This document shows positions 1-64,000 of a stretch of DNA of 64,000 nucleotides, one piece after another. The stretch is from Patescibacteria group bacterium (lineage in GTDB: Bacteria; Patescibacteriota; Patescibacteriia; Patescibacteriales; UBA12075). The notes under the pieces are model-generated. The model was given only the letters and a program-made list of their open reading frames with translations, made no database searches and was not told where the DNA came from. The position numbers and the translations under genes are program-made. Every line of letters begins with the position of its first letter. Position 1 is the first letter of the stretch. The stretch lies in the NCBI GenBank assembly GCA_018897195.1, contig JAHILH010000001.1, positions 348,565-412,564 of the forward strand. Direction: 5' to 3'.

Positions 1-788
1 TTATGGTGACGAATTTTAACTGCCAAATTAGTCTCCCGAAAACGCGTGGCGAGTAATTTAAATTTATCAGCGAGATAATTTCGAACCTTGTTAGGTGAAA
101 AAAACATCCCCCCAATAAACATGCCAATGGGAAAAGCCAAGATATGCACCTCATATAGGCGCATAACCTCTTTCAAAAACACGGGATTGAGCTGTATTAT
201 GTAATAACTAATTCCATATACAACCAGTGCGGAAACACATGGATGCTTGCGGATAAAAACAACAGGAAAAATCACATAATAAAATAAGATAAAGGTAAAA
301 TACCAAAGCGGTGAATTAATATCTAGGGATAAATCAGCTCGTGGAAAATAACCGAGAAATGACTGCATGATATAACCCCCAGTATATCCGATTTTAAAAA
401 TAAAAAAATTGGCCACAAAGAAGACAGCCAAAGTAATCCAAAACGGAATTAATAATTTTAACAAACGCTTCTGGTAAAATTGCCAAATGGAATATTTCTT
501 CTGCAATGAACTAACTACCAAACCAAAACCGGATAAAAACAAGAAAAGATTCACCCCTACTCCCGCCATAATCGACAAGGGAAACAAAAACTGATGGTCG
601 TTGACCAAAAAATAACCGATATGAGAAAAAATAATCGCCAAAATCGCCAAACCCTTGAGTTCATGCGTCAGTGAAACGGAAAAAACCTCGCTATCGGAAC
701 GACGACGAAGTGATAAAATTAAGGCTACCAAAAAAATTCCAATAAAAACATGGGTCGCCCCAACGGCGTTACTGATTGATATTGTCAT
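1..788 (-). CDS. Acyltransferase family 3 (AT3) integral-membrane O-acyltransferase; 3' end runs off the left window edge
   Basis: Not in the ORF track because no stop lies in the window. Hand translation of the minus strand from ATG 788..786 gives MTISISNAVGATHVFIGIFLVALILSLRRRSDSEVFSVSLTHELKGLAILAIIFSHIGYFLVNDHQFLFPLSIMAGVGVNLFLFLSGFGL... I checked every codon of this frame down to position 3 and found no stop. The multi-pass hydrophobic profile and the LKGLAILAIIxSH opening are typical of AT3 enzymes. The start overlaps the end of the upstream SGNH gene by 20 nt. Confidence 0.6.
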   Translation of the reverse strand, partial: MTISISNAVGATHVFIGIFLVALILSLRRRSDSEVFSVSLTHELKGLAILAIIFSHIGYFLVNDHQFLFPLSIMAGVGVNLFLFLSGFGLVVSSLQKKYSIWQFYQKRLLKLLIPFWITLAVFFVANFFIFKIGYTGGYIMQSFLGYFPRADLSLDINSPLWYFTFILFYYVIFPVVFIRKHPCVSALVVYGISYYIIQLNPVFLKEVMRLYEVHILAFPIGMFIGGMFFSPNKVRNYLADKFKLLATRFRETNLAVKIRHH

Positions 789-1518
789 AAATTATTTTTG
801 CCCATGACGCATAACCAATAGCAGAGGGATGAAATAAATCATCAGCATAGTGCGCGCCATTTTCTTTTAGAATTTCCCTGGTCGGAGTAGTCAGATCAAT
901 ATATTTTAAGTCATAAGTCTTGGCCAAGGCGTGAATAACCTCATTAAACTCATTTATCTTGCTATTGAAGTAATTGCTATACGGTGGCAATATCAAGGAA
1001 CGTGAACCGATATACGGAATGCTGATCACATAAACCTTCGCCTTGGTCCTAGTGGTTAACTCTTTTAAGATATGTTCATAATTTTTTTGAAAATCAACCA
1101 CGCTCACCAAGCCATGCACATCATTGGTGCCAATTAGTATGGTTACTACATCTGGTTGCTCCGCAATCGCACCTTCGAGCAAGTCTCGAACTAAATCAGC
1201 CGTCCGTGCTCCGGGATAAGAAAAATTTTTATGAACAATAACTTTGCCCGTAACAGTTAAATCCTGCGCCAATAAATATGGATAGGATTCCTCATATTTG
1301 TCCGTTCCCACGCCAGCCGTCAAACTATCACCCAGGGAAGTATAAATTATTTTTTGTGAACTTGTCGCCATATTTCCCAAAATATAAGTATGTCTATCGT
1401 CAGTTGCTCGTAAATGCGCGGTACCGATTCGGCGATAAATATAGGCATGAGCCAAATAAAGATAGGCAATGATTACAACAGGAATAATTAAAGCTATTTT
1501 TGAATATTTTTTATTCAT
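769..1518 (-). CDS. SGNH/GDSL-family hydrolase with N-terminal membrane anchor
   Basis: Block I GDSLTAG (LGDSLTAGVG), GTNDV block, and C-terminal DLFHPS (DxxH catalytic block). N-terminal hydrophobic segment IALIIPVVIIAYLYLA. Confidence 0.8.
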   Translation of the reverse strand: MNKKYSKIALIIPVVIIAYLYLAHAYIYRRIGTAHLRATDDRHTYILGNMATSSQKIIYTSLGDSLTAGVGTDKYEESYPYLLAQDLTVTGKVIVHKNFSYPGARTADLVRDLLEGAIAEQPDVVTILIGTNDVHGLVSVVDFQKNYEHILKELTTRTKAKVYVISIPYIGSRSLILPPYSNYFNSKINEFNEVIHALAKTYDLKYIDLTTPTREILKENGAHYADDLFHPSAIGYASWAKIIYDNINQ

Positions 1519-1523
1519 ACACT

Positions 1524-2222
1524 TTAATTACAAATTTCAGGCGTTAGTATTGTGTCAGAAAAACCATAATCTATATGCAATTTTTCACAATCAATATCGC
1601 CGTCTCCATCAAAAACTACCTGCCACTCATTATTATTTTTAATAGCTAACAAAACCCACCCTGGCATACCCACCTTAGAAATCACACTTCCACGTGCAGG
1701 TTCTCCCACTCCCTGCTCAATATTCACTTGAACTTCATTAGCAGATTTTGGATATTTGTCTACAAATAATTTTCGCAATTCACTGGATGATTGTTGTGGT
1801 GTAATTGCACCAGTACAGCGCCAATTAATTTCCGCTGTTTTTTTATCCTCTTTTACCACACAACCCGGAGTACAACCCTCTTTGGACATAATTAATGCAA
1901 CGTCGAACCACCAAGTCTTCGAAGCTGCATTGTAATACCCAGATTGCAAATACTCCCCGTCTTTAACACATTCTCGTTTACCAATATCCAACGCTTCTTC
2001 CTCGGAGAGTTTTGGCGTAGCGTTTTCATTCACCGGCGGACAAGCCGCAAATTCACAATTCAGACCTGTCCGCCCCACTACTGATCCATCCAAACAAGCC
2101 TTGGTCTCAAAAGCACAAGCCTGACGAGGAGTATTACTAATTACTTTCATCCTGTAAATTAAAAGGCCTCCTATTACGACAACGAATACCGCCAACACAA
2201 TTATAACATTATTTCGCTTCAT
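1524..2222 (-). CDS. Membrane-anchored/secreted Cys-rich protein of unknown function (paralog A)
   Basis: 232 aa with an N-terminal TM/signal segment. Shares length and roughly half its residues with ORF 2904..3602, including CxxxxKxCxDGSxVGRxGxxCEFxxCP, SKTWWFD, EGCxPxCVV, AEINWRCTG and YGFSDxILxPxICN. Confidence 0.6.
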   Translation of the reverse strand: MKRNNVIIVLAVFVVVIGGLLIYRMKVISNTPRQACAFETKACLDGSVVGRTGLNCEFAACPPVNENATPKLSEEEALDIGKRECVKDGEYLQSGYYNAASKTWWFDVALIMSKEGCTPGCVVKEDKKTAEINWRCTGAITPQQSSSELRKLFVDKYPKSANEVQVNIEQGVGEPARGSVISKVGMPGWVLLAIKNNNEWQVVFDGDGDIDCEKLHIDYGFSDTILTPEICN

Positions 2223-2323
2223 AGATTTTATAAATTAGTTATTATGTATTTATATTATCATAAAATAAAGAAAGAAAAAAGCACTCTTTTACAAAAGCGC
2301 CATTTTCAAAAACCATATTACGT

Positions 2324-2530
2324 TTACCTTGTGCAAAGTTTGCAGATCTCTTTGTGAATAATCATTTCATTGATAGCCGCCAAGCCAACCACGACATACA
2401 CCAATCTAGAAATTACCGCCCCTTGTCCGCCAAATATGGAACCAATATCCCAACCAAATAGGCCGACAAGCAGCCAGTTAAGACCTCCGATAATTACCAA
2501 GGCGAATGAAAGAGTGTGAAGATTTTTCAT
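2324..2530 (-). CDS. DUF378-family small membrane protein
   Basis: 68 aa. IIGGLNWLLVGLFGWDIGSIFGG matches the DUF378 signature (IGGLNWGLVG...). Confidence 0.75.
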   Translation of the reverse strand: MKNLHTLSFALVIIGGLNWLLVGLFGWDIGSIFGGQGAVISRLVYVVVGLAAINEMIIHKEICKLCTR

Positions 2531-2565
2531 AGTTTTAATTTAATAATAAAATATATAAATTAGTA

Positions 2566-2808
2566 TTACTCAATCAAAACTTTCTTTTTCTCCTCAAACT
2601 CCTTTTCATCAATCTCCCCCTTGGCAAACCGTTCTTTTAGAATATCCAAGGCTTTATTTCCCCCGCCATGACAACCATGGCCACGCCCAGAATGTCCAGT
2701 TCCCCATCTCACAAGAGAAACAACGGCCATAATAATAATTATCCAAAAAATAATCATAAAGATCGGACCAAAAAATCCAAACGGTTGATAATAGCTATAA
2801 CTCATCAT
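2566..2808 (-). CDS. SHOCT-domain small membrane protein with His/Gly/Cys-rich linker
   Basis: 80 aa. N-terminal TM helix, then GHSGRGHGCHGGG, then C-terminal ALDILKERFAKGEIDEKEFEEKKKVL (SHOCT-type short C-terminal domain). Confidence 0.7.
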   Translation of the reverse strand: MMSYSYYQPFGFFGPIFMIIFWIIIIMAVVSLVRWGTGHSGRGHGCHGGGNKALDILKERFAKGEIDEKEFEEKKKVLIE

Positions 2809-2903
2809 ATATTTAAATTTAGTTAATTAATAATTAACTTTACTTATATAATATCTTAATACTATTAAATCTACATTAAATAGATTTTATCGCCTCATAA
2901 AGC

Positions 2904-3602
2904 TTAATTACAAATATTTGGCATTAGTATGTCATCAGAGAAACCATATTCAGTACGCATTATATTACAGTCCACAGCCCCATTGCCCTCAAAAACTATC
3001 TGCCACACACCATCAACCTTTAGTGCTAAAAATAATCCCCCCGGCGCTCCGCTTTCAAAAATAACACTACCACGCACATGATTGTCCACTTCTTGATCAA
3101 CAATCACTTGTATTGTTTGAGCATATTTTGGATATTTGGCCACAAATATCTTTTGCAATTCTTCTACTGGTTCTTTTTGACTGATCAAACCAGTGCAGCG
3201 CCAATTAATTTCCGCTATTTTCGTTTCCTCGCTAACTACGCAAGCCGGATGGCAACCTTCTTTTGGATTATTAAGAGTCGCATCAAACCACCAAGTTTTT
3301 GAATTCTCATTATAATACCCCGGCGCCAGCGTTTCTCCCGCCTTTATACAGGTCTGCTCAGCAATAGCCCGTGCATCAAGCTCAGAGAACGTTCCTACCT
3401 CCTCTTCATTACTCATTGGACAAACCGCAAATTCACAACTTGGTCCTGAGCGCCCAACAGCCGACCCATCCGGACAAATTTTTGCCTCCATGGTGCAAGC
3501 TTGAGGTACTGCTTCATCCGCAAATTCCGTCTCATACAATAAAAAACCAAAAAAGATAGCGATTGCAGCGATTAGCAAGATAATGATTGTATTTTTTTTC
3601 AT
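2904..3602 (-). CDS. Membrane-anchored/secreted Cys-rich protein of unknown function (paralog B)
   Basis: 232 aa. Same motif set and Cys spacing as ORF 1524..2222. The 3' ends are also similar at nucleotide level (ttaattacaaat...ggc.ttagtat...). Confidence 0.6.
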   Translation of the reverse strand: MKKNTIIILLIAAIAIFFGFLLYETEFADEAVPQACTMEAKICPDGSAVGRSGPSCEFAVCPMSNEEEVGTFSELDARAIAEQTCIKAGETLAPGYYNENSKTWWFDATLNNPKEGCHPACVVSEETKIAEINWRCTGLISQKEPVEELQKIFVAKYPKYAQTIQVIVDQEVDNHVRGSVIFESGAPGGLFLALKVDGVWQIVFEGNGAVDCNIMRTEYGFSDDILMPNICN

Positions 3603-3725
3603 AAATTTATCAATTTGTTATATTTATTAATCTCCTAATTATCATATATGAAATAAATTAAAAATTTATTAAAAAATTAATAAAAATTTAATGTAACTAT
3701 ATTATAATTTTAATATATAAAAATA

Positions 3726-3734
3726 TGCTATACT
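3726..3734 (+). promoter_or_regulatory. Extended -10 promoter element (TGcTATACT) 6 nt upstream of the PBP start codon; implies a leaderless mRNA
   Basis: tatGCTATACTaaaaatATG: TG at 3726-3727, TATACT at 3729-3734, ATG at 3741. No Shine-Dalgarno sequence is possible in the gap. Confidence 0.45.
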
Positions 3735-3740
3735 AAAAAT

Positions 3741-5870
3741 ATGATTATAGTACTCCGTGAATTATACTTCATACTTCAAAAAAATAATTTTTCCAAAAAA
3801 ATTATTTCGCTTTTGAAATATCTCCTCGTTTTTTTTCTCAAATTCACTTTAATTTTCCTTTTTAGTTTAATAATTATCGTCCCAGCCCTTTTCCTGCACG
3901 AACTCTCTCTTTTACCTAATCCCACTCCAGACAAAATGCAAGCGGCATCTGCCTCTTCCTATATCCTTGATCGTAATGGTGAGTTTCTCTATGAATATCA
4001 TGGTGACATGAAACGAACCCGTATTCCCTTCAATGAAATACCCCAATATCTAAAAGATGCGTCGGTGGTTATTGAAGATAAAAATTTTTACAAGCATTAC
4101 GGATTCGAACCTATTGCGATTGCCCGGGCGGCGATTATTAATCTTCGCTATGGGGAAATCCGCCAAGGGGCCAGCACTATTACCCAACAATTAGCCCGCA
4201 CTTTGCTTTTAAATAATGAAGTGACTTACACCAGGAAAATAAAAGAAATAATGTATGCGATCAAGATTGAAAAACTTTATAGCAAAGACGAAATCTTGGA
4301 AATGTATTTAAATAATATTCCTTATGGCTCTAATGCTTATGGGGTTGTGGCAGCCGCCGAAATATATTTTGGCAAAAAAGTGCCAGATTTAAATCTGCTC
4401 GAATCAGCCTACATTGCCGCCCTGCCCAAGGCGCCTAGCGATTATTCCCCCTTTGGACAAAATGCCGAGCTATTACATAAACGCGCTCGTCTCGTACTTC
4501 AAACCATGCGAGAAAACAACTACATCACTGACGAACAGCTCGCTTCGGCCCTCCAATCGGGAGACATAAAATTCAAACGCATTCCCACTGAAATCAAAGC
4601 CCCTCATTTTGTTTTTTATGTCCTCGATTATCTTAAAAAAACTTATGGCGAAGAAAAATTACGCACCGGTGGTCTAACCATCTACACCAGTCTAGATTTA
4701 AAATTACAAAAAGAAGCCGAAAAAATTGTCGCCGATTGGGGTAATAAAAATGAAGCCAAGTTTAGTGCCGGTAATGCGGCTCTAGTTTCCCTTGATCCTC
4801 GCAACGGCGAAATCATCGCCATGGTTGGTTCGCGTGACTATTTCAAATCCAAGGACGGCGAGGTTAATGTCGTCACCAGTCTGCAACAACCAGGTTCCTC
4901 ATTCAAGCCCTATGTCTATGTCACCGGCATGACCAACGGTCTTAGTCCGGCCAGTATTATCATGGATACACGTACCAATTTTGCCTCCTCCAACTACGGA
5001 GTTTCCTATATACCGCAAAATTATAACAATAAGCACTACGGACCCATCCCAGTCCGCAATGCCCTGGCCGGCTCTTTAAACGTGCCCGCAGTCAAGGCTT
5101 TGGTCTCTGTTGGTATTAATAAAGTAATAGACACAGCCGAAAAACTCGGCCTTACAACTCTCAAAGACCGTAAGCGCTTCGGACCCTCACTTGCCCTCGG
5201 TGGCGCCGAGGTCACCCTCCTTGAACACACCGCTGGCTTGGCTTCATTTGGCAATGGCGGTATCAAACAAGGGATCAATCCCATCATGCGCATAATCAGC
5301 AAAGACAAGGAGATCGCTTATCAACGCCAGATAGCGACTGGCACGCAGGCCATTGATCCTCAAGCCGCCTACCTTATCACCGATATTCTTTCCGACACCA
5401 AAGCCCGCCAGTTTATTTTTGGTCGCGGTCTTAATCTGCAATTGCCCAATCGCCCTGTCGCTGTCAAAACCGGCACCACCCAAGACTTTCGCGATGCCTG
5501 GACAGTTGGTTTCACCCCCACCCTTGCGACGGGCGTCTGGGTTGGCAATAACGACAACTCCCCCATGAAAGACAAGGCCGACGGCTCGGTTGTGGCTGCT
5601 CCCATCTGGCACGATTTCATGATCAAGGCCCTGGCTAATCAGCCAATTGCCAAATTCACCAAACCCAAAGGAATCGTCGAAGTTGTGATCAATCCCTACA
5701 CCGGCAAACTCCCAACTAACTACGCCAGTAGCACCAAAAAAGAACTCTTCGCCTCCTTCAATGCCCCAATCAAAAAAGACAATGCACGCATTGTCCCTAA
5801 AACACCTAAGCCTGATAAGGTGGTGGCAAATATAATTCCCGAAAAAGCGATTCTACCTTCACAGGATTAA
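3741..5870 (+). CDS. Class A penicillin-binding protein (bifunctional glycosyltransferase GT51 / transpeptidase)
   Basis: GT51 motifs EDKNFYKHYGF and RQGASTITQQLAR. Transpeptidase motifs SSFKP (SxxK), SLN (SxN) and KTGTT (KTG). N-terminal TM anchor. Confidence 0.92.
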   Translation: MIIVLRELYFILQKNNFSKKIISLLKYLLVFFLKFTLIFLFSLIIIVPALFLHELSLLPNPTPDKMQAASASSYILDRNGEFLYEYHGDMKRTRIPFNEIPQYLKDASVVIEDKNFYKHYGFEPIAIARAAIINLRYGEIRQGASTITQQLARTLLLNNEVTYTRKIKEIMYAIKIEKLYSKDEILEMYLNNIPYGSNAYGVVAAAEIYFGKKVPDLNLLESAYIAALPKAPSDYSPFGQNAELLHKRARLVLQTMRENNYITDEQLASALQSGDIKFKRIPTEIKAPHFVFYVLDYLKKTYGEEKLRTGGLTIYTSLDLKLQKEAEKIVADWGNKNEAKFSAGNAALVSLDPRNGEIIAMVGSRDYFKSKDGEVNVVTSLQQPGSSFKPYVYVTGMTNGLSPASIIMDTRTNFASSNYGVSYIPQNYNNKHYGPIPVRNALAGSLNVPAVKALVSVGINKVIDTAEKLGLTTLKDRKRFGPSLALGGAEVTLLEHTAGLASFGNGGIKQGINPIMRIISKDKEIAYQRQIATGTQAIDPQAAYLITDILSDTKARQFIFGRGLNLQLPNRPVAVKTGTTQDFRDAWTVGFTPTLATGVWVGNNDNSPMKDKADGSVVAAPIWHDFMIKALANQPIAKFTKPKGIVEVVINPYTGKLPTNYASSTKKELFASFNAPIKKDNARIVPKTPKPDKVVANIIPEKAILPSQD

Positions 5871-5871
5871 T

Positions 5872-6459
5872 TTATTTCCGCAACTTCCGCAATTCCCGAC
5901 GCGCAAACAACAAATCCTCACGCAGAGGATTATCCTTCCAACGTTTTAACAAAGATGTAATCACCTCGCAGTGATTACTCAAGATATTCATTTTTTTCGG
6001 AACCGGCGCGTTAAAATTTTGAAAAACTTTGTCCCCATCACGAGCATACTCGTCAAACATCTCATTAATATTTGCTAGCAAGTTAGCTGACTTCACCATC
6101 AAGGCCTCATTGGAAAGCTGGGCAATATGCACCACTGCCTCCTGCTTGCGCTGTTTCCAGGACAAACCTTTATTCATCTCACTGACACTGGCCACCATCG
6201 TTGCGACTTCCGCACCAAAACGCTCCGCCAGTAAATCCTCACTCACCTTCTTCGCCACAATACTATCCTCAATCGTATCATGTAAAATCCCTGCAATAAT
6301 TACATCCTCACTCGCCCCAGCCGTTGCCAAAATCAAGCCAACGGTCAGCGGGTGCGTGATATAAGCAATGTCTTTACCTTTTCGCTTCTGCTTCTGATAA
6401 ACCTCATGCGTCTTGATCGAAAATTTAATTGCTTTTTGAATTTTGGGTGTGAATTTCAT
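5872..6459 (-). CDS. HD-domain phosphohydrolase, SpoT/Mesh1-like (p)ppGpp hydrolase family
   Basis: YITHPLTVGLILATAGASEDVIIAGILHDTIEDS matches the RelA/SpoT N-terminal HD hydrolase signature. At 195 aa it has no synthetase domain. Confidence 0.7.
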   Translation of the reverse strand: MKFTPKIQKAIKFSIKTHEVYQKQKRKGKDIAYITHPLTVGLILATAGASEDVIIAGILHDTIEDSIVAKKVSEDLLAERFGAEVATMVASVSEMNKGLSWKQRKQEAVVHIAQLSNEALMVKSANLLANINEMFDEYARDGDKVFQNFNAPVPKKMNILSNHCEVITSLLKRWKDNPLREDLLFARRELRKLRK

Positions 6460-6467
6460 AGAGATAT

Positions 6468-6704
6468 TTATTTATTTTTATGAAAAGTCTGTAAATACAA
6501 ATCCTCCACCTTCTTCCGCGCCCAGGGCGTTTTACGCAAAAAAGTCAGACTCGATTTAATGCTTGGGTTGCTATAAAAACAATTTATCGGTATCAGTTTA
6601 TTCAACTCCCACCAACCATACTTCTCAACCAAAGCCTCAAGAATAGCCTTGAGAGTAACGCCGTGAAGAGGATTATTCGGTTGTTTTGTCGGTATTGTGT
6701 CCAT
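6468..6704 (-). CDS. DUF2132 (VF530-like) small protein
   Basis: [71 protein letters not shown] matches the DUF2132 pattern. I chose the internal ATG at 6704 because the track ORF start (6833) would overlap the upstream TspO gene, which ends at 6710. Confidence 0.65.
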
Positions 6705-6709
6705 ATTTT

Positions 6710-7108
6710 TTATTTCCAATTTAAATAAGTAATTGTTAATTGTAATCCCGTCGCAAACAGCACCCAGAGTAGATATGGAATATTGACGAGCGCTACCCAT
6801 TTCAACTCCGGATAAATAACTATCAAAGCCCAAATCAAAGTGCCCAGCACAAGCAAAATATCCACCGCCGCCAAGACATTATTCTTGAGACCAAATTGAA
6901 TCGGTGTAAAAGCGAAATTAAAAATAAGATTAAGCACAAAGGGTAAAGCGATATACCAAGACAATTTCCCATTGAAAGCGCGATAAAAAACCGTTCCAAA
7001 AGAAAAAACAATAATAAGATAAAGTGCACTCCAAACCGGTCCAAACAACCACGACGGTGGCGACCAAGTTGGTTTGATTAACTGCTGATACCAGGTATAG
7101 TTTTGCAT
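6710..7108 (-). CDS. tspO: TspO/MBR family tryptophan-rich sensory protein
   Basis: [28 protein letters not shown] plus five predicted TM segments in a Trp-rich protein. Confidence 0.8.
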
Positions 7109-7140
7109 AAATTTAAATTTAATTATAAATTTCTACATTT

Positions 7141-7470
7141 TTAAATTTTCTTAATCCGCAAAGCCACCACCCCAAATTCTTTTTCTTCTTCCTCGCTATA
7201 AAACTTACGATAAACATCCACGCCCCGATCCAAGTCATATTGATCCGGCAAAACATTAGCAATCCCCTCCGTCTCCAGCATCTCTCGAAATGTCGGATAG
7301 ACATTCTTCGCCACCACCACAAAAGGCGTCCGCTCATCGTTCATCTCCATCACATCCCCAACTTCCAACGCCGCAAACTTGCCGCGATTCAAACGCCCCT
7401 CGACAGTTTTTTGACCGTCGACGACGAAGGAGGTGTATGGTTCTTGGATGTTGGTGCTTATGGTTTTCAT
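7141..7470 (-). CDS. ASCH (PUA-like) domain protein
   Basis: 109 aa. EPYTSFVVDGQKTVEGRLNRGKFAALEVGDVMEM resembles the ASCH core. The overlapping +/- ORFs in 7119-7611 are judged spurious. Confidence 0.5.
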   Translation of the reverse strand: MKTISTNIQEPYTSFVVDGQKTVEGRLNRGKFAALEVGDVMEMNDERTPFVVVAKNVYPTFREMLETEGIANVLPDQYDLDRGVDVYRKFYSEEEEKEFGVVALRIKKI

Positions 7471-7482
7471 AACATTTATATC

Positions 7483-7698
7483 TTATCGCTTTTTCAAAAA
7501 ACAGGTCTTCAACACAATGGTGCTTTTCCCAATCTTACACTCCACCTCATCGCTCTTCGACGTCAAGCGAATGCTTTTCACCACTGCCCCTCGCTTCATA
7601 TCCATCGATGAGCCTTTAACGTTTAAATCTTTTATAAGTTGCACGGAATCACCATCATTTAAAACGTTTCCATTACTGTCTTTTACAATTTCTTCCAT
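7483..7698 (-). CDS. PhnA/YjdM C-terminal-domain-like small protein
   Basis: DSNGNVLNDGDSVQLIKDLNVKGSSMDMKRGAVVKSIRL matches the PhnA C-terminal domain pattern (DSNGNxLxDGDSVxxIKDLKVKGSS). Confidence 0.6.
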   Translation of the reverse strand: MEEIVKDSNGNVLNDGDSVQLIKDLNVKGSSMDMKRGAVVKSIRLTSKSDEVECKIGKSTIVLKTCFLKKR

Positions 7699-7770
7699 AT
7701 TTTTTTCATTCTTATATTAATATATTCATCATCAAGATAAGTTATATTTCAATAACAATTATTTATTATT

Positions 7771-8514
7771 TTATTTCTGAAACACAAACAGGTGCTCATG
7801 CATTATTAATAAGAAATTACTTTCTTTCGATTTATTAACCCAAAAACCTGTCGCCTTGCAATTATGTTGTTTTTTTATAATATCCTCCTTTAATACAAAC
7901 CCTTGTTTCAAAAATCGCTCCATAACTTTAAAAGCTAAAGGCTGATACATTTTATTTCTTCTTGTGTCACCCATTAAAACAGCGCAATATTTCCCCTTTC
8001 TCAAAACACGATATAATTCTTTGGCTACTTTTTCTATTTCGTCTACAAAGGCATCAATGTCATGAATGCCAGACAAATCTTCTTTTATTTTTCCTTCACT
8101 ATATTTTATAATATCGACATAAGGCGGATGTGTAAGAACAAAATCAATTTCCTCATCCTTAATAAAATCCATATTTCGAGCATCACATTTTATTATTCTC
8201 TGTTTAGCCTTATTATCGACATCAAATTCTAAAGATTTTTTTGTTCGCTCCAATGCCTCTTCGTTGACATCAACACAAGTAATATGGCGATTTAAAATTT
8301 TCGCCTCAATCGCCGTTGTTCCACCGCCGATCATACAATCAAGTAAATGATCGCTTTCTTTTGAGTAACGCAAAATTAAATTGCGCACCACTTCCGGTGC
8401 CCAATTTCCACGCCAATCTGATTTGTGAGTAGCCCAGTTGCCACGACGCGGGAATGACCAAACGGTAGTACATTCCATATCGAATTCAGCAGGATGAAGC
8501 ATTAATTCTTTCAT
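7771..8514 (-). CDS. DNA methyltransferase (N6-adenine or N4-cytosine type), type II R-M partner
   Basis: AdoMet-binding motif LLDCMIGGGTTAIEA, followed ~60 aa later by a catalytic DFVLTHPPY ((D/N/S/H)PPY-type motif IV). Sits 13 nt downstream of a PD-ExK gene. Confidence 0.75.
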   Translation of the reverse strand: MKELMLHPAEFDMECTTVWSFPRRGNWATHKSDWRGNWAPEVVRNLILRYSKESDHLLDCMIGGGTTAIEAKILNRHITCVDVNEEALERTKKSLEFDVDNKAKQRIIKCDARNMDFIKDEEIDFVLTHPPYVDIIKYSEGKIKEDLSGIHDIDAFVDEIEKVAKELYRVLRKGKYCAVLMGDTRRNKMYQPLAFKVMERFLKQGFVLKEDIIKKQHNCKATGFWVNKSKESNFLLIMHEHLFVFQK

Positions 8515-8527
8515 AGATATTAAAAAT

Positions 8528-9148
8528 CTATTTATTATTCCAGCACCCGTCGGTCAGTCCAATTTTCTTAAGAATATCAGTAAAGGCAACATATTCTATT
8601 TTATGCTCCTTGTAAAAAGCTAAACTATCTTGCAATTCTTGTGTTTGATTATTTTTGTCCAACAGATCGCCAAAAGCAAACTTTTCTCGCGCTTCATATT
8701 CTTGATAGCCTACCAAAATAATTTGAAGAGGTTTTTTATATAAACGTGGCAATTCTCCATACTTTAATGGAACTCCTAGTATTTTTTCACCAGCCGTGCC
8801 CGGCGTACACCAACTTCGTCCCTTTACCTCATAAACATAATCGTCACACTCCAAATCTGGATCATATTTTTTATTCCTAAGAGTGCTTTTTCTTGATGTA
8901 GTTGTTCTAACATTTTTTCTACCGATTTTATTGAGCCCCTCCATGACCAAATTTTGACAAAGAACAGTAGTCCATTGTTTGCCGTCAGAAGTGTTCATGA
9001 TTTTATTACCCCATTTTTTTTCCAACTCTTTTGACTCTTTTAATTTTTTTTCACTTTCAGTATTTTTCAAAGAAATATCCGTAATGCCTTCATAACACCA
9101 TTTAATAACATCAAGATTGTCAAGCAAATTTATGCCGTTGTTTTTCAT
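8528..9148 (-). CDS. Putative type II restriction endonuclease (PD-(D/E)xK)
   Basis: 206 aa. YDPDLECDDYVYEVKGRS contains PD...ExK spacing. Adjacent to and co-directional with the methyltransferase. I recognise no other family. Confidence 0.45.
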   Translation of the reverse strand: MKNNGINLLDNLDVIKWCYEGITDISLKNTESEKKLKESKELEKKWGNKIMNTSDGKQWTTVLCQNLVMEGLNKIGRKNVRTTTSRKSTLRNKKYDPDLECDDYVYEVKGRSWCTPGTAGEKILGVPLKYGELPRLYKKPLQIILVGYQEYEAREKFAFGDLLDKNNQTQELQDSLAFYKEHKIEYVAFTDILKKIGLTDGCWNNK

Positions 9149-9185
9149 ATATTATATCTTTACTATTTTAAACTCACTCAATAAA

Positions 9186-10907
9186 TTACAATACTTTTAA
9201 AAAATCAAATATTTGCCCTCCCAAATCCACACCTCTTTTAATAATGGCTGCCTCTGGATCTTTTAAAAAGTCTTTCTCATATTTCTTCAAATCTCTATTG
9301 AACTTAAATTTAGATTTTGCGTATACGTCACTTATTTTTTTGCTCAATGGCTCATTCCCAGCATCATTGTTGTCATTATTGTGAAGTATTGTTAAGTTTC
9401 CTATTTTATTAACATACCCACTAATACTTTCTTTGGACAATCCCCATTTTTGTGGATTTTGCGGTAAAATATGTTCAATATTTGGATCTAAAATAGCTAT
9501 CCCCCTATCATCCCTGCAATAATTTATCATCAATTCGGTAATTAAAAACTCTATCAATTTAGATCCAGATCCATACTCTAAATTTTTAGAAAAGTTTTTA
9601 GAAAATTCTTCTTTTTTATTAACGTATTTAAATAATTTTTTAAATTTTCCCCCAACTTCTTTTTTATACCTTAAATCAGAATACTCAACGGAGGACTCAC
9701 AGATAGAGGCAAAAATGACTTCATAATCCGAAGGGTTAATACTAACAAACTTTGCCAAAATAGCAAAATACAACAATCGTTGAACATCCTCCCTAAATTC
9801 AGAAGGTTTATAGGCAGTGTCTACCTGCTTTTTATTATAAAATGAAAGCAATACTTCATATACCTGATCTAGTCCGCCAAGATATCTAAACACTCTTAAT
9901 AACTTTTTAATCTTTTCATCTCGCTTTAATAATGTCAAATTATTTTCATATTCCTCAAATTTAAGACCGATGTAAACCTGGGCATTAAATAATAACTCTT
10001 TTGTAAATGCGTCTACCTCACTTCCGGTTTTTCTTTCAATTTTTTCTTTTTTTATTGTTTTAAATAATCTCGACGAATTAATATAGCCCTTTTTTGAAAT
10101 CCAGTAATGCCTCAAAAATTTTGGGAAAATTGAAATTTTTGTATCCTCAAATAAATTTTCAATCTGTGTCCAATTTGATTCAATATTGTTTCGCAACATT
10201 TTTGAAGGAGCTGATTTTAACACAGCGTTCTTCAATAAGTCGGCCACCGACAAACCTAGACCGGTGGAGTTTAAGCCCTCAAATAAATCGTATATATCAT
10301 TTTCTGAATCAACGACAATTGCTATAAATTGCACGGATAATATTTTTCGTATTAAAAAATCAATCTCCTCTTCTTTTTTATTTTTTATTTCCTTTTTTAT
10401 AATTGTAATTATATATTTAAGATTTGAATAATACCTCAACTGGTTATCATCTAGTTTTTTTTCATCCTTGTCCATATTCAATAATGAATTGAAAATTTCC
10501 ATTAAATTTTCTTTTCCCGGTATAAGACGTGGAGTTAGTTCTTGTGTTCTTGGATTTCTCCAAAACAAATAAGAGTCTACTAAATTAGCAAGCTCTTTGC
10601 TCGTTTTTGTTTCTTTAACTTCATGCAATATATTTTTAAAAGCAATTAAAAACAATGACACCGTTGTCAACCTCTGCTGCCCATCAACTATAATAAGACT
10701 ATCTTCTGAATCCTCTGACGGACTAAGACAAACAAGATTGCCGATAAAATAACCCTCCTCATTTTCAACAATAGACTCCCAAAGCTCATTAACTTGTGTA
10801 GTTTTCCATGCATATGGTCTTTGATTATGAGGCATTGAAAATTTTTCATACCTTGAACAAAGCGTTGCGTAGGTGTAATCCTTTGTATCTACAAACTTAT
10901 TTTTCAT
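9186..10907 (-). CDS. DUF262-DUF1524 protein (GmrSD/SspE/BrxU-like modification-dependent nuclease family)
   Basis: N-terminal DUF262 motifs QRPYAWKTTQVNELWESI and IVDGQQRLTT. C-terminal DUF1524 His-Me finger IEHILPQNP ... GNLTILHNNDN. Confidence 0.8.
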   Translation of the reverse strand: MKNKFVDTKDYTYATLCSRYEKFSMPHNQRPYAWKTTQVNELWESIVENEEGYFIGNLVCLSPSEDSEDSLIIVDGQQRLTTVSLFLIAFKNILHEVKETKTSKELANLVDSYLFWRNPRTQELTPRLIPGKENLMEIFNSLLNMDKDEKKLDDNQLRYYSNLKYIITIIKKEIKNKKEEEIDFLIRKILSVQFIAIVVDSENDIYDLFEGLNSTGLGLSVADLLKNAVLKSAPSKMLRNNIESNWTQIENLFEDTKISIFPKFLRHYWISKKGYINSSRLFKTIKKEKIERKTGSEVDAFTKELLFNAQVYIGLKFEEYENNLTLLKRDEKIKKLLRVFRYLGGLDQVYEVLLSFYNKKQVDTAYKPSEFREDVQRLLYFAILAKFVSINPSDYEVIFASICESSVEYSDLRYKKEVGGKFKKLFKYVNKKEEFSKNFSKNLEYGSGSKLIEFLITELMINYCRDDRGIAILDPNIEHILPQNPQKWGLSKESISGYVNKIGNLTILHNNDNNDAGNEPLSKKISDVYAKSKFKFNRDLKKYEKDFLKDPEAAIIKRGVDLGGQIFDFLKVL

Positions 10908-10916
10908 ACAAAATAT

Positions 10917-11894
10917 TTAATAATTAACAACAACAACCTCCTTAATCTTCCCCCGATTAGCACCATTTGAATTAATCGCCCGCCCGGCAAAAACTTTTTT
11001 TATTTTTATTTTCCTATCTAATTCAAAATAAAGATCATTTATAAACTTAGTGTCAGAATTAGACAGCATCACATAACAACCACGTTTATGTAGTTTTAAA
11101 AAAGTATCTCGAAGCTCTTCTTGTTGTTGTTCCAAAAATCCTTCCTTGGTATAACTCGTAAAACTAGAAGTCTTGTTAACTGGATAATATGGCGGGTCGA
11201 AATATATAAAATCTCCCTTTTTTGCCTTGTCTAAGACATACTTATAATCTTGGTGTAAAATTATTGTTTCCTTCATGGCGTCACGTGCTTTTAAAAGATT
11301 TACTTCATCACAAATTAAAGGATTTTTGTTATCACCATAAGGCACATTAAAACCACCGCTACTGTTTACTCGATACATTCCATTAAAACAGGTTCGATTA
11401 AGATATATGAAACGAGCAGCCCTGTTTACGTCAGAAAGTTTCTCTACCTTTAGTGCGCGGACTTTAAGAAAATAATCTTTAGTATTTTTTTTCTGATGTT
11501 CTTTTAATTTTTTAATTAAAGCCGAAACGTCATTCTTGATAACATTGTAAGTTGTCACCAATTCAAGGTTCATGTCTGATAGTACTGCTCTTTTTGGAAG
11601 CAAATCAAAAAACATTGCACCACCGCCAACAAAGGGTTCAAAATAAGTTGCCGTCTTTGGATTGAACTTATAGGGTGGGTAAAGATTTAAATCTTTAAAT
11701 TGTTGAACTAATTGTCTTTTTCCTCCCACCCATTTTACAAATGGCTTAGGATTATCTGCAACAAATTTTTTATAAGAAATAACCACATCCTCATCTTTGG
11801 GCGGCGCAGTCTCAAAGGTTGCCAAAAAAAGCCTAACATGAATCGGATGAACATTAAGAGCCACCGCGGTAGCTTGTATCATTTGTTTGGTCAT
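10917..11894 (-). CDS. dam: Dam-family (D12 class) N6-adenine DNA methyltransferase with ~50-aa N-terminal extension
   Basis: VKWVGGKRQL, FEPFVGGGAMFF (AdoMet binding) and FIYFDPPY (DPPY). Confidence 0.85.
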   Translation of the reverse strand: MTKQMIQATAVALNVHPIHVRLFLATFETAPPKDEDVVISYKKFVADNPKPFVKWVGGKRQLVQQFKDLNLYPPYKFNPKTATYFEPFVGGGAMFFDLLPKRAVLSDMNLELVTTYNVIKNDVSALIKKLKEHQKKNTKDYFLKVRALKVEKLSDVNRAARFIYLNRTCFNGMYRVNSSGGFNVPYGDNKNPLICDEVNLLKARDAMKETIILHQDYKYVLDKAKKGDFIYFDPPYYPVNKTSSFTSYTKEGFLEQQQEELRDTFLKLHKRGCYVMLSNSDTKFINDLYFELDRKIKIKKVFAGRAINSNGANRGKIKEVVVVNY

Positions 11895-12028
11895 ATAAAT
11901 TACCTAGTATTATTATAACTATATAATACCACTTATACACCCCGCTTGCAAAGTCCATATATCCACAGCCAATATAAATCCCATTAAAATAGTTTAATCA
12001 TTAAACCGCGTCAAAATTACTAAAAAAT

Positions 12029-12240
12029 CCCACCCCAAAGTCAATTTATTTCCATAAAAAAATTAATCAAAAAGTTAATAAAATTTTAACCAATTTTATA
12101 TATAAATTTAAGAAAATTAGGCTTATTTTTTTTGTTTTTTTTTAAAATCCAACCAAAACCCCCACCCCCAAAAAATTTATTAAAAATACACACCAAAAAA
12201 AATAAGGCTGTTATTGTTTTATATTAAAACGGATAACAGC
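12029..12240. repeat. Direct repeat copy A (~212 bp); carries a minus-strand intrinsic terminator and an outward TTGACT -35 box
   Basis: Aligns by eye with 13581..13792 with about a dozen substitutions or 1-nt indels. Hairpin GCTGTTAT(12207-12214)/ATAACAGC(12233-12240) followed on the minus strand by TTATTTTTTTT. C/G-tract islands (cccacccc, cccccaccccc) sit in an otherwise AT-only sequence. Confidence 0.8.
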
Positions 12241-12340
12241 TTTTTAGTTTTAGCCCCTCTCAATTTCGCCAACAATCTCATCAATCGCAGTATGCAGCTC
12301 TGTCTGCCTTGCAATAATATTTAGTTGGTTATTATTTATA

Positions 12341-13375
12341 TCATTTTTTAGATCTAGAAGATTTTTCTTTGGCTTTCTTTTCTATCTTCTTCCCCACGAT
12401 TTTAATTGCTTCCAAGTAAGATTTTTCAACCTCGCTCAAATTCTTTGCTTTGTATTTGCGATATTCCAGATTAGCTTTTTCCGTAGCTTTCTCGTGACTT
12501 ATCTTTCCAGAGTCATTCAAAATTTTCCTTCCCGTTGATTTTAAAATATTATCCAACTCACGAATATAATCAGCCATCTTCATGGGCTTTTGTTCTATGG
12601 CATTAATTTCTGCCAAATCAAAGTATGCCGAAACAAGATTGTTCAAAACTTTAAGTTCGTTTAATTCAAGAAAATTTTTGGCAACAATCGCTTCGGCTTG
12701 AGTTGGTTGCTTGCCTTTAAAATTGGTAAGTCCTGCAAATTCTTTATCCGAATCTACCCGTAAATAAATTACTTCTGCCGCCGTGTGTCCATGAGCTGCA
12801 AAATGAAGTTTGTTTTGCACAATCTTAAAAAATTTTAAGGACTCGCTTGCTTGGGGATCATAATCAATGGCAGTTGCATACAAATCAAGCACCTGACGAT
12901 GCAGCACCTTTTCACTGCTACGGATATCTCGGATCTCATCAAGTAATTCTTTCCAGTAATTTCCTCCCCCAAGATTCTTCAATCGATCTGAATCAATAGT
13001 AAAGCCTTTGATAATGTATTCTTTGAGGCGCGCAGTTGCCCAAATACGAAACTTTGTTGCGATGCTTGATTTTACTCGATATCCAAGCGAAATAATCATG
13101 TCGAGATTATAGAACGGCAATTCACGCTCTACCTCCCGTTTACCTTCGACGCGAACCTGTCGGAAATTCCGACAGGTTGCCAATTCGTCAAGCTCGCCAT
13201 CTTCGTAGATGTGCTTGATATGCTCAACGATATTAGTACGTGATGATTGGTAGAGTTCAGCCAGTTGTTGCTGGCTTAACCATACTGTTTCTCCTGTTAA
13301 GCGCACCTCAATCTTTGGCTCATCGCCGTCGCCCTGATAGATAATAATTTCGCTATTTGGCTTGTTGTTTTCCAT
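12341..13375 (-). CDS. rhuM: RhuM-family protein (virulence protein RhuM family)
   Basis: IEVRLTGETVWLSQQQLAELYQSSRTNIVEHIKHIYEDGELDE...NLDMIISLGYRVKSSIATKFRIWATARLKEYIIKGF matches the RhuM family core. Confidence 0.8.
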   Translation of the reverse strand: MENNKPNSEIIIYQGDGDEPKIEVRLTGETVWLSQQQLAELYQSSRTNIVEHIKHIYEDGELDELATCRNFRQVRVEGKREVERELPFYNLDMIISLGYRVKSSIATKFRIWATARLKEYIIKGFTIDSDRLKNLGGGNYWKELLDEIRDIRSSEKVLHRQVLDLYATAIDYDPQASESLKFFKIVQNKLHFAAHGHTAAEVIYLRVDSDKEFAGLTNFKGKQPTQAEAIVAKNFLELNELKVLNNLVSAYFDLAEINAIEQKPMKMADYIRELDNILKSTGRKILNDSGKISHEKATEKANLEYRKYKAKNLSEVEKSYLEAIKIVGKKIEKKAKEKSSRSKK

Positions 13376-13422
13376 ATATTATTTAGTTAGATTCAATTGG
13401 TCAATTTGCCCACAATCCCAGT

Positions 13423-13530
13423 CTATAAAATTATCACCAACAGCTCCTTATCTTTCAAACTAATCGCCCCTCTTTCAATTAATTTTTCCCGCGGCATTTC
13501 GTGCCGGGGCAGATCTTTTATTTTTGGCAT
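13423..13530 (-). pseudogene. radC: radC N-terminal fragment (35 codons, then stop)
   Basis: Hand translation gives MPKIKDLPRHEMPREKLIERGAISLKDKELLVIIL*, which matches the conserved RadC/UPF0758 N-terminus (MxIKDLPxxERPREKLxxxGxxxLSDxELLAILL). The JAB/MPN domain is absent. Confidence 0.6.
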
Positions 13531-13580
13531 ACGTAATTTTTTACTTGAGTAACATATTATAAATATATTATACCCCCAAC

Positions 13581-13792
13581 CCCACCCCGAAGTCAATTTA
13601 TTTCAATAAAAAAATTAATCAAAAAATTAATAAACTTTTAACCAGTTTTATATATAAATTTAAAAAAATTAGGCTTATTTTTTTTGTTTTTTTTAAAATC
13701 CAACCAAAAACACCACCCCAAAAAATTTATTAAAAATATCAACCAAAAAAAAATAAGGCTGTTATTGTTTTATACTAAAACAGATAACAGCC
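13581..13792. repeat. Direct repeat copy B (~212 bp); its hairpin serves as terminator of ORF 13814..14452
   Basis: See copy A. Hairpin GGCTGTTAT(13757-13765)/ATAACAGCC(13784-13792) is followed on the minus strand by TTATTTTTTTTT. The TTGACT at the element end lies 18 nt from a flanking TATAAT upstream of the radC fragment. Confidence 0.8.
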
Positions 13793-13813
13793 TCGTGTTG
13801 CCCGGACTTGCGT

Positions 13814-14452
13814 CTAGGCGGTTACTTTCTCGAGATAATCGAGCGCCAGATTTCTCACGAGAGCGTAGAACTCCTTCGGATTGCGGTATGCCCTTTCAGC
13901 GGCGATGCCGTCGACGATTGTTTGCCCGCTCCACCCATCAAGAATGATGATTGCTTCAATGGCGTCAGCACTCCTCAGATTGAATGTGAGTTGCGGCAAT
14001 CCATTGACCACTTCGAGTTCGCCAGTGATGCGCAGATCATAATTCGGCAACTCGTCGGCATCATTCAGATTGCCGATGCACTCTTGGATAATCCGGTTGG
14101 CGTGCTCTTCCTGGACTTTTTTTCGTCCCGTCATGAGCACGTTTAGAGGATGCGGAGTGGCCAGACGAATCGATTCGATACCTTCAGCGCCTTGCTCCAA
14201 AAAAATTGGACTAGTCAAGATGTAACCCAAGGGAAGACGGACCAAAACGCTGCGGTTCTGATCGCCACCCCAGTCGTTGGATTCCAAAATTGCCAGGACA
14301 AGAATCTTTTGTACAAACTCGACCAAACCGGCGCTGCTAAATTCCCACAACGCACGCAGGGCGTTAATTCCCTGTGGTTTGAATTTGATTTCCAGCCTTG
14401 GCCCAACTTTGGGATAGCGCCTGCCCATCTCCGTAAGTGTTTCATGTTTCAT
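13814..14452 (-). CDS. Hypothetical protein (212 aa), no family recognised
   Basis: Long ORF in a comparatively GC-rich stretch (35/60 GC in line 13861-13920). The antisense ORFs 13808..14146, 14150..14470 and 14215..14445 are judged by-products of that composition. Divergent from purC. Confidence 0.55.
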   Translation of the reverse strand: MKHETLTEMGRRYPKVGPRLEIKFKPQGINALRALWEFSSAGLVEFVQKILVLAILESNDWGGDQNRSVLVRLPLGYILTSPIFLEQGAEGIESIRLATPHPLNVLMTGRKKVQEEHANRIIQECIGNLNDADELPNYDLRITGELEVVNGLPQLTFNLRSADAIEAIIILDGWSGQTIVDGIAAERAYRNPKEFYALVRNLALDYLEKVTA

Positions 14453-14647
14453 TTCTTCCTCCTCGATTGATTGATTAAAAAAATCCAGCCCGATATTAAT
14501 TACTCGTAATATTTTAAATAAAAAAAGAACAATATATAACTATAGCACATTTTCACTGTTTTGTCCAGTATGCGCACTTAAGGCTAGTTTTAGCATTATT
14601 TATTTTACTAAAAATATATATATTCGCGCCATACCCCGCACCAATCC

Positions 14648-14675
14648 TTGACTTTTTCAATATTTATTGTAATAT
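14648..14675 (+). promoter_or_regulatory. Candidate sigma70-type promoter for purC
   Basis: TTGACT (14648-14653), 16-nt spacer, TAATAT (14670-14675). Lies about 90 nt upstream of ATG 14767, which is preceded by aaGGAGAGGgacaac. Confidence 0.4.
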
Positions 14676-14766
14676 TAACCCATAATTCAGACGATAAATT
14701 ATGTCTTTTTTTATTGTTCTTTACATCAAAAACAACCGACCAACCAACACAAAGGAGAGGGACAAC

Positions 14767-15786
14767 ATGGCAGAGGAAAAAGGAAAAAAAGTGAAATACG
14801 AAGGGGCTGCCTCTTACGATGATATCATTCGTCGATTTGAGGCCTGCGGATTGGTTCATGTGAACACAGGTAAGACCAGGGAGACTTTTATCAATCCCGA
14901 CTTTCCAGATTTGCTTTACATCCTAGCAACTGACCGGATCAGTATTTTCGACATCGTCCTGAATGCGCGCATTCACATGAAGGGGGCGGTGCTGACGGCG
15001 ATGACTGTTTACTGGCTCACCAATGTTTTTCATGATATTCCCCACCACCTGGTTGACTACGGTGCCAACGTCGGCGCCTATCTGCCCGCAAAGCTGGTAA
15101 GCTCCCTGAGTGACAAAGAGCGTTTTTACATCATGAAGCACATGCTTGTGGTCAAAAAGACTGAAGTCTTGAAAGTTGAGGCCATCGTGCGTGGATTCCT
15201 GACTGGCTCCGGATTGAAAGACTACAAAAAATCCGGCATGATCTGCGGGATTGAATTGCCAACAGGATTGGTCGATGGAAGTAGGCTTCCTGATGTTGAA
15301 TTCACACCCTCCACTAAAGCGGATTACGGAGAACATGACGAGAACATCTCTTTTGATAAGGCCATCGAGATAATCGGCGAAGGCGCGGCAATCTTCGTTC
15401 GTGACAAATCGAAAGATCTCTATATTAGGGCTCGTGATTTAGCCAAAGATGCTGGCATCATTATCGCTGACACCAAATTTGAACTGGGCGTCGATAAAAA
15501 CGGCAACATCATCCTGATCGACGAAGTCCTAACACCAGACTCCAGCCGTTACTGGCCTGAAGAACAATGGTTGATTGCCATGGCGGAAGGAAAAACTCCT
15601 CCAAGCCTGGACAAGCAGCTTGTTCGCGATGCTGGCGCGGCCGCCGGAGTCAAGGATAATCACGACTGGATTCCGCCGATCGGTCTTTTGAAGGAAACAT
15701 CCGAACGTTATCAGCAAATCTTTAAACGTTTGGTTGGAAAACCGCTGGGACAATTCTGGCGGGAAAACATGGGTATTATGGGCTAA
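14767..15786 (+). CDS. purC: Phosphoribosylaminoimidazole-succinocarboxamide (SAICAR) synthase
   Basis: LATDRISIFD and LIDEVLTPDSSRYWP are hallmark PurC motifs. I chose the start at ATG 14767 (behind a GGAGAGG RBS) over the track start at 14701. Confidence 0.85.
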   Translation: MAEEKGKKVKYEGAASYDDIIRRFEACGLVHVNTGKTRETFINPDFPDLLYILATDRISIFDIVLNARIHMKGAVLTAMTVYWLTNVFHDIPHHLVDYGANVGAYLPAKLVSSLSDKERFYIMKHMLVVKKTEVLKVEAIVRGFLTGSGLKDYKKSGMICGIELPTGLVDGSRLPDVEFTPSTKADYGEHDENISFDKAIEIIGEGAAIFVRDKSKDLYIRARDLAKDAGIIIADTKFELGVDKNGNIILIDEVLTPDSSRYWPEEQWLIAMAEGKTPPSLDKQLVRDAGAAAGVKDNHDWIPPIGLLKETSERYQQIFKRLVGKPLGQFWRENMGIMG

Positions 15787-15812
15787 GTCCATACTGTCAA
15801 AACAAACAACAA

Positions 15813-15848
15813 GGCGCTACCTTTCGGATAGCGCCTTTTTTATTTTTT
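15813..15848 (+). terminator. Intrinsic terminator of purC
   Basis: GGCGCTA(15813-15819) / loop CCTTTCGGA / TAGCGCC(15829-15835), followed by TTTTTTTATTTTTT. Confidence 0.75.
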
Positions 15849-16782
15849 ATTTTTTCAAAAACTCCTTCACCAACTCCACCGCCTCTTTCTTCTCACTCAC
15901 CCAATTTATCTTCGTCCCCTGCCTCTCCCAACGCTGGAACCAGCTCATTTGTTTTTTGGCGAATTGGCGGATGGCTATGTTGAGTTTCTCCACCATTTCG
16001 TCGTAGGTCATTTTCTTTTGTAAATATTTGGCGATGAATTTGTATTCGAGCCCAAAACTCTCCAGTCTTTTCCAAGACACACCTTCTTTGTGCAATCTTT
16101 CGACCTCTTCAATCATGTTTTCTTTTTCGAGACGCACAATTAGTCTTTTGTAAATGCGGTCTTGGATCACGTCACGCGGCCAAGCGATTCCTAATATTAA
16201 ATATTCGCAATCGCTAGATTTTTTCGCGATACTCTTGCCAACAAATAAATCACTGGCATTATCACGTGCGATTTCAACATAACGAATCAGGCGTCTTTGA
16301 TTGTTGCGTTCGCTGTTATTTAATTTTTCGGCAAAGTCTGGTTTTAATTTTTCCAATTTCGCCACCAATTCCTCCACGCTGAGCTTTTCCATCTCGGCGC
16401 GAAAGTCTTTGTCTGGTCCAACGGAGGATAGTTTCATATCATCGACTAAGGATTGGATATAAAATCCGGTACCGCCGACGACCAGTGGTAATTTCTTACG
16501 CTCACTAATTTCCGTAATCGCTTTCTTGGCTAGTTTTTTGTATTTAACGAGATCAAATTCGGTGTTAGGACTAACCACGTCGATCAAGTGATAAGGCGTG
16601 TCGCCGTATTCGCCCAGGTCCTTGCCAGTGCCGATGTCCATGCCACGATAAACCTGGCGCGAATCGGCGCTGATAATTTCGCCCTTGAATTTATTCGCCA
16701 AAAAAACGCCCAGGGTGGTTTTACCACTGGCAGTTGGTCCAAGAATGACCACGACTTTATTTTTTGGTTTTAACTTATTCAT
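15847..16782 (-). CDS. miaA: tRNA dimethylallyltransferase
   Basis: VVVILGPTASGKTTLGVFLA (P-loop) and ISADSRQVYRGMDIGTGK. ATG at 16782 is preferred over the TTG at 16797. Confidence 0.9.
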   Translation of the reverse strand: MNKLKPKNKVVVILGPTASGKTTLGVFLANKFKGEIISADSRQVYRGMDIGTGKDLGEYGDTPYHLIDVVSPNTEFDLVKYKKLAKKAITEISERKKLPLVVGGTGFYIQSLVDDMKLSSVGPDKDFRAEMEKLSVEELVAKLEKLKPDFAEKLNNSERNNQRRLIRYVEIARDNASDLFVGKSIAKKSSDCEYLILGIAWPRDVIQDRIYKRLIVRLEKENMIEEVERLHKEGVSWKRLESFGLEYKFIAKYLQKKMTYDEMVEKLNIAIRQFAKKQMSWFQRWERQGTKINWVSEKKEAVELVKEFLKK

Positions 16783-16802
16783 AATAAAACTAATCAATCT
16801 TG

Positions 16803-16903
16803 CTTGTCATTCTGGAACGAAACGAAGTGCAGTGATAGAATCTTCCGCTTTGTACGTTTTTTACGTAGTCGAAGATCCTATCGCTTCGCTCCAGGATGAC
16901 AAG
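16803..16903. repeat. ~101-bp imperfect palindrome (REP/MITE-like extended hairpin) between miaB and miaA
   Basis: Outer arms cttgtcattctggaacgaaacg (16803-16824) and cgcttcgctccaggatgacaag (16882-16903) pair at 19 Watson-Crick positions of 22. The other three are G-U or A-C depending on strand. Inner arms are atagaatcttc/gaagatcctat and tacgt/acgta. No U-tract follows on either strand. Confidence 0.7.
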
Positions 16904-16908
16904 AGTGA

Positions 16909-18246
16909 TTACACTTCGTCCGCCTCAAAGCCGAAATTTCTAATTTTCACAATTTTCACCATCACAAAATCACCGGCTTCAGCTTTGATTCTCTTATTCA
17001 TCTTAATTACTTTACCCGCGCGTGTTTTGCCATACCATTCTCCCCTCTTATTAATCCCCTCCACCAACATCTCCACTGTCTTGCCTAAATATTGTTCATT
17101 TCTTTTTTTGATAATTTTTTCTAAAATACTTTCTAATCTTTGCGCCCGTTCCTTTTTTACCTCATTCGTCACATCATCGCCCATTTTCTCCGCCGCCGTG
17201 CCTGGACGTGAGCTATATTCGGAAACATAGGCCATGTCGAATTCTACTTCTTCAAATAATCGCATTGTATCCAGGAAATGTTCTTCGGTTTCACCGGGAA
17301 AGCCGACAATAATATCAGTGGTAATCGCCACCGGCAAATCAGCATCCAAACCTGCGCGAATTTTTTTAATCAAATCAAGATAATGTTCACGGGTGTATTT
17401 ACGATTCATTCTTTGCAAAATTTCATTACTTCCCGACTGCGCCGGCACGTGAATATGACGGCAAACCTTCTCGCACTGCGCCACCATCTCTATCAATTCC
17501 TCGCTCATATCCTTGGGATGATTGGTGGAAAAACGCAACCAAAATTCTCCCGGGATGTCATTGACCATTTTTAATAGCTCTGGGAAATTGACAACGTCAC
17601 CCCTCACCCCGACCCTCTCCCGCGGGGCGAGGGAGTTATAACTGTTGACGTTTTGCGCGATTAAATTTATTTCCTTGTAGCCTTTCGCAATCAAATCCTT
17701 CACTTCCGCCACAATCTCGCCTGCCGGTCGATATACCTCACGCCCGCGCGCATAGGGCACGACGCAGTAGGTGCAAAAATTATCACAGCCATTGCCAATC
17801 GGCACGTAGGCCGCAAAAGTCGATTGTCGCTTGGCTTCAATGCTAAAATAAGATTCCTTTCTGATACCATGCACTTTAAATATCTCTTCCGCGTTAACCG
17901 CCCGTAGACGTTCCGGCAATAATTCGTGTAATTTCGGGAGGTCGATTATATTCATCCAAATATCAACACTCTTTTTCAAAATCTTTTGCACATCAGCACG
18001 TTGCGACAAACAACCAGTCAAAACAATAACATTGTTCGGATTGATTTTTTTCAATTTTGGAATAATGCCATAAATCCGACTCTCTGCCGAACCACGCACA
18101 CCGCAAGTGGTAAACAAAACCAAGTCCGCCTTGTCGCGGACCGATTCTTCACTAAACCCTAAATTTTCCAAATACGTGGCCATGCGCTCAGAATCATTCT
18201 TATTCATCTGACAACCAAAAACCACAATATGATATGTTTTTTTCAT
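16909..18246 (-). CDS. miaB: tRNA-2-methylthio-N6-dimethylallyladenosine synthase (radical SAM methylthiotransferase)
   Basis: N-terminal VVFGCQMNKNDSE, radical SAM CDNFCTYCVVPYARGRE, and a C-terminal TRAM-like region. Confidence 0.9.
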   Translation of the reverse strand: MKKTYHIVVFGCQMNKNDSERMATYLENLGFSEESVRDKADLVLFTTCGVRGSAESRIYGIIPKLKKINPNNVIVLTGCLSQRADVQKILKKSVDIWMNIIDLPKLHELLPERLRAVNAEEIFKVHGIRKESYFSIEAKRQSTFAAYVPIGNGCDNFCTYCVVPYARGREVYRPAGEIVAEVKDLIAKGYKEINLIAQNVNSYNSLAPRERVGVRGDVVNFPELLKMVNDIPGEFWLRFSTNHPKDMSEELIEMVAQCEKVCRHIHVPAQSGSNEILQRMNRKYTREHYLDLIKKIRAGLDADLPVAITTDIIVGFPGETEEHFLDTMRLFEEVEFDMAYVSEYSSRPGTAAEKMGDDVTNEVKKERAQRLESILEKIIKKRNEQYLGKTVEMLVEGINKRGEWYGKTRAGKVIKMNKRIKAEAGDFVMVKIVKIRNFGFEADEV

Positions 18247-18300
18247 AGTTATTTTTATTAACTTAATCTAACAGAATAAGGAGAATTTTTCAAGACCGCA

Positions 18301-18334
18301 AATAAAAAAGGCGCCATCTTCGAAAGGTGGCGCC
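18301..18334 (-). terminator. Intrinsic terminator of ORF 18351..18797
   Basis: The minus strand reads CAAGGCGCCACCTTTCGAAGATGGCGCCTTTTTTATTT, with stem GGCGCCA/TGGCGCC. Confidence 0.75.
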
Positions 18335-18350
18335 TTGTGTTGTAATTTTA

Positions 18351-18797
18351 TTACTTCTTGTGCAAATTCAAAAGAACGATATTGCCCATGGCCTTGTTGC
18401 TGTGCAATTTCTTGGAATCATCTGTGGTTTCAGAAAAATTATCGTGAGTACGATAACCGTCCAGATGTATTTTTTGAACAGTTCGACTGATAGCCGCGGC
18501 GCCCTTGGAAGCACCGATGCTTTCCAGCGTTGTTGCCATCGCCAACATCAAATCGAGAATATTCCTTCGCTCCTGCGTCGTCGAGACGGGTATGCCAACT
18601 TCGTGCGCAAGTGTAGTCAATGCCGTGCTTGGGCTGTCCGCTGAAAAAATAGTCATTGTTCTAAAGATCAGTTGGATATCATCCATTCGAACTGCCTCTA
18701 CGGCAACTGCACAAACAGCAGCCATAACCTCCGACAACGATTGATCATGCCTTGCCAGGGCAATTATCACTTCCTTTTCTTTTTCCACCTTCTTCAT
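18351..18797 (-). CDS. Hypothetical protein (148 aa), no family recognised
   Basis: Start set at MKKVEKEKE because it is preceded by gagAAGGAGGagcaag. Followed by its own terminator. The antisense ORFs 18327..18644 and 18505..18744 are judged spurious. Confidence 0.5.
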   Translation of the reverse strand: MKKVEKEKEVIIALARHDQSLSEVMAAVCAVAVEAVRMDDIQLIFRTMTIFSADSPSTALTTLAHEVGIPVSTTQERRNILDLMLAMATTLESIGASKGAAAISRTVQKIHLDGYRTHDNFSETTDDSKKLHSNKAMGNIVLLNLHKK

Positions 18798-18984
18798 CTT
18801 GCTCCTCCTTCTCAATGTTAATATTTCCCGCCTTGTTTCATCCTTGAATTAATTTACTAGCCATTTAATTGTTTGCTAAATTTAAAAAAATCCGTATCAA
18901 AAACTTATCAAAAATTACTTAAAATGTCAACAATATTGGTCAAAAATTACAACTTGCACAATATGGACTTTTATTGTCTTAAAT

Positions 18985-19013
18985 TTGTCGAATATTTTCT
19001 CATATGCTATAAT
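18985..19013 (+). promoter_or_regulatory. Candidate sigma70 promoter with extended -10
   Basis: TTGTCG (18985-18990), 17 nt, then TGcTATAAT (TATAAT at 19008-19013). ATG at 19046. Confidence 0.5.
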
Positions 19014-19045
19014 ATTTAGGTTAATAAAATAAGATTTACGTATTT

Positions 19046-20653
19046 ATGAAAAAACAAAACTACGCGATATTTCTTGTGCTAATCATGATTTCTCTGATAG
19101 CGACCAAGGTCAAGGCGGATGCCTTTAATCCGAATAACATTATCACCGATCAAGAAATATTAGATTCATCCAGCATGTCACTGGAAGATATCCGCAATTT
19201 TTTAAATGATAAAGGTGGCTACATTTCCAAGAATCTTTTTAAAGATTACAGTGGTAAGTTAATGACCACGGCGGAGATCATTTATAATGCCGCAAATAAT
19301 TTTGATTGTGATGATGCCAAGGATTTAAGCGCCAATCCGTCAGTTACCGAAAAGCAAGTAAAGTGCAGACCGGTCACAATTAATCCTAAATTTTTAATGG
19401 TGCTCCTACAAAAAGAACAAAGCCTGATTACTGACACTAGCCCAACCCAACGGCAACTTGATTTCGCTTGCGGTTATGGTTGTCCTGATGGCGTGGCGTG
19501 CAATAATCGCTGGACCGGCATTGGCAAGCAAATCAATTCAGCCTCATTACAATTTTATGACTATGTCAAAAATCCCCAGAACTACGGCTACAAAGCTGGC
19601 AACACCTACACCTTCCGCAACAGTAGCGGTCACGCCGATTCAGTGGTAACCATCGAAAACAACGCTACGGCTGGATTATATAATTATACTCCTCACGTTT
19701 ATAATGGCAATTTTAATTTTTTCAATTTGTGGATGAAATATTTTTCTCGTAATTATCCGAATGGCACCTTAATGCAAGCCAAGGGCGAGGGTGGGGTTTG
19801 GATGATTCAAAACGGCAAAAAAAGACCATTTCTTAGTCGTGGGGCTTTAACCAGCCGCTTTGACACCAAAAAAATAATTACCGTTAGTAAGAGTGTTTTG
19901 GATAGTTATCCAAAAGGCGCCGGCATTAAGTTTCCCCAATACTCCGTTGTCCGCTCACCCCGTGGCACAATCTTCTTAATAGTTGATGATAAAAAAAGAG
20001 GCTTTTCAGATGGCGAGGCCTTCCGCAAGGTTGGTATCAATCCAGAAGAAGTGGTTAGTGCCAGCTGGACCGATCTCAATGCCTATGAAGATGGTGCGAA
20101 TATCACCGCTACCTCCACTTATCCAACTGGTGCCTTATTGCAAGACAAAAAAACCGGTGGCATTTATTGGGTATCCGATGGCACCAAAGCACCACTCTGG
20201 GATGCGATTTTATTAAAAACAAAATTCAAATACAAATCAATTACCCCAGTAGACTCGACTAAATTAGCTAGCTACACCACGGTTGCTCCAGCTATTTTTG
20301 GCGATGGCGAATTAATCAAACCAAACAATTCTCCGGCTGTATTTGTTATTGATCAAGGCAAGCGCCGTTTAATAACGTCCGGAGAACTCTTTGAAGATAT
20401 GGGCTACAAATGGGATAACATTATTGCTGTTACACCAAAAATCCTAGCCCTATACGAAGAAGGCCTACCATTAATTGCTGAGCCAGTCATTACGGACCCA
20501 GGCACTTCAGCGACCAGCACACCAGCAACCAGCACACCGGCCATCTCCACCACGGCCACCAGCACCGCAACCATGCCAGCCACTCCAGTTATCCCAGCTA
20601 CCACCACTGATAGCACATTGCAAAGCGAAATTAATAGTATATTGAATCCATAA
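19046..20653 (+). CDS. Secreted protein of unknown function with C-terminal Thr/Ser/Pro/Ala-rich tail
   Basis: Signal-like N-terminus MKKQNYAIFLVLIMISLIATKVKA. C-terminal TDPGTSATSTPATSTPAISTTATSTATMPATPVIPATTTDS. Confidence 0.6.
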   Translation: MKKQNYAIFLVLIMISLIATKVKADAFNPNNIITDQEILDSSSMSLEDIRNFLNDKGGYISKNLFKDYSGKLMTTAEIIYNAANNFDCDDAKDLSANPSVTEKQVKCRPVTINPKFLMVLLQKEQSLITDTSPTQRQLDFACGYGCPDGVACNNRWTGIGKQINSASLQFYDYVKNPQNYGYKAGNTYTFRNSSGHADSVVTIENNATAGLYNYTPHVYNGNFNFFNLWMKYFSRNYPNGTLMQAKGEGGVWMIQNGKKRPFLSRGALTSRFDTKKIITVSKSVLDSYPKGAGIKFPQYSVVRSPRGTIFLIVDDKKRGFSDGEAFRKVGINPEEVVSASWTDLNAYEDGANITATSTYPTGALLQDKKTGGIYWVSDGTKAPLWDAILLKTKFKYKSITPVDSTKLASYTTVAPAIFGDGELIKPNNSPAVFVIDQGKRRLITSGELFEDMGYKWDNIIAVTPKILALYEEGLPLIAEPVITDPGTSATSTPATSTPAISTTATSTATMPATPVIPATTTDSTLQSEINSILNP

Positions 20654-20712
20654 ATTTAATATTTTAAAATGTAAATTTTAAGTTTTAAATTTAAAGTTTG
20701 CAATTAATAGTT

Positions 20713-21501
20713 ATGTCCTTAGTTTATTCAGCCATCGTCCCCCATCCACCGATTCTTATTCCCAGCATTGGCAAAGAAAATTTAAATAAGTTAGAGGAAA
20801 CCAGCCGATCATTTGAACGTATTCGCAAAGAGCTCATCAAGAATGAGGTGGATACTATTTTTATTATCTCTCCGCACGGCACTATTCAACCCAAGTCTTT
20901 TACCATCAATCTTTCTCCAGAGTTTCATTGCGATTTTCGAAATTTTGGCGACCTCGAAACTACACAAACTTGGTCAGGCAATATCAGCCTTGCCCATCGC
21001 ATTCGCGAACAATTAGAAACTAAGGCGCCCCTACAGATGACCACTGAACACGAACTTGACCATGGCTCCGCCGTACCTCTATTTTTATTAACCAAAGACT
21101 TAAAGCATATCAAAATCATTCCACTCTACTATTCCGGATTGAATTATGACGCTCATTTTAAATTTGGACAACTGCTAAAACGTGAGCTTTTATTTCACAA
21201 AGACAAAATCGCCGTGATTGCCTCTGGCGATCTTTCCCATCGCATTACCAAAGACGCACCCGCTGGCTATTCACCCAAAGGCAAAAAGTTCGACAAAAAA
21301 TTTATCGATCTTCTAAAACAAAATAAAACTGAGGAGATCTTAAAGATGGATCACGAACTGATCCACGAAGCTGGCGAATGCGGCCTAAAATCAATTTTAA
21401 TTCTACTCGGCATCCTGGATGGTATCAAGCATACCCCCAAATTACATTCCTATGAACACCCATTTGGCGTTGGCTACCTGACTATGAGTTTTGATTTATA
21501 G
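20713..21501 (+). CDS. LigB-superfamily (class III extradiol dioxygenase / Memo-like) protein
   Basis: MSLVYSAIVPHPPILIPSIG is the characteristic N-terminal strand/His motif. ATG at 20713 is preferred over the TTG at 20698. Confidence 0.5.
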   Translation: MSLVYSAIVPHPPILIPSIGKENLNKLEETSRSFERIRKELIKNEVDTIFIISPHGTIQPKSFTINLSPEFHCDFRNFGDLETTQTWSGNISLAHRIREQLETKAPLQMTTEHELDHGSAVPLFLLTKDLKHIKIIPLYYSGLNYDAHFKFGQLLKRELLFHKDKIAVIASGDLSHRITKDAPAGYSPKGKKFDKKFIDLLKQNKTEEILKMDHELIHEAGECGLKSILILLGILDGIKHTPKLHSYEHPFGVGYLTMSFDL

Positions 21502-21789
21502 CTAATCCTTCTTGGGCGTAATATTGGTCAGACTGGCAAGTTTAAAAAAATAACGCCACTTATCCTTACTATTACAAAGTTCCTTAGTATCATTTAGGCA
21601 TTTTTCAACAAAAGCTCTTGGCCTATCTTTACAAATTTTAAAAACTGAACCCTTTTTCGTTGGCGGAATGTTTAATTCTTTGATAATTTGCAACGCAAAA
21701 TCTTGCCACTGGTATGCCGGGGCTTTTTTTATTTGTCGACTTTTTAATATGTCTCCGAAGTTCTGAAAACCTTCTTCTTTTTTTTCCAT
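21502..21789 (-). CDS. Hypothetical basic protein (95 aa)
   Basis: ORF only. Its stop codon directly abuts the stop of the convergent gene (TAGCTA). Confidence 0.4.
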   Translation of the reverse strand: MEKKEEGFQNFGDILKSRQIKKAPAYQWQDFALQIIKELNIPPTKKGSVFKICKDRPRAFVEKCLNDTKELCNSKDKWRYFFKLASLTNITPKKD

Positions 21790-21830
21790 ATAAACATTAT
21801 AAGTAATTTCTTGATTTTAAGCAATCTATT

Positions 21831-21839
21831 TGCTAAGAT
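21831..21839 (+). promoter_or_regulatory. Extended -10-like element (TGcTAAGAT) 8 nt upstream of the def ATG
   Basis: ttTGCTAAGATtaattcatATG, with no SD sequence in between. Confidence 0.3.
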
Positions 21840-21847
21840 TAATTCAT

Positions 21848-22333
21848 ATGAGTAAAATACTAAAAATCCTAACAAATCCTAACAAGCAACTGCGGAAAAA
21901 ATCCAAAGATGTCGCCCTGCAAGAGGTTAAAACCAAGCCATTTCAGGCTATGCTCGACAACATGGCCGAAACCATGCTCAAGAAAGACGGCGTTGGATTA
22001 GCCGCACCGCAAATCGGAGAAAATATCCGTCTTTTTGTCATTAATACAAAAACTGGACCGGAGTTTTTTATCAATCCGATTATTGTCAAAAAGTCCTGGG
22101 CCAAAGAAATCGCCGAAGAGGGTTGTTTATCTGTGCCGAATTTCTTTGGCAAGGTGAAAAGACACCGTCAGGTCGTAGTTGATTATGTCAACCGGAAGAA
22201 CGTCAAGCAAAGAGTAGAAGCCACCGGCTTGATGGCTAGAGTAATTCAACATGAGAACGATCACCTGGATGGCGTCTTATTCATTGACATCGCGACTAAT
22301 ATTCATGAATTCACTGGAGAAGAGAATGATTAA
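21848..22333 (+). CDS. def: Peptide deformylase
   Basis: GVGLAAPQIG, EGCLSVP and QHENDHLDG motifs. Confidence 0.93.
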   Translation: MSKILKILTNPNKQLRKKSKDVALQEVKTKPFQAMLDNMAETMLKKDGVGLAAPQIGENIRLFVINTKTGPEFFINPIIVKKSWAKEIAEEGCLSVPNFFGKVKRHRQVVVDYVNRKNVKQRVEATGLMARVIQHENDHLDGVLFIDIATNIHEFTGEEND

Positions 22334-22950
22334 TTGACTTTTTTGCCATTTGTTTTTACAAAGGCATAATATCCAATCAACAAAACAAAAACAGCCACAA
22401 AAAACCAAGAAATTTCCTTATAGTACTGTGACAATAATTCCTGATTTGCTCCAAATTGATAACCCAAAATAGCTAATATAACTGTCCAAGATCCTGATCC
22501 CAGAGTTGTAAATAAGAAAAACTTTTTTAAATCCATTCTAACAAAGCCGGCCGGAATTGATATCAACTGACGGATTGCTGGCACTAATCGACCGACAAAT
22601 GTTGAAACACTGCCATGGTCTACAAAGTATTTTTCCGCTTTCTCTATTTTTGCCTGATCAATTAAAAAGTATTTTGCAAATCTATGCCCAGCCAAAACAA
22701 AGACTAATTTGCGACCCAGCGTCATGGCTAAATAATAATTAAAAAAAGCACCAATCAAGCTTCCAGCAACTCCCGAAGCAATAACGAGATAAACATTCAT
22801 TTGACCCATAGACGCCAAATAAGCTGCTGGAGGAATAACTACCTCTGACGGAAACGGAATAAACGAACTTTCAATTGCCATCAATAAAATTATCCCCCAA
22901 TATCCCATCTTGGCAGTGGCTGTAAGTAAAATCGTCACTATTTCAAACAT
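22330..22950 (-). CDS. DedA-family membrane protein
   Basis: GYWGIILLMAIESSFIPFPSEVVIPPAAYLA is the DedA signature. Start set at MFEIVTILL (ATG 22950). Confidence 0.8.
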   Translation of the reverse strand: MFEIVTILLTATAKMGYWGIILLMAIESSFIPFPSEVVIPPAAYLASMGQMNVYLVIASGVAGSLIGAFFNYYLAMTLGRKLVFVLAGHRFAKYFLIDQAKIEKAEKYFVDHGSVSTFVGRLVPAIRQLISIPAGFVRMDLKKFFLFTTLGSGSWTVILAILGYQFGANQELLSQYYKEISWFFVAVFVLLIGYYAFVKTNGKKVN

Positions 22951-23000
22951 ATTATAACAGAAATTAATATTTATTGTTTCAGTATAACATAAAAAATAAA

Positions 23001-23948
23001 ATGAACAAACCAATCAGAACAATCTTTATCGGCACCCCCGACTTCGGCGTGCCTGCCCTGCAGAGTCTAGTTAATAGCGCAAATTTTGAAATTATCGGCG
23101 TCATCACGCAGCCTGACAAAAAAATTGGCCGCAAGCAGGTCTTAACTTCACCACCAATTAAGGTCACAGCATTAGAACACAAAATTGCCGTTCATCAACC
23201 CGAAAAAATTCGCAATTTCTCTCTTGATGTATTTAGTGATATTGATTTGATAGTTGTAGTGGCCTACGCCCAAATCATCCCCAAGAGCATCCTGGAGTCA
23301 CCTAAATACGGCTGTATCAATATCCATGGCTCACTCTTGCCAAAATATCGTGGCGCTGCCTGCATTCAAGCGTCGATTATGGGTGGCGACCCTGAAACCG
23401 GCATTACTATTATGCAAATGGACGAAGGTTTGGATACTGGTGCCATTATCCACCAAGAAAAAATTAAAATTGAAAACAATGACACAACTGGTGTTATTTT
23501 TGATAAACTTTCAACTCTGGGCGGTCACATCTTGCCAGATATTTTACTAAAATATATTTCCGGCGATCTAAAACCACAGGCACAAGATAATAACAAATCA
23601 TCCTATGTCGGTATGCTCAAAAAAACTGACGGACACATTGACTGGAATAAGACAGCGGTCGAATTGGAACGCTTTGTGCGCGCAATGTCACCATGGCCAG
23701 GCGCGAGCGCAATTACTAATTACAAATTAAAAACTATTAATTTAAAAATTATTTCAACGGAACATTCTGTTTTAGAGATTAACAGTCATACGCCGGGAAC
23801 TTTGTTCATAAATGATGATAAATTATGTGTACAGTGTGGACAAGACGCGCTTATCGTTAAACAATTACAATTAGAAGGCAAAAAAGCCTTAACTGATAAA
23901 GAATTTCTTAACGGTCACCAGAATTTAATCGGCACAACATTAGAATAA
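23001..23948 (+). CDS. fmt: Methionyl-tRNA formyltransferase
   Basis: IRTIFIGTPDFGVPALQSL and NIHGSLLPKYRGAACIQ. Start at ATG 23001. Confidence 0.92.
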   Translation: MNKPIRTIFIGTPDFGVPALQSLVNSANFEIIGVITQPDKKIGRKQVLTSPPIKVTALEHKIAVHQPEKIRNFSLDVFSDIDLIVVVAYAQIIPKSILESPKYGCINIHGSLLPKYRGAACIQASIMGGDPETGITIMQMDEGLDTGAIIHQEKIKIENNDTTGVIFDKLSTLGGHILPDILLKYISGDLKPQAQDNNKSSYVGMLKKTDGHIDWNKTAVELERFVRAMSPWPGASAITNYKLKTINLKIISTEHSVLEINSHTPGTLFINDDKLCVQCGQDALIVKQLQLEGKKALTDKEFLNGHQNLIGTTLE

Positions 23949-23964
23949 ACATTTTTTTAAAACA

Positions 23965-23998
23965 AAACACTCAGCTTCTAAAAAGGCTGAGTGTTTTT
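23965..23998 (+). terminator. Intrinsic terminator of fmt
   Basis: AAACACTCAGC (23965-23975) / GCTGAGTGTTT (23986-23996), running into TTTTT. Confidence 0.8.
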
Positions 23999-24096
23999 GG
24001 TTGGAAAATAAATTCCCAGCCATAGAAAAAACCGTTTGTTTTTATATATTTAGAAAGTAAGTATTGTTTTACGCAACCGGAAAACTCATTAATTTC

Positions 24097-24247
24097 AAGA
24101 AACAAAGAACCCGCGCTTCTTACGAAGTGCGGATTCTTATATCCCCATGCTTAAATCCTAATCGAGTCGCAATGATTTTGACGTCATCACGAAATAACTA
24201 GGAGACATTCAGACTAGACGGTAAACCGCTTTCATCCGAAACGCACT
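24097..24247 (-). ncRNA. Candidate ~150-nt small RNA (orphan promoter-terminator unit), class unknown
   Basis: Minus-strand TTGACT (24280..24275), 16 nt, TATAAT (24258..24253). About 110 nt downstream lies a 13-bp hairpin GAAUCCGCACUUC-GUAA-GAAGCGCGGGUUC (24136..24107; GNRA loop, one A-C mismatch) followed by UUUGUUUCUU. No ORF longer than 9 codons lies within. The unit sits in a 390-bp convergent intergenic gap. Confidence 0.35.
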
Positions 24248-24337
24248 CTAATATTATATATTATATCAGAAACAAGTCAATAGCAAAAAAACCCCAATAA
24301 AATCAACCTCTTACTGGATAATTTTGTATAAAAAATA

Positions 24338-25249
24338 TTATATCTTAGAATATCTCCGAACCGCAATCAAACTTGCTAAAATATTTATTGCCGCCGCTAC
24401 CAGGAACTGGATTCCAAAAATTGACAAAACATTACCGTAAAAATATTGCACCAAATTAACATTATAGCTCACAAAAAAAGTTTCCAAGTATGGCTGCAGA
24501 AGGTTTAAAAATGGCCAAAAAATGAGCATGACGGCGCCAACCCCGAATAAGGTGTAGATTATCGATGAAAAGACGTATGGCAGCTGTATGAACCAATTTG
24601 AGGCTCCCACTAGGCGCATAATCGTAATTTCTTTCTTGTGTGTATAAATAGCAACGCGTACAGAGTTATAAATAACCAATAATGTGATAAAGATAAAAAT
24701 CGAACTCAGGACCAAGGCGGCATTGCTCACCTTTTCCGTAATCGCATTAATCTTCTCTAACATTGTTTTATAATTTGAGAAATTTCTAGACTCAATAATA
24801 TCATCCTCGATAATATTCAATTGATTAATTAAGCTATCAAAGACATCCATACTCTTCGGCTTAATAACCAAGGTTGGTGTTAATGGATTTTTACCTAATT
24901 CCTTCAAGGCATCCAATATCTCCGGATTATCCTGATGTCTTAAGCGAAACTCTTCCATCGCTTGATCTTTAGAAATATATTCCACGCTTTTTACCTCAGC
25001 CAAAGACGAAATTTTCATCTTCAAGGCCTCAATATGGTCTTCTGGGGCATCGGTTTTTAAAAATAAATTAACATCAATTTTTTCCTTAATTGTGTCAACG
25101 GCGGTCTGCCCCACCACCTTAACAACCAAAAGCATATTAACCGTAAATAAAGTTAAAACTAAAATAATAATAGTAACCAATGACAACCAAATATTTCTAA
25201 CCACGTCTTGGATACTAAACTTAATTGCTCGAAAGAATGAAATAAACAT
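24338..25249 (-). CDS. ftsX: Cell-division ABC transporter permease FtsX
   Basis: FtsX topology with four TM segments, a large first extracellular loop, and N-terminal RAIKFSIQDVVRNIWLSLVTI. Confidence 0.85.
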   Translation of the reverse strand: MFISFFRAIKFSIQDVVRNIWLSLVTIIILVLTLFTVNMLLVVKVVGQTAVDTIKEKIDVNLFLKTDAPEDHIEALKMKISSLAEVKSVEYISKDQAMEEFRLRHQDNPEILDALKELGKNPLTPTLVIKPKSMDVFDSLINQLNIIEDDIIESRNFSNYKTMLEKINAITEKVSNAALVLSSIFIFITLLVIYNSVRVAIYTHKKEITIMRLVGASNWFIQLPYVFSSIIYTLFGVGAVMLIFWPFLNLLQPYLETFFVSYNVNLVQYFYGNVLSIFGIQFLVAAAINILASLIAVRRYSKI

Positions 25250-25280
25250 TTTGTAGATTTAAAATAATAAATTAAATATT

Positions 25281-25961
25281 TTACAACATATACTTACCAT
25301 TTTCTTGGTCACTGACAATTTGACCGCCATCAATGGTAATAACGCGTCTTTTGAGGTTATTCACTACTTCCCGATTATGAGTTACCAACAAAACCGTGGT
25401 ACCAAATTTGTTAATTCGTAATAGCAAGTCAATAATTTCGTTGGTATTCAAAGAATCAAGATTTCCAGTTGGCTCGTCAGCTAATAAAATCTTTGGTCGA
25501 TGCACCAAGGCGCGTGCAATCGCTACGCGTTGTTGCTCTCCACCAGATATTTCCATTGGGTAACGATGCATTTTTGATTCAAGGCCAACAATCTTCATAA
25601 CGTGTGGGACAATTTTTTGAATCTTGGCGTTCTTGCCGCCACAAACCTGCATCGCAAAAGCGACGTTTTCAAATAAAGTCTTTTTTTGCAATAGTTTAAA
25701 ATCTTGAAAAATAACGCCGATCTGTCGTCTTAATACCGGTATTTCGCGCTGACCAATATTAGTTACATCCCAGCCACCGATAATAATTTTACCGTCGTCG
25801 ATCTTCTCTTCACCAATCAACGTTTTCACTAGTGTGGTTTTACCAGTACCAGATTGTCCAACAATTGAAACAAATTCTCCCGGTTTGATATGGAGATTAA
25901 TATTGTTCAAGGCTTTATAATCCTTGGTGTATGATTTTATAACATTTTGATATTGAATCAT
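25281..25961 (-). CDS. ftsE: Cell-division ABC transporter ATPase FtsE
   Basis: Walker A GQSGTGKTT, signature ISGGEQQRVAIARAL, Walker B LLADEPTGNLD. Confidence 0.9.
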   Translation of the reverse strand: MIQYQNVIKSYTKDYKALNNINLHIKPGEFVSIVGQSGTGKTTLVKTLIGEEKIDDGKIIIGGWDVTNIGQREIPVLRRQIGVIFQDFKLLQKKTLFENVAFAMQVCGGKNAKIQKIVPHVMKIVGLESKMHRYPMEISGGEQQRVAIARALVHRPKILLADEPTGNLDSLNTNEIIDLLLRINKFGTTVLLVTHNREVVNNLKRRVITIDGGQIVSDQENGKYML

Positions 25962-25965
25962 TTTT

Positions 25966-27612
25966 TTAGGAATTCAAATTTATTAAACTATATTTTATTA
26001 ATTTTTCGGTTTCATAAAAACTAGTACTTCTATCCTCGGCACCAAACGTGACCACGATAACACTGTCGCCATTATAACTCACTCGACTCATTAAACAGTA
26101 GCCCGCCTCCACCAAATAACCAGTCTTTGAACCGGTAATGTCATATTTATTACCAGTGACCAATCTATTAGTGTTTACTAAACGATGATATTTCTTAGTG
26201 TTTTTTGTAAAGAATTCGTAACTAGTTGCGGTACTCACCTTCTTAATCGTGGCATTTTTCATTACCGCCTTGGTAATAACCACGTAATCCTGAACGGAAC
26301 TAACGTTCTGTGGCGCCAATCCAGTTGGCTCGATAAAATATGATGAATTTGCACCAATGCTTTTTACATACTTATTCATTCTATCAATAAAGACATCTCG
26401 ATCAAGACCAGAAACGCGAACTAAACTTTCAACCGCGTTGTTTGCCGATCCGACCAAGGAAGAATATAACAAATCCTCAATTGTCATTGTTTCACCATCG
26501 GCCACTTTTAACTTCGCAATCGCGCCACCATCATCAACATATGACTGATTATATCTTTCATCTTGCCTGGAATAAGAAACGACTTTTTTTAAATCAGGCT
26601 TAGTGTCCAAAAACACCTTCATAGAAACTAATTTAGTAAGGCTTGCCAGGGGCAAAACCGAGTTGGCATCTTTTTCCCAAATAACATTGCCTGTATTTTC
26701 ATTAACCGCAATCGCCGACTTCACCCTTAAATTCATGTTAATTTTTTCCGTCAAATCAATTTTCGGTACAACTTTTACTTCTGTTTTTTTTACCACTTCC
26801 TTACTATCAAATACCTTTTCCATTACAATAACTCCTAAAACTTTCCCGCCTTCAGGCGCAATATACAATGGCTCAATAGACACATCGATAACACCGGCTC
26901 CCAAGGGTGCCAACGCTTGAAAGGCGACCTTGTCTAAATCAATGACTCGCTCAGGATGCACTTTACGATCAGGACCAAAGTCGTTAACAATCACGTCAAC
27001 AAATTTATTACTATTAAGACTTTTAACTCTTAGCTTTGAACCAATCGGAAAATCAGGTGAGGCCGCGAAATTACCGCCCTTGTGGCTATACCAAGAAGTC
27101 TTGCCCACGGTCATTGTCCCGGGATAGGCAAAAACTGCAATTCTAGCATAGGGCAAATGAATCAATGATCGAACAAAGTTTTCAGCTGGAAAATCAGAAG
27201 TCGGCAATGGTCGCCAAATATTAACTGTTTTATCAAAAAAGAACACTCCCTTGCGACGATTATCAGACTGATCATAGCTTAATTGAATATAAAATGGCTT
27301 GTGATTGTCGTAAGCTTGTTTATTTTTAAATTCAAATTGATAAATATCGCTAATCTTCTCAAATTCAGACGAAGTGGCGATTGGCTCATTGCTCAAGTTA
27401 AGAACTTCAACATCTGTAGAAGACGCCAAAATACCAGGAACTAGGGATAATTTTATTCTATCCGCAAAAGCAGTCACGGTGTATCCCTTCTGGATGGTCG
27501 CGTGATCTAAATTGATGTTAAAATTATTCTCATTCAAAACATTGTCAGCTGATACAGTCGAAAAAGCTAAAAATAAAAAAATTCCTCCCACTAAAAATAT
27601 CCTTTTTGTCAT
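25966..27612 (-). CDS. Secreted fusion protein: RlpA-like DPBB domain + S11 D-alanyl-D-alanine carboxypeptidase domain
   Basis: DPBB: TSWYSHKGGNFAASPDFPIGSKLRVKSLNSNKFVDVIVNDFGP. S11: ASLTK (SxxK), SANN (SxN), SKTGYL (KTG). Start set at MTKRIFLVGGIFLFLAFS (ATG 27612). Confidence 0.75.
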   Translation of the reverse strand: MTKRIFLVGGIFLFLAFSTVSADNVLNENNFNINLDHATIQKGYTVTAFADRIKLSLVPGILASSTDVEVLNLSNEPIATSSEFEKISDIYQFEFKNKQAYDNHKPFYIQLSYDQSDNRRKGVFFFDKTVNIWRPLPTSDFPAENFVRSLIHLPYARIAVFAYPGTMTVGKTSWYSHKGGNFAASPDFPIGSKLRVKSLNSNKFVDVIVNDFGPDRKVHPERVIDLDKVAFQALAPLGAGVIDVSIEPLYIAPEGGKVLGVIVMEKVFDSKEVVKKTEVKVVPKIDLTEKINMNLRVKSAIAVNENTGNVIWEKDANSVLPLASLTKLVSMKVFLDTKPDLKKVVSYSRQDERYNQSYVDDGGAIAKLKVADGETMTIEDLLYSSLVGSANNAVESLVRVSGLDRDVFIDRMNKYVKSIGANSSYFIEPTGLAPQNVSSVQDYVVITKAVMKNATIKKVSTATSYEFFTKNTKKYHRLVNTNRLVTGNKYDITGSKTGYLVEAGYCLMSRVSYNGDSVIVVTFGAEDRSTSFYETEKLIKYSLINLNS

Positions 27613-27723
27613 AATTATGTAGTTTATTCTAATTGCTTTATTATAACATAAAATATAAGGAACGCAAAGACTTGAAATTATTCGCAATTATAGGTATATT
27701 TAAAAATGTGCACTATGCACGAT

Positions 27724-27796
27724 GCCTACGTAGCTCAGTTGGTAGAGCAATGCACTCGTAACGCAGAGGTCGCCGGTTCGATTCCGGCCGCGGGCT
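27724..27796 (+). tRNA. tRNA-Thr (anticodon CGT)
   Basis: Hand-folded cloverleaf. Acceptor GCCTACG/CGCGGGC (one G-U, one A-C). D arm GCTC-AGTTGGTA-GAGC. Anticodon loop CTCGTAA. T arm GCCGG-TTCGATT-CCGGC. No encoded CCA. Confidence 0.8.
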
Positions 27797-27799
27797 CAC

Positions 27800-28954
27800 C
27801 TAATCAACAAAACTCACATAATAGATATTTTTAGCCGCTTCGTCGACATACTCGTCGAAATTTTTGGCTTGAACAAAAATATAACTGAGACTGGTGCTGC
27901 TGTCATTTTTTTCGTAGCACTTAAAAAGATAATAACCATTTTGATCAAAAATAACATCACTCACCTCGCCCATATTGAGTGCCTTGATCTTATCACCGTA
28001 TTCATATTTAGAAAAATCATCAGATCCCAAACTAATTAATTCTCTTTTGTCTCCGTATTTTCCAGCAATTTGATCAAAGTCTCCCCCTTTATTAATTAAT
28101 GTTTTTATTTTTCTAATCCTATTTAAGCCAGTGCTGTTTATTACTTCATTGGCAACAACATCACCAGCTCCATATTTTCGAAAAAATTTCCTCGTAATCA
28201 CATTTTTAATTAATTCCTTTTTCGCCCCGACGCCGTCGCCATTCAGCTTATTTTTCAAATCAATATAATCATAATAATCAACAAGACGATTATCAACAAT
28301 TATAGCCGGCACAGGCAAACATCTATCCAAAAAACGAAAGACGCGATTATCAACTCCATAATTAACGATTAATAAAAATAAAGAAAGATAAATAACACTA
28401 AGCGCCAAAATTGCCACCAACGAAACAAAAGAAAAAATTTCAAGCATTTCCTTTACGCGAATAGTGGTAAAAGAAAAAAATGTTTTACTATGCTTAATTC
28501 TAGCAACGACATGATGTCTTATTTTTGTACTTGTTTTATTGAGAACCTTATTTGAATTCACCTTTCTCTTAGTGAACGTAACTTCTTTTTTTACAGGCTG
28601 TTTTTTAATAATTTCCTTTTCTGGTTCGATCTCGGCAAAACTGCCTTTTTCTGATTGTATCTTTTTTTTATCAACAATCAGTTCTTCTAAAATATTTTTA
28701 CCGACCAATGTATTTTTCTTAAGCTCTTCCTGCCATTCCTTTTTCTGTTCTTCGGCATGCTTTTTTTCCGCTTCCGCAACTACCTCCTTGGTAATTCCAC
28801 TCTGCGGTATTTTTTTTTCAAACAAAATACCATCAACTTTTTTATTGGTTGATTTTGGTGCGTTAAAATCCTCGCCAAGCATGCCTAGGATTATCTCACG
28901 CTTCTTTTTTATCTCATCGGGTGACATTTTTTGAACGCCATCAACATTATTCAT
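27800..28954 (-). CDS. Membrane-anchored protein with Lys/Glu-rich cytoplasmic N-terminus and degenerate parvulin (PpiC/SurA-like) C-terminal domain
   Basis: One central TM segment (FSFVSLVAILALSVIYLSLFLLIV). C-terminal LINKGGDFDQIAGKYGDKRE...GEVSDVIFDQNGYYLFKC resembles the parvulin GGDFxxLAxxYS...G(Y/W)H(I/L) pattern. Confidence 0.45.
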   Translation of the reverse strand: MNNVDGVQKMSPDEIKKKREIILGMLGEDFNAPKSTNKKVDGILFEKKIPQSGITKEVVAEAEKKHAEEQKKEWQEELKKNTLVGKNILEELIVDKKKIQSEKGSFAEIEPEKEIIKKQPVKKEVTFTKRKVNSNKVLNKTSTKIRHHVVARIKHSKTFFSFTTIRVKEMLEIFSFVSLVAILALSVIYLSLFLLIVNYGVDNRVFRFLDRCLPVPAIIVDNRLVDYYDYIDLKNKLNGDGVGAKKELIKNVITRKFFRKYGAGDVVANEVINSTGLNRIRKIKTLINKGGDFDQIAGKYGDKRELISLGSDDFSKYEYGDKIKALNMGEVSDVIFDQNGYYLFKCYEKNDSSTSLSYIFVQAKNFDEYVDEAAKNIYYVSFVD

Positions 28955-28963
28955 AATTTATTA

Positions 28964-29395
28964 TTAACTTTTAGCAAAAAACTGCCACCATCTATAAATA
29001 TTCGAGTCCTTGAAAATATTTTTCTCTTTTTTCTCTTCATTAATATTAAAAACCCCCCTGCTATCTCCGCTATCATCTTTTTTATCTAACGCATTCTTAA
29101 TAACCACCACCCCTTCGTTGTCTTTTCTGTAATTTAAATTCAAACGTGCTTGTTCCAAGACAAATTGATCAGAGTTTAAATAATTGATCATTTTTTTTAA
29201 ATCAGTATTATTACCATCAAGTCTGGCAACCTCTTTTTCCAAATCCTTTATCTCATTATTTATTCTTTTTTGCTTTTGAGCATTGCGAACAATTGGAATC
29301 GTAATATAGACCAAAATAAAAAAACCAATCATACCTATGAAAATAGGATGAAAAAATATTTTGCCAAAATTATATTTTCCGCTTCGCTTTCTCAT
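28964..29395 (-). CDS. Septum formation initiator (FtsB/DivIC family)
   Basis: N-terminal TM segment followed by the coiled coil NEIKDLEKEVARLDGNNTDLKKMINYLNSDQFVLEQARLNLNY. Confidence 0.65.
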   Translation of the reverse strand: MRKRSGKYNFGKIFFHPIFIGMIGFFILVYITIPIVRNAQKQKRINNEIKDLEKEVARLDGNNTDLKKMINYLNSDQFVLEQARLNLNYRKDNEGVVVIKNALDKKDDSGDSRGVFNINEEKKEKNIFKDSNIYRWWQFFAKS

Positions 29396-29397
29396 AT

Positions 29398-29868
29398 CTA
29401 GTCCAATAATAATTCCCGGCTTTTTTTAACCTTTTTAACATAATCAATGCAGACTACATTCTTCTGACTCGCCGGCGCTTCCAAATAATCTTTTATCGAC
29501 AATAAGGACAGCACTAAATTCATGTGCAAATCTTTATATTCCATTGATGGCGCCTTAAGGCCGACAATCTTATTTTTTAAATCATCTATTTGTTGAAAAA
29601 TAAGATCATCACTGCCAAAACTTGGTCTCGCGGAGGTATCATAAATATCGGCTGCCGTAATCACCTGTTCATATTCATCCAAAACATTAAAGATATTTTT
29701 TTTATACTCCTCCTTGTTAATTGTTATTTTTTCCACAGCATTATTCTGAGAACTACCCTCCTTGACTGAGGTTACTTTTAATCTCAAAATGGCAACCATG
29801 AGTAAAACTAAGGTGACCACTAATAAGAGTAATAAAATATTAGCTTTGTTTAAAATTATTTTTTTCAT
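29398..29868 (-). CDS. Hypothetical membrane-anchored protein
   Basis: ORF with a single N-terminal TM segment. No family recognised. Confidence 0.4.
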   Translation of the reverse strand: MKKIILNKANILLLLLVVTLVLLMVAILRLKVTSVKEGSSQNNAVEKITINKEEYKKNIFNVLDEYEQVITAADIYDTSARPSFGSDDLIFQQIDDLKNKIVGLKAPSMEYKDLHMNLVLSLLSIKDYLEAPASQKNVVCIDYVKKVKKSRELLLD

Positions 29869-29873
29869 ATTTT

Positions 29874-30917
29874 TTAGTAATAAACGATTTGAGTTTCTAA
29901 ATCTCTTTTTCTATTTCTGGCCGTCTCCTCGGTAATCTGACCGGCGTGATATAAATTATCAATAGCTTTATTCATGGTAATCATGCCTTCTTGCGAACCA
30001 TTTTGAATGGCGTTGAAAAGTTGTTCGTATTTTCCGGTTCTAATAATATTGGAAATTGCCGCATTGTTTGTCATTATCTCTCTAGCTGCGGCCATGCCAC
30101 CGTTCTTCCCTGGCAAAAGCTGTTGGGCAATAACCGCTCGCAAAACTGACGCCAATTGATGAGCAATCTGATTCTGATTATCAACTGGAAAAAAATCAAT
30201 AATTCTTTCGATGGTTTCTGCTGCTGTCGAAGTGTGCAAGGTTGCCAAAACAAGATGTCCAGTTTTAGCTGCCGTCAGTGCCGCTGAAATTGTTTCGAGG
30301 TCGCGCAATTCCCCCACCATGATTACATTCGGATCTTGACGCAAGGCATACTTGAGCGCCGAGGCAAAACTTTCCGTATCACGGCCAATCTGTCTTTGTT
30401 CAACTATGCTTTGCTTGTCATGAAAATTAAATTCAATCGGATCTTCGATGGTTAGAATATGAGAACGTCTTTCAGCGTTAATCAAATCAATCATAACCGC
30501 TAAAGTTGTTGATTTACCCATACCCGTCGGACCAGTTACCAAAATCAAACCATCACGAAAATGCGTAAATGAGTAAATAGTTTCATTAAGACCGATTTCT
30601 TTGGCAGTCGGAATAACATTCGGCACCAAGCGAGCAGACAAACCGATTTTTCCCTCTTGATAGTGCAAATTAATTCTAAAACGGCAACCAAAAAATTCCA
30701 AAGATAAATCTAAATCCTTTTTTCTCTTAAATCTTTCTAGAGTTGTCTTGTCCAAACTATTAAAGACGGCATATTTAAGCTCGCCAAAGGGTATCTCCGG
30801 CTCTTCCAGTCTGGTTAATTCACCAAAAATACGCAAAGACGGCACGCTACCTTCAACAAGGTGCAGGTCAGAGGCTTTTCTATCTATAGCTAGTTTAAAG
30901 TAATACGGTAAATCCAT
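29874..30917 (-). CDS. pilT: Type IV pilus retraction ATPase PilT
   Basis: Walker A GPTGMGKSTT, IMVGELRD, GHLVLATLHT. The 347-aa length is typical of PilT. Confidence 0.85.
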   Translation of the reverse strand: MDLPYYFKLAIDRKASDLHLVEGSVPSLRIFGELTRLEEPEIPFGELKYAVFNSLDKTTLERFKRKKDLDLSLEFFGCRFRINLHYQEGKIGLSARLVPNVIPTAKEIGLNETIYSFTHFRDGLILVTGPTGMGKSTTLAVMIDLINAERRSHILTIEDPIEFNFHDKQSIVEQRQIGRDTESFASALKYALRQDPNVIMVGELRDLETISAALTAAKTGHLVLATLHTSTAAETIERIIDFFPVDNQNQIAHQLASVLRAVIAQQLLPGKNGGMAAAREIMTNNAAISNIIRTGKYEQLFNAIQNGSQEGMITMNKAIDNLYHAGQITEETARNRKRDLETQIVYY

Positions 30918-30928
30918 TCAATTAAAAT

Positions 30929-31444
30929 TTAAATTATTGATTTAATTTGTTTTAAAAATTCCGGCAAAAACGGTAAAACAATTTTAGCGATTTTCAAAAA
31001 ATATGGGGCCAATTTTGAAGCCAACAACCAATGACCAACCCAGTGATCAACAATAGAATAACGCGCGGTCACAAAAATTATCAAACCAATCGCCAATGAA
31101 CCTTCCAAGAGACCCAAGGCCGCTCCGGCCAATTTATTAATTGTTTTTAAAAAAGGGATTATCGAAATAAAACCGAATATCTTATCTAATAACGACACCG
31201 AAATCATCACTAATTTTTGCACCAGTGAAAAAATAAATAAAAATGCACCCACCTTACCAACATTGGTCCAGCCGTGCAACATTTTTTCAATATAAGAAAA
31301 TAGCAAAAGATAAAAATGACTCGCCACCCAGGCGCCAATAAAAATCCCTAACAAGACGCCAATAGCGCGAATCAAGCCAAAAAAGAGGCCATAAAAAACA
31401 AAGCCTGACAAAATTACTATAAAAACGATATCAATAATTGGCAT
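30929..31444 (-). CDS. CvpA-family membrane protein
   Basis: MPIIDIVFIVILSGFVFYGLFFGLIRAIG start and four TM segments. Confidence 0.65.
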   Translation of the reverse strand: MPIIDIVFIVILSGFVFYGLFFGLIRAIGVLLGIFIGAWVASHFYLLLFSYIEKMLHGWTNVGKVGAFLFIFSLVQKLVMISVSLLDKIFGFISIIPFLKTINKLAGAALGLLEGSLAIGLIIFVTARYSIVDHWVGHWLLASKLAPYFLKIAKIVLPFLPEFLKQIKSII

Positions 31445-31467
31445 AAAAAATTATTAAATAATAAATA

Positions 31468-32577
31468 TCACATCCACCTCTTTCTTTTAAAGAAAATAAA
31501 CAGACTTGAAGCCACTGTTATAATAATACCCCAAACAATAAAATATCCCCACTGTGTTTCCAGCTCTGGCATGTGTTTAAAATTCATGCCGTAAACACCC
31601 ACAATGAAAGTGAGCGGTATAAAAACTGCTGAAAACATTGTTAATATTTTCATTATCTCGTTCATCTTGTTGCTAACACTGGACAAATATAAATCCAACA
31701 TACCGGTTGAAATATCTCGCATCGCCTCTACTGTTTCTATAATCTGAATGACGTGATCGTAGACGTCCTTAAAATACATCTCAACTGATGGAGTTATTAA
31801 TTGATAATTCTCTCTTAACAAATTATTAATAACATCCCGTGATGGCCAGATTGATTTTCGCAAAACTGCCAATTCCCGCTTAGTGCTATAAATCTCATTT
31901 AAAGTTGACTGTTTAGCTTCTTTTATTAACAAATCTTCAATTCGTTCAATATTATCCTCGTATTTTTCCAAGACGACAAAATAATGATCAATAACGGAAT
32001 CAATAATCGCATAAATTAAAAAATCAGTCTTAAGATTACGAATTGCTTCACCCTTTTTCCTGATTCGCGCATACAAAGTTTCAAAAATATCATCATCACC
32101 TTCTTGAAAAGTAATAATATTTTTTTTATTTGCCACAATGCTAACTTGTTCAATATTTACATTGCCACTAGCTTCATCAATATAGGCAACCTTTAGGACA
32201 ATAAATAAATATTTTTTATGATCTTCAATTTTTGGTCGCTGTGTTGAATTAGCAATATCCTCCAGTGTCAAAGGGTGAATTTCAAACATCTGTCCGATTT
32301 CTTTCAAAATCTCAACATCATGAATACCACTGACATTAATCCAATTAGTATTACTTTTTTTGGAGTATTTTGCAATATCACGAACCCTGCCAAGAGCGTG
32401 TTCCGAAAAACCGACCTTGTCGTAATTCATAATTTTCATGCGTATAGCCTCAGATCTTTCCTCACCTATATAACTAATAGTATCAGGCGAAGAGCCTGCA
32501 GCCTTAGTCGCCCGGCTCACTCGTTTTCTAAAAGTCTTAGACTTAATTGAGTTGTTAGAATTTTTTTTTGAATTCAT
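31468..32577 (-). CDS. corA: CorA-family magnesium/cobalt transporter
   Basis: C-terminal GVYGMNF (GMN motif) between two TM helices. Confidence 0.88.
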   Translation of the reverse strand: MNSKKNSNNSIKSKTFRKRVSRATKAAGSSPDTISYIGEERSEAIRMKIMNYDKVGFSEHALGRVRDIAKYSKKSNTNWINVSGIHDVEILKEIGQMFEIHPLTLEDIANSTQRPKIEDHKKYLFIVLKVAYIDEASGNVNIEQVSIVANKKNIITFQEGDDDIFETLYARIRKKGEAIRNLKTDFLIYAIIDSVIDHYFVVLEKYEDNIERIEDLLIKEAKQSTLNEIYSTKRELAVLRKSIWPSRDVINNLLRENYQLITPSVEMYFKDVYDHVIQIIETVEAMRDISTGMLDLYLSSVSNKMNEIMKILTMFSAVFIPLTFIVGVYGMNFKHMPELETQWGYFIVWGIIITVASSLFIFFKRKRWM

Positions 32578-32804
32578 ATTATGGCGTTAATGAGTTATTT
32601 ACTTCATAAATCATTATGCAAAATATAATTATTAAAATAAAAATAAAGAAACTTCTTAACAATAAAATTATAACACAAAAATACAAAAACTTGAAATATT
32701 ATAAAATCAATGCTATTTTACAGTCAAGGGACATCAACCCTCGACTATACAAAAAAATGTAAATTTTTAAATAATAAAATTAAGATTATAAAACTTTTAA
32801 GCAA

Positions 32805-34130
32805 ATGCCGCATAAAATCAAAAAAACAATATTATTATTTGGGGATATATTTGTCTTATATTTTTCGCTGTATTCAACCTTGTTAATAAGATACCAAGAG
32901 AATATTTCAAATGAATGGGATGGTCATGTTTGGTTTTTTAGCACCATCTTTATTTTATGGATTATTATTTTTTATATTTCCAATCTGTACAATTTAAACA
33001 TCACGATTAACACCCAAAATTTTACTCTGCGCGCCCTACGCGCCGTTGGTATTTCCGCTCTCATGTCCATCCTGTATTTCTACCTCAATGCCAATGTTTC
33101 AATTTCTCCAAAAACTAATTTAGCCATTTTTACTATTATCTTTTCGATTATCTTTATTCTATGGCGTCGTCTATATAATTTATTACTCAGTTCTTATTTA
33201 CCTAAAAATAATATCGGTTTTTTGGGATACAACGAGCAAGTTAAGGAATTAATAAAAATTATCAAAGAAAGACCGCAGTTAGGCTTTGCCGTTTCTTTTG
33301 TAATCAAGAAAGAAGAAATTGACAACATAGATATCAAAAAAATCATTCAAGAAAGCCACATCTCCACTGTTATTCTAGCCTCCAATATAGACAGCTCACC
33401 AAACTTAAGACACCAACTATTCTCCTCATTGACCTTAAAAATTAATATCATTAATCTGCCAAAATTTTACGAACACATAACTGGCAAAATTCCGATTGAG
33501 GCCATTAGCCAAATGTGGTTTTTAGAAAATTTAAGCGAAGGTAGTAAGAAATGGTTTGATACGGTAAAAAGAATTTATGATATCATGTTCTCCTCCACAA
33601 TTATCGCCGTCTCTTTTCCCTTTTGGTTTATTATTGCTTTAATAATTAAAAAAGGAAGCCTTGGCCCCGTTTTTTTCGTCCAAGAAAGAACCGGTAAAAA
33701 TAACAAAAACTTTTCGGTTATCAAGTTTCGCACTATGACAGTTAATAACAACAACTACTCCCCAACTATTGGTAATGACAAACGTATTACCAGATTTGGA
33801 AATTTCTTGCGCAAAACCAGACTTGATGAATTACCGCAACTTATCAACATTCTCTTAGGTGACATGAGTTTGGTAGGGCCACGCCCAGAAAGACCCGAAT
33901 ATATCGCAGAACTAAAAAAAGAAATTCCCTTTTACGAAGAAAGAATGTTGGTCAAACCGGGACTAACCGGCTCTGACCAAATATCTGGAGAATATCATTC
34001 ACCTTCCAAGGAAGACACTTTAAAAAAATTACAATACGACCTCTATTATATAAAAAACAGGTCAATCTATCTTGACCTGTCTATTATTCTCAAAACAATC
34101 GCAACTGTTTTTAGCAAGGGTGGAATGTAA
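32805..34130 (+). CDS. Polyprenyl-phosphate glycosyl-1-phosphate transferase (bacterial sugar transferase, WbaP/EpsB-like initiating enzyme)
   Basis: [10 protein letters not shown]..., [48 protein letters not shown]. Confidence 0.88.
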
Positions 34131-34150
34131 ACCCAAGCCCCACATTTTAA

Positions 34151-34182
34151 ATACCCAGCATTTTTACGTGCTGGGTATTTTT
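34151..34182. terminator. Bidirectional intrinsic terminator between convergent genes
   Basis: ATACCCAGCA (34151-34160) / TGCTGGGTAT (34168-34177), flanked by A/T runs. Confidence 0.75.
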
Positions 34183-34204
34183 ATATACAAGATTATTTTT
34201 GTTA

Positions 34205-36418
34205 TTATTTCAAATTGTCCAAAAATTCTTTTGCGTACTGTTCGATCCCTGGGTCAAGTTTAACCGCCGCACCAACGGCCTCGATAGCCTTGTCTTTTTC
34301 GCCCCTCTGCGCATAAAGCTTGGCTAGATTTATCCAATTCGCCGACGTTGGCTCAAGTGTGACAATTCTTTTAGCTAATTTTTCAACACTTTCCCAGTCA
34401 TTTTTATCAACATATCGCTTAACTAAACTTCTTACATATCCAACTGGTGACAATAAATCGGCGCCACCGGCAGATTGCACACATTCATCCAAGTATCTAT
34501 AACCCTCTGTTTCCTTTTTTAAATAAATTAAAGTTTTACCAAGATAACAAGATGAGTCATAATAAGAGGGATGTAAATCATAGGCATAGCGCAAAGTTTC
34601 GAGAGCCTTATCTGTTTCTCCTTGTGTCATATAAACCTGCGCCTTCTGATAATAAACCGGCACTCGTCCTGGTGTTGCCTCAATTGATTTATTAATTGCT
34701 TCCAAGGCTCGACTAGAATAAAACATAAAACTCTCTGATCCAATCTGATAAATACTGGCGGCAGTATTTAAAACCTGCGCCAAGGCCATTTGATTCAAAC
34801 TATCATGGGTATTGTAAGCAACATTCTTCTCAGCCAAACTAATTATATAATCCATATACTCTTTCTTTTTTTCAACAGTCAAGCCAGTTAAACTATTAGG
34901 GTCTGAAAACATTCGAATCAAACTTGTTCGACTATCACGATCAAGAACAGTGTCATAGCTCAAGGCCTTCTTGTATGCCGCAATTAATAACTCGGGGTTT
35001 TTAGCCACCTTCTGGCCATCAATAGTACCAACCAACATCTTCCAGGGTTTAACATTATATTGATAAGCAATTGTCAACATAATAATCCCAGAAATCAACA
35101 AGGCATAAATCTCCTTATTGTCAAAAGTTGTGTCTCCACCATCAATATCACTTACACCATTTTCCACATCTTCACCTTTTTTATTTAACCAATAAACATA
35201 GCCCAAAGAAATCATTAACATTTGATAAGTTGGAAAAGAATCAAATACGGCTAGATTTTGAATAAAGTAACCAACAAAAAGAGAGGTTAAAATAATAAAC
35301 TCATGCAAATCAATATAATCTTTTCGATACCCTCTTATTAAATAATAAGCAAGGGCTACAAAAATAGATAAATACGTCAAAAGACCTAAGAAGCCAGTAG
35401 TGGACACAATATCGATTATATTATTATGGGCTCGATCAAAATAAGTATCACCTCTTGTAATATCATAAAAGGCCGGATCAAAATATTTATCAAAAATATA
35501 AGCATAATTACCATGACCAACGCCCAAGAACGGATGGTTTCTTAAATCCTTGATTCCGCCCCTCCATGAAATAAGGCGAGTTTGAAAAGTCGCCTTTTGA
35601 GTACTAATTGCACTGATATTACTAAATGGTGGCGTGTTTTTAACAAAATCACTATTCCTGTTCAAAAAGACAAAAGCTGTTAAAGCAATAAGAAAAACCA
35701 GAATTGAAAAAGTAGCAATACGTATTTTTTTATTTTTATACATGACGCCATAAAGAAATGCCATCAACATAAAACTAACACCCAAACCAACAAGCGCGCC
35801 AGTGGTTTGCAATTTCACAAATTCAAAATAAAAAATCAAATTCGGCAACAAATACAACCAGCGTAAACTGTTGTCTTTTTTTTCTTTTATAAATAAAAGA
35901 ATAGTGAAATAAATATTAAAAATTAAATAGCCACTAACATAAGCAGTGTTACCGATATAGCTATAAGCCTGCGCGCCCTCCCCAAGTCCGTTAAGACTGA
36001 CCAAGACAGCAATCACCAAAGATGTTACATATAACCACTTCCAATCAGTCCACGACTTAAAGGCTGTAATAATAACTAAATAAAGAATGAAAAAATGTAA
36101 AATATGAAAAGCACCCAACATTCTCTCAACATCGCCGAACATGCTTAAATTATAATCAACTCCGGTAAAAGATGAGATTATCATTATAGAGAAAAAGGCC
36201 ATCATGCCGAAAGTGATATATGACTTCTTGGGGCGATACTGCGGATATTTCACAACAAAGGCTACCAAAATAATAAATAAAACTTCCATTAAAATATTAA
36301 AAGGAATTTGCTTGGAAGTAATATAAGGGAATAAAAGATTCTTAAAAACGAAAAAAACGAAAAACAACGACACGTAAACGCCAATCTGTAAAATCTTTAA
36401 ATACATCTTTTGACTCAT
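34205..36418 (-). CDS. O-antigen ligase/polymerase-like (Wzy_C) polytopic membrane protein fused to a C-terminal TPR domain
   Basis: More than 10 TM segments with an HPFLGVGHGNYAYIF loop. The C-terminal ~280 aa contain TPR-like repeats (e.g. AQVYMTQGETDKALETLRYAYDLHPSYYDS, AKLYAQRGEKDKAIEAVGAAVKLDP). Confidence 0.7.
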   Translation of the reverse strand: MSQKMYLKILQIGVYVSLFFVFFVFKNLLFPYITSKQIPFNILMEVLFIILVAFVVKYPQYRPKKSYITFGMMAFFSIMIISSFTGVDYNLSMFGDVERMLGAFHILHFFILYLVIITAFKSWTDWKWLYVTSLVIAVLVSLNGLGEGAQAYSYIGNTAYVSGYLIFNIYFTILLFIKEKKDNSLRWLYLLPNLIFYFEFVKLQTTGALVGLGVSFMLMAFLYGVMYKNKKIRIATFSILVFLIALTAFVFLNRNSDFVKNTPPFSNISAISTQKATFQTRLISWRGGIKDLRNHPFLGVGHGNYAYIFDKYFDPAFYDITRGDTYFDRAHNNIIDIVSTTGFLGLLTYLSIFVALAYYLIRGYRKDYIDLHEFIILTSLFVGYFIQNLAVFDSFPTYQMLMISLGYVYWLNKKGEDVENGVSDIDGGDTTFDNKEIYALLISGIIMLTIAYQYNVKPWKMLVGTIDGQKVAKNPELLIAAYKKALSYDTVLDRDSRTSLIRMFSDPNSLTGLTVEKKKEYMDYIISLAEKNVAYNTHDSLNQMALAQVLNTAASIYQIGSESFMFYSSRALEAINKSIEATPGRVPVYYQKAQVYMTQGETDKALETLRYAYDLHPSYYDSSCYLGKTLIYLKKETEGYRYLDECVQSAGGADLLSPVGYVRSLVKRYVDKNDWESVEKLAKRIVTLEPTSANWINLAKLYAQRGEKDKAIEAVGAAVKLDPGIEQYAKEFLDNLK

Positions 36419-36580
36419 ACTTTTAACTACTACTCTAAAACAAACAACAAATTTTTATTTTAAAATAAAATGAATAATAATAGACAAAAAGCGATTTAAC
36501 TCTCGCTCTTTTATAAGTTTATAGTTAAATTATAGCAAAAAAAAAGCTAATGTCAAACAATATTTTTTTTATTTTAATTA

Positions 36581-36589
36581 TGTTATACT
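36581..36589 (+). promoter_or_regulatory. Extended -10 promoter element (TGtTATACT) 6 nt upstream of the ATG; leaderless arrangement
   Basis: taTGTTATACTttaaatATG: TATACT at 36584-36589, ATG at 36596. Same layout as at 3726-3741. Confidence 0.45.
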
Positions 36590-36595
36590 TTAAAT

Positions 36596-37609
36596 ATGAA
36601 GATATTATACATTATAACAAAGGGAGAAATTGGCGGAGCACAGCAAGTGGTGCTTAATTTAGCGCGTCAACAAAAAAAAGAAGGACACGACGTAGTTGTC
36701 GGCTGGGGCGACGGTGAGTCCCTAAGAAATGAGCTCCAAAAATCAAATATTGCGTATAAAAATTTCGCTTATTTAAAAAGGAGTTATAATCCCCTCTTTG
36801 TATTATTTTTTGTTTGGGAAATAAAAAAATATCTAAGCAATAATAATTTTGACCTAGTTCATTTCCACAGCTCCAATACACTGCCTGGAGCCATAGGCGT
36901 TAAAATTAGCAACAAAAAATCACCAAAAACTATTTTTACTTTTCACGGTCTTTCCGTTCTCGATCCAAACTATGAAACCAATACCTTAAAAAGGATTATT
37001 TTTTGGGTTTATTTTAAATTATTTCTACTTTTTATCGATGAGAATATATTTGTTTGTAATTACAATCTAGAGACGGCCAAAAAAATCAAATTAGTAAAAA
37101 ATGGAACAGTAATCTACAACTGGATTGATGAAAACGAATTAAAATTACTTCCGCGCGAAGAAGCGCGAAGAAGTATGGCCACGGAATACAAAATTACAAA
37201 TCTTGATAACAAATTTATTATCGGCTCAATTGGCAGACTGGCCTATCCAAAAAATTACGAATTTTTAATTAACATTTTTCCCAAAATATTAAAATTAAAG
37301 CCAAACGCGGTTTGCATAATTTTTGGCGAGGGGCCAGAAAGAGAAAAATATGAAAAGTTAATAAATAAATTTGAGTTATCTGATATTTTTTTTCTACCTG
37401 GAGAATTTAAAAACGCTATGGATTATCTAAAAGCTTTTGATTTGTTTGTCTTGCCATCTAAATACGAAGGAATGCCGATGGTTTTACTTGGAGCACTTAT
37501 TGCTGAAACAAAAATTCTTGCCAGCAATGTTGGTGGCAATAAAGAAATATTATCCGACAATCAACTTTATAACCTTGATGATGAAGAAACTTTTTTAAAA
37601 TTAATATAA
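36596..37609 (+). CDS. Glycosyltransferase family 4 (GT-B)
   Basis: KILYIITKGEIGGAQQVVLNLA and LPSKYEGMPMVLLGAL (E-x7-E region). Confidence 0.8.
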   Translation: MKILYIITKGEIGGAQQVVLNLARQQKKEGHDVVVGWGDGESLRNELQKSNIAYKNFAYLKRSYNPLFVLFFVWEIKKYLSNNNFDLVHFHSSNTLPGAIGVKISNKKSPKTIFTFHGLSVLDPNYETNTLKRIIFWVYFKLFLLFIDENIFVCNYNLETAKKIKLVKNGTVIYNWIDENELKLLPREEARRSMATEYKITNLDNKFIIGSIGRLAYPKNYEFLINIFPKILKLKPNAVCIIFGEGPEREKYEKLINKFELSDIFFLPGEFKNAMDYLKAFDLFVLPSKYEGMPMVLLGALIAETKILASNVGGNKEILSDNQLYNLDDEETFLKLI

Positions 37610-37616
37610 GTCAATC

Positions 37617-38711
37617 TTAGGACATAAATTCAACCAAACCCTCTGCCACCTTTTTCCAAGTAAAAACATTGTCGCCATAAAATTTAGCGCGTTTGCCCAT
37701 CTCCTCAATTCTAGAAGGATTGGCACATAAATAAACCATCTTCTCTAAAAGACTGTCCCCATCTCCTGGTTTAGCCAATAAACCATTATCACCCTCTATT
37801 ACCTGTTCTGCTAAACCAGTAAGGCTGGAAACAATTATTGGTAAACCAAATCCGAGGGACATACTTACGACGCCAGACTGGCTAGCTTTTGTGTATGGTA
37901 ACACCATAACATCTGCCTTGTTCAAAAAATTCATAATTTGCTCGTCTGTCAACCATTGGTTATAAATCTCAACCCCCAAGGTATTCATGGCCTTAATTTG
38001 TTCCGTGTTGATATTCCCTTGTCCGGCAACAATAAGCTTCGCATCGCTAAATTGTTTCTTTACCCCCGTAAAGGCTTCAAGTAAAACTTCAAGTCCCTTG
38101 TATTTCTCGATTCTTCCTAGAAATAAAAAAGTAACGCCAGCGGGCGGATATTTAATCGGTGTTCGACGATTGTAAAATTGATAAGACCCTAGTGGTAAAT
38201 GTTTAACTCTATCTTCTGGAAAAAATTCCTGAAGATTTTTTTTCATAAACTCACTGTGAACTATAATCTTGTCTGCATGTTTAAGAATAAATTTTTGTAA
38301 GAACACCATAATGTAATTATCTCTCTCTTTCGGTAAAAAAGGATTTTCATGTACCACATAAATAAAATTAAACCCAATTATTCTTTTTGCTAATACGACA
38401 AAAAACAACCAGGGATGAAAATGAGTCGCTACTATATTTTTAGCCTTCAAATAGTTTATCTGCCTAATAACAAAAAACCAACGTGAAGCCAAAAAAGTCC
38501 ACTTCACAAAATCGCCAACGGTTGATTTATAAGTATCACACCAGACAATTGACCGATAAATAGACTCTTCCTTGTTCCATTTGTCAGCCAACTCATTCTC
38601 TCGACTTAAAAAAACACTATGTTTAATTTCCAAGTCAACCAGGGCTGACGACAACTCAAAAGAATCGATTACACCAGCTCCTTTTTTTTGGAGAGAAAGC
38701 TGAATTAACAT
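37617..38711 (-). CDS. Glycosyltransferase group 1 (GT-B)
   Basis: FLFLGRIEKYKGLEVLLEAF and VLPYTKASQSGVVSMSLGFGLPIIVS. Confidence 0.8.
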   Translation of the reverse strand: MLIQLSLQKKGAGVIDSFELSSALVDLEIKHSVFLSRENELADKWNKEESIYRSIVWCDTYKSTVGDFVKWTFLASRWFFVIRQINYLKAKNIVATHFHPWLFFVVLAKRIIGFNFIYVVHENPFLPKERDNYIMVFLQKFILKHADKIIVHSEFMKKNLQEFFPEDRVKHLPLGSYQFYNRRTPIKYPPAGVTFLFLGRIEKYKGLEVLLEAFTGVKKQFSDAKLIVAGQGNINTEQIKAMNTLGVEIYNQWLTDEQIMNFLNKADVMVLPYTKASQSGVVSMSLGFGLPIIVSSLTGLAEQVIEGDNGLLAKPGDGDSLLEKMVYLCANPSRIEEMGKRAKFYGDNVFTWKKVAEGLVEFMS

Positions 38712-39415
38712 TTTGCTAAATATTCCGTTGGTTCAATCAACGTCAAGGAATAGCCAAGGCCTTCAAGAAACGCCTTGCATTGTACCTCTAACTCATCACT
38801 GTGCGTTGACAAGAACACAACCGGACGTTTTGACGCTAAGGTTTTTTTGGCACCATTAAAAGCCAACATTTCCGCACCCTCAACATCCAATTTAATAACA
38901 TCGGGATAAAGATTTTTACTTTCACAAAAATCATCGATACTAATAGCGCTAACATTATAAGTCCCCTCCTTGCTACTGATAGTATCAAGTACGCCTAGTT
39001 CATTCTCTTGAAGAAAAACCTCTCCACTAACATCACTTATGGCGCTATCTACAACTTCCACCTTGTCGGCGTTATTCAGTGACATATGTTTTTTTAAAAA
39101 TTCGACATTTCGACGTGACGGCTCAAATGCAAAAACCTTGCCCTCCTTCATATATTTATTCGCCAAAAGAGAATAATATCCAACATTAGATCCGATATCA
39201 AAAACAACTTTGGCATCCACAACGCTTGAAATAAAAAGTTTTACCTTTTTCTTTTCAAAGCTGCCGAAATAAAAGGAAGGAGCTGACGAAAAATAATCCC
39301 ATTTATGACCCCGCAATTCCCCAGTTAAAATAGATGAAATCTTACCCCTCTTTTTAAGAGAATTAAATAAACCAATAATAATCTTTTTCATTAATGAAAC
39401 TAAATAATTTTTCAT
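38705..39415 (-). CDS. FkbM-family SAM-dependent methyltransferase
   Basis: VFDIGSNVGYYSLLA ... AFEPSRRNVEFLKKHMSLNN. Confidence 0.8.
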   Translation of the reverse strand: MKNYLVSLMKKIIIGLFNSLKKRGKISSILTGELRGHKWDYFSSAPSFYFGSFEKKKVKLFISSVVDAKVVFDIGSNVGYYSLLANKYMKEGKVFAFEPSRRNVEFLKKHMSLNNADKVEVVDSAISDVSGEVFLQENELGVLDTISSKEGTYNVSAISIDDFCESKNLYPDVIKLDVEGAEMLAFNGAKKTLASKRPVVFLSTHSDELEVQCKAFLEGLGYSLTLIEPTEYLAKC

Positions 39416-39425
39416 AATATTTTTT

Positions 39426-40103
39426 TTAAATTAATTTATATAAATTCTCATATCCCAAATGAAATAGACCGTCAATTATAGAAAGGTTAGGCACAAACTC
39501 TTTACCAAATTGCGTATAGACTGGATGATTAAATTTTTGCCAAATAATTTTTAAACCCTCTTTTTCACAGCGTGCCTCATCTAAATAACTGCGAGCACCG
39601 CCACCACTAATATAAGTGTCGCAACCAACTGAGCGACAAATTTCAATTATTCCATCAGTACTTTTTTTGGCTCTATCAATAGAAAGCTCACTACTTGATA
39701 TGATTTTTTTTGCAGGATCAAACTTTTTAAAAATCATTTTCAATAACGCGGTATTTATATCCGTCAATTTTGCCAAATTTTCATCCAAATAAATTTTTTC
39801 CAAATCAGCGTAGATTTCCTTGAAAAAAGGTGCCTTGCGATATGTTTGCTGGATTAAGCCAAGGTGTTTTTTTACAAAATCACGATTGGCGATTTTTGCC
39901 TCGAGAATTAAATCACCCAGGTGAATCGAAACGGGAATGGTTATCCAGGCACCCTGATCACCGACTTTAATTTGATTTCGGTTGTGATAATCATTCTTGC
40001 TGTATTGAGCCGTATCGTATAACACAAAAACATCGGCCTGTTTGAATTTATTAAAAAAGCCCAAGTATGGTAAAAAATTTGGTTGATGGATTGTGCAAAT
40101 CAT
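39426..40103 (-). CDS. WbqC-like family protein
   Basis: MICTIHQPNFLPYLGFFNKFKQADVFVLYDTAQYSKNDYHNRNQI. Start set at ATG 40103, 1 nt downstream of the stop of the upstream gene. Confidence 0.75.
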   Translation of the reverse strand: MICTIHQPNFLPYLGFFNKFKQADVFVLYDTAQYSKNDYHNRNQIKVGDQGAWITIPVSIHLGDLILEAKIANRDFVKKHLGLIQQTYRKAPFFKEIYADLEKIYLDENLAKLTDINTALLKMIFKKFDPAKKIISSSELSIDRAKKSTDGIIEICRSVGCDTYISGGGARSYLDEARCEKEGLKIIWQKFNHPVYTQFGKEFVPNLSIIDGLFHLGYENLYKLI

Positions 40104-40104
40104 A

Positions 40105-40737
40105 TTAAACAATAAGTTGATGAATTTCAAAACCCTCGTAGTGTTTTCCGCCTTGGTAAATCTGAAATCCCAAAAATTCAGCCAAGCCCTTGATAGCACG
40201 GTCGGCCATATAAACATTCTCGCCCTGTGACACATGCAGTTGCACGGCTTGCATTTTAATATCTATGTGATTACTAATATCAACAAAAAATTTTGGATTA
40301 AAATCACGCGTTGACGATGGCGTTTGGTAAAAAAGAACGGCCGGAACAAAGCGCGCTGCCGATATTGCCGCCCTAGACGCATTACGATGATCCTGGTGCG
40401 TGTCATTGGTGGAATTCACGATAACTAATGTAGGTTTAAAATCATTAATCGCCTTTTCGATAATACTGATAGTTGTAACGCCATCTGATATTTTGGTATC
40501 TGGCAATTCGCCAAAATATGTTTTGGCTGACAATAACTTAGCTGACGCAATTGCCTCTTTTTTTCTCTTATTCTCCTTACTTTTTGCACCACCAAAACTT
40601 AAAACCACAAAACCGATTTTACTACCATTCGCATGATACTTTGCAAGCGTCCCAAAGCATCCAAGCTCAATATCGTCCGGATGCGGACCAATTGCTAAAA
40701 TTCTATCCATTATTTTATTATCATCTGTAATTTTCAT
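40105..40737 (-). CDS. PIG-L/LmbE-family N-acetylglucosaminyl deacetylase
   Basis: ILAIGPHPDDIELGCFGTLAK and THQDHRNAS. Confidence 0.85.
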   Translation of the reverse strand: MKITDDNKIMDRILAIGPHPDDIELGCFGTLAKYHANGSKIGFVVLSFGGAKSKENKRKKEAIASAKLLSAKTYFGELPDTKISDGVTTISIIEKAINDFKPTLVIVNSTNDTHQDHRNASRAAISAARFVPAVLFYQTPSSTRDFNPKFFVDISNHIDIKMQAVQLHVSQGENVYMADRAIKGLAEFLGFQIYQGGKHYEGFEIHQLIV

Positions 40738-41777
40738 ATTTTTTTAAAATTTAATAAATTATTATAATGAATCTTGGCAACTGACTCGCTGTCATGATTA
40801 TTTAAGATATACTGATAATTTTTTTCCACTATATCATTTTTAAATTTATCATCAGTTAGCAATTTTATCGCTAAACCTGGCATCTCCGCCACACTAGTTT
40901 TGAGCGTTTCATAATTATCAAAACTGACAAGCGGTCTCCTTAATGCCATAACTTGCATTGGCAAAAGGCTCAGGGCGCCAATGCTAAAATCACCAAAAAC
41001 TAAATCCGCACCTCGCAATTTAGCAGCGAGTTCCTCCTTGCTCATATAGCCATGCCAAAAATAAGTCTTAGAATCATTCAGCTTCCGTTTGTATAAATCT
41101 GTTAACTCTCCTGATGCGATCAAGTGAAGCGTAGCCTTGGAGAAATGTTTTTTTATTGTATTTTCAAAAATATCAATTGCTACTTCTGGTTTTTTGTCAC
41201 CATGCAAACGTGCAGCCAAGAAGCATGCCGGCTCACCTTCCAATTTAATTACTCCACCCTCTGGCACAAACAAAGAAGTATCAATCGGATTTGGTAACCA
41301 AGTTGGCTTTCTACCACACCACTTTGTAATCGGTTCCACTAAGTCCGGAGTCGAACAATAAAAAATATCGGCTAATTGAATATTTTTCTTAATCTTATTT
41401 TCAATTAATTTATCCAAAAATAAACCAAGGCGTTGCTTGGTCGGACTATGTAAATCTTTCAGATAAAGTTCGCCACAAACCCCGATGTCAAAACCATGGA
41501 TTTCAAATATGGAAATTTGCCCAGGAATTTTTTTAAATAACAAGAAGGCTTCAGCCCTATTTAGATGTATAATACCATAATTTTTCATTTTTCCAAAAAA
41601 ATAATAAAACCAAATAGTCGCCATATTCAAGGGAACGTATAAAAAAGCGGGTAGACGGACATTGGTTACACGAGGCGTAAAATCAAAGTCAAATTCCTTA
41701 TCAAGGTAGCGCTCAAAGAGCTGCTTTTGAAAAAAGAAAGAATTAATCATGTATTTAATTTTTTTAGTATTTGTCAT
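40734..41777 (-). CDS. Putative GT-B-fold glycosyltransferase (divergent)
   Basis: The C-terminal half (FWHGYMSKEELAAKLRGADLVFGDFSIGALSLLPMQVMALRRPLVSF) resembles GT1/GT4 C-domains. 4-nt overlaps with both neighbours. Confidence 0.4.
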   Translation of the reverse strand: MTNTKKIKYMINSFFFQKQLFERYLDKEFDFDFTPRVTNVRLPAFLYVPLNMATIWFYYFFGKMKNYGIIHLNRAEAFLLFKKIPGQISIFEIHGFDIGVCGELYLKDLHSPTKQRLGLFLDKLIENKIKKNIQLADIFYCSTPDLVEPITKWCGRKPTWLPNPIDTSLFVPEGGVIKLEGEPACFLAARLHGDKKPEVAIDIFENTIKKHFSKATLHLIASGELTDLYKRKLNDSKTYFWHGYMSKEELAAKLRGADLVFGDFSIGALSLLPMQVMALRRPLVSFDNYETLKTSVAEMPGLAIKLLTDDKFKNDIVEKNYQYILNNHDSESVAKIHYNNLLNFKKI

Positions 41778-43387
41778 TTTTTTTGATATATATAATAAGG
41801 AAAGGGATCGCGAAATGGAAAAATATTTTTTACGTTTGGAATAATTGCTATTTTTTCAAAACCAATTTGACGCAATTCCCCATCTATCATCTTTGGTGAT
41901 GCAAAATATGTTAATAATTTTCCAAAACTTTGATCAACCAATCTATAAGAATTTGATTTTAATAAGCCAATTATGTTTTTCCACGAAATGAGTAAATACC
42001 GGCGGTTAACACAAAGACTGTTGTGGGAAGAAAAAATAAAATATCCGCCTGGCTTTAATTTTTTATATATCTGATCAAGCGCTCGTCTTCTTTCAGATAA
42101 CGGATATAAATAGTCTAGTCCATTATAGGAAAAAAAGGCACAGTCTAGTGACCTATCCTGAATATTTTCATCAGTATCCAAATCTAATACATTCAAAACT
42201 TTAAAATAATCAACATATTTTCCCTTGTCAAAATTTTTAGCGCGATTTATTAAACCGTCAACAACGTCAATGCCCAAAATATTTTTATAACCATCTTTCG
42301 CTAAAAAAATAGTTGTTCTTCCGGCACCACACCCTATATCAAGAATTTTTGCATCAGGAGATAAATGAATTTGTGTAAAACATTCTTGTTCAGCTGGCAT
42401 TAAATAATGCTTACCGTCATAAACCATCAATGATCTTTTTACACTATAAGCCTCATTACTGGAAAAGACCTCATAAATATCAGACAAAATAAATTTCCAA
42501 TATAGTAATAAAGTAATCACCTGTTTTAATATTGTTTTTATTGCCAGTCCAACGCCAAATTTATTTTGAGAAAAATTTAATAGACGATATTTTTTTACAT
42601 ATTTATCATCAGAGAAAATAAACTGAAATCCTAGGGGCATATATAAAATCTTAGCGGCACTAATCATGGTGCCTGCCTCTTCGGTTAACCTACGACAATT
42701 GGCCGTTTCGGCTGGTAAAAAAATTGTCGGTTCTTTCCCAAAATGAACATACCGAGGATTATTAACTTCAAACTCATTTTTCAGCTCCTTATTAAGTCGA
42801 TCCATTAATGACCAAGAAACATCTATCGACCGTCGCAAAAGAAGCTCAACCTCTGCAAGTGTAATATCTGGATAACAATTACGCGCATCGACAATGTCTT
42901 TGTTCAAAAGAATTACTTCTTCAAAGTTTGCATACCCAAAAAACTCCACATATCGAAAATCATTTAAATTCTTCAGGATAGTTGCAATATTTTTTTCACG
43001 GGCGCGTTTTAACCGATAATAATTGCGCAAAAAACTCACAAAAAACATGCTAGCCATTTTGACTAAGTTAGCCTTCTTTAGGCTTGCCGGTTCGGTGGTT
43101 TTTACCATTAACTGTTCGCCAAATATTAATTCCATTTGCGAATATGAATAATATTGAGACTGATGGCCAAACTCCTCCCTGGTCACAATTCGACGAACAT
43201 CAACTAGTGGACTTAAATAAGAAAACCGCGCATTCAAGTTGATATTGGTTTTTTCCGAAGCAACTATCAGTATATCAATGTCAGACAATTCATTCCCGTC
43301 ATTAACACCAACCGAATAAACCGCAACCAATTTTAATTCATTGGCCAGGTTTATTATTTTTTCGATTGTTGAATCAAATTTATTCAT
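41774..43387 (-). CDS. Fusion protein: N-terminal Pol-beta-superfamily nucleotidyltransferase domain + C-terminal class I SAM methyltransferase
   Basis: NTase: VAVYSVGVNDGNELSDIDILIVAS (GS...DxD-type). MTase: ILDIGCGAGRTTIFLAKDGYKNILGIDVV and LKPGGYFIFSSHN. Confidence 0.65.
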   Translation of the reverse strand: MNKFDSTIEKIINLANELKLVAVYSVGVNDGNELSDIDILIVASEKTNINLNARFSYLSPLVDVRRIVTREEFGHQSQYYSYSQMELIFGEQLMVKTTEPASLKKANLVKMASMFFVSFLRNYYRLKRAREKNIATILKNLNDFRYVEFFGYANFEEVILLNKDIVDARNCYPDITLAEVELLLRRSIDVSWSLMDRLNKELKNEFEVNNPRYVHFGKEPTIFLPAETANCRRLTEEAGTMISAAKILYMPLGFQFIFSDDKYVKKYRLLNFSQNKFGVGLAIKTILKQVITLLLYWKFILSDIYEVFSSNEAYSVKRSLMVYDGKHYLMPAEQECFTQIHLSPDAKILDIGCGAGRTTIFLAKDGYKNILGIDVVDGLINRAKNFDKGKYVDYFKVLNVLDLDTDENIQDRSLDCAFFSYNGLDYLYPLSERRRALDQIYKKLKPGGYFIFSSHNSLCVNRRYLLISWKNIIGLLKSNSYRLVDQSFGKLLTYFASPKMIDGELRQIGFEKIAIIPNVKNIFPFRDPFPYYIYQKK

Positions 43388-44318
43388 CTTTTTTGAAAAA
43401 TAATTTCATAAATTTATTAGCATCCTTGTCAATCCTTGCACGATACGCAGGAATAATTTCTAATAATTTTTGCAAAGTTTCATTTCCTAACATAAACATA
43501 AAAGTGGGATTATATAATATATAGCCCGCAAATGGTCCATGCATTGGTAGTTCAGCTGTATAATTATTCACGGCAATAATTTGAGAAAAGGCATTCTCGG
43601 GGGAAATCTTTTCAATCACAGCCTCAGCCCCGCGACTTATAATATATAATTTTTTTATTAAGTAACTATCCAAACAATTATCGCCCGCGCCTTCCGTATA
43701 AAAATAAACTCTGTCACCGGAAATAACAACGTAGTTTTCCGTAAGTATTTTTGCCCCTGGATTATCTTTCATTAACTGCTTAATCAGAGTGCTTTTGCCA
43801 GCCCCTGGTAATCCTAAAAACACATATGCCTCGTTATTAACAGAAATTGCAGCCCCGGACAACACTTCTTTATTTTGGCCTTGTTTTATTTTCATGAAAA
43901 TTAAGTTTTGAATAATTAACCTGACTACAAATCTATAATAATGTTTTTGCGTATCAAGACCGCGGAAAAATAGCAAATTCGCAAAATGTTTAAATAAATT
44001 CTTTTTAAAACGCACTTCACTAGACCAAAGACTGTCTTCAAACTTAATCGTTGCATCAACTTCTTGATACTGAAAAACATAAGAACCTTTTTGCATCCCC
44101 GCCTTCTCGCCCAAAAATTCATCAAGTGATTCTGATTTTCTGTCCACCTTAAATCTAAAGCCTTTTTCAAAATTAAAAACTAAATCAATTACCGGCTCAC
44201 TTACCAAAGTAACTAGCTCGAAACCCTTGAAATACCTTTTTGTAAAATCTAAAAATGCATCATTATTTGAATTAATGCACACATTAATGCCCCAAAAATT
44301 TAAAATTAATTTTTCCAT
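43380..44318 (-). CDS. P-loop protein resembling HPr kinase-related (HprK C-terminal-like) kinases
   Basis: LSGAAISVNNEAYVFLGLPGAGKSTLIKQLMKD resembles the HxAAVxxxGxxxLxxGxSGxGKSTL block of HprK-related kinases. Start set at MEKLILNFWG (ATG 44318), 10 nt after the upstream stop. The 3' end overlaps the next gene by 8 nt. Confidence 0.4.
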   Translation of the reverse strand: MEKLILNFWGINVCINSNNDAFLDFTKRYFKGFELVTLVSEPVIDLVFNFEKGFRFKVDRKSESLDEFLGEKAGMQKGSYVFQYQEVDATIKFEDSLWSSEVRFKKNLFKHFANLLFFRGLDTQKHYYRFVVRLIIQNLIFMKIKQGQNKEVLSGAAISVNNEAYVFLGLPGAGKSTLIKQLMKDNPGAKILTENYVVISGDRVYFYTEGAGDNCLDSYLIKKLYIISRGAEAVIEKISPENAFSQIIAVNNYTAELPMHGPFAGYILYNPTFMFMLGNETLQKLLEIIPAYRARIDKDANKFMKLFFKKDE

Positions 44319-44328
44319 ATACTTGATA

Positions 44329-45417
44329 TTAATTAATATACAAACTTGCCACACCTTCTTCATCCAAAAGGTTATCTCCGTACTTCTTGGCTTCAGATAT
44401 TTTTTCATTCAATAATTCACTTCCCTGGCTATTTACTTCGATTAGAGCTTGCAACTCTTGCACATCTTTATATAAAAACACCTGCTTTTCAAATTCTTTA
44501 AATACTGGTAAATCAGTCAAAAACACCGGCGTATTTGATACAAAGGCTTCCAGCAAAACCAGCGGGGCTGACATGGTATTATTTTCATCCAGTGCCGGCA
44601 TAATAACAGCATCAACCTCTTGATAAAATTTTACCATATTATCGATATTTCTTCTAAACTCAATATTTTCAATACCTATTTTTTTCACAGAGCTTATTAA
44701 ATTTTGAACAGCTCCCTCTTCACGCTCGGAAAATTTCCGCAACGCGATAATTATTTTTAAGTCGGAAAGACGTTGGGCTAATTCAATTACAATATTAACT
44801 CCAGCTGAAGTATCTGGATTACTAAGGTAGGCAATAGTTTTAATAACCGGCAAATCTTTTGCCGTGGATAAATTTTCTAAAAATATTTTTTTATTAGGTA
44901 AAACAGTGGCAACTGTTATTTTACTTGCCTCAACTCCCATTTTAATTAATTGATTCTTCAGATACAAGGTTCTGGTAAAAATATGATCTAATCTTCCATG
45001 AAATAGACGAATCCAAAAACCACCGATTCCACTCGTCTCCCTGGTGGAAAAAATCATAACCCTTACGCGAATATTCTTATTAAAAAACACCAACCAACAA
45101 AGCGAGAATAAAAAAGACCAATCTAGCGAAAATACCAAAACCAAATCAATTTCATTTTTTTTAAAGAATTTAAGGACACGAAAACCATCACCAATCCAAG
45201 TTAAATATTTTATCAATCTTATTTTTCCCGAATTTAAATAATAAAAAATATTAAGGCCAGCGATTGGCTCAAGCGGCTCGCCATATGAACACTGACTAAC
45301 GACTAACACCTCGGGAACAATTTTGGACAATTCCGTGCTTACAGCCCAAGCGCTTTTCTGAATACCCTCAATAAATGGCTTATGCATCTCTGGGGCAAAT
45401 ATTGCAATTTTTGACAT
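44329..45417 (-). CDS. Glycosyltransferase group 1 (GT-B)
   Basis: MSKIAIFAPEMHKPFIEGIQKSAWAV and MPALDENNTMSAPLVLLEAFVSNTPVFLTD. Confidence 0.7.
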   Translation of the reverse strand: MSKIAIFAPEMHKPFIEGIQKSAWAVSTELSKIVPEVLVVSQCSYGEPLEPIAGLNIFYYLNSGKIRLIKYLTWIGDGFRVLKFFKKNEIDLVLVFSLDWSFLFSLCWLVFFNKNIRVRVMIFSTRETSGIGGFWIRLFHGRLDHIFTRTLYLKNQLIKMGVEASKITVATVLPNKKIFLENLSTAKDLPVIKTIAYLSNPDTSAGVNIVIELAQRLSDLKIIIALRKFSEREEGAVQNLISSVKKIGIENIEFRRNIDNMVKFYQEVDAVIMPALDENNTMSAPLVLLEAFVSNTPVFLTDLPVFKEFEKQVFLYKDVQELQALIEVNSQGSELLNEKISEAKKYGDNLLDEEGVASLYIN

Positions 45418-45418
45418 A

Positions 45419-47176
45419 TTATAATTTAAATAATTCTTGAGTTTTATTCATAATCAACTCAGGAGTATATATTTTACTAATAAATTCTCTGCATTTCATA
45501 TTATGTTCATGCATTATTTGTTCGTTTTTAAGATAATACAAAATATTTTTTGCCAATTTTTCATGGTCATATACAGAATGAAACAAAGCCTTGTCCTTAA
45601 ATACGCCGGAAAATGACAATGTTGCAGGCAGACAAAGTGCGTTACCAGAAAGAGCTGCCTCATAAGCCGCCAAACACTGCCCCTCGGAGATAGATGAATT
45701 TAAATATATTTTTGTTTTTTGCAAATATGGCAATAAGTGGTCATGCGCAACAAAGCCGTGAATTTTTACAACATTGGCAAGGTCATGTTCTTTTATAAGT
45801 TTATCAAATTCGGGGTCACGCACCTCACCCACCACATCCAAGCGAATGTCGAGTAATGTTGCTTTAACAATTGCCAGCGCTCGAAGTATGGTGTTGATAT
45901 TTTTATCAGGGGTCACATTTCCAAGAAAAATTAAACCCGCTCTCGTGCCATCAATATTCTCTCTGGAAAAATGTTGCACATCAATCGCCAACGGCAGTAC
46001 AACAATCTTCTTCTCGTTAACACCTTGTTTAACTAAAAAATCTTTTTCCTCATCAGAGATAACACGAATTTTTTTAAAAAATTTAAAAACAAAATTCTCA
46101 ATTCGCTGCTTTAATAATGTTTTTCTCTGAACCGAGTCATGACCCATGAATACCGCTTTTCGGCAAATAAAAGGGACTAAGAATGACTGCCAGGTAAAAG
46201 TATTAACATAAATAACTGATAGCCTATTTTTATATAAATATTTTAAAAATTGCCACACATTCGCATAAGCCGTCATCTTAATATCATTATTAACTATACC
46301 AACTTTGTGAAAATCGTTTCCAATGTCCGCCCTTGCATCAATCGATAATATTCCCACCTGATATCCCAATAATTTTGCCGCCTTCAAGGCCTGCAAGTGA
46401 TAATTTTCATTAGCGGACAATGTGCGCATCTGTTGATGATAGCCCCAAATCATAAAGATAAAATCTTGCCGAGTCTTTTTGGCATATATCAAAATGTATG
46501 GCGAAAAAAACGATACAGAAGAAATCTTTAAATATAGACTATAAAGTATTTTTTTAAAAAAAGACGCCTGACTCTTATTAGCTTGTTTAATATCTTGATA
46601 TTGAACAGGTCTCACTTTTACAATTTCAAAACCACGCTGCTTCAAAATTTTGATTGCCTTGAGATAGGAGAAGGTAAAAAAACTATATCCCTGCGCCCTA
46701 CTCCTCCTATAACCTCTTGAGATAAAAGGATTGAACGAATTTCGCACATCAAAAACAAAATAACCATCATCTTTCAAAACATTATTAGAGCTACGTAGCA
46801 CTGATTCAATCTCTTTTTTTCCGGTTAGATTGTGAAGTGTATTGCATACCACCAAAAAATCAAACTTGGGAAAGTTATTTTTTTTTAAATAACCCAAAAC
46901 ATCACCACATTCCAGAGATAGCTTTGATGCGGAAATCTCTAATCGTGCCGCTTGAAGCATTTCCTCAGAGGTGTCGACGCCAGTTAATTCTATCTGAGAA
47001 TTCTTGTCGGAAATTTTTTTTAATATGCGACCATTACCACATCCAAGCTCAACAACTCGCGACCCGGATTGCTTTGATTGGCCAAGAATAAATGAGGCAA
47101 CATCATTTCTGATAATTTCCTCAAGGTAATTGGCTAAGCCGTAGGTGTTTGCTATTTTACTCCAATACTCTTGCAT
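45419..47176 (-). CDS. Fusion protein: N-terminal class I SAM methyltransferase + C-terminal group 1 glycosyltransferase
   Basis: MTase: VVELGCGNGRILKKISD and VVCNTLHNL. GT: LIFLGNVTPDKNINTILRAL and LNSSISEGQCLAAYEAALSGNALCLP. Confidence 0.7.
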   Translation of the reverse strand: MQEYWSKIANTYGLANYLEEIIRNDVASFILGQSKQSGSRVVELGCGNGRILKKISDKNSQIELTGVDTSEEMLQAARLEISASKLSLECGDVLGYLKKNNFPKFDFLVVCNTLHNLTGKKEIESVLRSSNNVLKDDGYFVFDVRNSFNPFISRGYRRSRAQGYSFFTFSYLKAIKILKQRGFEIVKVRPVQYQDIKQANKSQASFFKKILYSLYLKISSVSFFSPYILIYAKKTRQDFIFMIWGYHQQMRTLSANENYHLQALKAAKLLGYQVGILSIDARADIGNDFHKVGIVNNDIKMTAYANVWQFLKYLYKNRLSVIYVNTFTWQSFLVPFICRKAVFMGHDSVQRKTLLKQRIENFVFKFFKKIRVISDEEKDFLVKQGVNEKKIVVLPLAIDVQHFSRENIDGTRAGLIFLGNVTPDKNINTILRALAIVKATLLDIRLDVVGEVRDPEFDKLIKEHDLANVVKIHGFVAHDHLLPYLQKTKIYLNSSISEGQCLAAYEAALSGNALCLPATLSFSGVFKDKALFHSVYDHEKLAKNILYYLKNEQIMHEHNMKCREFISKIYTPELIMNKTQELFKL

Positions 47177-47180
47177 ATTT

Positions 47181-47834
47181 TTATTTATTAATAATTTTTT
47201 TAATTAAATAAAGTGCTACGCGAATAAATTTGAAACGCTTCAAATATCTGTAATAGACATATTTAGTCATACTGCAATTTTCAGTAATTTCTGTCTGGCT
47301 AATAGCCCATTTCTGCTTAAAGAAGGCGACATTGGCGAGTGCTGAATCCCTTGCATTCAAATAAATAAGTAATCCTAGATTAAAGAAAATAAAATCTTGG
47401 CTTTTTAAAAACTCAATAGCCTGCCAAATCAGTAAATAATTGGGACAATATTTTTTTTCAGAATGAACCGTTGCCGACAATCCAAGAAACGCTGTTTTTT
47501 CTTTGCCAAAAAAAGAATTTGCAGTTTTTGGCAAGATTAAAACAAAAGATACAGCTTGATTATTTCGATAAGCCACTAATAAATAATTTTCTGGATCCGC
47601 CAATAAAAGATCATAGCCCTTGGAATAAGGTACATACTCATTTTTTAGTAATTGTTTGAGCATGACACGACATTCATCAATAACTCCCACTTCGGCATTG
47701 CCATAATAAATTTGGACACTGACATTGTTTTTTTCAGCATACCTAATTTCAGTTCTACACTTAATCCGCTTAAACAATTCAGTCAACTCGCTTCTTAAGT
47801 CTATGTAGCCTATGGTGTATTTTAATATAGCCAT
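47181..47834 (-). CDS. GNAT-fold FemAB-like acyl/aminoacyl transferase (putative)
   Basis: LLVAYRNNQAVSFVLIL ... LLIWQAIEFLKSQDFIFFNLG ... FFKQKWA resembles the FemAB-like / Acetyltransf_6 family. Confidence 0.4.
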   Translation of the reverse strand: MAILKYTIGYIDLRSELTELFKRIKCRTEIRYAEKNNVSVQIYYGNAEVGVIDECRVMLKQLLKNEYVPYSKGYDLLLADPENYLLVAYRNNQAVSFVLILPKTANSFFGKEKTAFLGLSATVHSEKKYCPNYLLIWQAIEFLKSQDFIFFNLGLLIYLNARDSALANVAFFKQKWAISQTEITENCSMTKYVYYRYLKRFKFIRVALYLIKKIINK

Positions 47835-47835
47835 A

Positions 47836-49092
47836 TTATTGTCTTAAAAGTTTAAACACATATCCGCCCGTAAGGACGAAATTAAATGCTTGACTAATCA
47901 AGCTAGCACCAACCGCGCCATACATACCAAAAGAAGGGATTAAAAGTATGCACAGAATTAAATTCGCAATTGCCGCTAAAAGAGTTAGATAAAAATCCTG
48001 CTTCTGGCGGTTAAACGAAATCAGAACATGGTCTAATAATGAAACCATAAACATGAATATCAAAATCGGAGAAAGCAATTTGATAATTGAAGCGGATGGT
48101 GCGTATTGCGCTCCGAAAAAAAATATAAAATATTTTATCAGAATAATTATTGCCAAAGAAATCAAAGCGCCAGCAATAGCATAAGCCACTAAGCCACGTG
48201 CCACCAAAAATTTTAATCTAGGCTTATCGTTTATTCGCTGCGAAAGCATCGGTAATACTACCGAATTAATAAGGCTCGGGAAAATTTGTAATGTTAAAAC
48301 TATCTTTGTTGCCAACGCATAATAACCAACCTCCTCATAGCCATGAAAATATTTTAAAAATAACTGATCCGTTGAAAAGAAGATATACCCGAGGATGCCA
48401 AACAAGGATAATACAAAGCCATTTTTTAATAACTCAATTAGCAATGTCTTATCAAAACTTTTAAACGAGAACTTTATCCACTTACTCGCAAAATACCAGC
48501 TTGCTACCATCGTTGCAGTCGAAACTAATAAATAAAAAAATGCTAAATTAAACGCAGAGGGGCTTTTAAAAAAAAGAAAATAGAAAAAAGGAATTGATAA
48601 TATCGTTTCGATAAAATAAACCCTAGCCTCAAATTCAGCCTTTTGCATCGCTAAAAAAATAGCTGAGAATAATTCTTTTACATGGCCTACAAAAAAAGTT
48701 AACGCAATTATCGCGCCTATACCAAACAAGCTTAGTGAGGAGCCGCTGACAAACAGGATGCCAAGAGCGACAATTGTAGAAATAAATAAAATAGAGATCT
48801 TGGCAACAAATGAGGTGGTAACAATCTTATTTTTATCCTCAAAATGTTGATAATCTCTAATTAAGAGGATATTAATACCCCAATCAGAAACAATAAAGGC
48901 CATACTAACCAAGGCTACGGCATAATTATAAACACCGAATGATTCTGGCCCAAGCTGTTTTGCTGCTAACAAGATGATAAAAAAGCGCAATAATTTACTT
49001 GGCAGCACCCCGGCGAAACGCCAAAAAGAATTCTTTAAAAAAATCTGACGATTGCCCTGATTGGAAAATAATAATTGCCTTAAAGTGCTCAT
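47836..49092 (-). CDS. Wzx-type oligosaccharide flippase (MOP superfamily)
   Basis: 418 aa with about 12 TM segments. The N-terminal NSFWRFAGVLPSKLLRFFIILLAAKQLGPESFGVYNYA is typical of polysaccharide biosynthesis flippases. Confidence 0.75.
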   Translation of the reverse strand: MSTLRQLLFSNQGNRQIFLKNSFWRFAGVLPSKLLRFFIILLAAKQLGPESFGVYNYAVALVSMAFIVSDWGINILLIRDYQHFEDKNKIVTTSFVAKISILFISTIVALGILFVSGSSLSLFGIGAIIALTFFVGHVKELFSAIFLAMQKAEFEARVYFIETILSIPFFYFLFFKSPSAFNLAFFYLLVSTATMVASWYFASKWIKFSFKSFDKTLLIELLKNGFVLSLFGILGYIFFSTDQLFLKYFHGYEEVGYYALATKIVLTLQIFPSLINSVVLPMLSQRINDKPRLKFLVARGLVAYAIAGALISLAIIILIKYFIFFFGAQYAPSASIIKLLSPILIFMFMVSLLDHVLISFNRQKQDFYLTLLAAIANLILCILLIPSFGMYGAVGASLISQAFNFVLTGGYVFKLLRQ

Positions 49093-49094
49093 AA

Positions 49095-49649
49095 TTATTT
49101 ACGATACTTAATAACTCTGGCTGGATTGCCAACCGCAACAGCAAACGGCGGAATATCACGTGTCACAACACTGCCAGCACCAATCACCACGCCATCACCG
49201 ATATTAACATTTTTTAGAATAACTGATTTTGCACCGATCCAGCAATTTTTACCAATAACAATGCTACCCCTGCGACCGCCCTCATCCCCCTTTATATTGA
49301 TTAATACATTTTTATCAATATCATGATCACCGGTTATCAAATAACAATCTGGGGCAAGGCTCGTATATTCTCCGATAATAATTTCATCTTCAAGACCGGC
49401 ATTCAAGCTGCAAAATTCATTCACGAAGACATTTTTCCCAATCGTAATTTTTCCTTGCAAGCGCGTCAGGCGACCAATTGTTGAATTTTTACCGATTGTT
49501 ATCAAGTTACCACGATTAATTTTTGGTAGTCCAAAAATACGAACACCGCCAAGGAAAGGAACATGAACACCCAATAAGCGTAAATACACTATTTTTGGAA
49601 GACTAATAAATATATAAATTTGTCCGATTATATAATCCCTTAATCGCAT
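49095..49649 (-). CDS. Left-handed beta-helix (hexapeptide-repeat) O-acetyltransferase
   Basis: [50 protein letters not shown]. Confidence 0.85.
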
Positions 49650-49696
49650 ATAATTGAAATATTATGCTATATGAACCTTATAGCGTTTATTAAAAT

Positions 49697-49945
49697 CTAC
49701 CAATCCTTAATAACATCGATGGCCTTTTTCTTCACATCAAGGTATACTTCAATCGCCTTTTCTTCTACTTTTGGTGATATTAATTTCAGTATTTCCAAAC
49801 CTAAAATGCGATACTGCTTACCCACCTTATTTGCCTTTAAAATACCGTTTTTCAATAATCTTTTAACAGTGCTATTGCTCACTTTGAGCAATTTTTCCAC
49901 TTCCTCTGTTGTATAAACGCCGTTAGGCTTAATTTCTTCTGTCAT
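49697..49945 (-). CDS. Excisionase/MerR-type helix-turn-helix DNA-binding protein
   Basis: YTTEEVEKLLKVSNSTVKRLLKNGILKANKVGKQYRILGLEI matches the excisionase-family HTH_17 pattern. ATG 49945 is preferred over TTG 49951. Confidence 0.7.
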   Translation of the reverse strand: MTEEIKPNGVYTTEEVEKLLKVSNSTVKRLLKNGILKANKVGKQYRILGLEILKLISPKVEEKAIEVYLDVKKKAIDVIKDW

Positions 49946-49953
49946 ATACAATT

Positions 49954-49990
49954 ATTATACCAAAGTGTCATTGGGTGTCAATAGGTGTCA
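49954..49990 (-). promoter_or_regulatory. Consensus sigma70 promoter overlapping three 10-bp-phased TTGACAC/ATGACAC direct repeats (candidate operator)
   Basis: The minus strand reads TTGACACctaTTGACACccaATGACACtttggTATAATaattgtatATG. GTGTCA occurs on the plus strand at 49965-49970, 49975-49980 and 49985-49990. TTGACA (49981..49976), 16 nt, then TGgTATAAT (49959..49954). Only 8 nt separate the -10 from the ATG. Confidence 0.6.
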
Positions 49991-50020
49991 AAACATCAAA
50001 CAAGCAAGAATTTAATAATT

Positions 50021-50044
50021 AAAAAAGAAGGATTAACATCCCTC
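50021..50044 (-). terminator. Intrinsic terminator downstream of the epimerase gene
   Basis: The minus strand reads GAGGGAT-GTTA-ATCCTTC followed by TTTTTT. Confidence 0.65.
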
Positions 50045-50068
50045 TTTTTAAATATATATTACTATAGT

Positions 50069-51019
50069 TTATTTCTTCAAACTCTTAGTCCATTCAATCG
50101 TTCGTCCAATTCCCTCTTCAAGATAAATCATTGGCTGCCAATTCAAAATCTTGTTCGCCTTGCTGTAATCCAGGCAGCTGCGTCGCTCTTCTCCTGGCAT
50201 AGCCACTTTGAATTCCTTGGACACATCTTGTCCTAAGGCTTTTTCAATAGCTGCAATAATATCCAATAAATTATTCTCAATGCCCGTTGAAAAATTTATC
50301 TCACCTACATAATCAGATTCCGCTGCTGTCACAAAGGCATTAACCACATCATCAACATAAACATAATCCCGAGTTTGTAAACCGTCGCCGTTAATAAAAC
50401 TTGTCTTACTATTAACCGCATTATCAATAAAGATGGATACTACGCCCGCCTCCCCACCTTTATATTGACGTGGGCCATAGACATTGGAAAATCGCAAAGA
50501 AGTATAATTTTGTCCGTAAATCTTATAATAATAGCTTAAATATTTTTCAAAAGTTAATTTATGAATACCATAAGGCGAAAACGGATAAGTTGGATAAGTT
50601 TCCAAAGTTGGGATCTCCTCAGCACCGCCATAAAGAGCGCCACCAGTTGAAGAGAACATTACTTTCTTTACGCCATGACTATAAGCATTATCTAAGATAT
50701 TTAACGACCCCAAAACATTAACTTTATTATCAAAAACCGGATCTTTCACTGATAGACGCACATCAATCTGCGCCGCTAAATGAAAAACAAAATCAATCCC
50801 CCCATCTTCAGATTCTTTATCAAAAATATCTTTAATTTTTACCTCATCACAGATATTAACTTCATAAAACTTAGCCGTCTCATTAACATAACTGCGCATA
50901 CCGGAATACAGATTGTCAATCACAATCACTTCATGACCAAGCTCGATTAGTCTATCGACCAAAGTCGAACCAATAAAACCGGCGCCGCCAGTTACTACTG
51001 ACTTAATTCTTTTCTTCAT
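50069..51019 (-). CDS. NAD-dependent sugar-nucleotide epimerase/dehydratase (SDR family)
   Basis: VVTGGAGFIGSTLVDRL (Rossmann fold) and YGIHKLTFE (YxxxK). Confidence 0.88.
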   Translation of the reverse strand: MKKRIKSVVTGGAGFIGSTLVDRLIELGHEVIVIDNLYSGMRSYVNETAKFYEVNICDEVKIKDIFDKESEDGGIDFVFHLAAQIDVRLSVKDPVFDNKVNVLGSLNILDNAYSHGVKKVMFSSTGGALYGGAEEIPTLETYPTYPFSPYGIHKLTFEKYLSYYYKIYGQNYTSLRFSNVYGPRQYKGGEAGVVSIFIDNAVNSKTSFINGDGLQTRDYVYVDDVVNAFVTAAESDYVGEINFSTGIENNLLDIIAAIEKALGQDVSKEFKVAMPGEERRSCLDYSKANKILNWQPMIYLEEGIGRTIEWTKSLKK

Positions 51020-51047
51020 ATACAATAATTAATGATTTATTATCGTT

Positions 51048-51959
51048 TTAGCAATGATCGTGCCCACAACCGCAATCATCATCTTCTTTATGATAATTAT
51101 GCAAGAAGTCACCATAAACCCCCTTAACCACTTCAATGTCCTTACCGCTACCAAGCAAAAGGCTCAGATTCTTGGATTCGATTGCTTCCAAAATATTCAA
51201 TCCCAAAACATCTTCCTTTGCCAAATCAGCATACATTTGCCTAAAGGCGGTATAATCTTTCAGGAAACAATGTCCGCCTGCACCACGTCCCAATATGCCT
51301 AAAGTTTCATGTACGGGGCTCATGTGCGCTTTACCGATTCTTGGATCAGCTGTGATTGCCTGTTGCACCGGCTCCCAATCACATTCCAGAGACTTTGTTA
51401 AGTCATATAAAATATTGGCGTAAATAATCTTGATATAAAGAAAAACGTTAGCACCGTATTTAACTACTTCTGCTTCACGGGCCTTGCATATCAACTTCAG
51501 CGGCGCCTCTGGCAAAATCGACAAAACTTCTTCGGCTTTCATACGATATTCATCATTATCAACCGGCATGCCAATAATATTGCGAGTTGGATGAGCAGCA
51601 TCATAAGCCGCATTTTTTTCTGTCAAAAACTCCGGAGAATGCAAAACAAAGATATCTGGAAAAGTATCTTGCAAATTTTCCGTTGTTCCTGGCAGGATGG
51701 TTGATTTAATTACCGCCGTTTTACCACAACCAACCTCTGTTAGCGCATCTCTCACAATCGAATAATCAAAACCCTCAGGTGTTGTCGGGGTCGGCACGGC
51801 GATGAAAACGATATCACAATCTGCAATCAGTTCACGATTGCCCTTATATTGATCTTCTAAACCATAGCGCACAACCTCATAACCCCTGGCCTCAAAATCA
51901 TTAGCATAATTTTTACCAATCCAGCCTTGACCGATAAAACCGATTAATTGTTTAGTCAT
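51048..51959 (-). CDS. UDP-glucose/GDP-mannose dehydrogenase-family protein, short form with Cys/His-rich C-terminal tail
   Basis: IGFIGQGWIGKNYA, VFIAVPTPTT, VIKSTILPGTT, SPEFLTEKNAAYD, GGHCFLKD (catalytic-Cys block). At 303 aa it seems to lack the usual C-terminal UDP-binding domain and ends HKEDDDCGCGHDHC. Confidence 0.6.
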   Translation of the reverse strand: MTKQLIGFIGQGWIGKNYANDFEARGYEVVRYGLEDQYKGNRELIADCDIVFIAVPTPTTPEGFDYSIVRDALTEVGCGKTAVIKSTILPGTTENLQDTFPDIFVLHSPEFLTEKNAAYDAAHPTRNIIGMPVDNDEYRMKAEEVLSILPEAPLKLICKAREAEVVKYGANVFLYIKIIYANILYDLTKSLECDWEPVQQAITADPRIGKAHMSPVHETLGILGRGAGGHCFLKDYTAFRQMYADLAKEDVLGLNILEAIESKNLSLLLGSGKDIEVVKGVYGDFLHNYHKEDDDCGCGHDHC

Positions 51960-51993
51960 AAATTTTTATAATAAATATTAATAATTTTTTTTA

Positions 51994-52803
51994 TTACGAA
52001 ATCACTTCTTCCATATCTTTAATAATCTTTCGGTACCACCCTTTTGGTCTATTTTCATCTTTTATTTGCAAAATAAATTTTTTGCCAGCCAACTTAGCGA
52101 CCGCGTACCCTGGCAAAGCAATTTCACCTAAGCAATAACATTTTACCTTGTCAGACCAATGAATCCATTTCCTAGTCTGATAAAATATTTTGATAAAATT
52201 TAAAAATCTATTTTTAGTTCTGACAACTAAACGAAAATTAGGTATCTCCATTTTATAATCTTTCTTTCCAAAAACAATGCCGCGATACTCACAGTCTTCG
52301 GCCGGTTTATAATCAACCACATCCTCCTCGTTGACTAGAATAAAAAAACGTTGTTTATCTCTTTCACCAAATTTCTTTTTTAATTTTTTTTCTCGATGCT
52401 CTTTCTCAAAAATAACAAATTTATTCATTAAAAAACTCCAAATCGATAATAAGATTGTACTTACCAACTGCGCCAATAAATAATAAATATGGAATTTGCG
52501 CACCGCTTCATGAACAATTACCGCATTCAAGACCAGATTAGTTGTTCCAACAAATAAATATATCGACAACTGTCTGGGAATTTTTTCAATGTTCGCATTT
52601 CTAAATGTCCAAAATTTTTGCAAAGAAAAACTAATTGAAAAGGCCACTGCAAATGCTATTGTCGACGACAGTATCAACCCCATTCTCCAAACCCCATGCA
52701 ATAAATACAATAACCACAGTTCGGCTAAGGTTGCTGTCGTGCCTGATATAGCAAACTTAATATAAATCTTATTCTTATGTAATAAATTTAACAGGTAATC
52801 CAT
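51994..52803 (-). CDS. GtrA-family membrane protein fused to a ~130-aa C-terminal soluble domain of unknown function
   Basis: IKFAISGTTATLAELWLLYLL ... LQKFWTFRN (GtrA-like) with four TM segments, then a Lys-rich linker and an unassigned domain. Confidence 0.65.
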   Translation of the reverse strand: MDYLLNLLHKNKIYIKFAISGTTATLAELWLLYLLHGVWRMGLILSSTIAFAVAFSISFSLQKFWTFRNANIEKIPRQLSIYLFVGTTNLVLNAVIVHEAVRKFHIYYLLAQLVSTILLSIWSFLMNKFVIFEKEHREKKLKKKFGERDKQRFFILVNEEDVVDYKPAEDCEYRGIVFGKKDYKMEIPNFRLVVRTKNRFLNFIKIFYQTRKWIHWSDKVKCYCLGEIALPGYAVAKLAGKKFILQIKDENRPKGWYRKIIKDMEEVIS

Positions 52804-52839
52804 ATAATAATTAATTTAATAAGTTCACCTGCTTAATAG

Positions 52840-52926
52840 CGGAAGGAAAGGGATTTGAACCCTTGAAGGCTTTGACACCTTACCCGCTTTCCAAGCGAGC
52901 GCACTCGGCCACTATGCGACCCTTCC
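52840..52926 (-). tRNA. tRNA-Ser (anticodon GGA)
   Basis: Hand-folded. Acceptor GGAAGGG/TCCTTCC. Anticodon stem CTCGC/GCGGG with loop TTGGAAA. Long variable arm AAGG-TGTCAAAG-CCTT. T arm AAGGG-TTCAAAT-CCCTT. Discriminator G. 87 nt. Confidence 0.85.
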
Positions 52927-52930
52927 GTTT

Positions 52931-53680
52931 TTATTTCTTCAATTTCTCTTCAATTAGACTTCTTAATCCCTTGCGACTCTCTCCAGAACTATCCGTAAAA
53001 TCCTCAAAAGGAATAGCTCCTGGAACCGGCTCTCCATTAATAAAACTAGCCGGGGTACCATTAACGCCAAATTCTTTTGCCTCAAGCTGTGATAATGTAA
53101 TTGCTTTTTTATATTTTTCCGTATCTAGGCATTCATTAAACTTAACCTGATCCAGGCCCAATTCTTTGGCATTCTGTTTGTAATTAGTAATACTCAAGGC
53201 ATTGTCCTGAGAATCTTGGAATAACTGATCATGCATCTCCCAAAACTTCCCCTGCTCGCCGGCGCATTCAGCTGCTACTGCTGCTGGAATCGCGTCGGTA
53301 TGTGAAAGCAAAGGATAATGACGAAAAGCAATAACAACTTTATTACCAAAAGTCTCCTCAACCTGTTTCAGGCTATTTACAAACTTCAAACAAAAAGGAC
53401 ATTCAAAGTCACTATAAACAATCACTTGAACCGGTGCTTCCAACTCGCCCTTGCGATGATCATTTTCATCAATCGGTCTTACTGTTTTCACGCTCATCTT
53501 ATTAGCCTTATCGATGGCATCCTTATTTGAGTCTTTATTTTTTTGCGCCTCATCATTAACAATATGTACGTCGGCCGGCTTTTTTGAATTCCTTGAATTA
53601 AAGAAATAAAGACCACCAACGATTATAACCAATATAATACAAGCTATCGCTAATATATTTATGATATTAAGTTTTTTCAT
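52931..53680 (-). CDS. DsbA-family thiol:disulfide oxidoreductase, membrane anchored
   Basis: VIVYSDFECPFCLKF (CPFC active site) and an N-terminal TM segment. Confidence 0.85.
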   Translation of the reverse strand: MKKLNIINILAIACIILVIIVGGLYFFNSRNSKKPADVHIVNDEAQKNKDSNKDAIDKANKMSVKTVRPIDENDHRKGELEAPVQVIVYSDFECPFCLKFVNSLKQVEETFGNKVVIAFRHYPLLSHTDAIPAAVAAECAGEQGKFWEMHDQLFQDSQDNALSITNYKQNAKELGLDQVKFNECLDTEKYKKAITLSQLEAKEFGVNGTPASFINGEPVPGAIPFEDFTDSSGESRKGLRSLIEEKLKK

Positions 53681-53693
53681 AAAATAATATTTA

Positions 53694-55136
53694 TTATATT
53701 AATGCCTTTTTCTGATGCCAATCTGTTACCTCTTGATATTTTTTACCAAAAGCAAACAAGGTTGTCTCGTCAAATCTTTTACCAATCAACTGGATCCCCA
53801 CGGGCATTTCATCAACAAAGCCACCCGGAATTGATATCGCTGGTAAACCAGCCAAAGATGCTGGTGACAAGAAAATATCTTCCAAATACATCTTCAAAGG
53901 ATCATCAGATTGATCACCAATCTTAAAAGCAATATCTGGCTGGGTTGGCGTAATAATAATATCCACTTTTTCCAATTCTCGGTCAAGCTCATCTTTAATC
54001 TTGGTTCGCACCTTCTGCGCCTTTAAATAATAGGCGTCAAAATAACCAGCCGATAAAACAAAGGTGCCGAGCATGATACGACGCTTCGCCTCCGGACCAA
54101 AGCCCTTACCGCGACTTTGCTTATAAACTTCTAATAAATTCTTCGCCTCAACATCACTAAAACCGTAACGAATACCGTCAAAGCGCGCTAAGTTTGAGCT
54201 AACCTCACTTGGAGTAATAATATAATAAACCGGGATGCCATATTTTGCGTGCGGTAAAGTAATCGGCACAATCTCAGCGCCTTGCTCTTTAAACTTCGCA
54301 ATCGCGTCATTAACTATTTTCAAAATCTTTTCATCTGTGCCTTTAAAAAATTCTTCAGGCACACCAATCTTCTTACGCTTAATATTTGACTGACTCATTT
54401 TTGTTGCCGGCGCATCCACGGTTGTAGCATCATGCTCATCAATGCCCTCCATAACACTTAGAACAATTTCCGCATCCGCAACATCTTTAGTAATTGGTCC
54501 GGGCACATCAGTGGAACTCGTCATCGACACTAAACCAAAACGAGAACTGCGTCCATAGGTTGGTTTCAATCCAGTGAGATTACAAAAACTAGCTGGACAG
54601 CGTACTGATCCACCTGTATCAGTACCCATCGCAAATAAACACATATCGGAGGCCACAACAGCGGCTGGTCCACTTGATGAACCACCGGCTACACGCGTTA
54701 AATCCCAAGGATTGTGTGTTGCGCCATAAGCACTATTTTCACCACTCGCACCATGCGCAAATTCATCCATATTCGCCTTACCCAAAAGGACCGCACCCGC
54801 TTTTCTCAATTTTTTGATAATTGTCGCATCGTAAGGTGCAATATAATTGTCCAAGATCTTCGATGCTGCCGTGGTGCGCACACCCTTAGTTAAAATATTA
54901 TCTTTAGCAATGTATGGTATTCCTAATAAAGGCCCGGTTTCGCCTTTAGCCCGACGCTCATCAGCGAGCTCCGCTTCCTTCATTGCCTCTTCTTCACAAA
55001 AAGTTAAAACCGCATTCAACTTATCGTTCAATTCACGCATCCGCTCCAAACAATCCCGAGTAATATCAACCGAGCTAATTTCCCCTTGCTCCATTTTCTC
55101 CTGTGCCTGTTTAATTGTTAATTTATTTAATTTCAT
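53694..55136 (-). CDS. gatA: Asp/Glu-tRNA(Asn/Gln) amidotransferase subunit A
   Basis: Amidase signature GGSSSGPAAVVA and KDNILTKGVRTTAASKIL. Start set at MKLNKLTIKQAQ (ATG 55136), directly after the gatC stop. Confidence 0.92.
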   Translation of the reverse strand: MKLNKLTIKQAQEKMEQGEISSVDITRDCLERMRELNDKLNAVLTFCEEEAMKEAELADERRAKGETGPLLGIPYIAKDNILTKGVRTTAASKILDNYIAPYDATIIKKLRKAGAVLLGKANMDEFAHGASGENSAYGATHNPWDLTRVAGGSSSGPAAVVASDMCLFAMGTDTGGSVRCPASFCNLTGLKPTYGRSSRFGLVSMTSSTDVPGPITKDVADAEIVLSVMEGIDEHDATTVDAPATKMSQSNIKRKKIGVPEEFFKGTDEKILKIVNDAIAKFKEQGAEIVPITLPHAKYGIPVYYIITPSEVSSNLARFDGIRYGFSDVEAKNLLEVYKQSRGKGFGPEAKRRIMLGTFVLSAGYFDAYYLKAQKVRTKIKDELDRELEKVDIIITPTQPDIAFKIGDQSDDPLKMYLEDIFLSPASLAGLPAISIPGGFVDEMPVGIQLIGKRFDETTLFAFGKKYQEVTDWHQKKALI

Positions 55137-55137
55137 A

Positions 55138-57954
<2,817 letters not shown>

Positions 57955-57964
57955 TTTTTTTAAA

Positions 57965-58561
57965 TTAGTATGTATACTCTCGTGATGAAACCGTTGTCTG
58001 CATTCGAAGATTCATTTTGGGCCCGTTATTCATTTCTGCCTCCACCATTATGGTTATACTAGGCTGAAAAGTTACATCGACGTTGGCAACGGTATCATTA
58101 TTTACAAATTTTAAACTTATGATGTTTAATTCGTTTGGCGTTATATAGCCCTCACTAGCATCTCTCTTAATGCGCAATCTATCATCAACCAAATCGTAAA
58201 CAACGCACTGTCCGTAAACATTTTTAAAATATAAAGCAGTAGACATCTCTACGCCATCATTGCTAATATTATTAAAAATTTTAAAATGTCCAGAGACTGG
58301 TTTCAGTGCACCGCAATCACTCCCAGCGTATAATCCTTGTGCAGTTCTTAACTCTTTGCCCATTGTCTCAATGGCAAAACGCAAGGACTCCTGGGTAACC
58401 TGTGAACTCATTGACTGTCTTTGATAATTAACAATATTTATATAAATACCATTAACCATTAAAGTTACAATCACAAAAACGCCTGTCGCCACAGTTAACT
58501 CTAGCAATGATATGCCTTGTTGAAACTTTTTAAATTTTAATGAAATTGTTTTCATTTGCAA
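57965..58561 (-). CDS. Type IV pilin-like (prepilin-type N-terminal cleavage/methylation) protein
   Basis: QQG|ISLLELTVATGVFVIV class III signal peptide. Confidence 0.7.
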   Translation of the reverse strand: MQMKTISLKFKKFQQGISLLELTVATGVFVIVTLMVNGIYINIVNYQRQSMSSQVTQESLRFAIETMGKELRTAQGLYAGSDCGALKPVSGHFKIFNNISNDGVEMSTALYFKNVYGQCVVYDLVDDRLRIKRDASEGYITPNELNIISLKFVNNDTVANVDVTFQPSITIMVEAEMNNGPKMNLRMQTTVSSREYTY

Positions 58562-58579
58562 TCAATATATATTTAATAA

Positions 58580-59086
58580 TCAACGCCAATCATACAATAA
58601 AGTCTCAGCAATATAGTCATGATTTTTGCCACTCTGACTCCAGCGAACAGTTGATTTTACATTTATAAACTCAGGGTTCGTACGAGACACCGTAATTAAT
58701 CTCTTAAAAATAGTGCTGGTGGCGCCAGTGTGCCCATAAAAACCATATTCATCCATCTTTATGTCAGTCGCCGAGCTGCTAAAATCTTGACCCGTTGATT
58801 CAAACCCATAAAAATCAATTGTCGACGTAGCTGGTATGCCATCATCAAAACTTACAGGTGGATCTATTAACCAATTAGTGTCACGAACCTCTCTAACCAA
58901 CTCCAATCCCTCTTGCGCCAACATGGACGCGATTAAATTATTTTTATTCAACGTCTGAGTGAGAACATTTCGCGTCATCAAAGACAAAACACCCATCATG
59001 CCGACACTTACTATGCCAATCGCGACCATCACCTCAATAATCGAAAAAGCTGTATTATTATTAATTTGTTTTAAAAAATTTTTCAT
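58580..59086 (-). CDS. Type IV minor pilin (PilV-like)
   Basis: NNTA|FSIIEVMVAIGIVSVGMMGV prepilin motif with Ala at -1. Confidence 0.65.
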   Translation of the reverse strand: MKNFLKQINNNTAFSIIEVMVAIGIVSVGMMGVLSLMTRNVLTQTLNKNNLIASMLAQEGLELVREVRDTNWLIDPPVSFDDGIPATSTIDFYGFESTGQDFSSSATDIKMDEYGFYGHTGATSTIFKRLITVSRTNPEFINVKSTVRWSQSGKNHDYIAETLLYDWR

Positions 59087-59095
59087 TTTAATGTA

Positions 59096-59611
59096 TTAAT
59101 CAACATCAACTAAACCGAAGATGTTCACTTCTATCACTTTAGTATTAGTGTCGTCATAATTTGACAAACCAATCATTGCACTACTTACTGCGCCCGGATT
59201 AATAGCAATTTTTGGATCTGGCGGCGCATAAACCAAAGAAATCTGTGCACTTGGGTGAACATCCATTATTTTTACGCCCTTTGGCAGATTAACAACTTGG
59301 TAGTCCGTATCACCACTATCTCTTAAGTTGTCCTGATCATTGTCTGCAAAAATTATATACTTACCATTATTATCCTTGTCAAAATAAACCCCCCAATAAC
59401 CCTTATTAGTGCCGACAATTTTCCCATTCAAGGCATAGCTCTGCGTTTTATGAATATCACTGCTTAAGTTTTGTGCCGCCAAAGACACGGAATTTTTTTT
59501 ACCTATAGACGCATAATTAACAATTGTTACGGCTGATAGTATGCCAATAATGGCGATAGTTACCATTATCTCCATCAAACTAAAACCTGATTGTTCGTGT
59601 GAAAAATTCAT
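59096..59611 (-). CDS. Type IV minor pilin / GspH-FimT-like pseudopilin
   Basis: EQSG|FSLMEIMVTIAIIGILSAV is a canonical prepilin motif. Confidence 0.75.
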   Translation of the reverse strand: MNFSHEQSGFSLMEIMVTIAIIGILSAVTIVNYASIGKKNSVSLAAQNLSSDIHKTQSYALNGKIVGTNKGYWGVYFDKDNNGKYIIFADNDQDNLRDSGDTDYQVVNLPKGVKIMDVHPSAQISLVYAPPDPKIAINPGAVSSAMIGLSNYDDTNTKVIEVNIFGLVDVD

Positions 59612-59681
59612 AAATAAAATTTGTATCCTCTTAATCTATAGCCTTAGAAACGGTGGCTATTATTTAAAAATTATTTTATTA

Positions 59682-60482
59682 CTAAACTCCAATAAAACCA
59701 AAATACCACCTTAATAAAGGATCCCCCCAGAATAAAGTCACAATTGTGGCGACCGATAGAAACACGCCAAAAGGAACATGTGAGCTCCATTTCTTTTTAC
59801 CAAATACAATTAAACCTATTCCTATAAAAGCCCCGGCGATATATGCCAACATTAAGGCGGTAATAATCTGAGGCCAACCCAGGGCGATGCCCATTAAAAA
59901 TCCAAGCCGAATGTCGCCACCGCCTATCCATTTTCCTTTCGAAATAATAAATTGTAACAAGAAAAAACCACCCCCTATTATACCCGAAAGCAACAGGCTT
60001 TGCCAGCTTATTCCCAGAACTAAATTTAAGACAAAAAGTACAGCAATTGATGGCAAGGTTATCACATCTAAAATAAGATACCAGCGTAAATCATAGATAA
60101 AGACAATAATCATTGTCGAAATCAAAAAAAAGTCACGAAATAAAGTTATAAAAAATATATAATTAGGCAATTGTCCTCCCAAGACCGACCCACCGCGGGC
60201 GGAAAAATTAAACGCAAGCATGAATAACAAACCCGTAATCAACTCCACAAGCGGATACTGAAAAGATATTCGCATTTTACAACCGCGACATTTTCCGAGT
60301 AAAAACAAATAGCTCAAAACTGGGACATTGTCATACCACGCAATTGCCTTTCCGCACTTAGGACATTTGGAACGCTCCATCATACTCTCACCGGTATGCA
60401 GACGCCAAATTAAGGCATTTAAAAAAGAGCCGATAATTAAACCGAAAAGAAGTGCAAAAAATGAAAAAATTGAATAATCCAT
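59682..60482 (-). CDS. pilD: Prepilin peptidase (A24 family)
   Basis: CPKCGKAIAWYDNVPVLSYLFLLGKCRGCKMRI Zn-binding region and GGGDIRLG catalytic Asp block. Confidence 0.9.
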   Translation of the reverse strand: MDYSIFSFFALLFGLIIGSFLNALIWRLHTGESMMERSKCPKCGKAIAWYDNVPVLSYLFLLGKCRGCKMRISFQYPLVELITGLLFMLAFNFSARGGSVLGGQLPNYIFFITLFRDFFLISTMIIVFIYDLRWYLILDVITLPSIAVLFVLNLVLGISWQSLLLSGIIGGGFFLLQFIISKGKWIGGGDIRLGFLMGIALGWPQIITALMLAYIAGAFIGIGLIVFGKKKWSSHVPFGVFLSVATIVTLFWGDPLLRWYFGFIGV

Positions 60483-60492
60483 TGATTAATTG

Positions 60493-60942
60493 TTAATATA
60501 ATTTCCCAGGCACAGCAATGTGCTTACCCATCGGCACTCGCCCAGCCTTGCCATCCAAGGAATAATACAACTGATAGCTAGTCGCATCAGCTAATCCCGC
60601 TTGACATGTATACGGGCCACTGCCCACGCAGGGAAGATAATAATACGGCGCATTTGTCTTGGGGTCTGATGGCACAAAAGATAAATATGGACCACCACAC
60701 TCCTCGTCTCCGATTACACCACCCGGTTTTACTTCAGTCGGATACTTATTGCAATTAAAATAATATAATTCAAGAGCATTTTGCATCTGCACCACGTCAG
60801 TCACTCGAACGGTATCACGATTATTTCTCTGTGAATTATTCAGGGCAATTCCCGCCACCAAAGCAATCAAGCCAACAACGGCAATAAGAAGCAAAATTTC
60901 TTTTAAATTTAATTCATGTTTAACAGTCTCTCTAATAATCAT
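60493..60942 (-). CDS. Pilin-like protein with GspG/PulG-type core but non-canonical N-terminal processing motif
   Basis: The post-TM segment NRDTVRVTDVVQMQNALELYYFNCNKYP matches pilin/pseudopilin cores. The N-terminus reads HELNLKEILLLIAVVGLIALV, with no Gly at -1 and no F/M-T-L-I-E. Confidence 0.5.
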   Translation of the reverse strand: MIIRETVKHELNLKEILLLIAVVGLIALVAGIALNNSQRNNRDTVRVTDVVQMQNALELYYFNCNKYPTEVKPGGVIGDEECGGPYLSFVPSDPKTNAPYYYLPCVGSGPYTCQAGLADATSYQLYYSLDGKAGRVPMGKHIAVPGKLY

Positions 60943-60973
60943 ATTAATTATACAAATTATTAATTATGTAAAC

Positions 60974-60982
60974 ATTATAACA
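60974..60982 (-). promoter_or_regulatory. Extended -10 element (TGtTATAAT) upstream of the pilin cluster
   Basis: The minus strand reads taTGTTATAATgtttacataattaataatttgtataattaatATG. Confidence 0.35.
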
Positions 60983-61000
60983 TAAAAGAAAGAAAGAAAC

Positions 61001-61028
61001 AAAAAAACGCGTTTACACGCGTTTTTTT
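61001..61028. terminator. Bidirectional intrinsic terminator after secF
   Basis: AAAAAAACGCG-TTTACA-CGCGTTTTTTT. Confidence 0.75.
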
Positions 61029-61052
61029 AAGACATTCTATTATTATAAATAT

Positions 61053-62054
61053 TTACCTCTTACCTACCTTCTCCCAGATTACCAAAATTGGGCTAGCAAT
61101 AAAAATCGAGGAATAAGTTCCGACAAAAACACCAATGGCTAGGGCAGACACGAATGATCTAATTGTTTCGCCACCAAAAAGAATAATTGCAGTTAGCGCC
61201 AACATCACAATCAATGATGTGTTAATTGATCGGGACAAAGTTTGAACTACAGACATATTAACCGTGCCCTCAAAATCCAAACTGCTTTTTGGTAAATTTT
61301 CTCTAATTCTATCGAAAACCACAATGGTATCATTAACTGAATAACCCAAAACTGTAAGAATCGCAGCCACAAAGGGAGTCCCAATTTCCACACCATAAAA
61401 ATGTCCCAAAAAGGCAAAAACACCTAAGGTAATGAAGACATCATGGAATAAGGCCACGATTGAAGCTACGCCATACTTCCAAGAAGCAACTGGCTTTGAC
61501 ACCTTATTAAAGGCAACAGCCATAAAAATAGCAATTGCCAATAAAACAATAATGCCAGCATTAAAAGATTTTGCTTTTAATTCATTGCCAATTGTCGGTC
61601 CAACTGACTCGAAACGAATTTCAGAAACTTGAGCCTTTCCCGCCTCAGCTTCATTGCTAGTTGTCTCGATTACAATATTTTTGTTGTCTGTTTTTATTTC
61701 TTCACTCTTTTTTGAAGCTTCTTTCTTATCAACAGTAGCTTCACCTCCAGCCATCTTATTCAATTTCACCATAACTTCTTGATGTTTTTCCTCAGTCACA
61801 TCTTGAAATCTAATAATCATCCCCTTTTCTCCTATTGGTTGCACGACAAGGCTTCCTAAATTCAAATCACTTACTGAAGATTGAACTTCATTAACAGTCG
61901 GTCTGTTAGCTGAAAATTCTACCTCCAAAAGACTTCCTCCGGTAAAATCGATTCCGAATTTTAAGCCCCACATAATCAACATTACTGCTGAAGTAGCGAC
62001 TAATAAACCAGAAATTGATAACCATATTTTTCTTGTTTTGATAATATTAATCAT
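61053..62054 (-). CDS. secF: Protein translocase subunit SecF
   Basis: LKFGIDFTGGSLLEVEF and C-terminal RND-like TM bundle VNDTIVVFDRIRE. Confidence 0.9.
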   Translation of the reverse strand: MINIIKTRKIWLSISGLLVATSAVMLIMWGLKFGIDFTGGSLLEVEFSANRPTVNEVQSSVSDLNLGSLVVQPIGEKGMIIRFQDVTEEKHQEVMVKLNKMAGGEATVDKKEASKKSEEIKTDNKNIVIETTSNEAEAGKAQVSEIRFESVGPTIGNELKAKSFNAGIIVLLAIAIFMAVAFNKVSKPVASWKYGVASIVALFHDVFITLGVFAFLGHFYGVEIGTPFVAAILTVLGYSVNDTIVVFDRIRENLPKSSLDFEGTVNMSVVQTLSRSINTSLIVMLALTAIILFGGETIRSFVSALAIGVFVGTYSSIFIASPILVIWEKVGKR

Positions 62055-62084
62055 AAAATATAAATTAAATTTAATAAATTAAAA

Positions 62085-64000
62085 CTATTTCTTCACAGCT
62101 CCCACTAGCCATTTATTATTTTCAAACCAGCTAACTGGCAACAAATCGAATAATAATCTAGTAAAAATAATCGCTGAGAACATTGACACAACTACACCCA
62201 AGCCTAAAGTAATAGCAAAACCTTTTACTGTACTAGTTGATAGCTGAATCAATACAAAACAAGTAATTAAGGTTGACAGATTTCCGTCACGAATAGACGG
62301 CCAAGCGCGATTAAATGATTCACGAATTGCCATGCTTAGCGGTTTGCCACTGCGCATTTCTTCTTTTAATCTTTCAAAGATTAATACATTGGCATCAACT
62401 GCAATACCCATTGACAAAACAATACCAGCAATACCAGACAAGGTCATTGTTACCGGCCAAATCTTAAAGATTGCTAAAAGTAAAACACCATAAACAAACA
62501 AAGAAATAACTGATAAAATACCCGCAAAACGATAGTATAAAATCATAAAGACCGCAATAAAAATTAGGCCGATAACACCCGCTCGCAAACTTGTCCTCAA
62601 GGACTCATTACCAAGAGAAGCGCCCACTGTTTGTTGACCTACTAAGTTAATTGGCACAGGCAAGGCACCAGCATTCAATCTCTGTGCTAATAATTTTGCC
62701 TCTTGGATATTAAAGCTACCAGAAATAACCGCTTTTCCACCGGAAATCTTTTCATTTACATTTGGACTACTGATAACATAACCATCCAAAAAGATTGCCA
62801 CCTGTTTGTTCACATTACGCGCGGTAATATCTTCAAAGAATTTTGCCCCCTGTTCATCAAATTCCAAAGACACTTGTGGTTGATTTGAATTTGGATCAAA
62901 CTGTACTGAAGCTCTTTTTAAGTTTTTGCCACTTAATTCAGTATTTTTCCAATTCTTATCAGTGCCAGCCACATCTTGTGGCGTCATTGATCTAGTAAAA
63001 ATACGACTCACTTTATATTCATAAGACTCTCTCTCGCCTTCTTTTAAAATAATGTGGTAGCCGAATTTAGTTTCAACAACAAAGGAAATCTCGCCCACTT
63101 TTTGTGCAAATACCGCATCAGAAAAAGGCTCAACCATTGCTGCCTTACCAAACCAACCCAAATCACCGCCATTAGCAGCGCCTGGATCATTGGAGTATTC
63201 TTTAGCCAAGCTAGCAAAGTTTTTTGGAGTAGCCTTGGCTTTAATTTCCTTGATTTTTGCATAAGCCGCCTCTTTGCTAATTTCTTTAGTACAACCTTCA
63301 GAGCCTGTATAACAAATTAAAATATGTGAAGCTTTTACCTCTTTTTCAATTTGCTTGTCGTCAAAAGGATTTGTCTTTTTTCTTTTTTCTTCTAATTTAT
63401 AAATATCAAAACCATTGGCCGCACGAACTAGATCACTAGAAGTTTTGCCCACAGTCATATCTTTTACTTTAGCTACAATTCCCGGATCGGTAGATTCGTT
63501 AATCCAACCCAAATCACCGCCATTATCCTTGGTGTTTGTGTCTTCACTAAACTCTTTAGCCAAAGCTGCAAAATCACCACCAGAAATTACCTTACCCAAG
63601 ACACTTTCCGCCCGCTTCTCCGCTTCCTTATTAAAAGTATCAATCTTGTCTTGTCCTGCCTTATCCAATTGAGGCGCCTCAGTACCCTCTTCTTTGAATT
63701 CTAATAATGGAGTTTCACCAATCATTTTAATCGCTTGATTAACATCTTTAATGCCGGCTAATTCTACAATCACCCGATAATCGCCACCAGAACTATTGGT
63801 CTGCACCAAAGGCTCACTTACGCCGAATGCATTTACTCTTTTTTCGATTACATCACGAACGCCTTCTAGGGCTACAACTTGATCGCCACTAGGAACCTTG
63901 GACATGTCAGCTTGATAAACTAAATGCGTACCTCCTTGCAAATCAAGCCCTAGTCGAAAAGGAATCTCCTTGGTCTTCGGCAATTGCACAACGTTGTGAG
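62085..64000 (-). CDS. secD: Protein translocase subunit SecD with an inserted tandem parvulin (PpiC) region; 5' end probably outside the window
   Basis: SecD blocks LGLDLQGG, RVNAFGVSEP, VAIFLDGYVISSPNV, QQTVGASLG, DANVLIFERLKEE. Track residues ~101-345 are parvulin-like. The track start is a GTG at 63989 and no N-terminal TM helix is present, so the true start likely lies beyond 64000. Confidence 0.85.
   Translation of the reverse strand, partial: HNVVQLPKTKEIPFRLGLDLQGGTHLVYQADMSKVPSGDQVVALEGVRDVIEKRVNAFGVSEPLVQTNSSGGDYRVIVELAGIKDVNQAIKMIGETPLLEFKEEGTEAPQLDKAGQDKIDTFNKEAEKRAESVLGKVISGGDFAALAKEFSEDTNTKDNGGDLGWINESTDPGIVAKVKDMTVGKTSSDLVRAANGFDIYKLEEKRKKTNPFDDKQIEKEVKASHILICYTGSEGCTKEISKEAAYAKIKEIKAKATPKNFASLAKEYSNDPGAANGGDLGWFGKAAMVEPFSDAVFAQKVGEISFVVETKFGYHIILKEGERESYEYKVSRIFTRSMTPQDVAGTDKNWKNTELSGKNLKRASVQFDPNSNQPQVSLEFDEQGAKFFEDITARNVNKQVAIFLDGYVISSPNVNEKISGGKAVISGSFNIQEAKLLAQRLNAGALPVPINLVGQQTVGASLGNESLRTSLRAGVIGLIFIAVFMILYYRFAGILSVISLFVYGVLLLAIFKIWPVTMTLSGIAGIVLSMGIAVDANVLIFERLKEEMRSGKPLSMAIRESFNRAWPSIRDGNLSTLITCFVLIQLSTSTVKGFAITLGLGVVVSMFSAIIFTRLLFDLLPVSWFENNKWLVGAVKK

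Follow-up and report, generated by a model that had tools for sequence, protein, structure and literature searches.

The closest characterised analogue of the gene pair that we describe here is the lasso-peptide pair PsmK/PsmN (and PadeK/ThcK), which likewise combines a P-loop kinase of the HprK superfamily with an aminoglycoside-NTase-like nucleotidyltransferase (NTase) of Pol-beta type (PMC6993621, PMC8498205). In the lasso system the kinase makes a phosphomonoester, and PsmN, an ANT(2'')-like NTase whose DxD motif is essential, is needed to attach sugar there (PMC6993621, PMC8498205). WbdD of the E. coli O9a O-antigen resembles our locus in another way: it physically joins a kinase to a class I methyltransferase, also within a glycan pathway, and its product is a phosphate-linked methyl decoration (PMC3482155). 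The separate folds also have well-described relatives: ATP-PEPCK and HprK/P share the P-loop fold, and ANT(9)/AadA and MntA share the DxD motif and a third carboxylate with the NTase described here. Pathways that phosphorylate a group, link it to an NDP and transfer it to a glycan include those of LicA/LicC/LicD phosphocholine, HldE heptose, FKP fucose and Campylobacter MeOPN (Cj1415-1418), amongst which HldE and FKP are kinase-NTase fusions. Their folds differ from those found here, with GHMP, APH or APS-kinase-type kinases and GlmU/RmlA-type nucleotidyltransferases, and the 20 locus proteins that we scanned (10 of them also against NCBIfam) matched no LicD, NTP_transferase or MeOPN family. 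We read the resemblance as functional analogy, not homology, and the comparison with the MeOPN pathway in an earlier, sequence-only reading of this DNA is reduced to that.

The pair lies in an operon for surface sugars in a Parcubacteria (CPR) bacterium. The window, that is the whole stretch of 64,000 nucleotides analysed, surrounds it with glycan assembly genes (Bac_transf, Wzy_C, Wzx, GT4s, PIG-L and WbqC). The features, in window positions, are:

39426..40103 (-), WbqC-family protein, a conserved and syntenic cassette member (Pfam WbqC 2.5e-64); its start is set at an internal Met in line with the homologues
40105..40737 (-), PIG-L family sugar de-N-acetylase (Pfam PIG-L 8.8e-23)
40734..41777 (-), GT-B-like protein, 347 aa; its start overlaps the fusion gene stop by 4 nt (ATGA)
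41774..43387 (-), NTase-MTase fusion gene, 537 aa, with an NTase-fold domain, a hydrophobic helix and a class I methyltransferase (MTase)
41774..42460 (-), class I SAM methyltransferase domain, residues 310-537, with Pfam scores above cut-offs
42311..42346 (-), methyltransferase motif I ILDIGCGAGRTT, part of the MTase domain
42473..42559 (-), hydrophobic/amphipathic helix, residues 277-305 (Kyte-Doolittle mean 1.68 over 19 residues)
42563..43387 (-), predicted NTase-fold domain and helical domain, residues 1-275 (AF2, Foldseek)
43199..43201 (-), D63, candidate third catalytic carboxylate, in the next beta strand (E62-69) of the AF2 model
43274..43285 (-), DxD metal-binding motif S35-D36-I37-D38 (SDID); S35, D36 and D38 invariant in 10 sequences
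43380..43387 (-), stop/start overlap ATGAATAA of kinase gene and NTase-MTase gene, 8 nt
43380..44318 (-), putative P-loop kinase gene, 312 aa; ORF with its start set from homologues
43788..43814 (-), Walker A motif GLPGAGKST, residues 169-177; GLPGxGKST invariant in 11 family members
44329..45417 (-), GT4-like glycosyltransferase, 362 aa, directly upstream of the kinase with a 10-nt gap
45419..47176 (-), methyltransferase-GT4 fusion, 585 aa, cassette member
47181..47834 (-), conserved protein, 217 aa, first gene of the conserved block

Both ORFs lie on the minus strand where the sequence-only reading had placed them, with the 8-nt overlap that it reported and the three peptides that it quoted (GLPGAGKST, SDID and ILDIGCGAGRTT). 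Within the overlap the kinase stop TAA occupies 43380-43382 and the downstream ATG 43385-43387. Read from its first ATG, the P-loop ORF covers 43380..44408 (-); its homologues are 308-327 aa long and start at the position matching M31, which makes 44318 the likely start of a 312-aa protein. Overlaps of 4-14 nt between the kinase and NTase genes occur in all four of the other separate-gene loci for which we compared called coordinates (L001, L002, L006 and L007). Since homologues of both genes are found in other contigs at 30-66% identity and the overlap recurs, these are real genes and not chance ORFs.

In its confident AF2 model (pLDDT 89.9), the P-loop protein has a beta domain at the N terminus, a long helix and then the P-loop domain. 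The top Foldseek matches are the ATP-PEPCK structures 1aq2/1os1 (E 1e-6, probability 1.0, 378 aligned columns), followed by HprK/P 1knx, 2qmh and 1kkl (E 1e-3 to 1e-2). By its model the protein has the PEPCK/HprK fold, an assignment at the superfamily level only, and at that level the HprK-like call of the sequence-only reading holds. It reaches no Pfam or NCBIfam family at the curated cut-off, and no other well-defined family claims it. Sub-threshold NCBIfam matches recur across the 11 family members, to HprK-related kinase B in 10 and to HprK-related kinase A in 8 (best E 5e-8), with weak or sub-threshold PEPCK_ATP and PEPCK matches in 6-7; the window protein itself scores 21-22 bits against TIGR04355, for which the cut-off is 200. 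PEPCK aligns over the N-terminal and nucleotide-binding parts, but it has ~540 aa where this protein has 312, identity to PEPCK and HprK/P is 9-11% with no family cut-off reached, and the genomic context is neither gluconeogenic nor PTS. Many basic and aromatic residues are invariant in the N-terminal half (including K110, H111, Y127, Y128, R129 and R133), and together with the Walker A motif they suggest a real substrate site. At what appears by eye to be the position of the HprK catalytic Asp, the protein has an Asn, N195. We infer that it is a kinase rather than another NTPase.

For the 537-aa protein (also with a confident AF2 model, pLDDT 86.5, pTM 0.86), the best Foldseek match of the NTase domain is ANT(9) (6xz0/6sxj, E 1e-3, probability 1.0), which aligns over the NTase core and the helical domain in ~250 columns; MntA-type MNT proteins come after it. 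Against ANT(9) and MntA the identity is 14%, the G-S motif reads G-[VIL] here, and the domain has neither a resistance nor a toxin-antitoxin context. The model and the alignments indicate the Pol-beta nucleotidyltransferase fold, its carboxylate triad intact, at the superfamily level only; the earlier Pol-beta-type call agrees with this fold and with the invariant D36, D38 and D63. S-D-x-D is also invariant among 44 distant relatives, and so are D63 and R65 in the NTase alignment. Across sequences that are 32-44% identical the domain keeps ~36 invariant positions, and the helical half of its ~275 aa is conserved in its own right. It also exists as a stand-alone protein of ~290 aa. The domain matches no Pfam or NCBIfam family at the curated cut-off (Pfam Polbeta gives 16.9 bits for a cut-off of 26.9), has no match to Pfam NTP_transf_5, and found nothing in PDB sequence searches.

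After the NTase domain AF2 places a long helix at residues 279-307, and the stand-alone NTase protein of L001 ends in a segment like helix 277-305, which is probably a membrane-association element or a linker. The MTase domain scores above the cut-offs of four Pfam families (Methyltransf_25, _11, _31 and _23), which bears out its earlier identification as a class I SAM methyltransferase. A PDB profile search with it returns generic class I methyltransferases only, the WbdD methyltransferase domain among them as a weak match. The cassettes of L001 and L002 lack the MTase, and L010 carries it as a gene of its own. Since the cassette of L002 is maintained with no methyltransferase at all, the core chemistry is something other than methylation; the MTase is an optional accessory and not a core member, and in this respect the trio proposed by the sequence-only reading is not supported.

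In all eight independent loci the NTase gene directly follows the kinase gene, in one of them as a fusion, so the pair does occur outside this genome. That fusion is a single reading frame of kinase, NTase and MTase (L009/P0028), known from one 2.9-kb contig, and may be an assembly frameshift. The cassette runs GNAT-like, MTase-GT4, GT, kinase, NTase, GT-B-like, PIG-L, WbqC, an order shared by all loci with sufficient flank. All seven loci whose contigs continue beyond the NTase gene have kinase, NTase and GT-B-like genes in identical order; the L009 contig ends inside the fused gene. The most conserved and tightest partner of the pair is the downstream 347-aa GT-B-like protein, which the sequence-only reading had overlooked. 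Its identity is 54-62% across Parcubacteria-type loci and 44-46% in L010, and in three lineages (L002/P0022 with 661 aa, P0042 and P0043) the NTase is fused to it. Its Glyco_trans_1_4 and Glycos_transf_1 matches are weak and below the Pfam cut-off, and a PDB sequence search gave no match; we take it to be a presumptive transferase. The PIG-L gene is present in every locus with enough flank. The WbqC-family protein has no solved homologue, and the 217-aa protein, which has no Pfam family, is possibly GNAT/Fem-like.

The lasso-peptide precedent raised in the sequence-only reading is real as a pair of HprK-like kinase and NTase (PMC6993621, PMC8498205), with an NTase family that probably differs from ours. 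PsmK/PsmN act on a ribosomal peptide and are encoded with a lasso cyclase and B1/B2, whereas our pair belongs to a polysaccharide operon. Compared with the lasso kinases, the P-loop protein scores far below the HprK_rel_A and HprK_rel_B cut-offs, and unlike the lasso-cluster NTases, which we take to be NTP_transf_5 members, the NTase here is without a match to that family. MTase and GT-B-like fusion partners such as those found here are not described for lasso clusters in PMC6993621 and PMC8498205. Unlike WbdD, our locus has a PEPCK/HprK-fold kinase, an NTase between kinase and MTase, a dispensable MTase, and a Wzx/Wzy-type setting. In WbdD the kinase fold is that of eukaryotic-type protein kinases; the enzyme contains no nucleotidyltransferase and serves as chain terminator in an ABC-transporter pathway.

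The explanation that we favour, tentatively and at somewhat below an even chance, is a relay in which kinase, NTase and GT-B-like protein would phosphorylate, nucleotidylylate and transfer a group into a Wzx/Wzy-type glycan, with methylation optional. The P-loop protein would use ATP to phosphorylate a hydroxyl group of a small sugar or polyol precursor. The NTase domain would join this phosphomonoester to an NTP, giving a nucleoside-diphosphate-linked activated form, and the GT-B-like protein would move the activated group to the lipid-linked repeat unit at the cytoplasmic membrane face. Only in lineages that carry the MTase would the group be methylated. The reaction order, the free small molecule as first substrate and the nature of that substrate are what we infer from a basis of folds, intact nucleotide- and metal-binding motifs, strict adjacency, and fusions of consecutive members. 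The helix after the NTase domain is compatible with an enzyme that acts at the membrane. Sugar-activation and salvage routes are where bifunctional kinase/nucleotidyltransferase proteins are typically met, HldE and Bacteroides FKP being examples; GT-B enzymes use NDP-linked donors, and CPR bacteria depend heavily on salvage. Against the relay, the nearest structures, ANT(9) and MntA, put an NMP on hydroxyls of finished substrates and not on phosphomonoesters, and we know of no described Pol-beta-fold synthase of an NDP-sugar or NDP-alcohol that is partnered by an HprK-fold kinase. The sole characterised pair of HprK homologue and NTase, PsmK/PsmN, modifies a macromolecule, a peptide (PMC6993621). 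The transferase role of the GT-B-like protein is conjectural, since it has neither a Pfam cut-off score nor a PDB match. N195, the Asn at the apparent HprK catalytic Asp site, and the possible L009 frameshift were also counted against the relay.

It is possible, if rather unlikely, that the pair instead tailors the glycan itself: the kinase would phosphorylate a hydroxyl of the lipid-linked repeat unit or chain end, and the NTase and GT-B-like protein would elaborate the phosphate, by a PsmK/PsmN-like phosphoglycosylation or, with the MTase, as a WbdD-like methyl-phosphate. That the NTase has no match to NTP_transf_5 weighs against this reading, and kinase-NTase fusions are in general better known in precursor activation. 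There is precedent for the chemistry, as PsmK phosphorylates a Ser hydroxyl and PsmN is needed for the hexose(s) on that phosphate (PMC6993621, PMC8498205), and on the O9a O-antigen WbdD first phosphorylates the terminal mannose, with methylation as its second step (PMC3482155). The MTase profile finds the WbdD domain in PDB (E 4e-6), the ANT-like fold works on oligosaccharide-like substrates, and the hydrophobic helix suggests a membrane location. A methyl-phosphate cap is not the core function, however, given two lineages without the MTase, and the locus has Wzx and a Wzy_C-family gene, with no ABC transporter or WbdD-type ePK kinase among the scanned proteins.

That ANT(9), a sugar-hydroxyl adenylyltransferase, is the best structural match over both domains would suit an NTase that leaves an NMP such as AMP on a sugar hydroxyl, either as the finished decoration or to serve as a leaving group, with the P-loop protein as an accessory NTPase or regulator, and the apparent Asn at N195 leaves kinase chemistry unproven. 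We consider this improbable: adjacency, the stop/start overlap and the in-frame P-loop fusion point to consecutive chemistry, the invariant Walker A and N-terminal basic and aromatic residues suggest a real substrate site, and we know of no nucleotidylylated surface glycan. Slighter still is the chance that a protein or peptide is modified in place of the glycan, be it a pilin or, as in lasso clusters, a RiPP-like peptide. In its favour, the characterised HprK-family protein kinases all modify Ser in a protein or peptide, such as HPr or a lasso precursor. The neighbourhood also contains genes for a T2SSE pilus ATPase and a Wzy_C-family protein, and the Wzy_C family includes protein O-oligosaccharyltransferases. 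The pilus genes are outside the conserved block, though, the pair sits between glycosyltransferase and sugar-modifying genes in every locus and is sometimes fused to the GT-B-like protein, and the 20 scanned proteins, a set that does not extend to small ORFs able to encode a precursor peptide, gave no match to a RiPP family such as lasso cyclase, PqqD/B1 or B2 protease. MntA antitoxins among the Foldseek matches of the NTase core could suggest that the NTase is an antitoxin of MNT type or part of a defence system, or else the pair could be a decaying remnant without current function; we give this almost no credence. No HEPN-type family is among the matches of the scanned neighbours, the single PADLOC match falls in the methyltransferase region with none for the P-loop protein or the NTase domain, and a ~275-aa domain with a conserved helical half and such invariance at 32-44% identity, in synteny across two CPR lineages, speaks against both. 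Conservation and context effectively refute the antitoxin and remnant reading.

The cassette is rare and CPR-restricted, and two CPR lineages, including one with genetic code 25, share its synteny. In these bacteria the kinase and the NTase very probably form one sugar-decorating unit.

Both of the overlapping minus-strand genes described in the sequence-only reading exist, and each peptide that it quoted is encoded in them. The upstream gene encodes a P-loop protein (the kinase below) and the downstream gene a fusion of a nucleotidyltransferase (NTase) and a methyltransferase (MTase).

43380..44408, minus strand: open reading frame of the P-loop protein from its first ATG; homologues indicate a likely start at 44318, giving 312 aa
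41774..43387, minus strand: open reading frame of the fusion protein, 537 aa
43788..43814, minus strand: GLPGAGKST, Walker A peptide of the P-loop protein
43274..43285, minus strand: SDID, peptide of the NTase
42311..42346, minus strand: ILDIGCGAGRTT, motif I peptide of the MTase

The 8-nt overlap is the string ATGAATAA, common to the kinase-gene stop codon and the ATG of the 537-aa frame. The P-loop homologues are 308-327 aa long and their N-termini align with Met31 of the window frame, so the start originally proposed, 44318, is likely correct. The 537-aa gene also overlaps the next gene downstream by 4 nt. Between 49649 and 37617, twelve minus-strand genes follow one another at spacings of -8 to +10 nt and therefore form one tight operon.

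For the P-loop protein, Pfam reports generic P-loop matches only, all sub-threshold, and NCBIfam reports weak matches to HprK-related kinase B, HprK-related kinase A and PEP carboxykinase (PEPCK). On TIGR04355 the window protein reaches 21-22 bits, and on TIGR04352 18.5-18.7 bits, against a curated cut-off of 200 bits, and these matches span only a strand, the P-loop and the following strand. At E<=0.1, 10 of 11 family members match HprK_rel_B and 8/11 match HprK_rel_A (best E 5e-8); PEPCK models are matched by 7/11, and all these scores are far under the curated cut-offs. PDB searches by sequence, using single sequences and profiles, give only P-loop or generic matches. The AlphaFold2 model, for which the input was an 11-sequence alignment, has pLDDT 89.9 and pTM 0.89. 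Its top Foldseek matches in the PDB are the ATP-dependent PEPCK structures 1aq2 and 1os1 (E 1e-6, probability 1.0), in alignments of about 380 columns that cover both halves of the protein, and the 17 matches that come after PEPCK are all HPr kinase/phosphatase structures. The predicted structure argues solidly for a PEPCK/HprK superfamily fold, in a protein that falls outside the named HprK-related families. A GLPGxGKST Walker A motif is invariant in all 11 sequences. The position that by eye is equivalent to the catalytic acid (Asp178/179 in HprK, the kinase-2 Asp in PEPCK) reads E, D, G or H followed by N, where N195 is nearly invariant, as are E209-G210 downstream. The N-terminal half and the long helix carry invariant basic and aromatic residues (K110, H111, Y127, Y128, R129 and R133), which are compatible with a putative anionic substrate site.

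Residues 1-275 of the fusion protein are predicted to adopt a Pol-beta-type NTase core fold. In the AF2 model covering this domain (pLDDT 86.5, pTM 0.86), both the NTase core and the helical domain align with the ANT(9) spectinomycin adenylyltransferase structures 6xz0 and 6sxj (Foldseek E 1e-3, probability 1.0). MntA-type minimal nucleotidyltransferases come next; probabilities for ANT(9) and MntA are about 0.84-1.0, and further matches include 2rff at 0.95 and 1no5 at just 0.57. Residues G27, S35, D36 and D38 are invariant in the NTase alignment, together with D63 and R65 on the next strand, so the predicted metal-binding triad D36/D38/D63 is intact, with D63 as the candidate third carboxylate. 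The hG[GS] motif deviates, with V, I or L after G27 in place of G or S. The window domain scores 16.9 bits on Pfam Polbeta (PF18765; gathering score 26.9) and 13.9 bits on NTP_transf_2 (PF01909; gathering score 21), and six homologues have no match to either model at E<=5. NTP_transf_5 (PF14907), which we take to be the family of the lasso-cluster NTases, has no match at E<=5 in seven N-domain sequences and none at E<=0.01 in 44 distant relatives. Pfam gives no match to the LicD/fukutin-type PF04991, no FKRP/LicD-type structure is among the top 50 Foldseek matches, and PDB searches by sequence, again with single sequences and profiles, give none at all for this domain.

A hydrophobic helix (residues 277-305, Kyte-Doolittle mean 1.68) separates the NTase from the MTase, and a similar helix forms the C-terminus of the stand-alone NTase in the comparison locus L001. 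Residues 310-537 are a class I SAM methyltransferase (Methyltransf_25, 49.3 bits against a cut-off of 27; Methyltransf_11, 47.3 against 21.2) with a GxGxG motif I (ILDIGCGAGRTT). Phosphoethanolamine N-methyltransferases lead the PDB list for the single MTase sequence; with a profile, an uncharacterised archaeal methyltransferase ranks first, and the alignments extend little beyond the SAM-binding core. A phosphoethanolamine-to-phosphocholine reading was dropped as not diagnostic, since the profile ranks those enzymes no better than uncharacterised methyltransferases. With the kinase and NTase folds recovered by Foldseek on the AF2 models and the MTase above Pfam cut-offs, the original domain calls stand. 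The P-loop protein and the NTase belong to known superfamilies at the level of fold, and have no family assignment.

By tBLASTn of the window cassette proteins against all fetched loci, we find a conserved block of genes in the order 217-aa protein – MTase-GT4 – GT(362) – kinase – NTase(±MTase) – GT-B-like(347) – PIG-L – WbqC – (FkbM MTase) – GT4. It occurs in the window and in L001, L002 (=L003), L004 (=L005=L008), L006, L007 and L010; L009 is a short contig with the central part. The kinase gene is directly upstream of the NTase gene in 8/8 independent loci. L004/L005 was rejected as a kinase-less exception, for tblastn and the L008 ORF list show that the gene is there; on this higher-GC Parcubacteria contig, the public gene call has a spurious 184-aa reverse-strand ORF in the kinase position.

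L004 7097..7975, plus strand: intact kinase homologue with GLSGSGKST (tblastn, ORF list)
L005 697..1575, plus strand: the same
L008 13..933, plus strand: the same

The commonest architecture is NTase+MTase. The NTase has no fusion partner in L001, in the homologue P0014 and in others, and it is fused to the 347-aa GT-B-like protein in the 661-aa protein of L002 and in P0042 and P0043. In L009/P0028, one short contig, kinase, NTase and MTase share a single reading frame; the called start is too far downstream, and from the true one the kinase part is complete. The functional coupling originally suggested for these domains gains support from this frame and from the invariable adjacency. Methylation, which the same reading had made central, fares less well: the L002 cassette is entirely without a methyltransferase, and in L010 the orthologous MTase has a gene of its own, located two genes upstream of the kinase.

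The window locus further holds Bac_transf, Wzy_C+TPR, Wzx, a hexapeptide acyltransferase, an epimerase, a UDP-sugar dehydrogenase and GtrA, and is a Wzx/Wzy-type assembly line. Further features of the window are as follows.

47181..47834, minus strand: 217-aa protein, first gene of the block, without a Pfam or NCBIfam match
39426..40235, minus strand: WbqC frame from its first ATG, a start that would put 131 nt of it inside the PIG-L gene
34205..36418, minus strand: 737-aa Wzy_C+TPR protein
32805..34130, plus strand: initiating Bac_transf
29874..30917, minus strand: T2SSE pilus ATPase
51048..51959, minus strand: UDP-glucose/GDP-mannose dehydrogenase homologue of only 303 aa
27724..27796, plus strand, and 52840..52926, minus strand: two tRNA genes, the sole Rfam matches in the window

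For WbqC, the Pfam match and the homologues point to an internal Met at 40103 as the real start, which leaves 1 nt to the PIG-L gene. The 347-aa protein (40734..41777, minus strand) is a putative transferase, judged from sub-threshold GT-B matches and motif inspection; PDB sequence searches give no match for it and none for WbqC. A homologue of the 217-aa protein is found in every locus whose flank extends that far. Its profile gives weak matches to 5f46, a GNAT aminoglycoside acetyltransferase (E 0.03), and to 6snr, a FemX-type Lipid II:glycine glycyltransferase (E 0.39), and a faint trace of FemAB is seen in the L010 homologue. The 217-aa protein may transfer an acyl or aminoacyl group to the amine that the PIG-L deacetylase frees. 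The Wzy_C+TPR gene adjoins the initiating Bac_transf gene, near the pilus ATPase. Besides O-antigen ligases and polymerases, the Wzy_C family has PglL/PilO-type protein O-oligosaccharyltransferases among its members, so the glycan could end on a protein, for example a pilin. The N-domain match of the 303-aa dehydrogenase begins at position 72 of the profile, with no report of a C-terminal domain; the gene may be truncated, split or mis-started. The minus-strand tRNA gene is just beyond the GtrA gene (51994..52803).

The cassette is rare. In 5.8 billion clusters, a word-index search finds 11 relatives of the kinase and 10 of the fusion protein, and one source gives Candidatus Parcubacteria as the origin of the window protein. 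The NTase-domain profile, run with HMMER over all 1.84 billion representatives, matches 79 proteins at E<=1e-3; 28 cluster representatives among them form the core family (E<=1e-30), and the others fall in a wider uncharacterised family that has a PGISDIDLI motif and no Pfam assignment. These distant relatives, the A5 family, are homologous to the core (hhalign probability 99.8%). The two least conserved cassette genes belong to protein families for which Pfam and NCBIfam have no model. A GTDB genome scan with the NTase profile gives a single locus, from a Parcubacteria MAG, and a metagenome scan with the kinase profile gives just two weak, unrelated P-loop matches (L013 and L014); both scans are pattern-based and probably under-sample the family. 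The cassette is apparently confined to CPR bacteria. L010 (Logan ERR14064715) has in-frame TGA at conserved Gly positions, so that its Walker A reads T*LG*S*KST. It translates sensibly only with UGA as Gly (code 25), under which the tBLASTn score goes up for every cassette gene that it matches; a different CPR lineage, of Gracilibacteria/Absconditabacteria type, therefore also carries the cassette.

The sole context of the A5 family that we examined, L011/L012, has no kinase partner, so the kinase pairing appears specific to the CPR cassette. These loci (L011 5156..9536 and L012; JGI 3300002465 / 3300000229) come from a genome with Por_Secre_tail (T9SS) proteins and have two tandem distant NTase paralogues (410 and 394 aa). 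Next to these are GT2s, Wzx, two polysaccharide-deacetylase-like genes and a radical SAM gene resembling lysine-2,3-aminomutase; a P-loop kinase is absent. In P0080, a distant NTase is fused to Polysacc_deac_1+DUF3473, and repeated association with sugar deacetylases seems to be a feature of the distant family. L014 is a high-GC polysaccharide locus, where a 281-aa HprK-like P-loop protein (2239..3084, plus strand; GLPGAGKST ... SDNL) has a GT4, a DegT-type aminotransferase and a Wzz/BY-kinase-like gene as neighbours. This is a hint of HprK-fold kinases in non-CPR glycan loci too.

From two nucleotide-using folds with intact motifs, their obligatory adjacency, fusions that join consecutive members (kinase-NTase and NTase-GT-B), a dispensable MTase and a glycan-assembly context, we infer a relay in which the kinase would phosphorylate, the NTase would nucleotidylylate and the GT-B-like protein would carry out the transfer. 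We tentatively favour a version in which the relay activates a precursor, because the fusion of a kinase to a nucleotidyltransferase is the hallmark of routes that activate or salvage sugars (HldE, FKP), NDP-linked donors are what GT-B enzymes use, and gene order would equal reaction order. More specifically, the cassette is possibly, if somewhat doubtfully, a new route to an activated glycan building block, in which a salvaged sugar or polyol would become an NDP-linked, optionally methylated donor used by the divergent GT-B. In the main rival, which is a possible explanation and on balance an unlikely one, the modification takes place on the glycan itself: the kinase would phosphorylate a lipid-linked glycan and the NTase/GT-B pair would elaborate the phosphate. 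This rival draws on PsmK/PsmN, the only characterised pair of an HprK homologue and an NTase. PsmK phosphorylates the C-terminal Ser of a lasso peptide; PsmN is ANT(2'')-like, has an essential DxD, and is needed to add hexose(s) onto the PsmK-made phosphate, and the authors could not decide between a new kind of glycosyltransferase and the maker of the substrate of one (PMC6993621, PMC8498205). The WbdD type of kinase-methyltransferase chain terminator has a eukaryotic-type kinase fold and an ABC-transporter-dependent locus, whereas the window kinase has the predicted PEPCK/HprK fold in a locus with Wzx and Wzy_C. A WbdD-like methyl-phosphate (PMC3482155) is not the core function, because the MTase is optional.

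Neither the specific product proposed in the sequence-only reading nor its comparison with the Campylobacter O-methyl-phosphoramidate (MeOPN) pathway is supported. The MeOPN set (Cj1415-Cj1418) consists of a glutamine kinase, a gamma-glutamyl-phosphoramidate hydrolase, a GlmU-type cytidylyltransferase and an APS-kinase-like kinase, and none of these family types is among the Pfam matches of 20 operon proteins or the NCBIfam matches of 10 of them. The MeOPN, LicA/C/D, HldE and FKP pathways have their logic in common with the cassette, but not their folds. ANT-like O-nucleotidylylation with a non-kinase P-loop partner is improbable, and a protein or peptide target is more improbable still. We give almost no credence to a decayed system, or to one for defence or toxin-antitoxin function: the genes around the pair encode glycan enzymes, and neither the P-loop protein nor the NTase domain has a PADLOC match. 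The sole such match, mad2, falls on residues 339-458 of the 537-aa protein, within the methyltransferase region. The MNT-HEPN form of this reading was rejected, as the scanned neighbours show no HEPN family.

Lasso-peptide tailoring already provides an example of an ANT-like NTase paired with an HprK-type kinase. Our literature searches returned no example in a polysaccharide operon, or with MTase or GT-B fusion partners, and we know of none; searches on WbqC function and on HprK-like kinases in polysaccharide loci found nothing usable. The practical value of the cassette is modest until its product is identified. The same pairing fused to a GT-B-like protein is an independent system in which to solve PsmN-type chemistry. 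If the precursor-activation route is true, it would be an NDP-donor pathway made wholly from enzyme folds without a known role in that job. CPR bacteria live attached to host cells, and to our knowledge their surface glycans are almost unstudied. A conserved CPR glycan cassette is now defined, from 8 independent loci of which at least one is from a code-25 lineage, and it could reveal a new phosphate-linked or NDP-activated decoration.
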